From an uncultured delta proteobacterium (GTDB lineage Bacteria; Desulfobacterota; Binatia; UBA9968): a stretch of DNA of 64,000 bases. Below, piece by piece: positions 1-64,000 of the stretch. The notes under the pieces are model-generated. The model searched no databases. It had not been told where the DNA came from and saw only the letters and a list, made by a program, of their open reading frames with translations. The translations under genes were made by a program, and so were the position numbers. Location: NCBI GenBank assembly GCA_963804165.1, contig CAWDPO010000038.1:22079-86078 (forward strand), read 5' to 3'. Numbering within the stretch: the stretch's first letter is position 1; every line of letters begins with the position of its first letter.

Positions 1-865
1 GTGCCTTTGAGAATCTTGTCGACGTAATAGGCGACACGCCGGTAGCATCTGCGCAAGGTCCGCTCCGTAGGACATCAGCCCACCGGCCTCTAGAGCTGTT
101 GTTTCGTCGTACAACGAGGCAACCGGCTCTTTAATGCAAAGGTCGTAATCCGTTTTCTGTTAGCACGAAGCACGCTTCCCGCGAGGGGCACGTAGAGCCC
201 ATCCGGGTGATCCTTGTTTATGGCAGCGAATACCCTGTCAAAATCCTCCACAGCGCGTACCTCCCAATTCCGAAGAGTCAGCCCCAGCGCACGCGCTGCG
301 GGAGGGAGATCCTCTTTGACTTCGCGCGAAGCGCTCGGATTGGCCGGATTATGCAGAATCGCGACGCGGGCAAGTTTGGGAATGGCCTCTTTGAGTATCT
401 CCAGTCGCTTCCCGCCCAACTCACTGTTAAGAGTTGTAAGGCCGGTAACGTTGCCTCCCGGACGGGCAAGGCTCACAACGAATCCTGCCTTGACCGGGTC
501 GAGCCCAGTGCCGGTCATAACGATGGGAATCGTCTTGGTCGCATTCTTTGCCGCACGGATCGGTGTGGTTCCGCCTGCTACCAGGATGAGTTCCACCTTG
601 AGACCCACCAACTCGGCCGCAAGCGCGGGGTAACGATCCGACTTCCCCTCCGTATGTCGGTACTCAATGATGACGTTCTGTCCTTCTATGTAACCAAGCT
701 CGCGCAGCGCCTTTCGAATTCCTTCCGCGCGCGGCGAGTCAGTAGCCGTGTCGGTCCCGATAGATACCCAATTCGCGGCACTTTCCCCGATTGCTGCGCT
801 TCGGCGGAAACCCAGAGCGCAGAGAGCGCGGCGCAAAGAGTAAGGACCGTGTTTTTTTTCTTCAT
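1..865 (-). CDS. ABC transporter substrate-binding protein (ABC_sub_bind/COG2984-like), array copy 1; runs off window edge, frameshifted
   Basis: ATG at 865 (MKKKNTVLTLCAAL signal peptide); family motifs [38 protein letters not shown]; frame changes near 760 and 110. Confidence 0.85.
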
Positions 866-905
866 CTCTGTTCTCTATCTCGATTCACTTGATGCTCGCA
901 CCTTC

Positions 906-1881
906 TCACTTGATCACCTTCTGCGCGCGGGCGAGAATTTGTGGCGAAATCGTGACGCCGATTTGTTTTGGCGGTCTTGAGATTGATAACGAGTTCGAAC
1001 TTCATCGCTTGCTCTACGGGAAGCTCAGCCGGTTTGGCGCCTTTGAGAATCTTATCGACGTAAAGCGCGGCGCGGTGAAATCTGTCGGCGTCGTTGGCCG
1101 CGTACGAGATCAGTCCCCCTTCCTCAACGAAGTTGCCCTGTTCAACCATCAATGGCACCCGTTTCTGAATCGCAAAATCAGCGATCCTTTTTATATGCTG
1201 ATTGAGCACGACGTTGGTCACCGAGATGAGCGCATTCATCCGTTCCTTGTCGGCGGCGTGGAGCAATCCCTCGATATCAGGCTTCGGACGGTGCGCTTGG
1301 AGCGAGGTAAGCTTTAATTTAAACGCGCCGGCGGCAGCTTCATAATTCTGAAAAGCGTTTCCTGCGCCGAGAGAGGTGGGACTCGCCCATATCACTCCCA
1401 CGCGCGATATCTTCGGTACAGCTTCCTTTAGAAGTTCGAGCCGCTTTCCGCTGAGATCTCGGGTGAGACTAACAACTCCGGTTAGATTTCCGCCTGGACG
1501 CGCCAGGCTTTCGACGAGTCCGATGGCAACCGGATCCTGATTGGTCATCATGACGATAGGAATTGTTTTGGTGGCGTGCTGAGCGGCCCGAATGGCCGTC
1601 GTACTTGAAACGATTAGAACATCGACTTTGCTCTCTAAAAGCTCGGCGACCAAGCTAGGCATTCGGTCCGTGTTCCCCTGAGCGTAACGGTGGACTAATT
1701 CGATATTTTTACCTTCGACATAACCGCGCTCGCGCAAGCCTTCTCGGAGTAACTCCAAGCCACGTTCAGCCGTGACCATGAAGCCTATCCGCGGGATCTT
1801 CGCTGGTTGCTGTGCGTCGGCGTGTGAGCAAAGTGCAATGAGCAGAACGCCAAGCGCAAGAGCAAAATTCTTTTGGATCAT
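906..1881 (-). CDS. ABC substrate-binding protein, array copy 2 (frameshift near C-terminus)
   Basis: Signal peptide ending ADA-QQP; [11 protein letters not shown]; KILKGAKPAELPVEQ; family C-terminus AQKVIK* in a shifted frame, stop at 906-908. Confidence 0.88.
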
Positions 1882-1928
1882 CGTTCTCTCCTCAACGCCT
1901 TACACCCCTAACCATTCGCGTCTCACGC

Positions 1929-2919
1929 CTATCGAATGACTTTGTCTGCTCTCGCCAGCACATTCGAGCGAAATCATGAGACCTGATCCGCTTTGCGGTT
2001 TTCAGATTGATGATCAGCTCGAACTTTGTTGGTTGCTCCACTGGTAGATCAGCAGGCTTCGCACCCTTTAGAATCTTGTCCACATACACGACCGCGCGTC
2101 GGTATTGATCAGCATCATTCGCTCCATAAAACATGAGACAACCCGTCTCTACATACACACTTCCCTCGCACATTGAGGGCAGTCTGTTCTGTATGGCAAG
2201 ATCGCCGATGCGCTTTGAGTGACGATTGAGCGCACCAGCGCTAACTGTAATGAGCGCGCTCACGCCCCCCTTAGTCGCAGCTTGGACTGCTCCCTCGAAA
2301 TCAAGGCTCGGGCTGCGCACCTCTAGGGATTGAAGCGGTATCTTCAGTGTACGCGCCGCAGCCTCGTATTCTTTAAAAGAAATGGCCGCCGCTGGTGCGT
2401 CCGCAACCCAAAGGACTCCAACGCGTGATAGCCGCGGAACCGCCTCCTTGAATAATTCCAAACGTTTCCCGCTTAGGTCTCGGCCAAGTGTGGTGAGCCC
2501 GGTGATATTTCCGCCCGGGCGCGCCAAACTATCGACGATCCCAGTCGCGACTGGATCCACACTTGCCACCATGACAATGGGAATCGTCTTGGTCGCCTGC
2601 TTGGCTGCGCGAATCCCCGGTAAGACTTGAACGACAAGCACATCGACGTTTAATTGCACGAGTTCGGCCACCAGACTTGGCGCTTGGTCCAGTTTTCCCT
2701 CAAGATACCGGTACTCAATGACGAAGTTCTTTCCCTCAACATAACCCAGATCTCGCAGTCCTTGCCGGAATGCCTCCGGAACGGATGGAATCAGTAGCTC
2801 GGTCGGTCGGCGATATATACCCGATCCGAGAGACTTTCTTCGACTGCTGGGTCGCCACGGAGGGAGAAGGCGCAAAGAGCATGGCCAAAAGTACGAAACA
2901 AAAGATTTCTCTCACGCAT
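1929..2919 (-). CDS. ABC substrate-binding protein, array copy 3 (frameshifted at both ends)
   Basis: GAGGAGG RBS before ATG 2919; core ORF 1892..2875 carries family motifs; ADKVIR* ends at 1929. Confidence 0.85.
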
Positions 2920-2940
2920 TAGAGTTCCTCCTCGTTATCG

Positions 2941-2969
2941 CTGACGACTGATAACTGACACTGAATCTG
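2941..2969. repeat. Short tandem repeat, CTGACNA/CTGATAA family
   Basis: CTGACGA CTGATAA CTGACA CTGAAT CTG between SBP copies 4 and 3. Confidence 0.75.
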
Positions 2970-4028
2970 TCATCTGATAACTTTATCCGCTCGCGCCAGC
3001 ACATTCGGTGGAATCGTCAGGCCGATCTGTTTGGCGGTTATGAGGTTGATGACAAATTCAAACTTCGTCGGCTGTTCTACGGGAAGGTCCGCGGGCTTAG
3101 TGCCTTTGAGAATCTTATCGACGTAGTAAGCGGACCGGCGATGCATATCGGGAAGGCTCGGAGCATAAACCATGAGGCCACCTTCCTCGACGTAAAACCT
3201 CCAAGGATATATGGCTGGCAGCCGGTACTTGTGTGCCAGGGCGATGATCCTTTGCCGGGATCTCTCAAGCACAGATGGATCCGAGAAGACGAGAAGGGCC
3301 TTAGGACGGGCCTTGCCCATGGCTGAGAATGCGGTCTCAATTTCCTGTGGACTTCGTACCTTCCAGGCTTGCAGTTGAACTCCTAGCGATTTGCCTGCCG
3401 CTTGTGCGTCTCTCCACCGATTTGTTGCTTCTGGAAAGTCTGGATTCTGGAGGACAGCTACCTGCCCGAGTCCGGGAACAACTTCTTTGAGTAACTCAAG
3501 TCTCTTTCCATCGAGCGCCGCGGAAAGAAGGCTCAGTCCAGTAATGTTCGCGCCAGGCTGGGCGAGACTAGCGACGAAGCCCGCCGTCACTGGATCAGCT
3601 CCAGTCGCCGCCATGACGATCGGGATAGTGGTCGTTGCCTCTTTCGCTGCCTGGACCATCGGACCGCCGTTGGCAACGATCACGTCGACCCGCAGCCAAA
3701 CGAGATCCGCCGCCAGTTCGCGCAAGCTCTGCGGTTTCTCTCCGGTCCAGCGACGCTCGAAGACGACGTTTTGGCCTTCTATCCATCCCAGGTCGTGCAA
3801 GCCTTGCCGGAAAGCCTCGAAGTTTTCCTTGCTGAGCGGATCAGTCGGAGATCCTCCAGTTAATCGCCCAACTCTGTAGACTCTTGCTGCCTTCTGTGCC
3901 AGAGCAGAACTGCAAAGCGCAAGGAGCGCGGCGCAAACCGTAAAAGCAAACACAATTTTCCTCACGAGTTTTCTCTGTTTCTTTTTCTGCCCACTGCTCT
4001 TTGCCCGCTGTTCTTTGCTGACGTTCAT
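2970..4028 (-). CDS. ABC substrate-binding protein, array copy 4 (intact)
   Basis: 352-aa ORF with signal peptide and conserved C-terminus [35 protein letters not shown]; alternative GTG start at 3965. Confidence 0.92.
   Translation of the reverse strand: MNVSKEQRAKSSGQKKKQRKLVRKIVFAFTVCAALLALCSSALAQKAARVYRVGRLTGGSPTDPLSKENFEAFRQGLHDLGWIEGQNVVFERRWTGEKPQSLRELAADLVWLRVDVIVANGGPMVQAAKEATTTIPIVMAATGADPVTAGFVASLAQPGANITGLSLLSAALDGKRLELLKEVVPGLGQVAVLQNPDFPEATNRWRDAQAAGKSLGVQLQAWKVRSPQEIETAFSAMGKARPKALLVFSDPSVLERSRQRIIALAHKYRLPAIYPWRFYVEEGGLMVYAPSLPDMHRRSAYYVDKILKGTKPADLPVEQPTKFEFVINLITAKQIGLTIPPNVLARADKVIR
3988..4020. repeat. Heptamer tandem repeat, TGCYCNN family
   Basis: TGCCCAC TGCTCTT TGCCCGC TGTTCTT TGCTG at the copy 5/4 junction. 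Confidence 0.75.
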
Positions 4029-5058
4029 CTGATTATCCGATCCGCTCTCGCCAACACATTCGGTGGTATCGTCAGCCCGATCTGCTTCGCGGCTTTTAGG
4101 TTGACGATGAATTCAAATTTCGTCGGTTGCTCGGCGGGAATGTCGCCGGGCTTGGTGCCTTTGAGGATTTTATCGACATACGTGGCGGCGCGGCGGTCCA
4201 AGTCGGTCAGGTTGACGCCATAGGATATAAGCCCACCAGCTTCCACGTCGAGTCGATTGCGGTAAATGACAGGCAGCCGGTTCTTTAGCCGCGAGTTCCA
4301 ATAGCTGTGTTCGATTAGGATTTAGAATGATTCCCGGAGCGGCATAGACGGGCGCGTCAGCGCGCTCTTTGGTAGCGGCTCGGAATGCACGCTCAATGTC
4401 CTTGGGTCCGTAGGGCATCCAGCACTTGAAGCTTTACCCCTAGCGCTCGTCGCGCGTTCGATCTCTTTTAACGCTTGGTGTTGCCAGGCGTGGTTGATCC
4501 CCCGAACACGGCCAGGCGAAAGAACTTCGGAACGATTTCTTTGAGCAGCTCCAGTTGTTTTCCGCTTAGCTCCGGCGCAACGCGGGAAAGTCCCGTGATA
4601 TTCCCGCCTGGGCGCGCCAGGCTGGCGACGAAACCGTTTCAACGGGATCGGAATCCTGCGTCATAACGACTGGAATCGTATTGAAGCTTGCTTCGCTTGG
4701 CGGAACGCGTCGCGCCTGCGCCCGCCGTGACGATGACATCAACCTTCAGACGCACCAGATTCGCAGCAGCGGCGCGATCTTGTTTTCCTTCGTAACGAAA
4801 CTCGATGACAATGTTTTTCCCGTCCATCATAGCCGAGCTCTCGCAGACCCTGCCGGAATGCCTCGGCGCGGAGCTTTGCAGGGTGACTAGAGAGCTATCG
4901 TTCAAGTATCCTATTCGCGGGACTTTCCTTGGCTGCTGCGCCCCAACGGGAAAGCAAAGCGTAAAGAGCACGGTGCTAAGCGCAAGACCAAAGAATTGTC
5001 TTCTCATGAATCTACTTCTGTGTTCTTGCAACTCCCTGCTCCTTGCCCTTTGCTCCAT
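4025..5058 (-). CDS. ABC substrate-binding protein, array copy 5 (several frameshifts; error or pseudogene)
   Basis: Fragments 4639..5058 (signal peptide, QQPRKVPRIG), 4170..4418 and 4025..4246 (family C-terminus). Confidence 0.8.
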
Positions 5059-5064
5059 GCTATT
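5037..5064. repeat. Heptamer tandem repeat, TGCYCNN family
   Basis: TGCTCCT TGCCCTT TGCTCCA TGCTATT at the copy 6/5 junction. Confidence 0.75.
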
Positions 5065-6101
5065 TGATCACCTTATCCGCCCGCGCCAGCACATTCGGTG
5101 GTATCGTGAGACCGATTTGTTTCGCGGTTTTCAGGTTGATCACGAGTTCGAACTTGGCCGATTGCTCGACTGGAATCTCGGCCGGCTTCGTGCCCTTAAG
5201 AATCTTGTCGACATCCACGCAGCGCGCCTGTAACTCTCAGCATCGTTGGACGAGTAAGAAATGAGCCCGCCAGGTTCTATCCAAAAACTCGACTCATACA
5301 TTGAAGGCAGGCGGTGCTTTATGGAAAGCTGAGCAATTTCCTTTCGGTGGCGATCTAACATGTTATTGCCAACCGTAATCAGAGCGCGCACGCGGCCTTT
5401 GACAGCGGATTGAAATGCACCGTGCAGATCGGGGCTTGGCCCTCGCACTTCTAAGGATTGCAGTTGAAGCTTTAATGCGATCGGCCGCAGCCTGGTACTC
5501 TTTAAAACTAAGCTTGGGTCCTTCTGCACCTGCATCCCACAGGACACCAACGCGAGAAATTCCTGGAATGATCTCTGTAACCAATTCTAACCGCTTACCG
5601 CTTAGTTCTCGGTTGAGCCTGCTAATCCCTGGTAAGGTTTCCACCTGGGCGGGCCAAGCTATCGACAAGGCCAGTCGCAACCGGATCCTGGTTGGTAACC
5701 ATAACAATGGGAATCGTCTTGGTAGCCTGCTTCGCTGCGCGGATTGCCTGCGGATCTGGAGATACAAGGAGATCGACCCTGAGTTGTATAAGATCGGCTA
5801 CAAGGCTTGGGATACGGTCGCGCTTTCCTTCAGCGTAGCGAAACTCAATCAGGATGGTTTTTCCGTCGACATAGCCGAGATCTTTCAGCCCTTGAAGAAA
5901 CGCCTCAACGTTACGCCCTGGAATAGAGGGCTCGCCAACCACCCTCACGTATCCTATCCGCGGGATTTTCCCCGGCTGTTGCGCCTGGGCGAACGAACCA
6001 GTTGTCAGGAGAACCGTTGCCAGTATCCACAAGAGAATTCGCCATGGGTTTTCTCCGATGTCTTTGCTGACAACTGACCACGGTCGACTGACAACTGTCA
6101 T
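5060..6101 (-). CDS. ABC substrate-binding protein, array copy 6 (frameshifted)
   Basis: Fragments 5622..6101, 5363..5767, 5140..5550 join into one family member; ADKVIK* ends at 5060. Confidence 0.82.
6067..6100. repeat. Heptamer tandem repeat, CTGACNA family
   Basis: CTGACAA CTGACCA CGGTCGA CTGACAA CTGTCA at the copy 7/6 junction. Confidence 0.78.
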
Positions 6102-7096
6102 CGAATCACCTTATCTGCCCGCACCAGCACATTCGGCGGAATCGTCAGGCCGATCTGTTTCGCCGTCTTGAGGTTAATCACTAACTCGAACTTCGTCGGC
6201 TGCTCGACGGGTATGTCAGCGGGTTTTGTGCCTTTGAGAATCTTATCCATGAGAGTGGCAGCGCGCCGGAACATATCGGTATAGTTCGGCCCGTACGATA
6301 TAAGACCGCCAGCTTCTACAAAAGCGCGATTTTCGAATATCGCCGGCAACCGATTTTTCGCTACAAAATCTAGAATCTGCTTCTGATAAGAATTGAGGAC
6401 TGGATCCATTAACGCGAGAAAACCATCAGGTCGATCTTTAGACACCACGCCAAAAATCACTTCGAGCTCATTAGGGTCTTTCACCCCTCGATCTTGCAAC
6501 GTTATGCCCAACGGTCCTGCGACGTCTTGGGTTGCTTTCGCTTCGAGCGCCATGCCGGCATTGCCCTTATTCCAAACCATGGCCACCCTCGAGAGCTTGG
6601 GAAAGATTTCTTTTAGCAGCTCTAGCCGCTTGGGCCATAGGTCCGAAGCGAGGACGGAGATGCCCGTGATATTACCGCCCGGGTGCGCGAGACTAGCGAC
6701 AACGCCCATTCCAATCGGATCGCTAGTGCTGAAGAAAACGATAGGAATCGTTTTAGTCACTTCTCTAAGAGCGAAGATAGCGGGCGTACCCGCTGTGAAA
6801 ATCGCGTCCACCTTTAGCAGGACCAGTTCCCTTGCGAGTTCAGGAAGGCGCTCTGCCTTTCCCTCTGCAAAACGATACTCAATAAGAATATTTTTCCCCT
6901 CGACGTAGCGGAGTTCGCGAAGCCCCTGAATGAATGCATCGACGTTGGCGTTGGGAGCCGCACCGAGGTATAAAACACCAATCCGTGGCGTCGTCGCTTG
7001 TTTCTGCGCGTGGGCCGGATATACCGAAGCCAGAATAAGTGTGGCCAAGATGAATAGTGTGGAAGTGGTTTTTTTCATGGATTTTTCTCCTTCCAT
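6098..7096 (-). CDS. ABC substrate-binding protein, array copy 7 (intact)
   Basis: 332-aa ORF; likely start ATG 7078 after GAAGGAG; all family motifs present. Confidence 0.92.
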   Translation of the reverse strand: MEGEKSMKKTTSTLFILATLILASVYPAHAQKQATTPRIGVLYLGAAPNANVDAFIQGLRELRYVEGKNILIEYRFAEGKAERLPELARELVLLKVDAIFTAGTPAIFALREVTKTIPIVFFSTSDPIGMGVVASLAHPGGNITGISVLASDLWPKRLELLKEIFPKLSRVAMVWNKGNAGMALEAKATQDVAGPLGITLQDRGVKDPNELEVIFGVVSKDRPDGFLALMDPVLNSYQKQILDFVAKNRLPAIFENRAFVEAGGLISYGPNYTDMFRRAATLMDKILKGTKPADIPVEQPTKFELVINLKTAKQIGLTIPPNVLVRADKVIR

Positions 7097-7126
7097 TACA
7101 TGACGCCTCGTACGCCGTGCAGGGTT

Positions 7127-8101
7127 TTACTTGATTACCTTCTGCGCCCGCGCCAGAACTTGCGGCGGGATAGTCACGCCGAGTTGCTTCGCGGTTTGTA
7201 AATTGATCGCCAGCTCAACGCTGTCGACGGTTTCGATCTTTAACTCCTTCGGCGGCGTGCCGCTTAGCACTCGCTGCACGTACTTGGCGGAAATCCGACC
7301 GATCTCAAAATAATTCTGACCGTAGCTCGCCAGTCCGCCTTTGGCGACCAGGCTTTGATCCTGCAACATGGTCGGCAACTTTTTCGCCTTGGCGGTGTCG
7401 ATGATCAGCTGTGCCTGGCTGACAACCGTGGCATCCGCGAGATAAAAGAACGCGTCGGCCTCCTTGCTTTTGATTTCCTGCAGCGCTTTGCGCAGCTCGT
7501 CGACCGAGTTCACATGACGCTCGATGAGCTTGAGCCCCAGCCGTTTCGCTTCTTGCCGCGCCAATGCGGCGCCGTCCGCGGCGACTTGATTTTTCGGATC
7601 GTAAATGGTCAGTACTCGACCGACTTTTGGCAATATCTCTTTGAGAATCTCCAAACGCTTGGCCGTGAGGTCCTTCACCGGATAATGAACCCCCGTCAGC
7701 CTGCCGCCGGGCGTCGCGAAGTCGTTCACCAATCCGAAGGTCACTGGATTGCTGCCAATGCAGAATACAATCGGCGTATGCACCGTCGCTGCCTTCGCCG
7801 CGGCGATTACGGTGCTCGTCATTACGTAGAGCAGGTTGACTTTTTCCCGCTCGAAGTCTCGCGCCGCTTCTTCAGCTATTTTCAGATCGCCCTTAGTGTC
7901 GCGAATGGCAAGCGAGATTTGCTTTCCTTCTTGCAGGCCGAGTTCCTTCAGGCCGTGACGCAGCCCCTCAACGATATCGTATAAGGGCCCTCCAGGGAGG
8001 ATGACGCCGATACGTGGCGGCTTTGGCTGTTGTGCCTGTGCGGGTGCGGCGAGCGCAACGAGCAACGTGCTCAGCGCAAGGCAAAAAAAGTTTTTAAACA
8101 T
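7127..8101 (-). CDS. ABC substrate-binding protein, array copy 8 (intact, most divergent)
   Basis: 324-aa ORF, signal peptide AQA-QQP, PGGRLTG, INLQTAKQLGVTIPPQVLARAQKVIK. Confidence 0.9.
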   Translation of the reverse strand: MFKNFFCLALSTLLVALAAPAQAQQPKPPRIGVILPGGPLYDIVEGLRHGLKELGLQEGKQISLAIRDTKGDLKIAEEAARDFEREKVNLLYVMTSTVIAAAKAATVHTPIVFCIGSNPVTFGLVNDFATPGGRLTGVHYPVKDLTAKRLEILKEILPKVGRVLTIYDPKNQVAADGAALARQEAKRLGLKLIERHVNSVDELRKALQEIKSKEADAFFYLADATVVSQAQLIIDTAKAKKLPTMLQDQSLVAKGGLASYGQNYFEIGRISAKYVQRVLSGTPPKELKIETVDSVELAINLQTAKQLGVTIPPQVLARAQKVIK

Positions 8102-8286
8102 GGTTCCCCCGATCCAGCATCAATCCGTGCTGGTTATTTATGGCCATCTGACTGGAATCTCGCACCCGGCGCGTTGCTTGCGCAAGGGTTATACCAGATT
8201 TGAACGACGTCGTGGGGACGAACTAAGTTAGCGAAAGTGCGGAGAACTATAATGCGAGGAATGATCGGCGGCGGCGTGCCGGCGGG

Positions 8287-8323
8287 AGCAGGAGTATCAA
8301 GCTTGATACAGCAGGAGTATCAA
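8287..8323. promoter_or_regulatory. Candidate operator: perfect 16-bp palindrome overlapping a 14-bp direct repeat
   Basis: GTATCAAGCTTGATAC (8294-8309); AGCAGGAGTATCAA at 8287 and 8310; lies between divergent genes. Confidence 0.45.
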
Positions 8324-8420
8324 ATTTGCGGCACCACAGAGAGCGCGCGAGTTTTCAGCGAATCCTTGCAGGGGCACTACCTTCTACGTAGAGTTGGGCC
8401 TTTGACAGGGAGGCAAGACA

Positions 8421-9482
8421 GTGAATCGAAACTGGCTCGTGACGGGGTTTTTCTTCGCACTGCTGCTGCTCATTCTATACGGCGCCTTTTTGGTCCTCAC
8501 TCCGTTTCTCAGGGCGATCACCTGGGCGCTGATTCTCGCCATTCTCTTTTATCCGTTGTACGCGTGGCTGCTGCGATTGTTACGCGGGCGCGCGACGCTG
8601 GCTGCGCTTTTGGTCATTGTGATCATCACGACTTTAGTCATCGTGCCCGGCATTCAGCTCGCGTGGTTTCTGTCCGACGAGACGGTGTCGCTGGTCCAAA
8701 CGGTTCGCGCGCTCCTGGATGAGGAAGGCAAGCAACAATGGCTGGCGCAGCCGTGGGTCCAGCACGTGCTGAGCTGGTGGAACATGGTGACGTTCCGATT
8801 GGTGGACTTTAAGATCAACTGGAAAGATCTACTGATTCAAGGGGCACAGTCATCATCGACGGTGATCGTCGCGCAAGTCAAAGGGATCGCCCAGAACGTG
8901 CTACTTTTCGCGGTCAACTTTTTCCTCGCCCTTTTCACGCTGTTTTTCTTTTTGCGCGATGGCGCGGCTTTCGTCGGCTGGGCGCAACGGCTGCTGCCGA
9001 TGGACCGTGAAGATCAAGCGCGGCTGTTTAGAAACATCGAGGACGCGGTCACCGCGGTGGTGCACGGAGCGTTGGTCGTGGCGATGATCCAGGGCTTGCT
9101 CGCGGGATTGGGCTACTGGGTTTTGGGCGTGCCTTTTTCGGTCCTGTGGGGCGTGATCACGGCCTTTGCCGCGCTGGTGCCGTTCGGCGGTACGACGCTG
9201 GTCACGATTCCCGTGTCGCTTTATCTATTTTTCCAAGGGGAGAACGCCAGAGGGATTTTCATGCTCATCTGGGGCCTTGGGGTGGTCGTGACCATCGATA
9301 ACGTTTTGAAGCCGTTGTTCATCGGTACTCGAATCAAACTTCCCATGTTGGTACTCTTCTTTGGCATTCTCGGCGGTCTGAGTGTATTTGGTGCGCTAGG
9401 CCTGATCCTTGGACCGGTGCTGTTCGCGCTGCTTGCCGTATTACTCGATCTCTACGCGGAAGAGTACGGCGCCAACGAGTAG
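8421..9482 (+). CDS. AI-2E family (PerM/UPF0118) transporter
   Basis: 353-aa polytopic membrane protein; FFFLRDG, IDNVLKP, GGLSVFGALGLILGP motifs; GGGAGG RBS. Confidence 0.9.
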   Translation: MNRNWLVTGFFFALLLLILYGAFLVLTPFLRAITWALILAILFYPLYAWLLRLLRGRATLAALLVIVIITTLVIVPGIQLAWFLSDETVSLVQTVRALLDEEGKQQWLAQPWVQHVLSWWNMVTFRLVDFKINWKDLLIQGAQSSSTVIVAQVKGIAQNVLLFAVNFFLALFTLFFFLRDGAAFVGWAQRLLPMDREDQARLFRNIEDAVTAVVHGALVVAMIQGLLAGLGYWVLGVPFSVLWGVITAFAALVPFGGTTLVTIPVSLYLFFQGENARGIFMLIWGLGVVVTIDNVLKPLFIGTRIKLPMLVLFFGILGGLSVFGALGLILGPVLFALLAVLLDLYAEEYGANE

Positions 9483-9556
9483 GACGAGCCAACGGTGATT
9501 GCGTATAAATCCAGTCTCGGTTATGAAACCGTTAGAAGACGTTTTCGGGAGGGATC

Positions 9557-10054
9557 ATGGCTGACGATCTGCAAATCAAACGCGAAATTGTCCTTGAAGC
9601 GGACGCTGAGACCTTGGAGCGCATGCGCAAGGAAGGGCACGCCCGCGGCTTCACGGTTTTTTGCGATGAAGGAGAGCGCATCGGCGGTGATAACACCGCG
9701 CCGCCGCCATTGGCGTATTTTGGTTTGTCGGTGGGGTTTTGACTGCTGACGCAAATTTCCCGGTACGGGGAAATGCTCAAGACTCATATCGATAAAGCCA
9801 AGGTCTACGTCACGGCGCGTTTCAAGAACGAGGGCTCAGTGTTACGTGAAACCGTGCAGGCAGAAGGTCTGGGAGTCGAAACGCGCTGTGAAATCACATC
9901 CAGCGAGTCGCCGGAAAAAGTCGCCAAGGTTGTACGAAACGCCGAGGCGGGTTGCTATGTGATCCAGACGATCCGCAAGCCGACAGAAGTGAAGAGCGAA
10001 TATTCACTGAACGGCGCGGCGTTCGATCCGGCCGCTTTTGCAAAGAAAACATAG
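9557..10054 (+). CDS. OsmC/Ohr-family protein, probable selenoprotein (UGA at 9740-9742 = Sec62), 165 aa
   Basis: ORFs 9557..9742 and 9773..10054 share one frame separated only by TGA plus LLTQISRYGE; DEG..GG.NTAPPP motif; UGA sits at the expected first OsmC Cys position; second Cys in AEAGCYV; hairpin just downstream. Confidence 0.85.
9751..9776 (+). promoter_or_regulatory. Bacterial SECIS-like hairpin
   Basis: ATTTCCC-GGTACG-GGGAAAT 7-bp stem with a G-initiated loop starting 19 nt after the UGA, plus closing GC pairs. Confidence 0.7.
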
Positions 10055-10090
10055 GCGGGTGCGATCGACTTTTAGGAAGGAGATACGGTA

Positions 10091-10336
10091 ATGGCGAAGG
10101 AAACAGAATTTTTCGATATTCGGTACAAGGAAGGCTCTTTGGATCCCAAGACCGCGGAGTTCATCAAATTCGCGGTCAATCTCGCCATCGGCCACGAGCA
10201 CGGCGCGAAGCTCCATTTAGACCGGGCGCGCAAATGTGGCGCCAGCGAAGACGAAGTGACGGAAGCCGTGGTTTACGCCGTACGGCCGGTGGCGGCTAAA
10301 GTGCGCAATTTTGCCAAGGCGATCATCGCGAAATAG
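10091..10336 (+). CDS. Small AhpD/carboxymuconolactone decarboxylase (CMD)-family protein
   Basis: GSLDPKTAEFIKFAV...LHLDRARKCGASEDEVTEAV pattern; AAGGAG RBS; CxxC replaced by HEHG. Confidence 0.8.
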   Translation: MAKETEFFDIRYKEGSLDPKTAEFIKFAVNLAIGHEHGAKLHLDRARKCGASEDEVTEAVVYAVRPVAAKVRNFAKAIIAK

Positions 10337-10371
10337 CGTGGTAAAGGCGCAACGAAAGTAAAACAGACGCC

Positions 10372-10546
10372 TCACCACGAAGGTCACGAAGAGCACGAAG
10401 GGTTCGGATGGTTCACCGTGGAGACGCTGAGGACGCGGAGAGTTTGAAGATTCATAACTTCTGTACACTGTGTGTCGCTGCGGTGAAAACTGATTTTGAT
10501 GTATGCAGGCTCCTAACCTTCGTGTCCTTCGTGCGCTTCGTGGTGA
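10372..10546. repeat. Nested palindromic intergenic elements (REP/MITE-like)
   Basis: Outer arms TCACCACGAAGGTCACGAAGAGCACGAAGG / CCTTCGTGTCCTTCGTGCGCTTCGTGGTGA; inner arms 10412-10442 / 10458-10487. Confidence 0.8.
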
Positions 10547-10578
10547 ATAATATTTAGGACGAATCGAGTAGAGCAATT

Positions 10579-11433
10579 ATGAACCCGTGGACGATCGACG
10601 TTAACGAAGAAAATTTCGAAGCGGAAGTGTTGGAGCGCTCAACTCAAGTTCCAGTTCTGGTGGATTTCTGGGCTGAGTGGTGCGGGCCGTGCAAAGTTCT
10701 GGGGCCCGTGCTCGAGAAACTCGCCGGCGAATACGCCGGCGAATTCATTATTGCAAAGGTCAATGTCGATGAAAACCAGGGCTTGGCGGGCGCCTTCGGC
10801 ATCCAAGGCATCCCGGCGGTGAAACTGTTCAAGGACGGTGAGCTGGCGTCGGAATTTACCGGCGCGTTGCCGGAGCCGATGCTGCGCGAGTTCTTGTCAA
10901 AGTTTTTACCGACGGCGGCGGATAAACAGGTGCAGGAAGCTCAGGCTCTCGAAAATGACGGCAAGACCGATGAAGCGAAAGCGCTTTACCAGGAGATTCT
11001 CGCCGCCGATCCAAACCACGTCAAAGCGCTGCTCGGGCTCGGACGTCTGGCGCTGAACGAAGGCGACGCCGCTGCCGCAATGGAGTATCTTGACAAAATA
11101 CCGATCGTCGCCGACGAGCGTAAAGAAGCCGATCGGCTGATCGCGCGGCTCAGTCTCCAGAGCGGCGCGGCCGAAAATGAAGCGGCGTTGCGCGAAAAGG
11201 TAAAAGCGGAACCGAACAATATTGCGGCGCGATTCGAGTTGGCCCAGGCGCTGGCGGCCACGGAAAAATACGATGAGGCGCTAAAAGAGTTTCTCACTGT
11301 CGTCAAGACCGATCGCGCGTTCCAAGACGACGGCGCGCGCAAAGCGATGATTCAGATCTTCGAAGTGCTCGGTTCTGAGGATCCTCTGACCGACAAATAT
11401 CGCTCGGAGCTTGCGGCGGCGCTGTTTCGTTAA
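10579..11433 (+). CDS. Thioredoxin-TPR protein (YbbN/CnoX-like)
   Basis: VDFWAEWCGPCK thioredoxin motif, helical TPR C-terminus ending YRSELAAALF. Confidence 0.92.
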   Translation: MNPWTIDVNEENFEAEVLERSTQVPVLVDFWAEWCGPCKVLGPVLEKLAGEYAGEFIIAKVNVDENQGLAGAFGIQGIPAVKLFKDGELASEFTGALPEPMLREFLSKFLPTAADKQVQEAQALENDGKTDEAKALYQEILAADPNHVKALLGLGRLALNEGDAAAAMEYLDKIPIVADERKEADRLIARLSLQSGAAENEAALREKVKAEPNNIAARFELAQALAATEKYDEALKEFLTVVKTDRAFQDDGARKAMIQIFEVLGSEDPLTDKYRSELAAALFR

Positions 11434-11450
11434 CCGGATCGGAGAGTATG

Positions 11451-11533
11451 CACCGCAGAGGCGCTGAGGACGCAGAGTAAAGAGTTTTGACTAGAATTAC
11501 TCCGAACTCTGCGAACTCCGTACCTCTGCGGTG
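11451..11533. repeat. Palindromic intergenic element (CACCGCAGAG...CTCTGCGGTG)
   Basis: Arms CACCGCAGAGGCGCTGAGGACGCAGAG / CTCTGCGAACTCCGTACCTCTGCGGTG; same family as the inner element at 10412. Confidence 0.8.
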
Positions 11534-11555
11534 GGAGCCTGGCGCAGAAGGCAGA

Positions 11556-12023
11556 ATGAGTATGATCACTTTGGCACAATCGAATCGCATCATCGAGGCG
11601 ATCTTCGCCCGCGGTCGCGAATTGAGCTGTCGTCCGCTCAGCGTCATCGTCGTCGAGCCCGGAGCAAAAGTTAAAGCATTTCAGAAAGAAGACGACTCGG
11701 CCATGATGCGATTCGAGATGGCCTACGGTAAAGCGTACGCCGCGCTGGCCCTGGGACGTTCGTCATCACTCGTGCGCATGCGCACGGAAGAGCGACCGCT
11801 GTTTATGCAGTATTTGATCCGTGCCTCCGACGACCAGATTTTTCCCGAAGGCGGCGGCATGCTGATCCGGGACCAGCACGGCGAGTTGCTCGGCGCCGTC
11901 GGGGTCACCGGCGATACCCAGGAACGTGACGAGGAGCTTGCCGCTCACGGCATCCGCGCCGCCGGACTCAAGACCGACGAAGACTGCGCGAATCTGGGAA
12001 CGAAAGTGCGGTTGGAGAATTAA
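11556..12023 (+). CDS. GlcG/HbpS family heme-binding protein
   Basis: AYGKAYAALA, GGGMLIRD..G.LLGAVGVTG, DEELAAHGI motifs. Confidence 0.88.
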   Translation: MSMITLAQSNRIIEAIFARGRELSCRPLSVIVVEPGAKVKAFQKEDDSAMMRFEMAYGKAYAALALGRSSSLVRMRTEERPLFMQYLIRASDDQIFPEGGGMLIRDQHGELLGAVGVTGDTQERDEELAAHGIRAAGLKTDEDCANLGTKVRLEN

Positions 12024-12035
12024 AACTTCAAACCC

Positions 12036-12103
12036 GGGGGATTGGAGTAGTGGAGTAATGCTTCCGGCCAATACTCCAGCATTCCAGTACTCCAGCACTC
12101 CAT
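12036..12103. repeat. Inverted octamer arrays (GGAGTART / AGYACTCC) between convergent genes
   Basis: GGGGGATT GGAGTAGT GGAGTAAT ... AATACTCC AGCATTCC AGTACTCC AGCACTCC. Confidence 0.75.
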
Positions 12104-12109
12104 TCTCTC

Positions 12110-13820
12110 TCACGCAATCCATTCCGACACCGGCGCTTTGGCTTCGTGCAGCGGCTGGCATACGATGTCGACCAGACTCGGTCCGCCGTGCGCGAGCGCT
12201 TCATTCAATGCCTTACCCAATTCGCTCGGCTCGGTGACGCGCCAGCTTTTGACGCCGAACGCCGCAGCGACGGCGGCGTGATCCGTAACGGCGAAATCCA
12301 CGGCGAAATAGCGCTGGCCGTAACCTGAGCTTTTGTCCCGCTTTGATCCAGCCGTAGCTCGCGTTCGAAATCACAATAAAAGTAATCGGCAGCGCGATAG
12401 CGCGCCGCGGTCTCCAGCTCGCCGCAGGTAAAACCGAAACTGCCGTCGCCCATGACCGACACGCACTTGACTTCCGGCTGCGCGAAATGCGCGCCCATCG
12501 CCGCCGCCATCGAGTAACCGAGCGCGCCGTGAGCGCGGTTGGAGAATAACCCGCTGCCGGTGCCGCGCACTTGATAATAAGCGGAAAAATACGGGCAGGG
12601 CGTGCCGGCGTCGGCGACCACGATGGCGTCGGCATCGAGGCGTGCGTGCAAGCTCCGCGACCACGCGCTCCGGTTTGATCGGCGGCTCGGTCGGACTCGG
12701 CGAGGGCTTGGAACTTGGCGAATTTCTGTTCTTTGGCGATTCCACTCGCGACGCGTCCAGCGGCCGGTGCGTGCCTGCCAGCGCTTCATTCAACATTCTC
12801 AGTCCGACCTTGGCATCGCCGATCAGCGGCACAGTCCACCGGATAATTGGCCCCGGGCACCGCCGGGTCGACGTCGAGATGAATTACTTTGATTCTTCCC
12901 CGGTACAGGATGGCGCCAGCGTTCGGTGGTTACGGAGCCGGCACGGCAGCCGATGAAGAAGACCACATCGGCCTGATCGACCATCGCGCGCGTTTCCGGC
13001 GTGCCGCCATTGGAGCCGACAACGCCGATCGCCAGCGGGTGGTCTTCGCCGATCGAACCTTTGCCGCTGATCGTCGTCGCCACCGATGCCGAGAGCCGCT
13101 CCGCGAGCTCGAGGAGCTCGCCCTCGGCCTCGGAAAGCATCACGCCCGCCGCCGCAGATGAAAACCGCGCTGGCGGCATCACGCAGCACGGCGGCGGCGC
13201 GCTCGACGAAATCACGCATCGGGCGCGACGCGTTCGGCCGGATAGCGGCCGAATCTCGCATCGCCCCAGATTTCGGATTTATTGACCGAACCGTTTTGCA
13301 CGTCGAAGGGCAGGGCGATATGCGCGGCGCCGGGCCGGCCGGTGGTGATTTGTTTGAACGCGGCGCGAAAAATGCGCGGCAGATCCTCGGCGCGGTCGAG
13401 CACCGCGTTCCACTTCGTTACCGGACGCATGAGCGCGCCTTGATCGAGCTCGGTGAGCGTGTAGCGGCCGCGCGCGGCGACGGAAATGTCGGAGTTGATG
13501 CAAAGCAGTGGTACTGAAGACTCGTTGGCTTCAGCAAGACCCGGCAGAATATAAGTCACGCCGCCGCCGCTCGGGCCTTCGCACACGCCGACCTTGCCGG
13601 AGACGCGCGCGTAGCCGTCCGCCATGTAAGCGGCCGAGCGCTCGTCGCGCGCGAGGATGTGGCGCATGCCGTGCGGCAGCCGCGCCAGCGCGTCGTAAAA
13701 CGGCAGGCTGGTATCGCCGCAAAGTCCGAAGAGGATCTCGACGCCGTGGGCTTTGAACATTTCCACCGCGGCTTCGGCGCCGGTGAGTGTCGAGAGTTTC
13801 GATTCAGCAGCTTCACTCAT
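12110..13820 (-). CDS. Thiamine-diphosphate-dependent enzyme (acetolactate synthase large-subunit-like), several frameshifts
   Basis: ARDERSAAYMADGYAR, GRPGAAHIALPFD and GDGSFG motifs across consecutive fragments. Confidence 0.85.
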
Positions 13821-13954
13821 GATTCTTTTCGGCCTCTCTGCCCGGGGTCGCAGCGACCAAACGACAATCGCCGCCGAGGGCTTCAGCAATTTTCTCGATC
13901 GTATTATGATGAAGGCGGTGAATACAATCTGATCGTTCGCTTCGATGGTCTTCT

Positions 13955-16922
13955 ATGATGACTCCGTCCGCCGATTCCACTGAACAAGCCGTGCAGGCCC
14001 TGGCGCGCGCGCTTTACCGGAAAGCGGCCGAGCATAAGCCGTCCCTTTTCGAGGCCAAGGACTTGCTCGGCCGGATGATCGACTGGTCGTCTCGAGGACG
14101 AGTCGCTGCGCGTCGCCTTGTTTCGTTTCGTCGACGTGCTGCCGAGCCTGGAATCGTCGGCCGAGATCGGCCGTCACCTGGAAGAATACTTCGCACGCGT
14201 CGACCATGCCCTGAGCGGTCTGGCTTTTCTCGCTCAGGCGCTGCACGCTGGAACCCTCGTTGCACCCGTCGTACGGCGCAATGTCGTGAAGCTGGCGCGC
14301 CGCTTCATCGCCGAAGAAAGCGGCGATCATCTAATCACAGTGCTGACCGGCCTAAGAAAGGAACCCGCCGCGTTCACGCTGGATGTCGTCGGCGAAGCGA
14401 CCGTGAGCGACGCGGAAGCGAGCGCAATGCAACAGCGCTATCTCGAGCTCTTGCGCCGGCTGGCGAAAGCCAGTGCGGCCTGGCCGCCGTGCGCCCAGAT
14501 CGATGACTCCCCTAACGGCAGCATCCCACGGATCAATCTTTCGGTGAAGCTATCTTCACTGTGCGCGCGCTTCGATCCGCTGGATCCAAATACGGAAAGG
14601 GTCGTGCGCGAAAGATTGCGCGAGCTGTTTCGCGAAGCCGCCAAACTCGGCGCGGCCGTGACCGTCGACATGGAACAGTACGCCTTCAAGGATTTAACCC
14701 TGGAAATATTCCGCGGCGTATTGGCAGAAGAAGAATTTCACGCCGCGCCGCACGCCGCGGTTGCCCTGCAAGCGTATCTGAGAGACGCCGCGAGCGACGT
14801 TAGCGACTTGATTCGCTGGGCGCGCCGGCAAAAGCGGCGCATCGGCGTGCGCCTCGTGAAAGGCGCCTATTGGGACAGCGAGATCGCCTGGGCCCAACAA
14901 AAAGGCTGGCCGATACCGGTTTTCTTGGAGAAAGCGGAGACCGACGCGAGCTACGAGCGATTATCGAAGCTGTTGCTCCAGGGCCACGACGTGATCGATG
15001 CCGCATTCGGCAGCCACAACCTGCGCAGCCTGGCCCATGCCGTTGTCGCGGCGAAAGCGCTGGGCATTCCGCCCAACGGCTATGAAATCCAAATGCTCTA
15101 CGGCATGGCCGAGCCGGTGCGCCAGGCGATGATTCAAAACGGCCAGCGAGTGCGCGTCTACTTGCCGGTGGGCGAGTTGCTGCCGGGGATTTCCTATCTC
15201 ATCCGCCGGCTCATGGAAAACACTTCCAATACTTCGTTTCTTCGGCAGACCTATGCCGACAAAAAAGACATCGCAAGTTTGATCAAGGCGCCGTCGGCGG
15301 CAATTGGACCGACGACAAATGCAGCCGTGCCTACGCCGTTGCAATCGAGTCAGTCGAACCCCTTCCGCAACGAACCGCCGATCGATTTTTCGCGGCGGGA
15401 AAACCGCGAGCGCTTCGCCGAGACCCTCGAAAAAGTGCGCGCCGAATTCAAGCATAACGGCAAAAGGCGCAGCAGCGGTCAATGGCTCGAATCGGTCAAT
15501 CCGGCAAACCCCAAAGAGATCGTCGGGCGAGTTCCCGTCGCGGGCATCGAAGAAACGGAAGAAGCGATCGAAACGGCGACGCGTTTCTTTCCCAAGTGGC
15601 GCGACACGCCGGTGCCGGAGCGCGCCAAGATTCTTTTCCACGCGGCTGAAGTCATGCGCCAAAAACGTTGGGAGCTTGCGGCGTGGGAAGTTTTCGAAGT
15701 CGGCAAGGGATGGCGCGAGGCGGACGCCGATGTCATCGAAGCGATCGATTATCTGGAATACTACGCGCGTGAGATGCTGCGTTTGGGTGAGACGCGCGAA
15801 ACCCAGACTTTGGCCAGTGAAGCCAACACCTATTTCTACGAGCCGCGCGGCATCGCTGCGATCATCGCGCCGTGGAATTTTCCATTGGCCATCCTTACCG
15901 GCATGACGGCCGCGGCGCTCGTCACCGGAAATTGCGCGCTGATGAAGCCGGCGGAGCAGTCGCCGATCATGGCGGTGCATCTGCTCGACATCCTGCGCGA
16001 GGCGGGGTTGCCTAACGACGCCTGCCAGCTGCTCCAAGGCGGCGGCGAGATCGGCGCGCATCTCGTGCGCTCACCGCGGATTCATTTGATTGCGTTCACC
16101 GGCTCGCGGGACGTGGGTTTGGAAATTCTGCGCGAAGCCTATACCCACCGACCCGGGCAGCGGCACGTGAAACGGGTGGTGTGCGAGATGGGCGGAAAGA
16201 ACGCCGTGATCGTCGACAACGACGCCGATCTCGACGAAGCCGTATTTTATATCATCGACTCCGCCTTCGGTTACCAGGGGCAAAAATGCTCGGCGGCATC
16301 GCGGCTCATTTTGCTCGACGAGGTGCACGATCGTTTGCTCGCCCGCCTCGCGGAGGCGGTGCGCAGCCTGAAGGTCGGCCCGCCTGAAGATCCCCGCAAT
16401 GCCGTCGGCCCAGTGATCGACGGCGAAGCCAAAGCGCGGGTCGCCGAATACATTCTGCTGGGCAAGCAAGAAGGGAAATGCGTTGTAGCCATGAACGCGC
16501 CGAAGGAGGGGTTTTTCATCGGTCCGGTGATTTTCAGCGAAGTCGATCCTAAGAGTCGGCTCGCCCAAGAGGAGATTTTCGGGCCCGTGCTCGCGGTCAT
16601 GCGCGCGCATGATTTCGAACATGCCCTGGAGATCGCAAACGACTCCGCCTTCGCCTTGACCGGCGGAATTTTTTCCCGCTCGCCGGCGCATATCGAAAAA
16701 GCGCGCAAGGAGTTTCGCGTCGGCAACCTCTATATTAATCGCGGCATCACCGGCGCGGTCGTAGAACGCCAGCCGTTCGGTGGGCTCAAACTCTCCGGGA
16801 TCGGATCGAAAGCGGGCGGCCCAGATTATTTGCTGCAATTTATCGAGCCGCGCACCGTTTCCGAAAACACTCTGCGCCATGGATTCGTGCCGCCGGAGGG
16901 CTTAAAAAATTCGGGGAAGTAG
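13955..16922 (+). CDS. putA: Bifunctional proline dehydrogenase / P5C dehydrogenase (one frameshift near 14091)
   Basis: VDMEQY, VRLVKGAYWD, FGSHN, YLIRRLMENTSN; ALDH motifs PWNFP, EMGGKN, GQKCSA, KAGGPDYL. Confidence 0.95.
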
Positions 16923-16923
16923 G

Positions 16924-16961
16924 CGTTCAAATCGTTCAAGCCGTTCAAAACGTTCAAATCG
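16924..16961. repeat. 9-mer tandem repeat CGTTCAARN x4
   Basis: CGTTCAAAT CGTTCAAGC CGTTCAAAA CGTTCAAAT fills the spacer after putA. Confidence 0.85.
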
Positions 16962-17957
16962 ATGAACCGAGACTCGAATGCAAAACCGCGCTGCGTTGTT
17001 TCGGAATCGACCTACCACGCGCCGTGGTGGTTGCCGGGTAGACATCTGCAAACGATTTACGCACGCGCCCTGGGACGAAACTATTCGGTTCGCTACCGCC
17101 GGGAGCGCTGGGAAACGCCTGATGGCGACTTCATCGATCTCGATTGGCTTGACGACGTTCCGCAGAGCTCAGCCTTAGTGGTACTTTTTCATGGCTTGGA
17201 AGGCTGCTCGCAAAGCCATTACGCGATCAGCCTGATGGCGGCGCTTGCCCGGGAAGGATGGGCCGGCGTGGTGCCGCATTTTCGCGGCTGCAGCGGCGAA
17301 GCAAATCGACTCAGGCGCTCGTATCATTCGGGTGATTCGCGCGAGATTGATTGGATTCTCCGGCGCACCAAACGCGCGAACCCGCGGCAGCCAATTTACG
17401 TCGTCGGCGTATCGCTCGGCGGCAACATGCTTTTGAAATGGCTCGGCGAAGAAGGCGAGGCCGCATTGGCTATCGTCGAACGCGCGGTTGCGGTGTCGAC
17501 GCCGATGGATCTTGGGGCCGCCGCCGCGGGACTCGATTGCGGTCTTAAGAGACTTATTTACACGAGTCACTTTCTTAGATACCTAAAACCGATGGCGCTG
17601 GCAAAGATCGCGCTGCACGGATTAGCGATCGATGCGCGCGCGATACGCGCCAGTCTGACGTTCCGTCAGTTCGATGATCTCTTCACGGCGCCGATTCATG
17701 GTTTCAAAGACGCCAGTGATTACTGGACGCGCGCAAGCAGCAAGCCCTGGCTAAAAAAAATCACCGTGCCGACGTTGCTCATCAACGCGCGGAACGATCC
17801 GTTTTTGCCGAGCGATGCCTTGCCCGATTCAACTGAAGTTTCCAGTTCCGTCATTTTGGATTTCCCCGCGACCGGCGGCCATGTCGGTTTCGTCTCGGGA
17901 AGATTTCCCGGCAACTTTGATTGGCTGCCGAATCGGATCGTGAAGTTCTTTCGGTAG
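16962..17957 (+). CDS. YheT-like alpha/beta hydrolase
   Basis: FHGLEG, GVSLGG nucleophile elbow, NARNDPF, GGHVGF. Confidence 0.9.
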   Translation: MNRDSNAKPRCVVSESTYHAPWWLPGRHLQTIYARALGRNYSVRYRRERWETPDGDFIDLDWLDDVPQSSALVVLFHGLEGCSQSHYAISLMAALAREGWAGVVPHFRGCSGEANRLRRSYHSGDSREIDWILRRTKRANPRQPIYVVGVSLGGNMLLKWLGEEGEAALAIVERAVAVSTPMDLGAAAAGLDCGLKRLIYTSHFLRYLKPMALAKIALHGLAIDARAIRASLTFRQFDDLFTAPIHGFKDASDYWTRASSKPWLKKITVPTLLINARNDPFLPSDALPDSTEVSSSVILDFPATGGHVGFVSGRFPGNFDWLPNRIVKFFR

Positions 17958-17964
17958 CGAGGTT

Positions 17965-18903
17965 TTACGGCGTGAAAACTTCGTTCACCGACGAGAACGT
18001 CGCACCGGGTTGAGGGCCGCCGGCGATGACGTAGATCGACTGGCCGAGAACGGCGGCGCCGAGGCCGTGGCGCGCCGTCGGCATCGCTGCCCAGCGTTGC
18101 CATTTGTCGCTCGCTGGATCGTAAGATTCGACATCCCGGCGCGTGGCGCGATTGGACTCGCCGCCAAAAACGAAAACTTTGCCGTCCAGCACGGCGGCGG
18201 CGACGCCGCTGCGCACGGTGGGGATGGCGGCGCGCGACTGCCAGCGGTTCGTCTTGGGGTCGTATTCTTCGTTGTTTGGGATGCTGCGGTCATGATTGCC
18301 GTCGATGCGGCCGGCGATGGCGTAGAGCTTGCCGTTGACCCCACCGATCGCATGATGGTCTCGCGGTGTCGGCAAGGGCGCGCGCTTGGTCCAACGGTCC
18401 AGAGCGGGATCATACTCCTCGTTAGCGTCGGTATTCTTGCCGTTGATGCCGACGCCGCCGATTGCGTAGATCTTTCCGTCAACGATTCCGACCGCGAGCG
18501 CGCCGCGCGCAGTCGGCATGGATTGTTTCGCGCTCCAGCGATCCACTGCTGGATCGTATTCATAGATCGTGGACACCGAACCAACGCCGGTCATGTAGCC
18601 GCCAATCAGGTAAATCCTGCCATTGACGGCGGCGGCACCGATGTGATGCAGGGGTTTGGGCAAGGAAGCACGACGGCGCCAGGAGTTTTTTGCCGCTTCG
18701 TATTCCTCAAGCAAGTCACCGTTCTTGACATAACCGCCCATGAGATAGATTTTGCCGTTTAGCTCCGTGGCTGCCACTTCACTGCGCGGTGCTGACGCGG
18801 CCGCCCGACCTTGCCATTTGCCCGGCAATTCCGCCCCGGTGCCAGATCCGACGAGGAAGAGGCCCTGCAAAGTGAGAACAACGGTCAGGATTTTCGCTCG
18901 CAT
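17965..18903 (-). CDS. Secreted Kelch-repeat beta-propeller protein
   Basis: Signal peptide; six repeats of G.IY..GG...YDP...W....P..R. Confidence 0.9.
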   Translation of the reverse strand: MRAKILTVVLTLQGLFLVGSGTGAELPGKWQGRAAASAPRSEVAATELNGKIYLMGGYVKNGDLLEEYEAAKNSWRRRASLPKPLHHIGAAAVNGRIYLIGGYMTGVGSVSTIYEYDPAVDRWSAKQSMPTARGALAVGIVDGKIYAIGGVGINGKNTDANEEYDPALDRWTKRAPLPTPRDHHAIGGVNGKLYAIAGRIDGNHDRSIPNNEEYDPKTNRWQSRAAIPTVRSGVAAAVLDGKVFVFGGESNRATRRDVESYDPASDKWQRWAAMPTARHGLGAAVLGQSIYVIAGGPQPGATFSSVNEVFTP

Positions 18904-18990
18904 GAAGGCTCTCGGTAAAGACGGGCGCTGATCAGTTAGCAGCGTATGGCAGAGATCTGGCTAGCGAACGCTGTCAAGCGCTCACGAAAC

Positions 18991-19734
18991 TCATGACGGA
19001 TAGGGGTCTTCCAGCGCGTTCTGTTCCATGAGGGCATGCAGGTCGACCATTGTGTAGGCGCAATATTTGGGATCGTAGCCGAGCTTTTTGGCGGTTTTGC
19101 CTTGCTCGATGATACGCTGCAGGATCATGCGATTGAGCGGGCCGTGGCCCATGCGGTCTTCATGCTGCACCAAATCGGCTTCGGCATGGGCGGTGAAGTA
19201 AATCGCTTTTTGCTTGCTCATGCCATAATGATTGACGAGTGCTTCGCCCCATTGCTTCGCCCAATGGCCGAGAGTTTCTTCGTAAACATGCGCTCCCCAG
19301 AGCTCAATGATGGATCCATCTTGAAAAACCCGCCGGCAATAGTCGCTGATCGCCCGGCCGGGGGCGGAAGCGGGTTGCTCGAAGAGTTCTTCTTTGGAAA
19401 GGCCCAGCGCATTCGCCGTCTCGAGCAAAATTAAAATGTGACCGGGCGGCTTTGGCGCGATCAACTCTTCGGCAATCTTGTCGGAAAACGCCGGTAATAA
19501 ATCATAATTATCGACGAAGAAGGGCAGATGAACATAATAGGAGACCGCGTTGAGCGCCACGACTTCGATGGAAAACAGGCCCCAGTCCTTGAAGAAACGG
19601 CGCACGCAGGGCAGCGGCAACGTGCCGGCGCGCAATTGCGTCATAAAGGCGCCGTGATTGATCTTTTTATTCCAGTGCGCGTAGACGTCTCGGTATAGAT
19701 TATCGACGAATGCTTTGGCGTCGGCTGATTCCAT
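18991..19734 (-). CDS. Heme-oxygenase-like fold, TenA/PqqC/CADD-like iron-containing redox protein
   Basis: AEEL...GH, YEE and YFTAHAEAD..H spacing resembles CADD/PqqC ligands; start uncertain (19734 or upstream to 19845). Confidence 0.7.
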   Translation of the reverse strand: MESADAKAFVDNLYRDVYAHWNKKINHGAFMTQLRAGTLPLPCVRRFFKDWGLFSIEVVALNAVSYYVHLPFFVDNYDLLPAFSDKIAEELIAPKPPGHILILLETANALGLSKEELFEQPASAPGRAISDYCRRVFQDGSIIELWGAHVYEETLGHWAKQWGEALVNHYGMSKQKAIYFTAHAEADLVQHEDRMGHGPLNRMILQRIIEQGKTAKKLGYDPKYCAYTMVDLHALMEQNALEDPYPS

Positions 19735-19873
19735 TGAGTGCTTCGTTTTCGTGGAGTTGCTCGCGGCTGGATCGCTTTTCTCAGCTTTTACGCGGAGTGA
19801 TTTTCCTGTATTGTTAATACCTAAAATAATCTTGGTGTCAATCATATGGCATTTGGCGTCAGCGGAGGAACCG

Positions 19874-20531
19874 ATGGATGCTCTGAAACCGGATGAATTT
19901 TTGAACCGATTGATCGCGACTCGAGAGGCGTTCTGGGAACAAATGAACGCCGAGCGCAGGAGCTACGGCGCCGAAAAGCCCCTGAGCTCGGCCGTGGTCT
20001 TGCGTCGCTTGCAGTTCGGCGTCGTCATGGAGCGCAAGGCTGCTGAGGTCACCGCGCCGTGGGTCGGCAAAATCCCCGATATCGACCTGCAACAGCCGAT
20101 GTCGGAATACGTGGTTAACGAGCTTAAACACGCTTCGATCTTACGCAAGAGGATCAGTGAGCTTAATGGCGATCCCGACATGTTGTGGAATCATCCATTG
20201 AAGGAACTCAAGGAGCTTTGGGATTTTCACGCATCGCTTGGGATCGCTGTGCGAGCTGATCGCCAGCGTTCAGTTCGGCCATGAAGAGTTCTTCCCGAGA
20301 ACCTCGAAATCATTCATCGAGCGGGTCACGCCCGTCGATCCGCAGACCGCTGCGATTTATCGCGATACCCTGCTCGCCGATGAAGAGGGTCATGAGTGGA
20401 TCGCTCCGGAAATACTTACGCGCTACGCCAACGATATGGCGACGCAGCAAAAATGTTTGGACGCCTTGAAAAAAGGTTGCGAGCTGTTTGGCAAGGCAAT
20501 TCAGAGCTTTAATCAGAGTCTGCCAGCGTAG
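19874..20531 (+). CDS. Ferritin-like diiron-carboxylate protein (one frameshift near 20240)
   Basis: GGAGGA RBS; E...NELKH and E...DEEGH motifs in consecutive ORFs joined by removing one G. Confidence 0.7.
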
Positions 20532-20616
20532 AATTTGGGCGTGGAGTCCGGCAGTTCTGGGCTATTGGATTGCAGCGGGTGAAGCTGAGGATGTCTAGCA
20601 GCGCGCGATCGGCGCC

Positions 20617-20799
20617 TCAGTGCTTTGGCTCGATCCTTTTCCCGTAAGTCACCTCGCCCTTGTCGATGCGGATGGAGAATCCACAGTCTGGGTTGGTGCA
20701 CGCCCACGCCTTATACATCACTGATGCTCCCTCCTGACCGTAATCCGATAGAGGAATCAACAGGCCATTGTTGCATTTCTGGCATTTCGGCAGGTCCAT
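20617..20799 (-). CDS. Small zinc-ribbon protein
   Basis: 60 aa, CQKC...CTNPDC; strong AAGGAGG RBS. Confidence 0.8.
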   Translation of the reverse strand: MDLPKCQKCNNGLLIPLSDYGQEGASVMYKAWACTNPDCGFSIRIDKGEVTYGKRIEPKH

Positions 20800-20853
20800 C
20801 TCCGCTCCTCCTTACCGCTTGGTCACCCAAGAGCGGCACCAAGCACCATATAA

Positions 20854-20882
20854 ATTTTAGTCGAGCGGGTGGGCTAAATCAA
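20854..20882 (-). promoter_or_regulatory. Sigma70-type promoter for the zinc-ribbon gene
   Basis: TTGATT-17 nt-TAAAAT on the minus strand. Confidence 0.5.
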
Positions 20883-20909
20883 GCAAGCATTTCAAACGTA
20901 TTCGATAAA

Positions 20910-20948
20910 TAAAAAGGGATAACCGAGTTGGGCCGGTCACCCCTTTTT
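20910..20948 (-). terminator. Intrinsic terminator after the amidohydrolase
   Basis: Minus strand GGGGTGACCG-loop-CGGTTATCCC then TTTTT; T-run on the plus strand too. Confidence 0.7.
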
Positions 20949-21005
20949 TGCGCAGGAGGTCAGGGAGGACTACTGAGCTTGTTTTTCAATCAGAGCGCCA
21001 ATCGG

Positions 21006-22100
21006 CTAGAGCCCGTAAAATTTTCGTGCGTTTTCATCGAGTAGCTTCCTTCGCGCAGTGGCCGGAAGGTCATCGCGATCGCGCAAGAATTTCGCAGTTC
21101 CTTCGGTGCGATCGGCGTGCGGGTAGTCGGAAGAGAAAATGAACAAATCTTCGCCGACCTCCTCGACCACTCGGCCGAGGAAAGACTCATTGCCTTCACA
21201 ACCGAAGAAAATACGGCCCGATTTAAGATAATCGCTTGGCGGATGGCTGAGTAAATCCTTGGCGCCGTAGCGCGGGTTTTCAAAGTGATCGTCCATGCGC
21301 TCGACATGCGCGGGCACCCAACTGATACCGCCTTCGAGAAAAGCAAATCTGAGATTCTCATAACGGTCCAGCAATCCCGAGCACAGGACGCTCGTCAGGC
21401 CGGCCATGATTGGCAGGATGCCGGCCAATACACGGTTTGGAAAGTGGTGCTCGAAAAGTTTATCGACGACCGGAAACTGCAGGCTGAAATGAACCGCGAT
21501 GGGCATCTTCAAACGGTCAGCGGCGGCAAAGAAAACTTCATGATCAGGATGGTCGAGGCGCTTGGCGCCGACCGTGCCATTGATCATAACCGCGTTAACC
21601 CCCAGTTCACGCAACCGCGTAAGTTCCGTAGCGGCCCCCTGGGCATCTTGCAGCGATACCACGCCTACGGCCTTGAGCCGGTCCGGCGCACGATTACAAG
21701 CTTCGGCCAGCCAGGTGTTGTAAGCGCGACATACTCCCATCGCCAGGATGCCGTCGAGCCAAGCATTGACGTGCAAAAGAAAGCTCGGGTAAATGAACTG
21801 CAGGTCGATACCCTCTCTGTCGAGGTCTTCCAAGCGCTCTTTTACATTCGTTAACGTCTGACTTCCCGATGAAGCACGCCGCGCGGATTGCAGCGCTTGG
21901 CCCGGAGGAGCGGCTGTGCCTGGGGCTCCGGCGCCCTTGATCGAGGGTCTTTTGTAGGGCGTCTGCCCATCGACGACCCAAAAGTTATGGCCCTGGTCGT
22001 CCTTTAGCAATCTCGGCCGGTAGTTTCTGAGCGACGGCTCCATATGATTCTCAAACATTTCTTCGGTCTCAAAAAAGTGCCCGTCACCGTCGATAATCAT
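21006..22100 (-). CDS. Amidohydrolase_2 family protein
   Basis: IIDGDGH, IAVH, FLEGGISW, FSSDYPH motifs. Confidence 0.9.
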   Translation of the reverse strand: MIIDGDGHFFETEEMFENHMEPSLRNYRPRLLKDDQGHNFWVVDGQTPYKRPSIKGAGAPGTAAPPGQALQSARRASSGSQTLTNVKERLEDLDREGIDLQFIYPSFLLHVNAWLDGILAMGVCRAYNTWLAEACNRAPDRLKAVGVVSLQDAQGAATELTRLRELGVNAVMINGTVGAKRLDHPDHEVFFAAADRLKMPIAVHFSLQFPVVDKLFEHHFPNRVLAGILPIMAGLTSVLCSGLLDRYENLRFAFLEGGISWVPAHVERMDDHFENPRYGAKDLLSHPPSDYLKSGRIFFGCEGNESFLGRVVEEVGEDLFIFSSDYPHADRTEGTAKFLRDRDDLPATARRKLLDENARKFYGL

Positions 22101-22214
22101 AGCTCAATCCTTTTTGCCAAAATTACTGTTCGATTGGATGTGAAAATAAATGTATCGACATATATTTTGACGATTTCCGGTTTTGATCTTCAACCGGCTC
22201 AGCGCGCTCCCCGC

Positions 22215-22988
22215 TCATTTCGAACGCTGGGAAACGGCCTCGGGGTTCAGCCCCGTGGGACACGGATAAGCTTTGATACTGTGCTTGATCCGGTTGCGCG
22301 CCATCAGTTCGGCGTAACTCACTCCGACCGCTTTGGTATTAACGACCGGCACGCCCAGCTGCGGCTCCAGTTCTTCGGGCGTGACGACGTAAGGATAGAT
22401 TTTCCCGCCGAGCGGAATGATCGCCTCGGCGCCCTGCCGAACTAATTCTTTGCCGACCTCGAGAGTGCGCTCGACGACGACGTCATGGTAGCCCGAAAGA
22501 TCGCCGGTGTCGTACAGACCCACCGTGCGAATGCCGCTGACAAACGGCGTCATGCCGTAAGTCTGGACGATTCTCATGGTGTGGGGCATGTGGGTTTCGA
22601 GCGGGACGATGAGACCGAAGCGGTCGCAAATACACGCCGCGAAATGCAGCGACGCGCGCAGTAAACCGATCACGGGAATGCGCACGGCTAACCGGCTCGC
22701 TTCGACGCCAGGGTCGAAGGTGTTGCTCTGGATTACGGCGTCAAATCCTTGTTGTTCGGCTTCGATAGCTTTTTTCACCAACGCCGGTGTTTCGAGGATA
22801 TGATGCAATCCCGACAACGCCTTCCGTTCTTCGAGCAGGCTCAACACTGCGCCGCCGCCAAGGTCCTCCGGATAGGCCAACTCGAAGGTCGTGTCCGGCG
22901 AAGCATAGCTCTTGAGCAGCTTAACGATATGGCTTTCGAGTTCGGCCGAGTGGCGCTTGTAGGAATGGTTTAAAAACATGAAGCGCAT
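22215..22988 (-). CDS. Asp/Glu/hydantoin racemase-fold protein
   Basis: AEQQGFDAVI..FDPGVEASR.AV.IPVIG, GAEAIIPLG, LGVPVVN pattern; AAGGAGG RBS. Confidence 0.8.
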   Translation of the reverse strand: MRFMFLNHSYKRHSAELESHIVKLLKSYASPDTTFELAYPEDLGGGAVLSLLEERKALSGLHHILETPALVKKAIEAEQQGFDAVIQSNTFDPGVEASRLAVRIPVIGLLRASLHFAACICDRFGLIVPLETHMPHTMRIVQTYGMTPFVSGIRTVGLYDTGDLSGYHDVVVERTLEVGKELVRQGAEAIIPLGGKIYPYVVTPEELEPQLGVPVVNTKAVGVSYAELMARNRIKHSIKAYPCPTGLNPEAVSQRSK

Positions 22989-23053
22989 GGTTTACCTCCT
23001 TCGGGGATTCAACAATAAGGCAAAAACGTCGAATACGACGTGGACTAAAAATT

Positions 23054-24088
23054 TCACTGTCGCGCACCAAAAATCGCCCGTAGTTGTTTGGCGTATTCGT
23101 CCAGTTTTTCCGCCAGCGCGGGATTGACCGGGACAATTTTCAATCCTTTCAGCATGACTGCTTGTTCATTGGCAAGGTCGCCGCGCGCGACCAGCCGCCC
23201 TGGAGTCTGCATCAGCTTTTGCCCTTCGCGTGAAAGCGCAAAATCGAGAAAAACTTTGGCGGCGTTCGGATGCGGCGCTTGCGCGGCGATACCGATGCCG
23301 ACCATGACCGCCGGCGCGTCGCCCAGCGCTGTCCAATCGATCGGCGCGCCCCGTTCCTTCATGCGCTCCACGGAAGCGGCGGGAATATTGACATCAATGA
23401 CGCCTTCGCCGGCGGCGACGAGCTGAGCCAGTAGTTCATGGCCCTCGCGCGGGCTTGGCTGTTGCTTGGCGAGCTCGCGCATGTACTTCAAGCCGCGTTC
23501 CTGTCCCATGATTTGCAGCATGCCGGCAAACCACTCCGCCTTGGTTCCCTCCATCATCAACTTGCCTTTCCAGGTGGGATCGAGCAGGTCGTTATAAGTT
23601 TTCGGCAGCGAGCGCGCGGCGACGAGTCTAGTGTTGTACCCGGTCACGTACGTATTGTAGTAAACCGTGGTCCAAAATCCCTCTTCCTTGAACTCTTTGC
23701 GATAGAACACATTGGCCTGTGGCGTGTAACGCGCCAATACGCCGCTGCGGTTGAATAGGTGCATGCTGAATTCGACGGTCTGAATGACGTCCGCAAGAGT
23801 TTTCTTTGCGCGCGCTTCGGTGAGGACTCGCGTCAGGAGCTTTTCACTGCCGGTCCTGTTGAGTTTGACCTTGATGAACGGATAGCGCTTTTCAAATTCA
23901 CTGATCACGGCGTTGGCTTCGCTGAGATTCATCGACGCGTAATAGACCACTTCGCCTTCACGTTTCGCTGCGTCGATGAGGCTGTCATTGCTCGCCGCTC
24001 TGATGAAAGCCGGTGGAACCGCGGCAAAGAGCAGAGCGGCAAGCCAAAAGTCCAGTCGAATTTTTCGTCCGGCCATGCGGGAAGGCAT
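23054..24088 (-). CDS. Extracellular solute-binding protein (AfuA/Fe3+-type fold)
   Basis: Signal peptide; AAKREGEVVYY, DLLDPTWKGK, APHPNAAKVFLDF. Confidence 0.85.
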   Translation of the reverse strand: MPSRMAGRKIRLDFWLAALLFAAVPPAFIRAASNDSLIDAAKREGEVVYYASMNLSEANAVISEFEKRYPFIKVKLNRTGSEKLLTRVLTEARAKKTLADVIQTVEFSMHLFNRSGVLARYTPQANVFYRKEFKEEGFWTTVYYNTYVTGYNTRLVAARSLPKTYNDLLDPTWKGKLMMEGTKAEWFAGMLQIMGQERGLKYMRELAKQQPSPREGHELLAQLVAAGEGVIDVNIPAASVERMKERGAPIDWTALGDAPAVMVGIGIAAQAPHPNAAKVFLDFALSREGQKLMQTPGRLVARGDLANEQAVMLKGLKIVPVNPALAEKLDEYAKQLRAIFGARQ

Positions 24089-24091
24089 CTC

Positions 24092-25018
24092 CTATTTGGT
24101 CAACGAAGCGATAAAACCGTTGTCTTCAAGTTCGCGGATGAAGCGGTCGTCGACGAATCTTGCGGCGCTGGCACCGCGCGCCTCCGGCAACTCCTTGGCC
24201 ATGAAATCGAGCAAAGTTTGCAGTGCAGCGATGACCGGGTAGGGTGCGCGCGGCATGCCGGGTTGCGTCAGGTCGTAGGTTTCTGCCGCGATGGTTCGAT
24301 CGGCAATGCCGCTGTAATCGGCCTGAACGTCGACGGTAAATTCACGGTCGGTGCGGTAGCGGTGCATGCCTTCGACGTAAGCTTTGACGAACTTGCGCGT
24401 GACCTCGGGATTCTTTTCGATATAATCGCGCCGCGCGGCGATGCCGCCAAGCGCGTAGTTAAGGCCGTACTCGGCGAAATCGATCAAATATTTGCAGCCA
24501 TGCCGGATCGCGTCGATGCACTCCGGTGGCGTGCCGACGACGACATCGACTTTACCGCTGAGCAGGGCTTCGAGCTCGACCTCGGCGCCAGGGGATATCG
24601 GTTCTTCGCGCAGGCCCTTGATCCCTGCTGCGTCCAATTTTGCGATGACGAATTTAACCAGCACATCGCCAATGCCGCCGTCGCCGACCGTGCCGATTCT
24701 TTTTCCCGCCAGTTCCTGGCGGCTATTTAGACCAGAACGGCCGACGATGAACTGCTGATTAATTCCACCGGTCAAGAAGACGACATCCGCCTCGCCCTTG
24801 AGATTTGCTCGTAGCGGCGCCGGTGCCGCCATGTTGCCGAACTGAATTTCGCCGGCCATCAAGCCGCGAACAACGCCCCTCGCGCCGCCCATGATGCGCG
24901 GTCGATCGATGGCCAATCCGTACTTAGCGAACAACCCGGCTTTCCAAGTCACCATCATCGGCCCGGCTCCTTGGCCGATCGTGGCAAAACCGGCGTTGAT
25001 GGGTATGAGATCGCTCAT
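24092..25018 (-). CDS. NMT1/TauA/SsuA-like substrate-binding-fold protein
   Basis: GLFAKYGL, LAGKRIG, ALLSGKVD, NPEVTRKFVKAY, FVDDRF; start uncertain. Confidence 0.8.
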   Translation of the reverse strand: MSDLIPINAGFATIGQGAGPMMVTWKAGLFAKYGLAIDRPRIMGGARGVVRGLMAGEIQFGNMAAPAPLRANLKGEADVVFLTGGINQQFIVGRSGLNSRQELAGKRIGTVGDGGIGDVLVKFVIAKLDAAGIKGLREEPISPGAEVELEALLSGKVDVVVGTPPECIDAIRHGCKYLIDFAEYGLNYALGGIAARRDYIEKNPEVTRKFVKAYVEGMHRYRTDREFTVDVQADYSGIADRTIAAETYDLTQPGMPRAPYPVIAALQTLLDFMAKELPEARGASAARFVDDRFIRELEDNGFIASLTK

Positions 25019-25486
25019 CAAGGCTCCGATACAATCCGTATTCGCTCGGGTTAATTCGAGCAACGCAACCCCGCTCAGGGGTTTTCTATCTCCTAACACG
25101 CGATAGTGATCTCAAGTCAAGTATGCGCGATCTATCGAAAGGCAAATTCTGTCGACGAAATTTGCGAAACCAAGTCGCGTTGATGTAGTTTCGTCAGTCA
25201 TTTTGCCTGCAAAATCTGCCGCTGGACGGACCCAGTTTCACTTCCGTTGACAAGTTCTAAATAGAGCAGATAATTGATTTTATAATTCACGCGCGGCGCT
25301 TGGATTTCTATCAGGTGGAGCACAACTGATCGCATCGCGCTAGGGTAGCGCGTGTGGCGCGATACCATTGCGGGGCTCAACTCGGTGTCAATTTTTTGCC
25401 GCACCGATCGCAAGCGATCAGAACACCTGAGACAATGTTGGACAGTCGTGTAAAGAATAAGATAAGTTTGCCGATTTTTGATTTGA

Positions 25487-28400
25487 ATGAATAGGTTTTT
25501 GACCAAACCGCCGCTGCGGTTGATCGCGGAATGGTTCGTGATCGCCGGAATCTATATTGTCAGCGGGCAGATTACTCCCCATATCTCCATCCCGCAGGGC
25601 GGTGGATCCCCCTTATGGCCGCCGTCAGCGATTGCTCTGGCGGCTGGTTTAATTGTCGGTTACCGCGCCGGTGTCGGTGTCTGGTTGGGCGCCTTTCTGC
25701 TGAACTATTTATGGATCTTTAGTCCAACTGGACCGGTGGTTGCGGCGGCGTTGGCGACCGGCTCTACCGTTCAATTGCTTGTCGCCGTGTTGCTGATTCG
25801 AAAATTTGTCCCCGACCTTTGTGTTCAAAGCCAAGCAGGCGTTGATCTGCGATCGCCGAGCACCGGACGCGACATACTTTGCTTCATTGGATTTACCGCG
25901 GTCAGTTCGCTGCTATCGCCGTCCGTTGCCGTCGTGAGCCTCAAGCACGCTGGCTTCATTGCCTGGAACGATATGGCACCCGTGTGGGCGACTTGGTGGG
26001 TGAGCGATTACGCCGGCATTCTGACGTTGACGCCGTTGTTGATGGTGATCGTTTTGACGTGGCGCCAGCGAAACGTTTTCGAACCTATTGTATTTCCGCT
26101 CACCACGGTCTGGTTGGGACTTTCGCTCGTCGTTTCCTATATCGTCTGGCAAAATAAGACCCTTGGGGCGGTCGAGCGGCTGCGCCAGGACACGCAGGCA
26201 GTTGCAGGTCGGTTCGAGAGAGGTATCGAGCGCGCTGCGGAACAGATGCAGGCGGTCGAAGGGCTTCTGGTCGCTTCCGAGAATATTAGGCGGCAGGATT
26301 TTCAAAAGTTTGTTGCGCGGCTCGGTGCTGAGGATAAATCGCGACTCGTCTTTCAATGGGCGCCCCGAATCAAGCTCGAAGAGCGAAACAAATTTGAAGG
26401 TCAGGTTCGGCAGGCTGGGATGCCGGAATTTACAATTTTCGAGAGGACCGCCCTCGGTCACCGGGTCACGGCGGAGAGCCGGCCGGAATATTATCCGATT
26501 CTCTACACAGAGCCTCAGGGCGAAGCCAAAGACGATTTGGGACTGGACCTAGGTTCGATTCCAGACGCTTTGGCGGTGCTGAGCTCGATCCGCGACAGCG
26601 GTCGCTTGACTGGTGCGCTCTCCACGCCGTGGCCGCCCAAGAAGAACCAACCACCGCAATTTTTTCTCTACAATCCGGTCTACCAGAATCAGATGGACGA
26701 CGGTTCTGTGACCGCGCGCCGGGACCATTTCCTCGGTTATATTCGAACCGAAATTCCGGTAACGACTTTTCTGACGACTTCCTTAGGCGCCGGCGCGGCG
26801 CGGCAACGCGAAGTTTATCTCTTTGATGTGACGGATGAAGACGAGCCGTTGTTCCTAGCCGCTTCCGTGGCTTGGGCCGTCCCGGCGAACGAGTCTTTAC
26901 CGGCGCTAAGCGCGCACAAATTGGCGCAGCTGCAAACGTCCTCGAATCAGGCTTCGCAAACCGAGCTCGGTGGACGCCAGCTCCTGTTTGTGGTGCGGCC
27001 CGGATCCGGCCAATCTTGGATCGAGGGAATGTGGGATGTCATAGGGATCATGTTAATCGGCGGGCTGATCACCGCAGCGCTCATCGTTTATTTGAGAATG
27101 CGCGATCGCGCGTTGGGACAGATGCAAAATGCGGAAAAGCATTATCGTGAGCTTTTTGATTCTGCGCCGGCGATGTACGTGATCACACGGGATGAAAAAG
27201 GCGTGCCGATCATTTCCGACTGTAATGCCCTATTCTTGAAGACGCTCAAGTACGAGCGCAAGGACGTGATCGGCCATTCGCTCGCCGAGTTTCACTCCCC
27301 CGAATCGCGGCTAAGATTGCTGAGCGAGGGTGGTTATCGCGGCGCCATGGCAGGCAGAATCGTCTCGGGTGAACGCGAACTTGTCAGGAGCGACGGACGG
27401 ATCATACCGGTGTTGTTGCGCGGCGACCCGATCGCCGATGACGACGGCGCAGTCGTTGGCACGCGTGCCATGTATGTGGACAATCGCGAGCAGAAATCAG
27501 CCGAAGAACAGATGCGCTTGGTCGTCGAATCGGCGCCGAATGGCATGCTCATGATCGACTCGAAAGGGACCATCACATTAGTCAATACAAAAATCGAGCA
27601 ACTGTTCGGTTATCGCCGGCAGGATCTGCTCGGCAAGTCCATCGAAATGTTGATTCCTCAACGCTTTCGCGGGTTCCTTCAGCAACTGCGCGAAGAATAC
27701 TTCAGCGATCCCGATGCTCGCACCGTGGGCCGCGGAGAGGAGATTCTCGCCCTGCGGATGGACGGCAGCGAATTTCCAGTCGAGATCGGCTTGAATCCGA
27801 TCAATTCGTCCGGCGGGTTGCAAGTACTGGCCTCTGTCTTGGACATCAGCGAGCGCAAATTGGTGGAAGAGGAAATCCGCGCGCTTAACGTTACCCTCGA
27901 ACGTCGGGTGAAGGAGCGGACCGAGGAAATTCAAGCGTTGAACGCTACTTTGGAACAGCGCGTTATTGAACGGACAAAAGAGCTTGAGACGGAAAACTCC
28001 CAGCGCCGATCCATCGAGAGCGAACTCCAACACGCCCATGACGAACTCCAGCGTTCGGTGCTGGAATTGGAACGCCACAACCAGGAGATGCGCCTCGTCG
28101 GCGAGATGGTCGAGCTGCTTGAGTCCTGCCGCAGCGTCGACGAAGCCTACGAAATCATCAGTCGGCGTCTCCCCCTCTTGCTGCACAGCACGAGCGGCGC
28201 TCTCTATATGATGAGGGCGTCGCGCAATTTCCTCGATTACGTGGGTTGCTGGGGTGGACCCACCGGCGATTTTGAAAAGACCGTCGATCCCGAAGACTGT
28301 TGGGCATTGCGGCGCAACAAGCCGCATGGAATGGAATCCGAGGCGTCCGATCTCATTTGCAAACATGTCGAGGATGCCGGGGGTCCGCCCCATCCGTATC

Positions 28401-29113
28401 TGTGCTTGCCCATGGTTGCCCACGGCGAAATCATGGGATTACTCCACATTCGTTACACCGATGATAACGAAGTCGGAAGAAGCATCATCGCCAACTCTGC
28501 GAAGGGGATATCGGAACAACTGTCCCTGATATTGGCAAATTTGCGCTTGAGGGAAACCCTCAAGAACCAAAGCATCCGCGACCCGCAAACGGGCTTGTTC
28601 AACCGCCGCTATATGGAAGATTCATTGGATCGCGAATTGAACCGTGCCGAGCGTTCGGGAAAACCCCTGGTGGTGGCGATGCTGGACCTTGATCATTTCA
28701 AAAATCTCAATGACAGATTTGGCCACACCGCCGGCGATGCCGTGTTGCAGGAATGGAGCAATATTCTAAAATCCAAATTCCGTGGCAGCGATATTGTCTG
28801 TCGATACGGCGGTGAAGAATTCGTCATTATCTTGCCCGAGATCGCCCCCGACGCCGCGCACCAGCGTTTGGAGCAGCTCCGCGAAGACCTGCAACGGATG
28901 ATCGTGCGCCAGGACGGCCAATCGATTGAAAGCGTAACTGTGTCGATCGGCATCGCGTACTACCCGGTCCATGGTCGCACGATGCTTGATTTATTGCATT
29001 CAGCGGACCAAGCGCTCTATCGCGCCAAGGAAATGGGACGCAATTGCGCTGTGATGGCCGCTGAACAGCCACAAGAAGAAGCCCGCTCGGATTGGTCCTT
29101 ACGGACTTCTTGA
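25487..29113 (+). CDS. Membrane diguanylate cyclase, MASE1-CHASE-PAS-PAS-GAF-GGDEF
   Basis: LWPPSAIA and WWVSDYAG (MASE1); QWAPRI, YYPILYTEP, LGLD (CHASE); DGSEFPVEI (PAS); DLDHFK.LND.FGH, RGSD I-site, GGEEF. Confidence 0.92.
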   Translation: MNRFLTKPPLRLIAEWFVIAGIYIVSGQITPHISIPQGGGSPLWPPSAIALAAGLIVGYRAGVGVWLGAFLLNYLWIFSPTGPVVAAALATGSTVQLLVAVLLIRKFVPDLCVQSQAGVDLRSPSTGRDILCFIGFTAVSSLLSPSVAVVSLKHAGFIAWNDMAPVWATWWVSDYAGILTLTPLLMVIVLTWRQRNVFEPIVFPLTTVWLGLSLVVSYIVWQNKTLGAVERLRQDTQAVAGRFERGIERAAEQMQAVEGLLVASENIRRQDFQKFVARLGAEDKSRLVFQWAPRIKLEERNKFEGQVRQAGMPEFTIFERTALGHRVTAESRPEYYPILYTEPQGEAKDDLGLDLGSIPDALAVLSSIRDSGRLTGALSTPWPPKKNQPPQFFLYNPVYQNQMDDGSVTARRDHFLGYIRTEIPVTTFLTTSLGAGAARQREVYLFDVTDEDEPLFLAASVAWAVPANESLPALSAHKLAQLQTSSNQASQTELGGRQLLFVVRPGSGQSWIEGMWDVIGIMLIGGLITAALIVYLRMRDRALGQMQNAEKHYRELFDSAPAMYVITRDEKGVPIISDCNALFLKTLKYERKDVIGHSLAEFHSPESRLRLLSEGGYRGAMAGRIVSGERELVRSDGRIIPVLLRGDPIADDDGAVVGTRAMYVDNREQKSAEEQMRLVVESAPNGMLMIDSKGTITLVNTKIEQLFGYRRQDLLGKSIEMLIPQRFRGFLQQLREEYFSDPDARTVGRGEEILALRMDGSEFPVEIGLNPINSSGGLQVLASVLDISERKLVEEEIRALNVTLERRVKERTEEIQALNATLEQRVIERTKELETENSQRRSIESELQHAHDELQRSVLELERHNQEMRLVGEMVELLESCRSVDEAYEIISRRLPLLLHSTSGALYMMRASRNFLDYVGCWGGPTGDFEKTVDPEDCWALRRNKPHGMESEASDLICKHVEDAGGPPHPYLCLPMVAHGEIMGLLHIRYTDDNEVGRSIIANSAKGISEQLSLILANLRLRETLKNQSIRDPQTGLFNRRYMEDSLDRELNRAERSGKPLVVAMLDLDHFKNLNDRFGHTAGDAVLQEWSNILKSKFRGSDIVCRYGGEEFVIILPEIAPDAAHQRLEQLREDLQRMIVRQDGQSIESVTVSIGIAYYPVHGRTMLDLLHSADQALYRAKEMGRNCAVMAAEQPQEEARSDWSLRTS

Positions 29114-29385
29114 AAATCGTCATAAGAAGATTTTTGACGAAAGCACGCTCGGACAAATACCCGACCGAGCGCAATCCTCTCAATCCCGGTGCAGCCTTGA
29201 GGAGTTTTGACCGCGGGTTGATCACCGTTTGTGAGTTCGGACGGTTGCTGTAATGCCGGCACGGGTCGCCTGATTCGCCTGACGGGCCATTGAGATATTG
29301 TTTTCTTACATTCCGAGAATCTGATCACGTAAGCTTTCAAAAAAAGCGTCCAGTGTTGATTTTGACGCGCGTCGCGAAAATCTCG

Positions 29386-29414
29386 TTGACACCTATTCCC
29401 GCTCCACGTATATT
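29386..29414 (+). promoter_or_regulatory. Sigma70-type promoter of the kdsB-pyrG operon
   Basis: TTGACA-17 nt-TATATT. Confidence 0.65.
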
Positions 29415-29526
29415 GAAATTCCGTGATGCGCTTTCCCCAAAAGCCATTGCGGTTTTTTATTTTTCGGCAAGACCGCGAGCTTGAACGATCGTTTCGTCGT
29501 CGTCGCACCTCTGAATTCAACACCCG

Positions 29527-30300
29527 ATGAGCGTTGTGGCTATCATCCCGGCGCGCTATGGCTCGACCCGGCTGCCGGGAAAACCATTGGCTGCCATCGG
29601 CGGCAAACCGATGATCCAGCATGTCTATGAAAGCGTATGCAAGGCGCGGGATTTGGATCGAGTCTTGGTTGCGACAGACGATCGTCGTATTGAACGAGCT
29701 GTAATGAGCTTTGGCGGTGAGGTGATGATGACATCGAAGCATCACGCCAGCGGCACCGACCGGTTGGCGGAAGTGGCGCGCAAGGTCAAGGCGGATTGGT
29801 TGGTGAACGTACAAGGTGACTTGCCGTTTATTCATGCGGAAACGATTGCACGAGCGGTGCGTCCCATGCGGCGAAATCGAGCGCTACCGATGGCGACCGT
29901 GTGCACGCCGATTTACGACTTCGCCGAATGGCGCGACCCCAATGTTGTCAAAGTCCTCAGTAACCGTGCTGGATTCGCGCTTTATTTTTCACGGGCGCCG
30001 ATTCCTTACGTGCGGAACAGCGTGATTGACCCAGACGGGCAAGGATTGACGCGCCAACCGAAGCGGCGCTTGTGGGGTTATCGGCACTTGGGGCTATACG
30101 TCTATCGGCGCGACTTTCTATTTAAGTTTGCAGGACTACAGCGAACAGAGCTGGAAAGGATCGAGAGTTTGGAGCAGCTTCGGGCGCTCCAGAACGGTTA
30201 CCTAATTTATGTCGCAAAGGTGGACGAGAGGTCGGTCGAAGTCGATACCCGGGAAGATTTAAAAAAGGCCGAGCGTTACTTGAAACTGCAGCTTAACTGA
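29527..30300 (+). CDS. kdsB: 3-deoxy-manno-octulosonate cytidylyltransferase
   Basis: IPARYGSTRLPGKPL, NVQGD, LYFSRAPIP, ESLEQLRAL. Confidence 0.95.
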   Translation: MSVVAIIPARYGSTRLPGKPLAAIGGKPMIQHVYESVCKARDLDRVLVATDDRRIERAVMSFGGEVMMTSKHHASGTDRLAEVARKVKADWLVNVQGDLPFIHAETIARAVRPMRRNRALPMATVCTPIYDFAEWRDPNVVKVLSNRAGFALYFSRAPIPYVRNSVIDPDGQGLTRQPKRRLWGYRHLGLYVYRRDFLFKFAGLQRTELERIESLEQLRALQNGYLIYVAKVDERSVEVDTREDLKKAERYLKLQLN

Positions 30301-31956
<1,656 letters not shown>

Positions 31957-31970
31957 CGCCCGCTCGTTCG

Positions 31971-32807
31971 ATGACGCCCAAAATCATCACGATGGGGAAG
32001 TTTCAGATCGGTGGCGGATTGCCGCTTGTCGTGATCGCCGGCCCGTGCGTGATTGAAAGTAAAGAGTCGGCGTTGCGGCACGCCTCGGCGCTCAAAGAGA
32101 AGGCTGACCGCGTTGGGGTTCCTTACGTGTTTAAATCTTCCTATGACAAGGCGAACCGATCGTCGGTGAGCTCGTTTCGCGGACCCGGGCTGGAAAAAGG
32201 TCTGGAAATTCTCGCCGAGGTCAAAATTAAAGTCGGCGTGCCGATTCTTACCGACGTGCACGAAATCGACCAGGTCGAGCCAGTAAAAAAAGTTGCCGAC
32301 ATCCTGCAAATTCCCGCGTTTCTCTGCCGTCAGACGGATTTCGTCCTGGCAGTGGCCAATTCCGGCAAAATCATCAATGTAAAAAAAGGCCAATTTCTCG
32401 CGCCCTGGGACATGGGCAATATCGTCGAGAAAATCCGCTCGACCGGCAACGACCAAATCCTGCTCACCGAGCGCGGCGCTTCCTTCGGTTACAACAACTT
32501 GGTTTCCGATATGCGCGCGCTCGTCGTGATGCGCGAGCTCGGTTACCCCGTGGTCTTCGACGCGACCCACAGTCTGCAATTGCCAGGTGGTCTGGGACAC
32601 GCCTCCGGCGGCGAGCGCAAGTATATTCCCGCATTGGCTCGCGCCGCTGTGGCAGCGGGCGTCGATGCGCTTTTTATGGAGGTTCATGACGACCCAGACC
32701 ACGCCAAAAGCGACGGGCCGAACTCGCTCGATCTAAAGGATTTCGAAGGTCTGCTTAGGGTCGTCAAACAACTCGACGATTTGGTGAAGGCCGGCGGTCA
32801 ACGATGA
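31971..32807 (+). CDS. kdsA: KDO 8-phosphate synthase
   Basis: [34 protein letters not shown]. Confidence 0.97.
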
Positions 32808-33787
32808 AGGCCGGGGAAATCCTAAAGCGCGCGGCCGACGTGCTGCGGATTGAGTCCAACGGGATCCTGTCGCTTATTGACCAGCTCGACGAAAATTTCG
32901 TTCGTGCCGTCGAGCTCCTGCGCGAATGTCGCGGTAAAGTCGTGGTTACGGGGATGGGTAAGTCGGGATTGATCTGCCGGAAGATTGCCGCGACTTTAGC
33001 CAGCACAGGCACTCCGGCTTTCTTTCTTCATTCAGGCGACGGCATGCACGGTGATCTCGGCATGGTGATGAAGGGCGACGCGATTCTCGCCGTGTCCAAT
33101 AGCGGTGAAACTGACGAGATCCTTAAGCTCCTGCCCCATTTCAAGCTGCATGGCCTTCAGGTGATCGTCATGACCGGCAATCCTGATTCGACTCTTGCCA
33201 AGGCAGGCGATGTGGTCCTTAACGTTGCTGTTACAGACGAGGCTTGTCCGCTGGGATTGGCGCCGACCGCCAGTACGACCGCGGCGCTAGCGATGGGTGA
33301 CGCTTTGGCAGTGGTCTTACTCGAAGAGAAGGGATTTAAGGAAGAGGACTTCGCGCTCAGGCATCCGGGGGGTATTTTGGGCCGCAAGCTGCTCTTAAGG
33401 GTCGAAGATTTGATGCATGGCGGCGAACAGCTTCCGCTTGTCAGGCAGGACACGCCCATGAAGGAAGCCCTTTTTGAAATTACCTCAAAACGGTTGGGCG
33501 TCACAGGTGTGACGGATGGGCAAGGTGATTTAATCGGCATTATAACCGACGGTGACTTGCGTCGCGGGTTGCAAACTCATGGCGACGGGATTTTTAGTAA
33601 AAGAGCCGTTGAAATCATGACCCGGCAGCCGCGCACCATCGAAAAAGATCTCTTGGCGGCTCAGGCGCTGGCGACGATGGAAGAAAATTCGCCGCGTCCC
33701 ATTACCTCCTTGTTTGTTCTTGAACGCGGCGCCGCAAGACCCATCGGCATCATTCATCTGCACGATATTCTCAAAGCCGGGATCTGA
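32804..33787 (+). CDS. kdsD: Arabinose 5-phosphate isomerase (KpsF/GutQ)
   Basis: GMGKSG SIS domain, APTASTT, HPGG.LG, CBS pair. Confidence 0.95.
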
Positions 33788-33794
33788 CCCCTCT

Positions 33795-34328
33795 GTGAAG
33801 CGTATTTCTGCCAACGTTCGCGCTAAAGCGAAAAAGATACAGCTGCTTCTTTTGGATGTCGACGGCGTGTTGACTGACGGGCGGATCATCATCGATGAGC
33901 GCGGTGTGGAGACGAAACAGTTCCACGTTCGCGACGGTCAAGGGATCGCCTTGCTGCTACGGTCAGGAATCGAAGTCGGTTTCATTACTTCGCGTACTTC
34001 TGCGAGCGTACGCCATCGGGCAAAGGAATTGGGAGTACGGCTCGTCCGTCAGGGCGTGCAAGACAAACTGCGGGCTTATAACGAAATCAAGCGCGCCCGC
34101 GGTCTTAAAGACGCTCAGATCGCATACGTTGGCGACGACCTCGTAGACCTGGCGATTTTACGGCAGACCGGACTTGCCGTTTGCGTGGCGGATAGCTCAC
34201 GGGAGCTGGTAACAAATGTCGATCTAGTAACTGCCGCGCGAGGTGGCAGGGGAGCTGTTAGAGAGACCGCCGACTTACTACTTCATGCCCAAAATAAGTG
34301 GCCTGGCCTAAGGAGGCTATTCTTGTAA
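33795..34328 (+). CDS. kdsC: KDO 8-phosphate phosphatase
   Basis: DVDGVLTDG, YVGDDLVD, GGRGAVRE. Confidence 0.92.
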   Translation: MKRISANVRAKAKKIQLLLLDVDGVLTDGRIIIDERGVETKQFHVRDGQGIALLLRSGIEVGFITSRTSASVRHRAKELGVRLVRQGVQDKLRAYNEIKRARGLKDAQIAYVGDDLVDLAILRQTGLAVCVADSSRELVTNVDLVTAARGGRGAVRETADLLLHAQNKWPGLRRLFL

Positions 34329-34384
34329 CTTGCGATAACCTTACCCGTTTCATATTATTTTAAAGCAATTTTCGTGCCGATTCC

Positions 34385-34413
34385 TTTACAGAGCTGCGTA
34401 AGAGTGGTATTTT
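34385..34413 (+). promoter_or_regulatory. Candidate promoter upstream of lptC
   Basis: TTTACA-17 nt-TATTTT with extended TG. Confidence 0.4.
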
Positions 34414-34426
34414 TGCACATAACTAG

Positions 34427-35062
34427 TTGGTTCAAATGCGTAGAGTCCGCCGCTCAATATTATTACTCGCCATAATTCTTTCCTTAGGCGGGGTAGCGTT
34501 TAAGGTCACGGAAATCGTTCGGCGCGTGCATAAGGAAACGAAAACAAACCCGATTAAGGTTTTGGATTACCTGCCGGAATCAGCCCTTAGCTTAAAAGAC
34601 TTTCATCGTGCGAAAATCGAAAACGGCCGCAAAGTGTGGGAGCTGTTTGGCGAGGAGGCGAATTATTTTAAGGAGCAAAGAGAAGCGGTCGTCAAGAAAC
34701 CACGGTTTCACTATTACGATAAAAAGGGAGAGTTGGCGGAAACCACCGCCGATCAGGCTTTAATTTACCTCAACGAAAGGGAACTCGAAAAAATGGAGCT
34801 TCGTGGCGGGATACAAGTTACCTTTCAGGGTTATGTGCTTAAATCGGCAGAAGCCAACTACCTGCCGGCGAAGGACCAGATTGTCCTGCCGACCCACACG
34901 ACCGTGGTCGGAGATGGGATTGAGGTGGAAGGTTCGCGTATGGAAGTAGACTTGGAGCCTAAGAAGATTCGTCTTGTGAACGCCGTGAAGACCAAGATCG
35001 AGCCGGAAAAGTTGGCCAAAAAAAAGAATGGTGCTGGCTCGAAGCCGCGGATCGGGGGATAA
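34427..35062 (+). CDS. lptC: LPS export protein LptC
   Basis: N-terminal TM plus beta-rich domain; sits between kdsC and lptA/lptB. Confidence 0.75.
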   Translation: MVQMRRVRRSILLLAIILSLGGVAFKVTEIVRRVHKETKTNPIKVLDYLPESALSLKDFHRAKIENGRKVWELFGEEANYFKEQREAVVKKPRFHYYDKKGELAETTADQALIYLNERELEKMELRGGIQVTFQGYVLKSAEANYLPAKDQIVLPTHTTVVGDGIEVEGSRMEVDLEPKKIRLVNAVKTKIEPEKLAKKKNGAGSKPRIGG

Positions 35063-35066
35063 TGTA

Positions 35067-35624
35067 ATGCGTGTGCCTGTGGGGCTCTTGTTGCTTGCGT
35101 TTTTGATTCTGACTGTTCCAGTTGGGGTGAGCGGGGGCGCCGCGCCGGCAAAGGATGAAAACAAAAAAGGCTCCTCGGCATTTGAATTCAACAAGAAGGA
35201 CCCGATCTATATCACGTCGGATTGGATGGAGTTCGATCAAACCAAAAATACCATCACGTATAAGGGACGCGTCGTTGCGATTCAAACTGACATGACCATG
35301 CGCAGCGAAACATTGACCGCCTTCTATGACGCCGAGACGAAGCAGATGAAACAGATTGTCGCCGAGGGAAAAGTGAACGCCACACAGGGCAATCGAATCG
35401 CTACGGGCGAAAAGGCTGTGTTTGACGACAAGACGAAGACCGTGACTCTCACCGGAAGCCCGGTCATGCGCCAAGGAAACAGTCAGATGAGCGGCGTGAA
35501 GGTCATCTTCTATACGGAACAAGAGAAGGCTGTTGTTGAAGGCGCTGGCGACGTCAGAGTCAAGGCCGTTATCTTTCCAGAAGAGTTGAAGAACAAGGAG
35601 CAGGGGGATGCTCAGCAGAAATGA
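35067..35624 (+). CDS. lptA: LPS transport periplasmic protein LptA
   Basis: Signal peptide; PIYITSD, IVAEGKV, LTGSP.MRQG OstA-like motifs; synteny. Confidence 0.85.
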   Translation: MRVPVGLLLLAFLILTVPVGVSGGAAPAKDENKKGSSAFEFNKKDPIYITSDWMEFDQTKNTITYKGRVVAIQTDMTMRSETLTAFYDAETKQMKQIVAEGKVNATQGNRIATGEKAVFDDKTKTVTLTGSPVMRQGNSQMSGVKVIFYTEQEKAVVEGAGDVRVKAVIFPEELKNKEQGDAQQK

Positions 35625-36343
35625 GCGTCCTCAAAGCCGTGTCCGTGGCCAAGTCGTACGGCGGACGGCGGGTTGTAAACGGTATTCATTTGGAAGTGCG
35701 GGGGGGCGAGGTCGTCGGTTTGTTAGGTCCTAACGGTGCCGGCAAGACGACCACATTTCATATCCTTGTGGGTTTGGTTCAGCCCGATGAAGGTCGCGTT
35801 TTCATGAATGACGAAGATTTCACTGAGGCGCCAATTTATCAAAGAGCGAGAGCCGGGATGAGCTACCTTCCCCAAGAATCGTCGGTCTTCCGCCAACTCT
35901 CGGTGGAAGATAATTTGCGGGCGATCCTTCAGACGCTTGATTTGAATGCTTCGGAGCAACAGGAACGCGCCGCGGCACTGATGAAGATGCTCGGTATCGA
36001 CCACTTGGCTACACACAAGGCTTTCACGCTTTCGGGCGGAGAACGGCGCAGAGTCGAAATCGCTCGGGCACTGGTCCTTGCGCCGTTCTTTTTGCTCCTC
36101 GATGAGCCGTTTACGGGAATCGACCCGATTGCCGTCGCTGAAATCCAAAAGATCGTCCGCCGCCTGATTAGCAGCGGCATCGGCATTTTGATCACGGACC
36201 ACAATGTTCGGGAAACGTTGGGAATCTGCGACCGGGCTTATATCGTGAACGAAGGAACGATACTCGAAGAGGGCACGCCTGAGACGATTGCAGCGAGCGC
36301 AAAGGCGCGCAAATTTTATTTGGGAGAAGGCTTTAAGTTCTAA
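35621..36343 (+). CDS. lptB: LPS export ABC ATPase
   Basis: GPNGAGKTT, YLPQESSVFR, LSGGERRRVE, ITDHNVRETL. Confidence 0.96.
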   Translation: MSVLKAVSVAKSYGGRRVVNGIHLEVRGGEVVGLLGPNGAGKTTTFHILVGLVQPDEGRVFMNDEDFTEAPIYQRARAGMSYLPQESSVFRQLSVEDNLRAILQTLDLNASEQQERAAALMKMLGIDHLATHKAFTLSGGERRRVEIARALVLAPFFLLLDEPFTGIDPIAVAEIQKIVRRLISSGIGILITDHNVRETLGICDRAYIVNEGTILEEGTPETIAASAKARKFYLGEGFKF

Positions 36344-36345
36344 AT

Positions 36346-37824
36346 ATGGCTCTTGAGATACGACAAGTTCAAAAGCTGACCCAGCAGCTCGTTATGACGC
36401 CGCAGTTGCAGCAAGCCATCAAGTTGCTGCAGCTGTCCCGGTTAGAACTGGAAGAGATGGTGGTCAAGGAGCTCCAGGAAAATCCCGCTCTGGAAGAAGG
36501 ACCCGCAGAGGAAGCCGAGAGCGGGGGTGAGCCGCCGCGACCCGAAACAGCCTTAAGCGCGCCCGATGATTCTTCGGAACTGGTGCTTAACCGGGAGCTC
36601 TCCGCCGTAGATAAGATCGGCACTTTGGATTGGCAGGAGTATCTTGATACCCACTCTAACTCGATTCACGGTTCCCTCACCGCCGAAGCCACTTCGGAAG
36701 ACGGGGACTCGCCGCCGTCGTGGGAAAATAGCCTGACCAAAAAGACAACCTTGGAAGACCATTTGATCTGGCAGCTTCGACTTTCGAAGATCACCGAGGA
36801 GGAATCGAATATCGGCCTCTATGTGATTCAGAATCTCGACGAGAACGGTTACCTGGTGCTGAGTCGAGAGGAGATTTGCAACGCTACGGGAAGGACCCCG
36901 GAGGAGGTCGAAGCGGTTCTCACGCGCATCCACTTTTTCGATCCGGTCGGGGTGGCGGCGCAGGATCTACGCGAATGCCTCTTGATTCAGCTTGAAAACC
37001 TGCGTCTCAGCGATAGTCTGGCAGCAAAAATTATCGCCAATTATTTGCATTTTCTCGAATCCAAACGTTACGAAAAGCTGGCCAAGGATTTAGGTGTTAC
37101 GATCGATGAAATCGCCGAGGCCTCTCATCTCATTGCCACCCTCGAGCCCAAGCCGTCGCGCGGCTTCGAGCAGGACGAGGTCAGGACGGTATTGCCTGAT
37201 GTTTTCGTCGAGAAAGTCGGCGACGAATATGTCATTTTTTTGAACGATGACGGCGTGCCGCGGTTGCGCGTCAATTCGCTCTATCGACGCCTGGCTGGCC
37301 AGGAAGGAGCGGCGGAAGAACAGGCGCGCCAATATCTCCAAGAAAAAGTTCGCGCCGCTCACTGGCTGATCAAGAGCATCCAACAGCGCCAGCAGACGCT
37401 ATTTCGTGTCACCCAGAGCATCTTCAAGTTTCAACAGGAATTTCTCGACCATGGGGTGAGCACTCTCAAGCCGATGGTGCTGCGCGACGTCGCCGAAGAT
37501 ATCGATATGCACGAATCGACGGTGAGCCGCGCCACGGCCAATAAGTATGTCCATACGCCGCAGGGCCTCTACGAACTCAAGTTTTTTTTCCAGAGTGGTT
37601 TGCGCGGTGGCAACGGCGAAGACGTCGCGAGCGAAAGCGTCAAGGAGAAAATCCGCGGAATTATCGCGGCGGAGGATCAACGCAAACCGTACAGCGATCA
37701 ACATATCGCGGCGATGTTGTCGACGGACTCAATTGAGATCGCCCGGCGTACTGTGGCCAAGTATCGCGAAGCCATGGGTATTCTCCCTTCCTCAAAACGC
37801 AGACAACCGTTCCTCCGCAAATAA
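36346..37824 (+). CDS. rpoN: RNA polymerase sigma-54 factor
   Basis: MTPQLQQAIKLLQ, HESTVSRAT, RpoN box ARRTVAKYRE. Confidence 0.98.
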   Translation: MALEIRQVQKLTQQLVMTPQLQQAIKLLQLSRLELEEMVVKELQENPALEEGPAEEAESGGEPPRPETALSAPDDSSELVLNRELSAVDKIGTLDWQEYLDTHSNSIHGSLTAEATSEDGDSPPSWENSLTKKTTLEDHLIWQLRLSKITEEESNIGLYVIQNLDENGYLVLSREEICNATGRTPEEVEAVLTRIHFFDPVGVAAQDLRECLLIQLENLRLSDSLAAKIIANYLHFLESKRYEKLAKDLGVTIDEIAEASHLIATLEPKPSRGFEQDEVRTVLPDVFVEKVGDEYVIFLNDDGVPRLRVNSLYRRLAGQEGAAEEQARQYLQEKVRAAHWLIKSIQQRQQTLFRVTQSIFKFQQEFLDHGVSTLKPMVLRDVAEDIDMHESTVSRATANKYVHTPQGLYELKFFFQSGLRGGNGEDVASESVKEKIRGIIAAEDQRKPYSDQHIAAMLSTDSIEIARRTVAKYREAMGILPSSKRRQPFLRK

Positions 37825-37848
37825 TTTTCCAAGACATGGGTCGAGACG

Positions 37849-38166
37849 ATGAGCGAGATCAAGGTTTCGGTAACTTTTCGTCACACGCGGCCCACGGAGG
37901 CGTTGAAGCGCTACGCCGAGCAAAAAATTCACCGCATCGGAAAGTATTTTTCTCGTCCTCTGGATGCCCACGTGATCCTCGCGGTAGATGCGAAAGAACG
38001 TCAAATCGCGGAGGTCGAGCTGCACGCGCACGGCACGATGATCCTCGGCAAAGAACAGCATCAAGATCTATACGCCGCAATCGATCTGGCGATCGATAAA
38101 ATTGAGCGTCAAATCAAAAAACAAAAGGAAAAAACCAAGGTTCAGAGAAGAAGGTCACACGCGTGA
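37849..38166 (+). CDS. hpf: Ribosome hibernation promoting factor (short form)
   Basis: TFRH...TEALKRY, DLYAAIDLAIDKIERQ; directly after rpoN. Confidence 0.9.
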   Translation: MSEIKVSVTFRHTRPTEALKRYAEQKIHRIGKYFSRPLDAHVILAVDAKERQIAEVELHAHGTMILGKEQHQDLYAAIDLAIDKIERQIKKQKEKTKVQRRRSHA

Positions 38167-38624
38167 AAATTACCGATTTCCTCAACGCCGAAGCGATCAT
38201 TCCAGCCCTCGAAAGCAAGGAAAAAAATGCCGCCCTCGAAGAAATGGCCGGCTGGTTAGCGTCCAATCATCATCCCTTAGAAAAGAAACAGGTTCTCGAC
38301 GTGCTCCTCGAGCGAGAAAGGATCAGTACCACGGCGATCGGCGAAGGCGTCGCAATTCCCCACGGTAAGCTTCCCGGAGTGGAGCGAGTGCTGGGAGTTT
38401 TCGCGCGCAGTCCCGAGGGAGTCGATTTCGCTTCGTTAGACGGCGCGCCGACGCATTTGTTTTTCGTGCTGATCGCCCCTGAAAACGCCGCGGCAGACCA
38501 CTTAAAGGCTTTGGCGCGGATTTCTCGGCTGCTCAAAGACGAAATCTTTCGACGCCGCCTCATGGCTGGACGGTCGAGCCAGGAACTTTACGCGATCATC
38601 TCAGAAGAGGACGACAAGTTTTGA
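38163..38624 (+). CDS. ptsN: PTS EIIA(Ntr)-type protein
   Basis: RERISTTAIGEGVAIPHG, HLKALARISR. Confidence 0.9.
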   Translation: MKITDFLNAEAIIPALESKEKNAALEEMAGWLASNHHPLEKKQVLDVLLERERISTTAIGEGVAIPHGKLPGVERVLGVFARSPEGVDFASLDGAPTHLFFVLIAPENAAADHLKALARISRLLKDEIFRRRLMAGRSSQELYAIISEEDDKF

Positions 38625-39497
38625 TTGCCTATGGCCGACGGCTTGGACATTATTATTATCACCGGCCTTTCGGGGTCAGGACGAAGCTTTGCGATCCGCG
38701 CTCTCGAAGATAACGGCTTTTTCTGCGTCGACAATCTTCCCGCGCTACTGATCCCGAGATTCATTGATCTCTGTCACGGCTACCAAGAGGAAATCAGGCG
38801 CATTGCGCTCGGCGTCGATCTACGCGGCAGCCGGTTCCTGCAGGCGCTACCCCAGGTTCTTACCGACGTGCGCGCTGCGGGTCACCACGTTCAGGTTTTG
38901 TTTTTCGATGCATCGGACGAGGTGTTGTTGCGCCGCTTCAGTGAAACGCGCCGGCCGCATCCGCTGGCCGGCCAAGGTTCGATCTTGGACGGTATTTCGC
39001 GCGAACGAAAAGCGCTGGAACCGATCCGCGCCATGGCCGACAAAGTCATTGACACGAGCGATTTCAATGTGCACCAGCTCAAAACCGAAATGGAGCAGCA
39101 TTTTTGCCAAGCGCCGCAGGCGCGCCGTATGGCGCTGTTCTTCACTTCCTTTGGTTACAAGTATGGCATTCCGCATGACACGGACATGATCCTCGACGTG
39201 CGATTTTTGCCGAATCCGTATTTCGTCAACGAGCTGCGTCCCAAGACTGGACTCGATCCGGAGGTCCGCGACTTCGTGCTGCGTGACCAAGAAACCCGAG
39301 CGTATCTTGATCGGTTGTACGCGTTGCTCGAGTTTACCTTGCCGCTCTACGAGCGCGAAGGCAAAAGCAGTCTCACTCTGGCTCTGGGATGCACCGGTGG
39401 CCGACATCGTTCCGTTGTCCTGGTGGAAGAATTACAACAAAGACTTGGCGATGGAGATTTTCGCGTTCACATCAAGCACCGTGACATCGACAAATGA
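38625..39497 (+). CDS. rapZ: RNase adapter RapZ (YvcJ family P-loop NTPase)
   Basis: TGLSGSG, ETRRPHP, SFGYKYG, DVRFLPNP, GCTGGRHRSV. Confidence 0.95.
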   Translation: MPMADGLDIIIITGLSGSGRSFAIRALEDNGFFCVDNLPALLIPRFIDLCHGYQEEIRRIALGVDLRGSRFLQALPQVLTDVRAAGHHVQVLFFDASDEVLLRRFSETRRPHPLAGQGSILDGISRERKALEPIRAMADKVIDTSDFNVHQLKTEMEQHFCQAPQARRMALFFTSFGYKYGIPHDTDMILDVRFLPNPYFVNELRPKTGLDPEVRDFVLRDQETRAYLDRLYALLEFTLPLYEREGKSSLTLALGCTGGRHRSVVLVEELQQRLGDGDFRVHIKHRDIDK

Positions 39498-39501
39498 CCC
39501 C

Positions 39502-39777
39502 ATGAGCAAAGTCGTCAAAAGAATCGAAATCAAAAACAAGCTTGGGTTGCACGCGCGCGCGGCAGCATTGTTGGTACAAACGGTTAACAAGTTCTCTGCC
39601 CAGGTCAATTTTACCAAGGATGGCCAGACCACCGACGGAAGAAGTATCATGGGAGTGCTCACGTTGGCCGGCACTCAAGGCAGCAAAATTCAAGTAGAAG
39701 CGAACGGCGAGGACGCGGAGCGCGCCGTCAAGGCGATCGAAAAGCTCATCGATAATCGCTTCAACGAAAACGAGTAA
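39502..39777 (+). CDS. ptsH: Phosphocarrier protein HPr
   Basis: NKLGLHARAA (His15) and GRSIMG (Ser46) motifs. Confidence 0.93.
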   Translation: MSKVVKRIEIKNKLGLHARAAALLVQTVNKFSAQVNFTKDGQTTDGRSIMGVLTLAGTQGSKIQVEANGEDAERAVKAIEKLIDNRFNENE

Positions 39778-39853
39778 GGTTGATTACGCCCATCCTATTC
39801 GCTATACAAGATGGATTAAAATTTCGTTTTCTTAACTCTCTGGAGGTCGTCTC

Positions 39854-42330
<2,477 letters not shown>

Positions 42331-42353
42331 TTCGTAAATTCCGTTTATTCCTG

Positions 42354-42392
42354 AAGGCTTCGGAGGTCGATCACTTCCGAAGCCTTTTTATT
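42354..42392 (+). terminator. Intrinsic terminator after ahcY
   Basis: AAGGCTTCGGA / TCCGAAGCCTT stem followed by a T-rich tract. Confidence 0.8.
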
Positions 42393-42497
42393 GGCAGCGC
42401 TTGACTGGTCGATCTTTCAAGCTTGACGGCGCGCTGGCCGAGGGATTAATACTGATTTCAGGAGCGCAATTCGCAAATCCTTTCCAAGGAGCCTTCT

Positions 42498-43082
42498 ATG
42501 TCTCATTCTCCGTTGCAAAAGTTTATCGAGGCTACGCGCGCGCTATTTGCGGCTGAATCCGACCCGGCCAAACGTTGGCAGAGGATGCCGCCTTTGCTTC
42601 AGGAGTTGCTGGCGAGTCCGGCGATTCGAGAGCAATCGAAAAGCTGGCCCGATTGCTCGCAAGGGAGCGAGCGGGCGGAAAATTTACTCTTCTACGAGGA
42701 TCCTGATTACAAGTTTGTGATCAACGGCCTGATCAAAGCACCAAAAACCAGAACGCAGATCCACGACCACGCGCATAATTGGACGCTGTATGGAGTTCTC
42801 GACGGGACGGAGACCATCGAGCGCTATGAACGCACGGATGATCGCTCCGACCCGGACTACGCCGACATTCGGAAAACCGTGAACGTGCAAGTTGGCGCCG
42901 GTAAAATCGATCTGGTTCCGCCCTACGAAATCCACGCCGAAGAAAGCGGCCAAGAACGTACCGTTGCGATTATCGTCCGGGCGGAAAAAGCGGGAACCTT
43001 TCTCCAAGGTCGCTACGATCCAGCGACGAAGAAGTACTGGCAAGGATACGGCCCGAAACAACTTCCCTACCAATTAAAGTAG
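42498..43082 (+). CDS. Cysteine/thiol dioxygenase-like cupin
   Basis: LLFYEDPD, IHDH..W..YGVL.G.E...Y and a later IH give a three-His site. Confidence 0.75.
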   Translation: MSHSPLQKFIEATRALFAAESDPAKRWQRMPPLLQELLASPAIREQSKSWPDCSQGSERAENLLFYEDPDYKFVINGLIKAPKTRTQIHDHAHNWTLYGVLDGTETIERYERTDDRSDPDYADIRKTVNVQVGAGKIDLVPPYEIHAEESGQERTVAIIVRAEKAGTFLQGRYDPATKKYWQGYGPKQLPYQLK

Positions 43083-43107
43083 GGGCAGGTTCAAAACCTG
43101 CTCCTAC
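43079..43107. repeat. GTAG-type REP palindrome
   Basis: GTAGGGGCAGGTT-CAA-AACCTGCTCCTAC; its TAG is the stop codon of the upstream gene. Confidence 0.75.
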
Positions 43108-43139
43108 GCTGCATTTGATCAATTGCACGGAGAGTCTTT

Positions 43140-44855
43140 GTGGCGACTTTGACAAGTAGCGGCAAACCCCGCATCGCAGTTTTTTCCGGTCCAACGGCAA
43201 CGATCCAAAACACCGAGCCGCTGGTGACCAGCAACAAGGCGCGCGAAAAATATGGCTTGCCGCCGCGAACGACCGCAGACGGTTCGCCGATGCGTTTCGA
43301 TGTTCTGCGCCCGCAGCGCTTGGCGGCACCGGTAACCGTTTACGTCGAACAATTTAGCGCGCACCCCTTGGAGCGCGATTTCGGCGAGCTTTACGCGCCC
43401 TCTGATGGTTATCTCGACGGCGCCGGTGTGTTTCACAAACAGCGCACGAGTCCGAACGATAAGCCGGTGTATGAAGTGACGTTGAAACCAGAAGACGGAC
43501 TTTATCCACTGCCGTACATGGCGCGACAAGCGAACGGGCAGGCCTGGGAGATGGACGGGACTGAAAAGAATGTGCCCGGCGAACGTTGCCGCGTGCCGTT
43601 TTTCCCCGACGGCTCGCGGCTCTTCGAAGAGATCGATCGCCTGGGAGTTTCAGACGAAGGCATTGGTTCTCTGCTCACGGCCAAGGCTGAATTCGATTTT
43701 TACCGAGCGCTGCCGTCAGGCGGTTACACCAAGGGGCGAAGCGCCGGCGAGCGAACCGATATCGGCGATGGCGATATTGCGCCGGAAAAGCGCGGCGTCG
43801 ATTTCTTTCCTTATCGTCCGGGTTACTTGCGCAAAGAGCCGCCGATGGCCGCGCTGGCGCGAGTGACCAACGTCGTTCAGCGGGCTCTCGGCAGCGGTAA
43901 ATACTTGGGTGCGATTTGGCTCGAAGGCAGCCCGTTTGTCGAAGAAACGACTTACTGGCTCAATCTTTTGATCGATACGATCGTGCCGATCGCCGGTAAT
44001 TCTTCTCAGCGACCGCACGGCGCCATCGCCAATGACGGCGATCGGAATATCGTCGATTCCGTCGATTACATTGCCTCGCGGATCTGGGCCGATGAAAGCG
44101 GCAAGGATTGCATCGGCGCCGTGGCCATCCTCGACGAACAAATTTTTACCTCACGCGATGTACAGAAAGCCGATGCGCGGCCGGGCGGCTACGTCGCCAC
44201 TGGGGGGCATGGCGGCATCATTGGACGCATAGGTCATCCTGGTGCGCCGCAGTTTTCTTTCAAGCCGGTCAAACGACATACGCACAATTCAACGGTGAAT
44301 TTGACGCGGTTGCCGCGTGAAGTTCAAGGTTCAAGGGTTCAAGGTTCAAAGGTCGGAACGGTTGCCGTCACGATCAAAGATTCGGACGGCAATTTACTTT
44401 CGACGGCTATTCCAAAAGTAACCATCGTCAAGCATGCGCGCTATTTGCCGGAAGATACCTCGGGAGAGGCGAGCAGCGAAGTCGACATCCTAGCGCGTAT
44501 GGAGAATAATCTTCGCAGCGCGCCGCTGGCAGGCTTCGTCGCCGAAGGATCGGCGCCGTTCGGCGCTATGAGCAATTCGGTCGATGCCGCGCTCAAACGC
44601 GCCACCTTCAGCGGTATTCCCATCGTTAAAGTCGGCCGCGGCAATGCTGGCGGATTTGTCGATCCGACCCGCGATCCACTGGCGATTGCGGGCAGCAATT
44701 TGACCGCCACCAAAGCGCGGTTGTTGCTGATGGCATGCTTGATGAAGCTGGGCTGTTTGCCGCCGGCTGCCGATCCGGCAAAGCCGACGGCCGCAGAAAC
44801 CGAAGCGACGAAAACGAAGCTGAAAGAGTATCAAGCGATTTTCGATACGCATTGA
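43140..44855 (+). CDS. Divergent asparaginase-domain protein
   Basis: IAVFSGPTATI (cf. TGGTI), WLEGSPFVEETTYWL (cf. HGTDTLEETAY.L), RDVQK, NLTATKARLLL. Confidence 0.7.
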   Translation: MATLTSSGKPRIAVFSGPTATIQNTEPLVTSNKAREKYGLPPRTTADGSPMRFDVLRPQRLAAPVTVYVEQFSAHPLERDFGELYAPSDGYLDGAGVFHKQRTSPNDKPVYEVTLKPEDGLYPLPYMARQANGQAWEMDGTEKNVPGERCRVPFFPDGSRLFEEIDRLGVSDEGIGSLLTAKAEFDFYRALPSGGYTKGRSAGERTDIGDGDIAPEKRGVDFFPYRPGYLRKEPPMAALARVTNVVQRALGSGKYLGAIWLEGSPFVEETTYWLNLLIDTIVPIAGNSSQRPHGAIANDGDRNIVDSVDYIASRIWADESGKDCIGAVAILDEQIFTSRDVQKADARPGGYVATGGHGGIIGRIGHPGAPQFSFKPVKRHTHNSTVNLTRLPREVQGSRVQGSKVGTVAVTIKDSDGNLLSTAIPKVTIVKHARYLPEDTSGEASSEVDILARMENNLRSAPLAGFVAEGSAPFGAMSNSVDAALKRATFSGIPIVKVGRGNAGGFVDPTRDPLAIAGSNLTATKARLLLMACLMKLGCLPPAADPAKPTAAETEATKTKLKEYQAIFDTH

Positions 44856-44872
44856 AATTCGGAGGATCTGTT

Positions 44873-45946
44873 ATGTCAGGAAAACATGGCCATAAGCCGT
44901 TCGAAGGCCACATGCATGATTATGAAGCTCACATCAAGGCCGTCGAAGAAGATTTAGAATACTACCGGGCGAAACGATTCGAGCCGCGCATTTTCTACTT
45001 ACTACGGCGCAATGTAGTGAAGTTCTCCGATCTTCTTAAGGCCCGAGTCGCACTCAAACGCAAAAATCAATTCTTCAAGCCGCGAAAACCGGAGGGGAAA
45101 AATATCGAAGCGCGCGTGCGCTACTTGGAAGAATGGCTCGATGAATACGTCAAAGGCATCGCGCTGGTCTCGGCGCGGGCCGTCGAAGCCATGGACATGG
45201 TGACCGAAGACAACCGTAAAGAGCGCGGCGACTACGATGATTTTTTCAAAATCAAAAAAAAGGAACACCATGGCACTCTGCAAGAGCGTATGGCGAACCT
45301 GGAGCAGGATTTAAGAGACTATCAGGAAATGCTCGAGGTGTTCGTCCAGGCGCTGATCAAGCGCGGCTGGTCGACGCGCGAAGAATTGGAGCAGTGCTGG
45401 AAACAGCTTCACGAGGAGCGTCCCTGGGCCGGCGGCGTGATTGTCGCCAAGGCGTGGACCGATCCGGAGTTTAAGGACGCCTTGCTGACGACAGGCAGAG
45501 AAGCGCTTAGAGAAATGGGCGTGCACCAGGGGAAAGTCGGCAAGTTAGTCGTCGTGGAGAATACCGACAAGGTTCACAACTTGATCGTTTGCACGTTGTG
45601 TTCCTGTTATCCGTACGACATCCTCGGCGACACGCCGTGGTGGTACAAACACGAGAGCTACCGGACCAATATAGTGCAAAATCCGCGCGCCTGCGCCAAA
45701 GAAATGTTTCAGTTGGAGCTCCCCGTCGACAAAGAAGTCCAGGTCTGGGACAGCACGTCCGACGTGCGCTATTTTGTTTTGCCCCAGCGCCCCGCAGGCA
45801 CAGAGGGAATGTCGGAAGAAGACTTAGCGAAGCTCGTCACCGTCGATAGTTTGTTAGGGGCAGGCTACGCGATGGAGCCTGCGCAGCAGCGGGAAGCCGA
45901 GAAATCAGGCGCGACGGCAGAAGCGCCGAGAGTCCGGCCGGATTGA
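44873..45946 (+). CDS. Nitrile hydratase alpha / thiocyanate hydrolase gamma-like subunit with long N-terminal extension
   Basis: GGAGGA RBS; IVAKAWTDPEFK, VCTLCSCYP (Co-type motif), VWDSTSDVRYFVLPQRP. Confidence 0.88.
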   Translation: MSGKHGHKPFEGHMHDYEAHIKAVEEDLEYYRAKRFEPRIFYLLRRNVVKFSDLLKARVALKRKNQFFKPRKPEGKNIEARVRYLEEWLDEYVKGIALVSARAVEAMDMVTEDNRKERGDYDDFFKIKKKEHHGTLQERMANLEQDLRDYQEMLEVFVQALIKRGWSTREELEQCWKQLHEERPWAGGVIVAKAWTDPEFKDALLTTGREALREMGVHQGKVGKLVVVENTDKVHNLIVCTLCSCYPYDILGDTPWWYKHESYRTNIVQNPRACAKEMFQLELPVDKEVQVWDSTSDVRYFVLPQRPAGTEGMSEEDLAKLVTVDSLLGAGYAMEPAQQREAEKSGATAEAPRVRPD

Positions 45947-45954
45947 AATGAGCT

Positions 45955-46236
45955 ATGGAATCCACTAACGGCAAATATAAAATCGGCGACGCCGTCATGG
46001 TCGCCGTCGAAAATCCCAAAGGCAACCCGCGCACGCCGCGGTATATTAGAGGCAAACGCGGCGTGATCGGCTTGGTCCACGGTGTCCTGGAAAACATCCG
46101 AGACCACCGCGGCATTCACAACCCGCTCTACACCGTCAGGTTTGACCTAAGCGAGGTGTCGACCTGCCACGATCGGGATTCGATCTGGGTGGATGTGCAC
46201 GAAGAGTGGTTGAGCGCGGTGCGGCCGGATAGCTGA
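45955..46236 (+). CDS. Nitrile hydratase beta C-terminal (SH3-like) / ScnA-like small subunit
   Basis: YKIGD.V, RTPRYIRGKRG.I, LYTVRF, VDVHEEWL. Confidence 0.82.
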   Translation: MESTNGKYKIGDAVMVAVENPKGNPRTPRYIRGKRGVIGLVHGVLENIRDHRGIHNPLYTVRFDLSEVSTCHDRDSIWVDVHEEWLSAVRPDS

Positions 46237-46262
46237 TGGAGCCCGCCGATTTCTACCTTCAT

Positions 46263-47438
46263 TTAGTTCCATATTTCTGTTGCCGTTTTAACGATTGTAT
46301 CCAGCTTTTTCCACATCTGGTCTTCGCTCAGGACTTTGGAATCGATACCGCCGAAACCGCATTGGGGGCTGAGAGCGAGTTGTTCTAGTGGCAAAAATTT
46401 AGTTGCCTGATCGATTCGGCGTTCCAAACCCTCGACAGTTTCCATCTCGGAGTTTTTGGTGGAGACCAAACCCAACACGACGATTTTGTCTTTCGGGGCG
46501 AGGCGCAGCGGCTCGAAGGTGCCAGCTCGCTCGCTGTCGTATTCGAGCAGCAAGCGCTGGTGCTTTAGGGAGTTAAACAATTTTTCGGCGATGGCGTCAT
46601 AGGAGCCTTCACGGTGCCATTGTGGCACGAGTTTCCCGGTTTTCGGGTCGATGGTGCGGGCGTTGCCGCGGCAGACGTGGATGCCGAAGGTCACGCCGGG
46701 AAAGCCTTCGATCAGCGCGTTGTCGGCGTCGATGGAGCGTTGGAAATTCCGCTTCGGATCTTCGCCGCGTGAGCGCATTCTGTCCAATGAAACCTTGTCA
46801 ACGTAGGCGGTGTAACCGGGTGCGTCGATTTGGATGTATTTGCAGCCGGCCTGGACCAATTCGGCGATGATCTGGCGTTCGATTTGGACGATATGCTCGA
46901 CGAAATCGTCGAGACCTTTATAAATATTCAACGACGCTTCCCATTTGAAACGCTGAGCGATTCGATCCGGGCCGAGCACGGTGATTTTGGCGGGAACTTT
47001 GGCGACGCTTTGAGCGTAACGGTATTCCTCCAACGGCAAGTTGCGTGTGAGCTTTAGTCTCTCAACAGCACCGCGCCGGGTGACGATTGCGGGACCCGCT
47101 TCTTCAAAGTTCTGTTCGGCGCGTTCGAGTGGAGTCTCGTTGAGATCGCGCTTCTCGTAGTAGAGTGAAATATTCTGGGGTACGTCGAAGCCCGTGACGC
47201 ACTCGGAAAAGCTTTCTTGGAAGCTGTGGCGGCGAAACTCGCCGTCGGTGACGATGGGAAAGCCGTGAGCTTCCTGTTTTTGGATCACGTCGCGGATGGC
47301 GTCGTCTTGGGCTTTCGCTAGTTCGTCGCGCGACGCTTGACCGCGGTCATGGTGCGCGAAGACGTCTTTTAACTTTGCCGGGCGAACCAGGCTGCCGATG
47401 TGGTCGATGCGAATTTTATTGAGGCCATTGTCTGCCAT
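46263..47438 (-). CDS. Cobalamin-independent methionine synthase II family (catalytic domain only)
   Basis: HIGSLVRP, TDGEFRR, HVCRGN, LEYD, LSPQCGF. Confidence 0.88.
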   Translation of the reverse strand: MADNGLNKIRIDHIGSLVRPAKLKDVFAHHDRGQASRDELAKAQDDAIRDVIQKQEAHGFPIVTDGEFRRHSFQESFSECVTGFDVPQNISLYYEKRDLNETPLERAEQNFEEAGPAIVTRRGAVERLKLTRNLPLEEYRYAQSVAKVPAKITVLGPDRIAQRFKWEASLNIYKGLDDFVEHIVQIERQIIAELVQAGCKYIQIDAPGYTAYVDKVSLDRMRSRGEDPKRNFQRSIDADNALIEGFPGVTFGIHVCRGNARTIDPKTGKLVPQWHREGSYDAIAEKLFNSLKHQRLLLEYDSERAGTFEPLRLAPKDKIVVLGLVSTKNSEMETVEGLERRIDQATKFLPLEQLALSPQCGFGGIDSKVLSEDQMWKKLDTIVKTATEIWN

Positions 47439-47482
47439 AGTGTCCTCCAGGATTTCTCGGTTGCACTGCTGATTCTACGGCT

Positions 47483-47506
47483 GGGGCGACCCGCCGCTTG
47501 CCCTAC
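47483..47506 (-). repeat. Degenerate GTAG-type REP
   Basis: Reverse complement GTAGGGCAAGCGGCGGGTCGCCCC. Confidence 0.45.
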
Positions 47507-47558
47507 AATTTATCGCGCGAATAGGCCGAAGGTCCGACGATTTGATTTAGCACTAAGC

Positions 47559-48716
47559 TTACATGAAATGCACGAAGATCGAGTTAGCGAGCATGAGGCC
47601 CTTAGGCGTGAAGCGAAGAGAGCCCGCCTTTTCTTCCAATAACTCTCCTTCGATCCATGATTCGATCTGCGGGTAGAAATCCATCGGCGATTTGCCGAAG
47701 CGTTGGCGGAAGGTTTCCGTCGATATGCCCTCGATCATTCGTAGGCCGAGGAACATAAACTCTCCAGCGGCTTTCTCACGATCGATCTCTTCACGGTCGA
47801 CGACTCCTTGACGGATTTGGTTAACTTGTTGCATGTATTTGGCCGGATTTTTTTCGTTACTCCAGCGCTGACCGGTTATGCCATCTGGTTTTCTGTGGTA
47901 GTTATGTGCGCCGGCGCCGATACCGAGATAGTCGCCACTGTGCCAGTAGTTCACATTGTGACGCGAGTGCCAGCCGGGCCGGGCATAATTGGAAATTTCA
48001 TAGCGATTCAGTCCGGCGCCGCCCAGCGTCGATTCGATCAGCTCCGCCATAGCGATCTCTTCTTCTTCGCTGAGAGATTTCAGTTTTCCGGCGCGGTACT
48101 CTTGATGGAAAGGTGTGCCCTCTTCGAAGGTCAGATTGTAAGCCGACAGATGCGGCGGATGAAATTTCATTGCTTCATTTAGGTCCGCTTCGAGATCCGC
48201 CAGGGTTTGCTCGGGATTGGCATAGATCAGGTCAAAACTGAAATTGTCGAATCCCGCTCGGCGCACGATTTCCAGAGCTTTGCGCGCTTCGTCGGCGCTG
48301 TGAATACGCCCGAGGAACTTAAGCAGCCTGGGCTGAAATGACTGCACACCGACGCTGATGCGATTGATCCCGGCGTCACGGTAGCCGAAGAATTTGTCGC
48401 TGTCGACGGTTCCGGGATTTGCCTCGAGGGTGATTTCGCAGTCGGCATTGATCGCAAAAGTGGCGGCAACCCAAGCGAGCAGCTTGCCGATACTCTGCGG
48501 TGCAAACGTAGAAGGCGTGCCGCCGCCGAAGAAGATACTCTGCACAGTGCGTCCCCGCCAATCGTCCGAGTCGCCGTAGTACTCCAGCTCCCGCAGTAAA
48601 GCGTCGGTGTAGCTCTGTTCCGGGATTTGCGCGACCACGTGGGAATTAAAGTCGCAGTATGGGCACTTGCTGACGCAGTAGGGGATATGGATGTATAGTG
48701 AGAAGGGCGGTAGCAT
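47559..48716 (-). CDS. hemW: Radical SAM heme chaperone HemW (HemN-like)
   Basis: LYIHIPYC..KCPYCDF, FGGGTPS, YEISNYA, HNVNYW. Confidence 0.9.
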   Translation of the reverse strand: MLPPFSLYIHIPYCVSKCPYCDFNSHVVAQIPEQSYTDALLRELEYYGDSDDWRGRTVQSIFFGGGTPSTFAPQSIGKLLAWVAATFAINADCEITLEANPGTVDSDKFFGYRDAGINRISVGVQSFQPRLLKFLGRIHSADEARKALEIVRRAGFDNFSFDLIYANPEQTLADLEADLNEAMKFHPPHLSAYNLTFEEGTPFHQEYRAGKLKSLSEEEEIAMAELIESTLGGAGLNRYEISNYARPGWHSRHNVNYWHSGDYLGIGAGAHNYHRKPDGITGQRWSNEKNPAKYMQQVNQIRQGVVDREEIDREKAAGEFMFLGLRMIEGISTETFRQRFGKSPMDFYPQIESWIEGELLEEKAGSLRFTPKGLMLANSIFVHFM

Positions 48717-48870
48717 TTTATCAGCATCATAGTCGGCTAAACCGGCGCGGGCAACTCGCGCTCACGACGTACGGAAACAGTCGGTTTATGAATACGATGG
48801 GTTCTGCCGACCTTTGAATTACGGCTCTGTGTTGCTATGATTCGATCTGAGATTTTTCAGGAGACGAGCG

Positions 48871-49377
48871 ATGGCCGTTCACGAGCACAAAGAGCGAGGC
48901 AAAAAAAGCATTCGCTGCTTCGTCATCACCGTCAGCGACACTCGGGATGAAATGACGGATACCAGCGGGCAGACGATCAAGAAATTCCTGGCCGACGAGG
49001 GGCACGAGACGCAAGGCTACCGGATCGTCAAAGACGAGCCGGTGGATATCGAAGCCTTGCTCAATGAAGCGTTGGGGCGGAGTGACGTTGACGCCGTGAT
49101 CGTCAATGGCGGCACCGGGATCGCGCCGCGCGACGGCACCTATGAGGTGGTGGACCGGTTCCTGGAGAAAAAGCTCGACGGCTTCGGTGAAATATTTCGC
49201 TATCTCAGTTACCTCGACATCGGTTCGGCGGCGGTCATGAGCCGCGCCGCGGCGGGCACCGCGCGCGGCAAAGTGCTGATCTCCGTGCCGGGCTCGAGTG
49301 GCGCTGTGACGCTCGCCATGGAGAAACTCATCTTGCCTGAGATTCGCCACATGGTTTCGCAGCTGCAGGGAAAATGA
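48871..49377 (+). CDS. moaB: Molybdenum cofactor biosynthesis protein B (MoaB/MogA)
   Basis: ITVSDTR, DTSG, GGTGIAPRD, MSRA, PGS. Confidence 0.88.
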   Translation: MAVHEHKERGKKSIRCFVITVSDTRDEMTDTSGQTIKKFLADEGHETQGYRIVKDEPVDIEALLNEALGRSDVDAVIVNGGTGIAPRDGTYEVVDRFLEKKLDGFGEIFRYLSYLDIGSAAVMSRAAAGTARGKVLISVPGSSGAVTLAMEKLILPEIRHMVSQLQGK

Positions 49378-49619
49378 AAGTTCGAGTAAAATTTTTTGCA
49401 ATCTTGCGCGAGCGCGCGGGCGTCGCGGACGTGTCGAAGGAAGTCGCGGAGGGCAGCACGGTTGCCGACCTTTGGCGCCAGCTGCAAAAAGATTATCCCA
49501 AGCTCGACGTGGCGGGAATTCGTCTTTTATACGCGGTCAATCAGAATTATGTCGGCCTGGAGCATCGATTGTCCGACCGTGACGAAGTGGTTTTTATTCC
49601 GCCGGTGAGTGGAGGTTGA
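49374..49619 (+). CDS. moaD: Molybdopterin synthase sulfur carrier
   Basis: FFAILRE...PPVSGG C-terminus. Confidence 0.92.
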   Translation: MKVRVKFFAILRERAGVADVSKEVAEGSTVADLWRQLQKDYPKLDVAGIRLLYAVNQNYVGLEHRLSDRDEVVFIPPVSGG

Positions 49620-49625
49620 GCGGCA

Positions 49626-50060
49626 ATGTTTCGTGTCACGAATCGACCGATTGATTTAAACGAGCTCGTCCAATACGTCACCGACCCCGAGGCCGGCGCC
49701 ATCGTTCCCTTCATCGGCACGACGCGCAATAACAACGAAGGCCGCAAGGTTATCGCCCTCGATTACGAAGCCTACCCGGAGATGGCGGAAAAGGAGTTGG
49801 CGCGCATCGGCGACGACGCCAAGAAAAAATGGCCGATCTGCAAAATGGTCATCGTGCACCGTCTCGGCCCCGTGCAGATCGGTGAGGCGAGCGTGATGAT
49901 CGTCGTGTCGTCGGCGCACCGCGACGCGGCGTTCGCCGCCAGCCGTTTTGCCATCGAAGAAATTAAGAAGACCGTGCCGATCTGGAAAAAAGAAGTTTTC
50001 GAGGGCGGCGAAGTATGGATCGGTACTCAGACGGGCCAGCCGCTGAGCGCGTTGAAATAA
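49626..50060 (+). CDS. moaE: Molybdopterin synthase catalytic subunit
   Basis: LDYEAYPEMA, HRLG, SAHR, PIWKKE. Confidence 0.94.
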   Translation: MFRVTNRPIDLNELVQYVTDPEAGAIVPFIGTTRNNNEGRKVIALDYEAYPEMAEKELARIGDDAKKKWPICKMVIVHRLGPVQIGEASVMIVVSSAHRDAAFAASRFAIEEIKKTVPIWKKEVFEGGEVWIGTQTGQPLSALK

Positions 50061-50174
50061 CCAGTCGGATTGAACCCGCTCGGCAAACCTTCAATCTCAT
50101 ACCCGGACGCTAAAGCGGCAATCAGATTATCGATGAAGCTTCGGTGTGCGCCGGCATACATCGGACGCAAGCTG

Positions 50175-51617
50175 CTATTGCACGATTCCCGTGACAGTTA
50201 CCAAATAGGCGACGGCGAGCAAGAGATAAGCGAGGCAAGAGACACAGAGAAAAATGAGATTCAGCCGTCCGGGCCGTGCCGGAGCCGGCAGATGGCGCGG
50301 CAGATAGACATGGTTGAGAAAAATCAGCGCGACGGAAAACAGCACGGTGCCGACAAAGCCGATGACCGCGGAGATCAAAATCAGCGGGCCGGGTTCAGCG
50401 GCGCCCATGGTGGCTGAGGTGATGCCGGTGAGTAAAAAGAGAAAAATTAAGTACCACGTGCGCACGGAGATCGATTGGGTTTTGGGGAAAAAAGCGAATA
50501 GACAATCCGTATGAATCCGGCTCACGGCATCCACAGTGGCGAGCCAGGTGTCGGAGAGAAACGCCGCGGCGACGATGAGAAACAAAAATCGCCCGAGGAC
50601 GCCCCAACTGACTTCAAAAAATCGGCTCTGGACGACGGCGAGCTCGTATCCCTGAGGCAGAAGTCCCTTGGGGAACAGCAGAGCATAAGCCAACAAACAC
50701 GTCATCAGAGTGGTCAATAAATTACCGCCGATACCGATACTCACGTCCCAAAAGAGATACCGCCGCCACCGCCCCACATGAGCAAGACCCTCGTCATCGC
50801 CGGGCGTGAAACCTGACGTAGGAATTGTCTCGGCTTTGCCGGTAATCGGCCCGGTGAGCCGGCCCATGTAATACGCCATGCCGACGCCTTTGTCGCGCAC
50901 CCAGTAGGAATAAAAAAGCGTCCAGAAGCCGCCCAGCCCAGCGAAAGTAATCGCCGTTAATAATTTGGTCGCGTCGCCGGAGTCCCACGGCCGGGGCATC
51001 GATAAATCCGGCACGAAAAGCCCTTTCACAAACGCCGGCAAGACATGAATTGTTTCGACATTGGCGCTGGCCCAGAGCAGTCCGGCAAGCGTGAGCAGCG
51101 CCACGCAGCACATAAATACTTCGACAAGCTGGTAGATTACTTTGCTCAGCAGAATGGCGGCGAGGAATACCGACATCGAAGCGTAACCCCAAAAAAGGGA
51201 TTGACCACGCGCGGACCAGCCCGCAGGAAAATCCGTAAGAGCCGCGAGCGAGGTGCCGCCCGCAGCGGCGAATGCGCCGAACCACAGAAAAGACAACGTC
51301 ATTAAAATCCACAGAAAAAAAGCAAAGTGGCGCTGCAGACGGATAAAGCCCTGAAAGACGCTCTCGCCCGTGAGCACGGTGTAGCGGCCGATCTCGTAAG
51401 TGACGGGAAACTGCAGCAAGCAAGCCGGCAGCAAGAGGAACAGAAAACTCAGGCCGTATTTGGCGATAATGTACGGCCACCAGATGAGCTCGCCACTGCC
51501 CTGAGCGAGCGCCATGAAAATAACGCCTGGACCCAGGGCTTTCAGCATGCTTGGCAGCGGCGGGAGTGGCGCTTTTTTGTACGGCGCCAAAACGCCCCAG
51601 GGCGACTGATCGGCCAT
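50175..51617 (-). CDS. Nramp/APC-superfamily secondary transporter
   Basis: LGPG....ALAQGSGELI.WP, RYTVLTGE; many TM segments. Confidence 0.8.
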   Translation of the reverse strand: MADQSPWGVLAPYKKAPLPPLPSMLKALGPGVIFMALAQGSGELIWWPYIIAKYGLSFLFLLLPACLLQFPVTYEIGRYTVLTGESVFQGFIRLQRHFAFFLWILMTLSFLWFGAFAAAGGTSLAALTDFPAGWSARGQSLFWGYASMSVFLAAILLSKVIYQLVEVFMCCVALLTLAGLLWASANVETIHVLPAFVKGLFVPDLSMPRPWDSGDATKLLTAITFAGLGGFWTLFYSYWVRDKGVGMAYYMGRLTGPITGKAETIPTSGFTPGDDEGLAHVGRWRRYLFWDVSIGIGGNLLTTLMTCLLAYALLFPKGLLPQGYELAVVQSRFFEVSWGVLGRFLFLIVAAAFLSDTWLATVDAVSRIHTDCLFAFFPKTQSISVRTWYLIFLFLLTGITSATMGAAEPGPLILISAVIGFVGTVLFSVALIFLNHVYLPRHLPAPARPGRLNLIFLCVSCLAYLLLAVAYLVTVTGIVQ

Positions 51618-51625
51618 TAATTTTT

Positions 51626-52354
51626 TCAGTCGATGCGCTGAACCGCGTCTCTGGGAAGGGAGGCAACGAAGGCCTGCAGCGCGTCGTCGAGGTACTTCGA
51701 ATCTTTCGATTCCAAGGTGACCTTGACCTTGTAGTCCGGCAGGTCGAGAACGGGATAGGAGCCCAGCATTAGCTCGGGAAATTTTACCAGCAGATCGTTG
51801 AGTATGGCCGCAATGACGCCTTCGCCGTATCTGACATAAACGTTCTTTAGGTGGTAAGGCGTATCGCGAAAGATTTCTTTGATCTCGTGGAAGCGCTCCT
51901 CGAGAATCCTCGGGATGCCGGGAAATATGTAAACGTTGTGAATTTTCACGATCGCCGCGAACGGCGCCTCGGCCGCTAAGAGCGTGGCGCCCGCAGGCAC
52001 GTTGGCCATGCGGAGCCGTGCGTCGTTGACTTGATCGCCGAACCGCTGGCGCATGCGCCGTTCGATGTCGGGGTGACGAACGACGTTGAGACCGAAACCA
52101 TGGGCGATGCCTTCGATAGTGACGTCGTCGTGGGTCGGTCCGACGCCGCCGCTGGTAAATACATAATCAAACCGTTTGGAAAACTCCGCGACCTCGCGGC
52201 CGATGATATCGATGTCATCTTGGATCGTCGAGATTTTTTGCACTTCGACGCCGAGTTGGCGTAGCTCGGCGCAGAAAAAGTAGGAATTGCTGTCGCGCGT
52301 CTTGCCCGACAAGACTTCGTTGCCAATGATGACGATGCCGGCGCTTTTCGACAT
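51626..52354 (-). CDS. CinA-like molybdopterin-binding-domain protein
   Basis: IGNEVLSG...D.N, SGGVGPTHDDVT, PGIP. Confidence 0.88.
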   Translation of the reverse strand: MSKSAGIVIIGNEVLSGKTRDSNSYFFCAELRQLGVEVQKISTIQDDIDIIGREVAEFSKRFDYVFTSGGVGPTHDDVTIEGIAHGFGLNVVRHPDIERRMRQRFGDQVNDARLRMANVPAGATLLAAEAPFAAIVKIHNVYIFPGIPRILEERFHEIKEIFRDTPYHLKNVYVRYGEGVIAAILNDLLVKFPELMLGSYPVLDLPDYKVKVTLESKDSKYLDDALQAFVASLPRDAVQRID

Positions 52355-52879
52355 GTTGTTTCCCTTACCGGACTGGAAGCGAATTGGCTACAGTGTCACG
52401 CTCCAAGATCAGTTACAGGTCGAACTCGCTGCAACTCATAAAAAAGTTACAATTTGGATTTGAGCAAACATACTTGCACTTCTGGTTTGACAATTTCGAG
52501 CTGCAAATTGGACAGTAGTCCCACCAGTTTTCCGGAGATTCGTCCTGCGAGGGTGCTGGATTCGATTGATTGGCGATTTTTTCTTGCATCAAATTGCTCC
52601 GATGGGCGCAGAATAACTTACCTCGTCAAAAGTTTAAATAGTCTGGCTCATCCAACCTGGAGCCACACTCACCGGAAAAGCGGCCAGGCATTGCGCGTCA
52701 GCGTAATCTACAAGATCTCGTGGCGGCGTGGCAATCCCTGGGATCGAAGCCGCGCCAACGTATTCGGCTGTCACGCGGTTTGGCAAAACAGACGCAAATT
52801 TCCTACAGTGGTTGTCTAAAAGCTTCTCGTTGATTGATTTCATGGTTGCATTATAATCCTATTCTTCGCGCATCATGAA

Positions 52880-54280
52880 GTGACAATGAAACAACTGGGA
52901 GTCATTATTTTGGCCGCGGGACAGGGCACTCGGATGAAGTCCGAGCTCCCGAAGGTGCTCCATCCGCTCGGCGGAAAGCCCCTATTTCTTCACGCCTTAG
53001 GGACGGCCTGTCGACTTGAACCAAAGCTCATGACGGTCGTTATCGGGCACGGTGCAGACGCAGTTCGACTGGCTTACCCAGAGAAAGGCGTCCGCTGGGT
53101 GATACAAGAAAAGCAGCTTGGCACGGGCCATGCTGTGTTGTGCGCCAAGGAAGCGTTTGCCGGCTTTGACGGTGACGTCATGATCTTGAGCGGTGACGTC
53201 CCGCTGATTCAAGAAGAAACCCTGCGGACAATGGTCGAGCACCATCGTGATCGGAGCGCTGCAGCGACGCTGCTCACGGCCCAATTAGCAGAACCGAAGG
53301 GCTACGGACGAATCCTGCGGGATGCTTCCGGAGCGCTGACCGGCATCGTCGAAGAAAAAGATGCGACCGAAGCCCAGCGAAAACTTGGCGAAGTCAATGC
53401 CGGCATTTACGTTGCTTCGGTGTCGTTTCTGTTTGCTGCGCTCAGCGGCATTAAGAATGACAATCAGCAGGGTGAATATTACTTGCCGGATATCGTTGCG
53501 CTCGGTATCGCACAAGGCATGAGTATCGAGACGGTGAGAGTCGACGACGCCCGCGAGATGATGGGGATCAACAGCCGAGAGGAGCTCGCTTTTATGGAAA
53601 AGAACCTGCGCCAGAACATCAACAAAAAATGGATGTCGGCCGGTGTGACGCTCAAAGATCCGGATACCACTTATATCGAAGAAGGCGTGACCATCGGTAA
53701 GGACACCGTGATCGGCCCTAACACGCAGCTGTGCGGCCAGACTAAGATCGGCGAACGCTGTTGTATCGACGGCAGTGCTTTTCTTACGGACGCCGAGATT
53801 GGCGACGAAGTGCATGTGCGCTTCTCGGTCGTGCTTACCCAGTGCCGCGTTGAGCAGGGCGCGATCATCGGGCCGTTTGCGCATTTGCGGCCGGGGACGA
53901 GTCTCGGTCCCAACGTCCATATCGGCAATTTCGTCGAAACCAAGGAAGCCAAGGTCGGCGCGGGCACGAAAGCGAATCACCTGACCTATCTCGGTGACGT
54001 CACCATCGGCCGCGACACCAATATTGGCGCGGGCACGATCACATGTAATTACGATGGCTTCCAAAAATATAAAACGACGATCGGCGATCGCGTTCAGGTG
54101 GGCAGCGATACGACGCTGGTGGCGCCGATCGCCTTGGGCGACGATGTCTACGTGGCCACGGCAAGCACGGTTCGTCATGACATTCCGGCCGGCGCGCTGG
54201 TGTACAACCAGCGCGAAGAGCGGCTGCGTGAAGGCTGGACAGAACAGAAGCGCAAGAAAATGAAAGAGAACAAAAAATAA
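52880..54280 (+). CDS. glmU: Bifunctional UDP-GlcNAc pyrophosphorylase / GlcN-1-P acetyltransferase
   Basis: [37 protein letters not shown]. Confidence 0.97.
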
Positions 54281-56110
54281 TGTGCGGCATAGTCGGATAC
54301 ATCGGCCATCGGGAAGCTGCGCCGCTGATACTGGAAAGTCTGAGAAAGCTTGAATACCGCGGCTACGACTCCGCTGGCATTGCCGTGTTAAACGACGGCC
54401 AGGTGACGATCCGCCGCTGCGAAGGCAAATTGAGTAATCTAGAGACGATGCTACGCCGTCAACCGATGACAGGCGCTGTCGGCATCGGCCACACGCGCTG
54501 GGCAACCCACGGCCGCCCGTCGGAAACCAATGCGCACCCACACAGCGCAGGCGACGTCGTCGTGGTGCACAACGGCATCATCGAAAACTATCTCGAGCTA
54601 AAAGAGCAACTTGCCAAGCGCGGTACCCGTTTCAGCTCGGAGACCGACACGGAGATCGTCGCTCATTTGGTCGCGGAAAAGATCGAGCGGGGCGTGGATT
54701 TTCTCGATGCCGTGCGCCGCACACTGCAGGGAAATTCACGGCTCTTATGCGCTGTTATTTCTCAATCGCCGCGATCCGCGGCGCTTGATCGTCGCGAAAA
54801 ATTCCACGCCCATCGTGATCGGCTGGGGCGAAGGAGAGACTTTTATCGCTTCCGACATTCCGGCGCTGCTCGACTATACGCGTAAAGTGACTTTTCTCGA
54901 AGACGGCGAAATCGGCGAAGTTACACTGGGCTCCTATCGAGTGCTCGACGGCAAGGGAAAAACTATTCATCGTCCCGTCAAGGAAATCACCTGGGACGCG
55001 GTGGCGGCGCAAAAGGGCGGCTATGCGCATTTTATGCTCAAGGAGATTCACGATCAGCCTCGCGCTCTCGCCGACACGTTCCGCGGTCGCATCTCACTCA
55101 AAGACGGACAGGTCTCCCTTGAAGACATTGAACTAACGACGAGTGCCGTCAAGCAAATCAAGCGGTTTCATTTGGTCGCCTGCGGCACCGCCTGGCACGC
55201 CTGCCTGGTCGGCAAGTTTATGCTCGAAGAAATCGCCGGTATTCCCGCCGAAGTTGACTACGGCTCCGAGTTTCGCTACCGCTCACCGCTGATGGATCCG
55301 AAGTCGGTACTGCTCATGGTCAGCCAATCCGGCGAAACCGCCGATACTCTGGCGGCCACGGAAATTGCGCGCGCCAAAAAAGCTAAGATCCTGTCGATCT
55401 GCAATGTCATCGACTCATCGATTCCGCGCAAATCGGACGGCGTGTTGTACACTCATGCCGGGCCGGAAATTAGCGTGGCAAGCACCAAAGCTTTTACCAC
55501 CCAATTGACCGCGCTTTACTTGCTGGCGGTGGCGTTGGGCCGGCTCAACGGCAAGCTTAAGCCGGCGGACGCGAGAAAATTATTGCGCGATCTGATGTCT
55601 CTGCCGAGCTGGATCGAAAAGGCTTTAGAAATTGAAAACCAGGTCAAGGAGCTGGCGCGTGACCTCATGCATAGCTCCGATTTTCTCTATCTCGGCCGTG
55701 GTATCAACTACCCGATCGCGCTTGAGGGCGCACTCAAACTCAAAGAGATTTCCTATATTCACGCCGAAGGTTATCCGGCCGGCGAGATGAAACATGGCCC
55801 GATCGCTTTGATCGACGAAAAGATGCCGGTGGTCGTATTAGCGCCGCACGACCGTTACTTTCAAAAAACCATGAGCAACCTCAAGGAAGTCGAATCACGC
55901 GGTGGCAAGGTTGTCGTATTGACGGACGATGCCAACACCGCGAGCGAACTCGCCGGACACCGGGTCTTGACGCTGCCCAAAGCATCCCACTATCTTACGC
56001 CCATCGTGATGACGATACCGCTGCAACTGCTTGCCTATTATATCGCCGTGCATCGCGGCACGGACGTGGATCAGCCGCGCAACCTTGCTAAGAGCGTGAC
56101 GGTCGAATAA
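54280..56110 (+). CDS. glmS: Glutamine--fructose-6-phosphate aminotransferase (one frameshift near 54730)
   Basis: [38 protein letters not shown]. Confidence 0.96.
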
Positions 56111-57381
56111 TGGCCCTCTTCGAGCGCGGGTCGATCAACCTCGCGCGCACGCTCAGTTCGCTGCGCCACCGCAACTTTCGTCTGCTATTTTTCGGTACGA
56201 GCTTGTCCCACGTGGGCGATTTTCTTCAAGCCATGGCGCAAAGCTGGCTGGTGTGGACGATGACCGGCTCGCCGCTTCTGCTCGGTGTCGTCGGTTTCTG
56301 CCAAGCGTTACCGCGTCTGCTGTTGGGCGCTGTCGGCGGCGCGATCGTTGACCGCGTCGAGCGCCGCCGGCTGCTGCTTTGGACGCAATTCTCGGCGATG
56401 GCGCAGGCGTTTACTTTTTGGGCGCTCGTCTATTTCGAAACGATCCAATTCTGGCACGTGATCGTTCTGGTACTGTTCCTGGGCACGGTCAATACCGTGA
56501 ATCAAACCGCGCGCCACTCGTTGATCAATAACTTGGTGCCGCGCGAGGATCTCATGAACGCCATCGCGCTCAACTCCTCGATGGCCAATATGGCAAAGAT
56601 CATCGGTCCGTCCATCGGCGGCGTGTTGATCAGCGTGATCGGTGTCGCCGGATGTTTATTCGTCAATGCCGTGAGCTTTTTGACCATCATCGTCACGCTC
56701 GTCGTGATGGAATTCCCGGCGCTTCGAGCCAAGACCAAAGATGAAGCGCCATTTTGGCAAGAGGTCGTGGAAGGCTACCAATTTCTGCACGGCCAGCGGC
56801 GCCTATTTTCCATTGTTTTACTGACCTACGGCATCGCACTCGTGGGCACGCCGTACACACGCTTTCTGCCCGTGTTTGCAACCGACGTGTTGCATGCCGG
56901 TCCGTCGACATTCGGCCTGCTTCTCGCCGCGCCGGGGATCGGCGCCGTCATTGCCGGGTTGGGCATCGCTTCCTTCGCCAGACTGCGCCGCCGCACACAC
57001 TTTGTCGCGATGAGTGTCTATGCCTTTTCCGTGTTTTTGATCTTATTTTCGTTCTCCCGGTCGCTGCCGCTGTCGATGCTTTTTTTGATGCTGGTCGGCG
57101 CCAGCAATATCGCTATTCGCGCGGTCGCCAACACCATTGTGCAAATGGAAACGCCGCCGGAGTTATTGGGGCGGATGCTGAGCTTGTTCTTTATGGACAA
57201 AGGACTTTGGTCGTTTGGCACGCTTTTTATCGGTAGCATCGCCCATGTCATCGGCACGCCGAACGCGATTGCCGTATCCGGACTATGTTGCGCTATCGCT
57301 GCGTCCTTGCTGCTCTACCAGCAAAGACAGGCGCGCGAGGTCCAACCGGTCGAAAGCTTAAATCGTCGCATCGCGCAGTAA
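56110..57381 (+). CDS. MFS transporter
   Basis: LRHRNFR, G.IVDR.ERRRLL motif A, multiple TM segments. Confidence 0.9.
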   Translation: MALFERGSINLARTLSSLRHRNFRLLFFGTSLSHVGDFLQAMAQSWLVWTMTGSPLLLGVVGFCQALPRLLLGAVGGAIVDRVERRRLLLWTQFSAMAQAFTFWALVYFETIQFWHVIVLVLFLGTVNTVNQTARHSLINNLVPREDLMNAIALNSSMANMAKIIGPSIGGVLISVIGVAGCLFVNAVSFLTIIVTLVVMEFPALRAKTKDEAPFWQEVVEGYQFLHGQRRLFSIVLLTYGIALVGTPYTRFLPVFATDVLHAGPSTFGLLLAAPGIGAVIAGLGIASFARLRRRTHFVAMSVYAFSVFLILFSFSRSLPLSMLFLMLVGASNIAIRAVANTIVQMETPPELLGRMLSLFFMDKGLWSFGTLFIGSIAHVIGTPNAIAVSGLCCAIAASLLLYQQRQAREVQPVESLNRRIAQ

Positions 57382-58363
57382 CTGGGCGGCATCCTCGGGC
57401 GCGATTGAGTTCATAAACATTCCGGAGCCCCACTCAAACCCCGCCGCTCTCGTGACCTGCGGCATGATCTCGATGTGCCAGTGATGGTGCGGCGTCGCGA
57501 GCTCTTGCGCTGGCGCCGAGTGGATGACGTAACTGAAAGGCGGGTTGTCAAGGACGCGGTTTAGTCTTGAGATGGAATCTTTGAGCGTGTGAGCCAGCGC
57601 CACGATATCTTCCTCCGTGTTTTGCTCAAAGGTGGCAGCGTGGTTCTTGGGTAGGATCCAAATTTCGTAACCGAATCGCGGCGCGAACGGGCAAAGCGCA
57701 ACGCAGCGCTCCGTGTCCGACACCAGTCGCTCGCCGCAGTCAATTTCGCGCTGAACGATGGCGCAATAGACGCAGCCACCCGTCGAGTCAAAATGTTTCT
57801 TTGTGTTGTTGAGTTCGTCAATGACTTCACGCGGCACGCACGGCAACGCTACAAGTTGCGAGTGGACATGTTCCAAGGTCGCGCCGGCACGCTCGCCTTG
57901 GTTTTTGTAAAGCATCAGGTAGCGCCACCGTGGATCGCCTCGGAGCGCGCGCATGCGCTCCCGATAGGCGCGTAGGATCTTGGCGAATTGGTCGAGACCG
58001 AGCGTGCCCATGTTGATCGCATGATCTGGGCACTTCGATGATCACTTCATGGACGCCGAGACCATTCGACGACTCGTAAAGGCCGTTTTTTACCGCCATC
58101 CAGTCGCCGTTGTTTTCGAGCGCCGGATATTTATTGGGGACCACGCGCACCTGCCAGCCTGGCGCGTTGGCGGGCGTATTACTTTCCCGTTGCGCCCAGA
58201 CCTCCGGTGGCGTCATGGCCTCATTACCGGCGCAGAAAGGACAGCGCGTGGCGGTGACTTGCGCTCGATCCCCATCACTCCTGTAGTGTCTTGGGCGCTT
58301 GGCGCGTTCCGAAGCGATGATGACCCAGCGGTCAGTCACCGGATCTTTTCTAAATTGAGGCAT
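57358..58363 (-). CDS. galT: Galactose-1-phosphate uridylyltransferase family (frameshift near 58030)
   Basis: RKDPVT.RWV, CPFC, VPNKYP, AGATLEH.HSQ, AGFEWGSG. Confidence 0.88.
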
Positions 58364-58395
58364 TGCGGCTAGCGGTTGCCTGGCGCGATCATTTA

Positions 58396-59016
58396 CTACG
58401 GTGCGTCGCCCGTTTTGGGGGCGAATCCTTTTGCTAGAAAATAAAACTCCGAAGATCCTTGGCGCGTCGCTTCCGGCTTAGTCCGCTGCACGTTGGAGAA
58501 ATGTTTTTTGATCTCGGCCGTGAAGCTATGCAGGTCGTTGCTAATGAAACTCTTGATAAGCAAGGAACCGCCCGGCCGAAGCAGGTCGATGGAGGTTTTT
58601 AGCGCGATTTGATTGAGTTCCAAGCAGCGCGCCATATCGGCGTCACGTATGCCGCTCAGCTTGGGTGCCAGATCGGAGAGCACGCAATCCGCAGGTTTGG
58701 CCAAAAGCTCTCTAATTTTTTTTTGGATTTCGGCGCTTGTCATATCGCCTTGGAGCAAAATGATATTGCGTTCGTGAAAAGGCTGGATCGCTTGCAAATC
58801 GACGCCGACGATTTTGCCGTTCTGTCCGACAATCCTTCCGGCGACTTGGAGCCAGCCCCCTGGCGCGGCGCCGAGATCGATGACCGCATCACCGGCTCTC
58901 AAAAGACGATAGCGTTGTTGCAATTCAAGCAGTTTGTAAGCGGCGCGTGAGCGATAACCTTCTTGCTTGGCTTTCTTGAAAAAGCTGTCGTGAGGGTTGT
59001 AGACCATTGTGCTCAT
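58396..59016 (-). CDS. rlmE: 23S rRNA Um2552 methyltransferase RlmE/FtsJ
   Basis: YRSRAAYKL, DLGAAPGGW, LSDLAP, SSEFY. Confidence 0.93.
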   Translation of the reverse strand: MSTMVYNPHDSFFKKAKQEGYRSRAAYKLLELQQRYRLLRAGDAVIDLGAAPGGWLQVAGRIVGQNGKIVGVDLQAIQPFHERNIILLQGDMTSAEIQKKIRELLAKPADCVLSDLAPKLSGIRDADMARCLELNQIALKTSIDLLRPGGSLLIKSFISNDLHSFTAEIKKHFSNVQRTKPEATRQGSSEFYFLAKGFAPKTGDAP

Positions 59017-59053
59017 TGAATCAGTAGTTCGGGCATTCTGGCCGATTCAGGCT

Positions 59054-59088
59054 AAAAAAAAGCCCAGCCTAGAAGTCAGGCTGGGCTT
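59054..59088 (-). terminator. Intrinsic terminator after the OmpA-family gene
   Basis: AGCCCAGCCT / AGGCTGGGCT 10-bp stem then a T-run on the minus strand. Confidence 0.85.
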
Positions 59089-59113
59089 GTACGACGGAAA
59101 TTAATCGTGTCGT

Positions 59114-59876
59114 TCAGCGCGCTCCTTTCACCTGGAATTCGACACGGCGATTGACCGCACGAGCCCACTGCGCGTCCTGGTTGACCAGTGGTTTGCCTTC
59201 GCCGACGCTCGCAGCCGACATGCGACTTGGGTCGATACCTTGCGCCGAAAGCTCTTTCATCACCGTCTGAGCGCGACGTTGCCCCAATTTCTGATTGTAT
59301 TCGTCGTTGCCGACCGCGTCAGTATGGCCTTCGATAACCACGGTTAGGTCCGCCTTTTCTTTTAATCGCTGTGCGGCCAAGTAGACTTGGCCTTTGCCAA
59401 TGTCCGTAAGTTCAGCGGAGTCGAAGCGAAACGCGACTGTGGGAAAACGAAATTTTCGACTTCGACAATTTTCGGCACTTCCTTGATGACGAGTCTTTTC
59501 CACCGGCACCTCGACGATCTTGACAGTTTCAGCAGCGGCGCTGGGCGCGGCAGCTGGTGGCTGCGGCGAGCGACTGTGCTTCGGCGGAACCTTTTTGGCG
59601 ACGCCATAATCATGTATCGGCTGTGGCTCGGCCAAAACCGGCGGATGCGGACGGTGACCAAAAAAGGCTTCCTGTGGCTCGGTCGCGCTGACCAGAAAAT
59701 GGAAGGGACGAAATATAGTCCATTCCGCCAACCAACCTACCGGATGCATCAAGTAGGCGGCGATCCTTAACGGATGCGATTGGCTGTCGTCGTATTCGTC
59801 CGGCGCGGCGAAACCGTCTTGGCGCTGAAGCGAAAACGAACAATAAGAGCCGAGCACAAAGACTGCGCGTCTTCAT
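59114..59876 (-). CDS. OmpA/Pal C-terminal-domain protein (frameshifts)
   Basis: F.FDSAEL, IEGHTD..G..YNQKLG.RRA, NRRVE; AAGGAGG RBS. Confidence 0.85.
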
Positions 59877-59990
59877 GGCATGCCCTCCTTAAGAGACTAG
59901 AAGACAAGTTTAGGTGCTGCGATCTTTTGTCAAATTTTCTTCACTCTTGGTTTGTAAGCACGCCGCCTGGTCTATGAAGGGTCATCTTTT

Positions 59991-60006
59991 TGGCAATATT
60001 ACTGCT
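59991..60006 (+). promoter_or_regulatory. Possible sigma-54 promoter
   Basis: TGGCAATATTACTGCT has GG-N10-GC spacing about 30 nt upstream of the next ATG. Confidence 0.25.
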
Positions 60007-60034
60007 GGTTCGCTGACAAACGGGGATACTAACC

Positions 60035-60791
60035 ATGCGTGTGAATTCGAAGAAAACGGGCCGCTTATATCGATCACTTGGGACCGCCCGCCGTTAAATG
60101 TCTTGGATCTCGCTCTCTTGCGCGAGTTGGATCAGAGTGCTGAGCGCTGCGCGCGGACCCTGAATTGATGTGGTGGTGCTTCGCAGGGGCGGGCGACCGG
60201 GCGTTTTCCGCCGGCGTGGACATCAAGGATCACACCAAAGAAAAAGTTCCCGAGATGCTCGACGTCGTCCACGGGGTGATTCGCAAGCTCTTGGCGTGCC
60301 GCAAGTGACGATCGCCGCGGTTCGCGGCGTTTGTCTCGGCGGCGGCTTGTGAAGTGGCGAGCTCGTGCGATTTTATCGTCGCTTCGGAGGAAAGTTCGTT
60401 TGCCACCCCGGAGATTCTTGTCGGTTGCTACCCGCCGGTGGCGCTGGCGCGCTTCTCATTGATCGGCTATCACCGGGCCGCGGAAATGATTCTCACCGGG
60501 CGGCGCTTTAGCGCCCGCGAAGCTCAGGCCATGGGATTGATCAACCGAGTGTTTACTCGCAAACCAGCTCGACGCGGCTCTCAAGAAGCTAGTGGACGAG
60601 CTCCTCGGCAAAAGCGGCGCGGTGTTACGCTTGACCTTAAAAGGCTTGCGCGAATTGTCCTTGCGGGGTTTCGATCGGCGCTCAAGCGGTCCGAAGAAAT
60701 ATATTGCGGGGAACTCTACAAACCGCATGACGTCGAAGAAGGCGTCAAGGCATTTCTTCAAAAGCGCCCGCCCAAGTGGCGGCATCGCTAA
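60035..60791 (+). CDS. Enoyl-CoA hydratase/isomerase family (several frameshifts)
   Basis: DRPPLNVLD, VRGVCLGGG, CDFIVA....FATPEI, VEEGVKAFL.KR.P.W across fragments. Confidence 0.8.
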
Positions 60792-60865
60792 AGGCATTCG
60801 CTAGCGCCATCGATTCTCGCCGCTGAGTTTTCAAATGTACCGTCCATATGTTAGGTTTTCCTGCA

Positions 60866-61636
60866 ATGGCTGACTTTGAAGTCAAAATCGCCACCGAGCC
60901 GAGCGAGATCGAAGAAGCCCAGCGGCTCCGGTTTCAAGTATTCAACCTTGAGCTCAACAAGGGATTGAAATTTCCTATGAACGCGGTTTGGATGTCGACG
61001 AATTCGATCCGTTTTGCGATCACTTGATCGTCCGCGATCTCAAAAGCAGTGATGTGGTCGGCACCTACCGCTTGCATGCGGGGCTCGAAGCGCGCCGTCA
61101 CATCGGCTTCTATTCCGAGAAAGAATTCGATCTTTATCGCGCATCAAAGCGCTCGATGGCGAATTGCTTCGAGCTCGGCCGCTCCTGTGCGCGCAAGGAT
61201 TTCCGCGACCGTGCGCTCATCCCGCTTATGTGGGAAGCGATCGCCGAGCAGGTCAAAAATCATCAAGGTGCGCTATCTTTTCGGCTGCGGCAGCCTTTAC
61301 ACGACGGACGTTGCTGAAGTCAGCGCGATGTTTTCGCTGCTCAAAAATAAATATTATGCGCTACCGAGCTTATCGAGTCTTTCCCGTGGAAAAATGTCGC
61401 TTTCAACGGATTCATCGAGACAGTGGCGATCGCCGATGAGCCGGCGCTGTTTCAGAAACTGCCGAGTTTGATCAAGGGCTATCTGCGCATCGGCGCGTTG
61501 GTCTGCGGCCCGCCGGCACTGGATCGAGTTCGGCACGGCCGATTTTTTCTTGCTCTTGGATTTCGGCGCTTTGAAGGGCGAATACCTTAAGCGGCTCGGC
61601 TTGACGGATTTGAAGGTGAGCGATGCGCCTGCTTAA
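60866..61636 (+). CDS. GNAT N-acyltransferase, OlsB-like (frameshifted)
   Basis: AQRLRFQVF..E, D.DEFD..CDHL, VGTYR, ELGRSC, YLFGC, LIKGYLRIG. Confidence 0.78.
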
Positions 61637-62476
61637 ATTAACCGCGTTTCTTTCGCTCTGGGCATTTTTCTTCGTCCTTGGTGGCGTTGGTGCATCTGTG
61701 GGTCTCGATCCTCGGTCTGCCCAATCGCTGGAAAATCGTCAGCCGGCTCAATCGAAACTTACACCTTGCTGTTGCGACTCGATTCTCAACATCAAAGTCA
61801 CCTCTCGGGCGATGAAGGCCAGATGGAACGGGGCGGCTATGTCATCATCGCCAATCACATGAGCTACGTCGACGGCATCGTGCTTGGCAGTATCTTTCCG
61901 ATTGTCTTCGTCTCCAAAAGAGAAGTGCACAGCTGGCCCGTCGTCGGCCAATGGAATATTCTCTGCGGCACGATCTTCATCGACCGCCAAAGAAAAGGGC
62001 TAGTCGGCAGGTTGGTTCGAAGAGATGGCGCGCAAGCTCAAGCAGGACGCAAATATTCTGTTTATTTCCCGAGGGCACGTCGACCAACGGCGAACACATG
62101 CTGCCGTTTCAAACCGTGCCATTGGCGGCGCCGCTGCGCAGCCGTTCGATCATCGTGCCGGCGACGATCACGTATAAAACCATCGACGACGCCGGTTAGC
62201 GCGGCCAATCGCGATCTTGATCTATTGGTACGGCGAGATGGATTTCGTCACACATTTTTGGAAGCTGTTGGCGCTGCGCGGCGTCGAGGTGCTGATAACG
62301 ATCCAGCCCAAGATCGAATGTTTTCGTTACCCGGATAATTCGCTGGGCGAAAAAAACTGGCCGAGGACTGCTACAATAGAGTCCTCGGCCGGGTGACGGA
62401 AACTAGTTCAGATCAGGATGAAGAGAGCGAAAGCGGGCGAGCGAGCCGCGTTACTTCCCAGTTAATTGCTTCTTGA
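61623..62476 (+). CDS. Lysophospholipid acyltransferase, PlsC/OlsA-like (frameshifted; end approximate)
   Basis: NHMSYVD, FIDR, FPEGTSTNG motifs. Confidence 0.8.
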
Positions 62477-62905
62477 TATTCTCGACGAACTCTTTGAGCA
62501 TCGCGTCGGCTTTCTTGCGGATGATCGGTTGACCGAACTCGCCGATCTTGCCGAGAATATTCACGTCGGTTTCGACGACAAGCTCGGTCATAGTTGGCGC
62601 TGATCTCTTTCAAGCTTCATCATAGTTTTGCCGTTAACCGCGCCCGCCGCCATGCGGTCTTTCGCTTCAGCACGCAGCGCGGCGCGCCAATCGGTTTTGT
62701 TTTGCTCTTCAAGGATAATCTTGCCTTGCAGGTTCAACTTGATCGGGCCGACGCGCACGGTGAGCGCGCCTTCATAGGTTGTGTCGTCGATCTTGCTGAC
62801 CGAATCCACCCCGGGCAGCGACTTGGCTACCTTGGGCACATCCATCAAGAATTCCCAAAGCGGTTCACGGGCCACGGGAATCTGGGCGGTCTGGGAAAAT
62901 TTCAA
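62451..62905 (-). CDS. CoxG/SRPBCC family protein (frameshift)
   Basis: LWEFLMD...VAKSLPG, VRVGPIK; C-terminal ILGKIGEFG in the shifted frame. Confidence 0.8.
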
Positions 62906-63845
62906 CGTTTTTTGCCTTTCTTGGCGGCTTTCTTTTTGCGGGTTTCGGCTTCGGCGCCGCTTTGGCTTTGGCCTGCTGGCGAATGTCGGCTAGCGCTTTT
63001 TCCAGCGCGCGCCGGACGAATACCGCTGCCATATCGTTCTTGTAGGCTGCCGAGCCGCGGAAATCGCTGACCGGGTCGACGGCTTGTTTAGCCTTCTCTC
63101 CCGCTTCAGCAAAAGCTTCGGCCTTCAAGCGGTTGGCCGCGCAGCACCGCTTCGGCTGCGGTGGCCCGGATCGGCGTCACGCCGACGCTACCCAGCGCGA
63201 TGCGCACATCGGCGATGGTTTTCATTGTCTTGTCGAGGGTCAGCACTGCCGCCGCCGAGACGGTGGCATAATCATCCGCCGTGCGCGGCAAAAATTTAAT
63301 ATAGGCCGCGCCGGTGTTGGGCGCCTGTTTCGGCACCATCACTTCGGTGATGATCTCATCGGGATTGAGCAGAGTCTCATAATAATCTTTGAAAAATTCA
63401 TCGAGGGGAATCACTCGGCTGCCGGACGGCGAGGTCGCTTTCACTGTGGCGCCAAGCGCGATCAGGCTGGGCGGGGGATCCTGGTTGGGATCGGCATGGG
63501 CCAAGCCGCCGCCGACGGTGGCCATGTTGCGTATGCGCAGGGTGGCGACATGGTGATAAGTCTCGGCCAACATCGGCAAGCGCCGGCGCACTCAGCGACG
63601 AGCTTTCCACTGCTCTATGGGAGGCCAGCCCGCCGATCGACAAGCCGCCGTCTTTTATTTCGATGCCGTTCAAGCCGCGCACCGAGCTCAGGCTGACCAG
63701 GCAGGTGGGCCGGACCAAGCGCTGTTTCATCATGATCACCAAGGGCGGTGCCGCCGGCGAGCAGCTTGGCGTCGCCGCCAAATTCTTTTAGTGTCGCGTG
63801 GACTTCTTTGAGACTCTTCGGGGTGCGATATTCAAAAGGTATCAT
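62865..63845 (-). CDS. Molybdenum hydroxylase FAD-binding subunit (CoxM/CutM-like; frameshifts)
   Basis: FEYRTPKSL, LLAGGT, IRNMATVGG.LAHADP..D.P, SDFRGSA.YK. Confidence 0.85.
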
Positions 63846-63858
63846 GGCTGTGTCCTTA

Positions 63859-64000
63859 TTATTTCGCGAATTGATGCGCTTTCTGGATCGATTCGATGAT
63901 CTTGTAATAACCGGTGCAGCGGCACAGGTTGCCCATCATCCAGTCTTTGATTTCGTCTTCGTTGGGCTTGGGGTTTTCTTTCAATAAAGCAGTCGCCGCG
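63859..64000 (-). CDS. Molybdenum hydroxylase 2Fe-2S subunit (CoxS-like), C-terminal part only
   Basis: Manual translation LLKENPKPNEDEIKDWMMGNLCRCTGYYKII; not in the ORF track. Confidence 0.88.
   Translation of the reverse strand, partial: AATALLKENPKPNEDEIKDWMMGNLCRCTGYYKIIESIQKAHQFAK

Follow-up and report, generated by a model that had tools for sequence, protein, structure and literature searches.

Junction arrays in a tandem SBP gene cluster

What are the degenerate heptanucleotide repeats that lie between tandem genes for ABC substrate-binding proteins (SBPs) at this locus: signals that delimit exchangeable gene cassettes, as the original prediction had it, or sequences that act on the gene that follows? 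Positions 1-8101 of the window (the whole 64,000-nt stretch analysed) hold, on the minus strand, eight tandem PF04392 SBP genes and thus seven junctions:

7127..8101, minus strand: gene H, first in the array, intact (PF04392 E 7.6e-60)
6098..7078, minus strand: gene G, intact (PF04392 E 1e-54)
5060..6101, minus strand: gene F, frame breaks near 5622 and further on
4025..5007, minus strand: gene E, several frame breaks
2970..3965, minus strand: gene D, intact (PF04392 E 4.5e-44)
1929..2919, minus strand: gene C, frame breaks near both ends
906..1881, minus strand: gene B, frame break near the 3′ end
1..865, minus strand: gene A, broken and truncated by the window edge (PF04392 E 1e-26, profile 17-198)

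The 3′ end of every SBP paralog is conserved over 150-220 nt, at 72-82% DNA identity. Frame breaks are numerous in the window (SBP genes F, E, C, B and A and a TPP-enzyme gene), and single-base errors could alter the frames read here. No sigma-70-like promoter or terminator above chance was found in any SBP junction of the window, which fits a single transcript.

For each junction, the best lag-7 score was compared with those of 5000 shuffles. Arrays with a period of 7 or 14 nt exceeded chance at four of the seven junctions (p 0.009 to <0.0002). The genes being on the minus strand, the two families read CAGTNNN (D/C and G/F) and GCARRGR (E/D and F/E) on the mRNA:

6067..6100, minus strand: G/F array, CAGTNNN family, mRNA units beginning at the TGA of gene G (p = 0.0006)
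5032..5062, minus strand: F/E array, GCARRGR family, beginning in the TAG of gene F (p = 0.0008)
3988..4018, minus strand: E/D array, GCARRGR family with a 14-nt double unit (0/5000 shuffles at lag 7 or 14; p = 0.13 at lag 7 alone)
2941..2980, minus strand: D/C array, CAGTNNN family in steps of 6 and 7 nt, beginning in the last codons of gene D (p = 0.009)
1893..1931, minus strand: C/B junction, weak periodicity (p = 0.14), the first units resembling the GGCGTGA family of other loci

The heptamer repeats originally predicted at these junctions are thus present with the coordinates and sequences described, with the exception that the TCACGCC-like repeat at C/B does not exceed chance. Neither the H/G junction (7079-7126, lag-7 p 0.24), which is conserved in the related loci L001 and L003 (5′ identity 0.83-0.89), nor the B/A junction (866-905, lag-7 p 0.52) contains an array. 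Tandem Repeats Finder reported G/F (6067-6097, period 7, 4.4 copies, 70% matches) and F/E (5032-5061, period 7, 4.3 copies, 73% matches), and at period 14 the segments 5037-5066 (81% matches) and 3988-4018 (88% matches); at a score of at least 30 the D/C and C/B junctions were not listed. As predicted, all four significant arrays begin their periodic run at the upstream stop codon or immediately behind it, in D/C inside the last codons of gene D. Arrays with 8- and 9-nt units are present at other, unrelated genes of the window.

Distribution of arrays across related loci

A census was made of the window and 73 related loci (839,088 nt), with arrays defined as lag-7 clusters of at least 19/28 matches. 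It yielded 141 arrays at lag 7, versus 1-26 at other lags (4-12) and 0-3 in block shuffles. Sources with a GC content below 0.61 contributed 140 of them in 620 kb, whereas the 219 kb at or above 0.61 contained one, although they still hold 48 SBP genes. The array-bearing low-GC loci are mostly titled Binatia or "deltaproteobacterium", and the nearest relatives of the window are titled Candidatus Binatia or "Deltaproteobacteria bacterium". The arrays are a real, lineage-restricted class, common in one group of soil bacteria. They are not a general property of SBP tandems, being absent from those of other lineages; L018, for example, has 16 tandem SBP genes and no array.

Equal repeat frequency at SBP junctions and ordinary gene ends would have spoken against the original prediction. 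On the same contigs, 69/190 SBP genes have an array in the 90 nt that follow the stop codon, compared with 4/258 other ORFs of at least 150 aa (odds ratio 36), so the frequencies are not equal. Around the start codon, arrays occur at 61/174 SBP genes versus 9/249 other ORFs. Taken together, the ends of SBP genes carry arrays some 10-20 times as often as those of other genes on these contigs. SBP end zones contain 1.65 arrays per kb and other non-ORF DNA 0.29 per kb (5.7-fold), non-SBP DNA being under-sampled in a set retrieved by SBP query. The arrays begin at the upstream stop codon (within 5 nt in 56/77 cases), and their mRNA strand is rich in G and poor in C (G>C in 46/57 junction arrays). 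Of the 141, 30 stand before an SBP gene without an SBP neighbour upstream, and 25 lie elsewhere. Among 179 arrays there are 94 different consensus units. Mismatches cluster only modestly by position within the unit (mean z 0.32, 108/156 above 0), a pattern that could also stem from double-unit duplication.

One explanation is that the arrays are a neutral by-product of a lineage prone to heptanucleotide slippage: they would gather where constraint is lowest, in the spacer and signal-peptide region, and be multiplied by tandem duplication of SBP genes, with no role of their own. Their degeneracy (70-88% matches), the multitude of consensus units and the 8- and 9-nt arrays at unrelated genes of the window are what this predicts, and heptamers are reported to be the commonest unit of long simple-sequence repeats in prokaryotes, ascribed to polymerase slippage (Mrazek 2007, via PMC4679880). 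The odds ratio of 36, the 5.7-fold excess over other non-ORF DNA and the arrays preceding solitary SBP genes argue against it.

The same data bear on whether the arrays are periodic mRNA sites, with a short core in each 7-nt unit, for an oligomeric RNA-binding regulator that would exert global post-transcriptional control of the SBP family. The triplet-plus-spacer sites of the ring-shaped attenuation proteins HutP and TRAP provide a model for such a reading. Units with 3-4 invariant positions and 1-3 positions of up to four alleles, a consistent mRNA-strand orientation, placement directly upstream of the Shine-Dalgarno sequence (SD) and start, and the family specificity expected of a regulon would all suit a regulator, and CsrA, S1 or cold-shock proteins, which would be candidates here too, have been proposed for TAACTGA repeats (PMC4679880). 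However, the many unrelated cores (CAG, AGGC, GTGAG, GATTTT, GCAAAG) would call for either a regulator that ignores sequence or a large number of regulators, clustering by column is weak, and the scan of window ORFs gave no candidate gene beside the SBP array. We consider this explanation improbable.

Start codons and translation of the arrays

The original prediction also placed in-frame ATGs at three of the stop codons and suggested that the repeat might be translated ahead of the signal peptide. The ATGs at 6101, 5058 and 4028 are real, and ORFs 5622..6101, 4639..5058 and 2970..4028 begin there:

6099..6101, minus strand: ATG overlapping the TGA of gene G (ATGA), sole canonical in-frame start of gene F
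5056..5058, minus strand: in-frame ATG, 1 nt past the TAG of gene F; a second in-frame ATG of gene E lies at 5005-5007
4026..4028, minus strand: ATG overlapping the TGA of gene E (ATGA), in frame with gene D; alternative GTG at 3963-3965
2935..2973, minus strand: 12-codon ORF running from an ATGA at the stop of gene D through the D/C array, ending 4 nt before GAGGAGG (2927-2933)

As gene F has no other canonical in-frame start, the G/F array is read as codons 2-12; in L003, too, an ATGA is the sole canonical in-frame start of the gene F orthologue. Translation from 6101 and from 5058 continues directly into the signal peptide and mature SBP, and the GAGGAGG behind the D/C array precedes the ATG of gene C (2917-2919). 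Across the window and related loci, 48/85 starts that overlap the stop as NTGA share the frame of the downstream SBP, versus 1/3 expected, and the frame is open in 30/48 cases when in frame and 7/37 when not. The frames therefore often agree with the suggested translation of the repeat, and the frame bias is a further point against a purely neutral origin.

A heptamer does not fill whole codons: each unit added to or lost from an array that is translated from ATGA would shift the SBP frame and might switch expression on and off within a population. Such a contingency switch would be compatible with the mixture of 48 in-frame and 37 out-of-frame starts and with the unit number, which differs between the window and L010 at homologous GCARRGR junctions; expression of hmw1A in Haemophilus is controlled by heptamer repeat number (PMC12721329). 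But arrays this short (4-5 units) and imperfect should slip slowly, many genes, E and D of the window among them, possess another in-frame start past the array that is served by an SD of its own, and nutrient-binding proteins of a free-living soil bacterium are atypical phase-variable targets. Of the explanations considered here we find this one the hardest to credit.

Predicted RNA hairpins

Folding of the junction mRNAs gave three structures in which an array pairs with downstream codons:

5994..6103, minus strand: predicted G/F hairpin, -55.5 kcal/mol, z -3.36, 2/200 shuffles as good; duplex z -4.1
4951..5056, minus strand: predicted F/E hairpin, array against heptamer-periodic signal-peptide codons of gene E, -49.9 kcal/mol, z -2.93, 1/200 shuffles as good
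3898..4022, minus strand: E/D minimum-energy fold, array against signal-peptide codons, -43.3 kcal/mol, z -0.68, no better than shuffles

In the G/F hairpin, array positions 6088-6097 form the 5′ arm and pair with an exact 10-nt complement in the signal-peptide codons of gene F (5999-6008), enclosing an SD-like GGAG (6053-6056) and an out-of-frame ATG (6043-6045). In the F/E hairpin, the ATG at 5005-5007 occupies the apical part. D/C gave no hairpin (z +0.54), and the C/B, H/G and B/A folds likewise showed nothing.

Beyond the window, z values below -3 were obtained for 12/185 of the 180-nt 5′ modules versus 1/185 internal controls, and 9/57 array junctions stood out for hairpin pairing. The sense strand folded better than the antisense in 19/24 structured and 86/131 unstructured modules, the structured set having been preselected on sense-strand energy, which makes this a weak comparison. 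A minority of arrays, G/F and F/E of the window included, are thus predicted to pair with complementary, heptamer-periodic N-terminal coding sequence and to bury the ribosome-binding site. With hairpins at only a minority of junctions, a single mechanism cannot explain all arrays, and this scarcity is also what neutral slippage would give. Neutrality fits less well with the recurrence of one layout (stop codon, 5′ arm, SD, ATG, 3′ arm in the N-terminal codons), which is rebuilt from at least five unrelated arm sequences.

Rearrangements at the junctions

Breakpoints at the repeats, a further element of the original prediction, were found. Colinearity between the window and L001 (85% over 2.2 kb) stops exactly at the stop codon of gene G; beyond it the two loci have different genes. 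In L003 gene F still follows gene G, but the array between them belongs to a different family and the signal peptide differs as well, with homology picking up again at the cleavage site of the signal peptide. At four loci SBP gene bodies have been deleted with one breakpoint in an array. A 35-nt array is shared by L003 and L040 at 100% identity, against 81% for the gene end that flanks it, and is followed by unrelated genes in the two loci. Close homologues (at least 75% aa identity) mostly carry 5′ modules that resemble each other about as much as random pairs do (0.63-0.67 vs 0.61). Homologous junctions vary in the number of their units, and even in the family to which the units belong.

These observations would suit recombination or insertion signals that bound exchangeable SBP gene cassettes. 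Yet the junctions have dozens of unit sequences in place of one recognisable site, the deletion joints show microhomology and no fixed site, and a scan of 50 window ORFs yielded no recombinase, integrase or transposase. Nor are the arrays specific to SBP junctions, given those at solitary SBP genes (30/141), those elsewhere (25/141) and the 8- and 9-nt arrays at other window genes, and equally tandem SBP arrays of other lineages do without them. The conserved 3′ gene ends (150-220 nt) would be a simpler substrate for the observed shuffling: they could suffice for homologous exchange and would place apparent breakpoints at the stop codon. Gene order and array type do change at junctions, and nothing points to dedicated recombination signals; we regard the cassette explanation as very improbable.

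The near-random 5′ modules of close homologues mean that fast neutral turnover fits this aspect of the data as well as tuning does. The L003/L040 array, conserved beyond its flanking gene end and next to unrelated downstream genes, does not favour neutrality. Overall we judge a neutral origin unlikely, while giving it real weight.

Proposed origin and function

The reading that we prefer, at a probability of roughly 0.45, is that slippage has built heptanucleotide leader and N-terminal arrays in PF04392 SBP genes and that these act in cis on coupled translation. Their most likely role is to adjust how the next gene is translated, and not to mark cassettes that can be swapped. Neighbouring SBP genes may first have been joined by overlapping stop and start codons (ATGA), an arrangement that SBP arrays of proteobacteria retain. 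Slippage during replication, by 7, 14 or 21 nt at a time, could then have lengthened the least constrained stretch, presumably the one that runs from the coupled start to the hydrophobic core of the signal peptide. Such an origin would account for arrays that abut the stop codon, for the frame running back to ATGA and for heptamer-periodic signal-peptide codons. Periods of both 7 and 14 nt and the differences in unit number between the window and L010 count in favour of slippage.

On a polycistronic mRNA the arrays might set the translation level of each SBP gene after its upstream neighbour. At G/F, F/E and perhaps E/D of the window, the array and its N-terminal complement would form a hairpin of 50-90 kcal/mol that hides both the SD and the start; the ribosome that finishes the upstream gene would occupy the 5′ arm and open the hairpin. 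Arrays without a partner, such as D/C, may serve as an unstructured, C-poor spacer for re-initiation, often with SD-like GGAG or GAGG units or a short coupled ORF. Coupling by RNA unfolding has precedents in phage f1 genes VII/IX, MS2 coat/lysis and E. coli rpmI-rplT (PMC12548453). There, as here, structure at the downstream ribosome-binding site lies within reach of a ribosome terminating upstream, and junctions overlap as ATGA; the known cases described there use ordinary unique stems, whereas the stems here would be tandem heptamers, acting by a putative mechanism.

Relation to known heptanucleotide repeats

The window arrays join a known kind of sequence that includes the TAACTGA repeats, the Geobacter heptamer elements and the Haemophilus hmw leader. 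The tandem heptamer repeats (STRRs) of the cyanobacteria Nostoc and Anabaena are comparable, although the organism of the window is not a cyanobacterium. Long simple-sequence repeats of prokaryotes likewise consist of tandem 5-11 nt units, commonest as heptamers, sporadic across lineages and with slippage as a proposed source; the surveys, as summarised in PMC4679880, count near-perfect runs and report no association with a gene family or stop codon.

TAACTGA direct repeats occur in marine Beggiatoaceae, some Cyanobacteria and Bacteroidetes (MacGregor 2015, PMC4679880). They too are short intergenic arrays (2-6 copies there, 4-5 here) a few nucleotides from the next start, the author suggests translational regulation as their function, and the D/C array of the window contains TAACTGA once, on the plus strand. 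They differ in having one exact unit, compared with dozens of degenerate consensus sequences here, and in being mostly oriented to give stops in all frames, whereas the CAGT-type units have the opposite orientation and are translatable on the mRNA. That study reports no pattern among downstream genes, in contrast to the strong tie to a single protein family found here.

The hmw1A leader of Haemophilus influenzae contains (ATCTTTC)n as the left arm of a long 5′-UTR hairpin cut by RNase III (PMC12721329), which gives a precedent for a leader hairpin built on a heptamer array. In both systems a transcribed array forms one arm of a long hairpin, predicted in the window, and acts in cis on a downstream secreted protein, as we infer here. 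The hmw1A array has many perfect copies in phase-variable number and a non-repeat, G-rich right arm, compared with imperfect runs of 4-5 units and an inverted array inside coding sequence; it is a single locus of a host-adapted pathogen, whereas the present arrays occur at hundreds of loci.

Geobacter metallireducens has multicopy elements made of heptanucleotides repeated four or five times in tandem, GGACCGG (49 copies) and MTYCTGA (15 sites), and also octanucleotides (PMC2700814). Those elements have a fixed consensus per family, occur also inside genes and were proposed as regulator binding sites or regulatory RNA; they have no reported link to SBP genes or stop codons. Like the window arrays, they are short, degenerate tandem heptamer blocks with many genomic copies, taken as regulatory, and MTYCTGA, read as its complement, resembles the TCAG-type units of the window and of L006, L017, L019 and L048.

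Heptamer arrays at the junctions of a tandem SBP gene cluster

Eight tandem genes encoding PF04392 substrate-binding proteins (SBPs), lettered A to H, lie on the minus strand at one end of the window. Junctions are named by the upstream and then the downstream gene on the mRNA (G/F, D/C).

SBP genes and other features of the window
1-8101, minus strand: eight tandem PF04392 "ABC transporter substrate binding protein" genes (Pfam match)
8101-7127, minus strand: SBP gene H, intact
7078-6098, minus strand: SBP gene G, intact
within 1-8101, minus strand: SBP gene D, intact
within 1-8101, minus strand: SBP genes F, E, C, B and A, frames broken; A is cut by the window edge
12205-13889, minus strand: thiamine-pyrophosphate (TPP) enzyme gene, divided among three ORFs with the C, M and N domains

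Because the TPP-enzyme gene, outside the SBP cluster, is also split, frame breaks are not peculiar to the cluster; they may be assembly indel errors or else reflect gene decay. No ABC permease or ATPase gene adjoins the eight SBP genes within positions 1-12000, making this an "orphan" binding-protein cluster, and the gene next to it (8421-9482) encodes an AI-2E family transporter. Outside the SBP genes, where gene calls are crude ORF calls, the window is ordinary chromosome, with CTP synthase, Kds and Lpt genes, rpoN and SAM synthetase among others.

The original prediction placed degenerate heptamer repeats at the SBP junctions. Repeats were found at those positions and are significant at four of the seven junctions (p≤0.009), while the weak TCACGCC-like repeat at C/B is not (p = 0.14). 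Read on the mRNA strand, D/C and G/F have CAGTNNN units, and E/D and F/E have GCARRGR units; Tandem Repeats Finder reports the G/F, F/E and E/D arrays. With 5000 shuffles per junction, p was 0.0006 for G/F, 0.0008 for F/E and 0.009 for D/C, and none of the 5000 equaled the E/D score at lag 7 or 14. C/B, H/G and B/A showed no periodicity against the same number of shuffles. Across the 64 kb, SBP junctions account for two of the only five places with a lag-7 score of at least 17 matches in 28, and for three of the four places at lag 14.

The arrays recur in one lineage

A single SBP-centered scan of one genome-contig collection with protein G yielded 73 related loci, the closest being titled Candidatus Binatia (85% identity) and "Deltaproteobacteria bacterium" (80%). 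SBP genes were mapped with a profile of the window's own proteins, giving 247 complete C-termini and 156 SBP-to-SBP junctions, and the junction strings show heptamer arrays recurring across many loci. In the window and loci together (839,088 nt), clusters with at least 19 of 28 matches numbered 141 at lag 7, compared with 1-26 at other lags from 4 to 12 and 0-3 in block shuffles. The arrays are real: these lag counts and the junction shuffles rule out a chance origin, and recurrence in MAG records of many different series rules out an assembly artefact. Like prokaryotic simple-sequence repeats of 5-11 nt, the units run head to tail, both at the four window junctions and in the 141 clusters. 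Such repeats have near-identical copies; the window arrays match at 70-88%, and typically only 3-4 of the 7 columns per unit are invariant.

Sources with a GC content below 0.61, which total 620 kb and 199 SBP genes, account for 140 arrays. The 16 loci at or above 0.61 (alpha- and betaproteobacteria, Rokubacteria) contain one array among 48 SBP genes, including 16 tandem SBP genes with compact, overlapping junctions. Being confined to the low-GC sources, the arrays characterize a lineage rather than the protein family. Binning errors may lie behind the taxon labels of short contigs (Udaeobacter, Pyrinomonadaceae and others).

The arrays cluster at the ends and starts of SBP genes

In the low-GC sources, an array follows the stop codon within 90 nt for 69 of 190 SBP genes versus 4 of 258 other ORFs of at least 150 aa (odds ratio 36, p ~1e-24) and surrounds the start of 61 of 174 SBP genes versus 9 of 249 other ORFs, all in a sample fetched through SBP genes. 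SBP end zones carry 1.65 arrays per kb, compared with 0.29 for other non-ORF DNA, 0.03 for other ORFs and 0.01 for SBP gene bodies.

Location of arrays (of 141)
At an SBP-to-SBP junction: 58
Before an SBP start without an SBP gene upstream: 30
After an SBP stop only: 20
In signal-peptide codons: 8
Elsewhere: 25

Most arrays that follow SBP stops (56 of 77) begin no more than 5 nt past the stop codon, which in many cases is itself part of the first unit, and 46 of 57 junction arrays are G-rich and C-poor on the mRNA strand. Consensus units are diverse, with 94 different ones in 179 arrays. The largest groups pair up by complementarity: an upstream GATTTTN with a downstream NAAAATC, and an upstream GCAAAGN with NCTTTGC in signal-peptide codons. 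The fullest layout consists of a stop codon, a 5′ array, an SD, an ATG, about 15 codons and a translated inverted array; the NAAAATC type is translated as a lysine-rich SKIQNPK-like stretch and the NCTTTGC type as a Leu/Ala/Cys-rich core. The arrays could also be periodic protein-binding sites, a reading that we regard as improbable.

Several leaders carry, inside their downstream arrays, a conserved insert of ~25 nt with a small palindrome that is ...LSEVEG-like in translation (L040 7503, L030 2195, L002 9857, L010 13415, L013 1046, L011 2803 and L014 2834), which suggests a second small repeat element nested in the arrays. Some of the 25 arrays classed as elsewhere occupy the opening codons of a large membrane protein. 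In two loci, a NAAAATC-type array codes for the N-terminal start (…SKIQNPKSKIQN…) of an orthologous membrane protein of ~1000 aa (L005, 13834-13879; L047, 12464-12511, where the locus end cuts the protein at 826 aa). Translated arrays are thus not restricted to SBP genes.

Overlapping starts and reading frames

The in-frame ATGs at 6101, 5058 and 4028, which the original prediction had overlapping or abutting the upstream stop, were confirmed, and those at 6101 and 5058 read directly into the signal peptide. An overlapping or abutting start followed by an open frame, as in translationally coupled genes, is present at 6101, 4028 (ATGA) and 5058. Gene F has its sole canonical in-frame start in the ATGA at 6101, and an ATG at 6045 behind GGAG is out of frame. 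At D/C, a 12-codon ORF begins at the ATGA, runs through the array and terminates 4 nt short of a strong GAGGAGG. Since window frames are broken, single-base errors may affect some of the frames read, which touches arguments from a single frame.

At junctions of at least 35 nt, an ATG or GTG that overlaps the stop (NTGA) shares the frame of the downstream SBP gene in 48 of 85 cases, against an expected 1/3, and the frame is open in 30 of these 48 versus 7 of 37 out-of-frame cases. An overlapping start with an open frame occurs at 30 of the 127 junctions of this length in the loci. In L003, a related locus that retains orthologues of G and F, the GATTTTN array must be read as codons, since the sole canonical start of the F orthologue is its ATGA. 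The frame data fit an origin from overlapping ATGA junctions followed by expansion just after the coupled start; overlapping ATGA junctions persist in the proteobacterial loci. Array unit number differs between species at homologous junctions, and contingency switches that would act by shifting the frame are one conceivable use of such differences, the least probable of the readings considered here.

A subset of arrays is predicted to form RNA hairpins

Leaders of the fullest form are predicted to fold into hairpins of -60 to -92 kcal/mol, in which the SD is base-paired and the ATG lies close to the tip. In the window, hairpins are predicted at G/F (-55.5 kcal/mol, z -3.36), where a 10-nt stretch of the array is exactly complementary to signal-peptide codons of F, and at F/E (-49.9 kcal/mol, z -2.93). 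E/D has an array/signal-peptide fold of like layout, yet it is no better than shuffles, and no hairpin of this type was found at D/C, C/B, H/G or B/A. Among the 5′ modules of SBP genes (leader plus first codons), 12 of 185 have z<-3 versus 1 of 185 internal controls, and a significant downstream partner was detected at only 9 of 57 array junctions. With such modules exceptional and four of seven window junctions unstructured, the hairpin is ruled out as a general explanation; it belongs to a subset of the arrays.

A comparison of sense with antisense folding is biased by the choice of set and by G+T richness and was given no weight. Rfam 15 at the gathering score gave no matches in the window or in L001, L003, L004, L040 and L055, ruling out a known RNA family. 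Internal promoters or terminators at the junctions were likewise rejected, as a consensus scan found such sites at or below chance and none in junctions on the gene strand, with a consensus that may not fit the host.

A GGCTCCGCC...GGCGGATCAGCC hairpin recurs in junctions of L005, L032 and L049. Elsewhere in the window, a long hairpin at 10372-10546 is predicted directly upstream of a thioredoxin-TPR gene (ATG at 10579); it pairs inverted 9-nt arrays of three units per arm (-84.4 kcal/mol, z -4.56, 0 of 200 shuffles as good). It repeats the "array against inverted array" build of the SBP leaders, but its period is 9 and the gene it precedes is unrelated.

Gene order and leaders change at the array region

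The heptamers had been proposed to delimit exchangeable SBP gene cassettes, and part of this stands, as both gene order and leaders change at the array region. Positions 8300-6098 are colinear with L001 (85%) and the match stops exactly at the stop codon of G, beyond which the SBP genes differ. L003 retains G followed by the F orthologue, but with a junction array from a different family and an unrelated signal peptide; homology with F restarts where the signal peptide is cleaved. The window, L001 and L003 all conserve the H/G junction, which has no array. L003 and L040 have in common a 35-nt array that is 100% identical, with 81% identity in the preceding gene end and unrelated genes following. 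Near-identical mature SBPs bear GATTTTN-hairpin, CAGT-type or other leaders. In four remnants that have no SBP gene body, an array is joined to the last ~15 codons (L005 9040-9168, L010 13415-13653, L013 1046-1192 and L065 ~1090-1230), and the deletion joints show short letters shared between the array and conserved "QIG" codons.

For 67 SBP pairs whose mature parts are at least 75% identical, the 150 nt ahead of the cleavage site show a mean similarity of 0.63-0.67, no higher than that of random pairs (0.61). This divergence is alike with and without arrays, so it indicates only a fast turnover of the 5′ region, and the 5′ modules of close homologues were discarded as evidence for array-specific swapping. 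In a search for leader portability to other protein families, the first 44 residues of an SBP from L004 retrieved only the query and its L004 paralogue (2 proteins from 3 candidates), a yield too small to carry weight either way. The last 150-220 nt of the paralogs (window 906-7350) share 72-82% DNA identity with each other and with paralogs in L001-L003, and the remaining parts of the genes give no DNA-level alignment among paralogs. These conserved 3′ ends are a likely substrate for homologous exchange, which would produce apparent breakpoints at the stop.

A delimiting function for the arrays themselves is not borne out. An integron-like boundary would be a single imperfect palindrome; the arrays are direct repeats with 94 consensus units and have no fixed site. 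Three of seven window junctions have no array, against a site at every cassette boundary, and arrays also occur beyond junctions. No site-specific recombinase was detected among the 50 larger window ORFs scanned with Pfam. On these grounds recombination signals are very improbable, notwithstanding the changes in gene order and leaders.

A possible role in coupled translation

In the best-supported reading, to which we assign a probability of roughly 0.45, the arrays are simple-sequence leaders that were built by slippage and now act in cis on coupled translation. The periods of 7 and 14 and the differences in unit number between homologous junctions point to slippage as the probable origin. 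A ribosome finishing the upstream gene would sit on the opening units of the 5′ arm and thereby expose the buried start. Such coupling by RNA unfolding is a model treated in a review (PMC12548453). Arrays without a partner may serve as C-poor, weakly structured spacers, often with GGAG or GAGG units, or alternatively as a relay ORF, as at D/C.

Mismatches concentrate modestly in certain unit positions. Because this clustering is modest and the sense/antisense comparison is biased, selection on the arrays is no more than suggested, and that they are a neutral by-product, although rather unlikely, is a serious alternative. Neutral repeats would still be a clear case of lineage-specific slippage shaping gene starts, and a warning about start-codon choice for gene callers in these genomes.

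Coupled translation could be part of a broader scheme, unlikely as a whole, in which each Binatia-type PF04392 gene (~200 in 620 kb) would carry a modular heptamer-array leader. Its 5′ arm would run from the upstream stop, followed by the ribosome-binding site and often by an inverted, translated 3′ arm forming the charged or hydrophobic part of the signal peptide. Such leaders would constitute a family-specific, fast-evolving layer of translational control that couples neighbors, is retuned by whole-unit slippage, is swapped at the conserved gene end and cleavage-site codons, and supplies raw material for new signal peptides.

Comparison with known heptamer systems

Blocks of heptanucleotide repeats have been described more than once, with examples from cyanobacteria, Beggiatoaceae, Geobacter and Haemophilus. 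Of these, to our knowledge, only the Haemophilus hmw leader has a known mechanism. A limited search of the open-access literature found no earlier account of the arrays reported here.

In marine Beggiatoaceae, heptamer blocks with one exact unit, TAACTGA, lie next to start codons, with no pattern reported for the genes that follow (PMC4679880). The window arrays share the position upstream of the start. They lack the exact repetition, as TAACTGA occurs in them just once, on the plus strand in D/C between differing units, and they lack the stop-rich orientation, the mRNA unit being the reverse complement, open in all frames. In Geobacter metallireducens, four or five heptamers make up blocks that are present in multiple copies (PMC2700814). 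The unit count is alike; CAGTNNN and GCARRGR match neither of the two consensus units there, GGACCGG and MTYCTGA, and the complement of the latter is approached by TCAGARG-type arrays in L006, L017 and L019. In Haemophilus influenzae, an (ATCTTTC)n leader array makes up the left arm of a hairpin that RNase III cleaves (PMC12721329). A heptamer array as one arm of a long leader hairpin, as described there, is also predicted at G/F and F/E, not at E/D or D/C.

The window arrays thus resemble known systems in period, short length, place before the start and, in part, a hairpin role. They differ in being degenerate and of many families, in beginning at the upstream stop, in being partly translated, and in their tie to one SBP family in one uncultured lineage. 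A repeat tied ~36:1 to one gene family, precisely placed at the stop/start junction and in the first codons, and in some cases with an obvious structural consequence, a predicted hairpin over the ribosome-binding site, offers a case in which simple reporters can directly test for a function. The arrays hint at how large "orphan" binding-protein families of uncultured soil bacteria are expressed and diversified, and at signal peptides arising from simple repeats.

Other short repeats in the window

Another array beginning at a stop codon, with a 9-nt period (16924-16961, 4.2 copies, 82% matches), fills the interval from a PutA-like stop (16922) to the ATG of an alpha/beta hydrolase gene (16962). 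An 8-nt array of 3.8 copies (12068-12102) lies between the convergent HbpS-like and TPP-enzyme genes. The cleanest heptamer array of the window (44322-44353, 3.9 copies, 90% matches) lies inside an ORF (43140-44855), between matches to asparaginase N- and C-terminal domains, and leaves the frame open.
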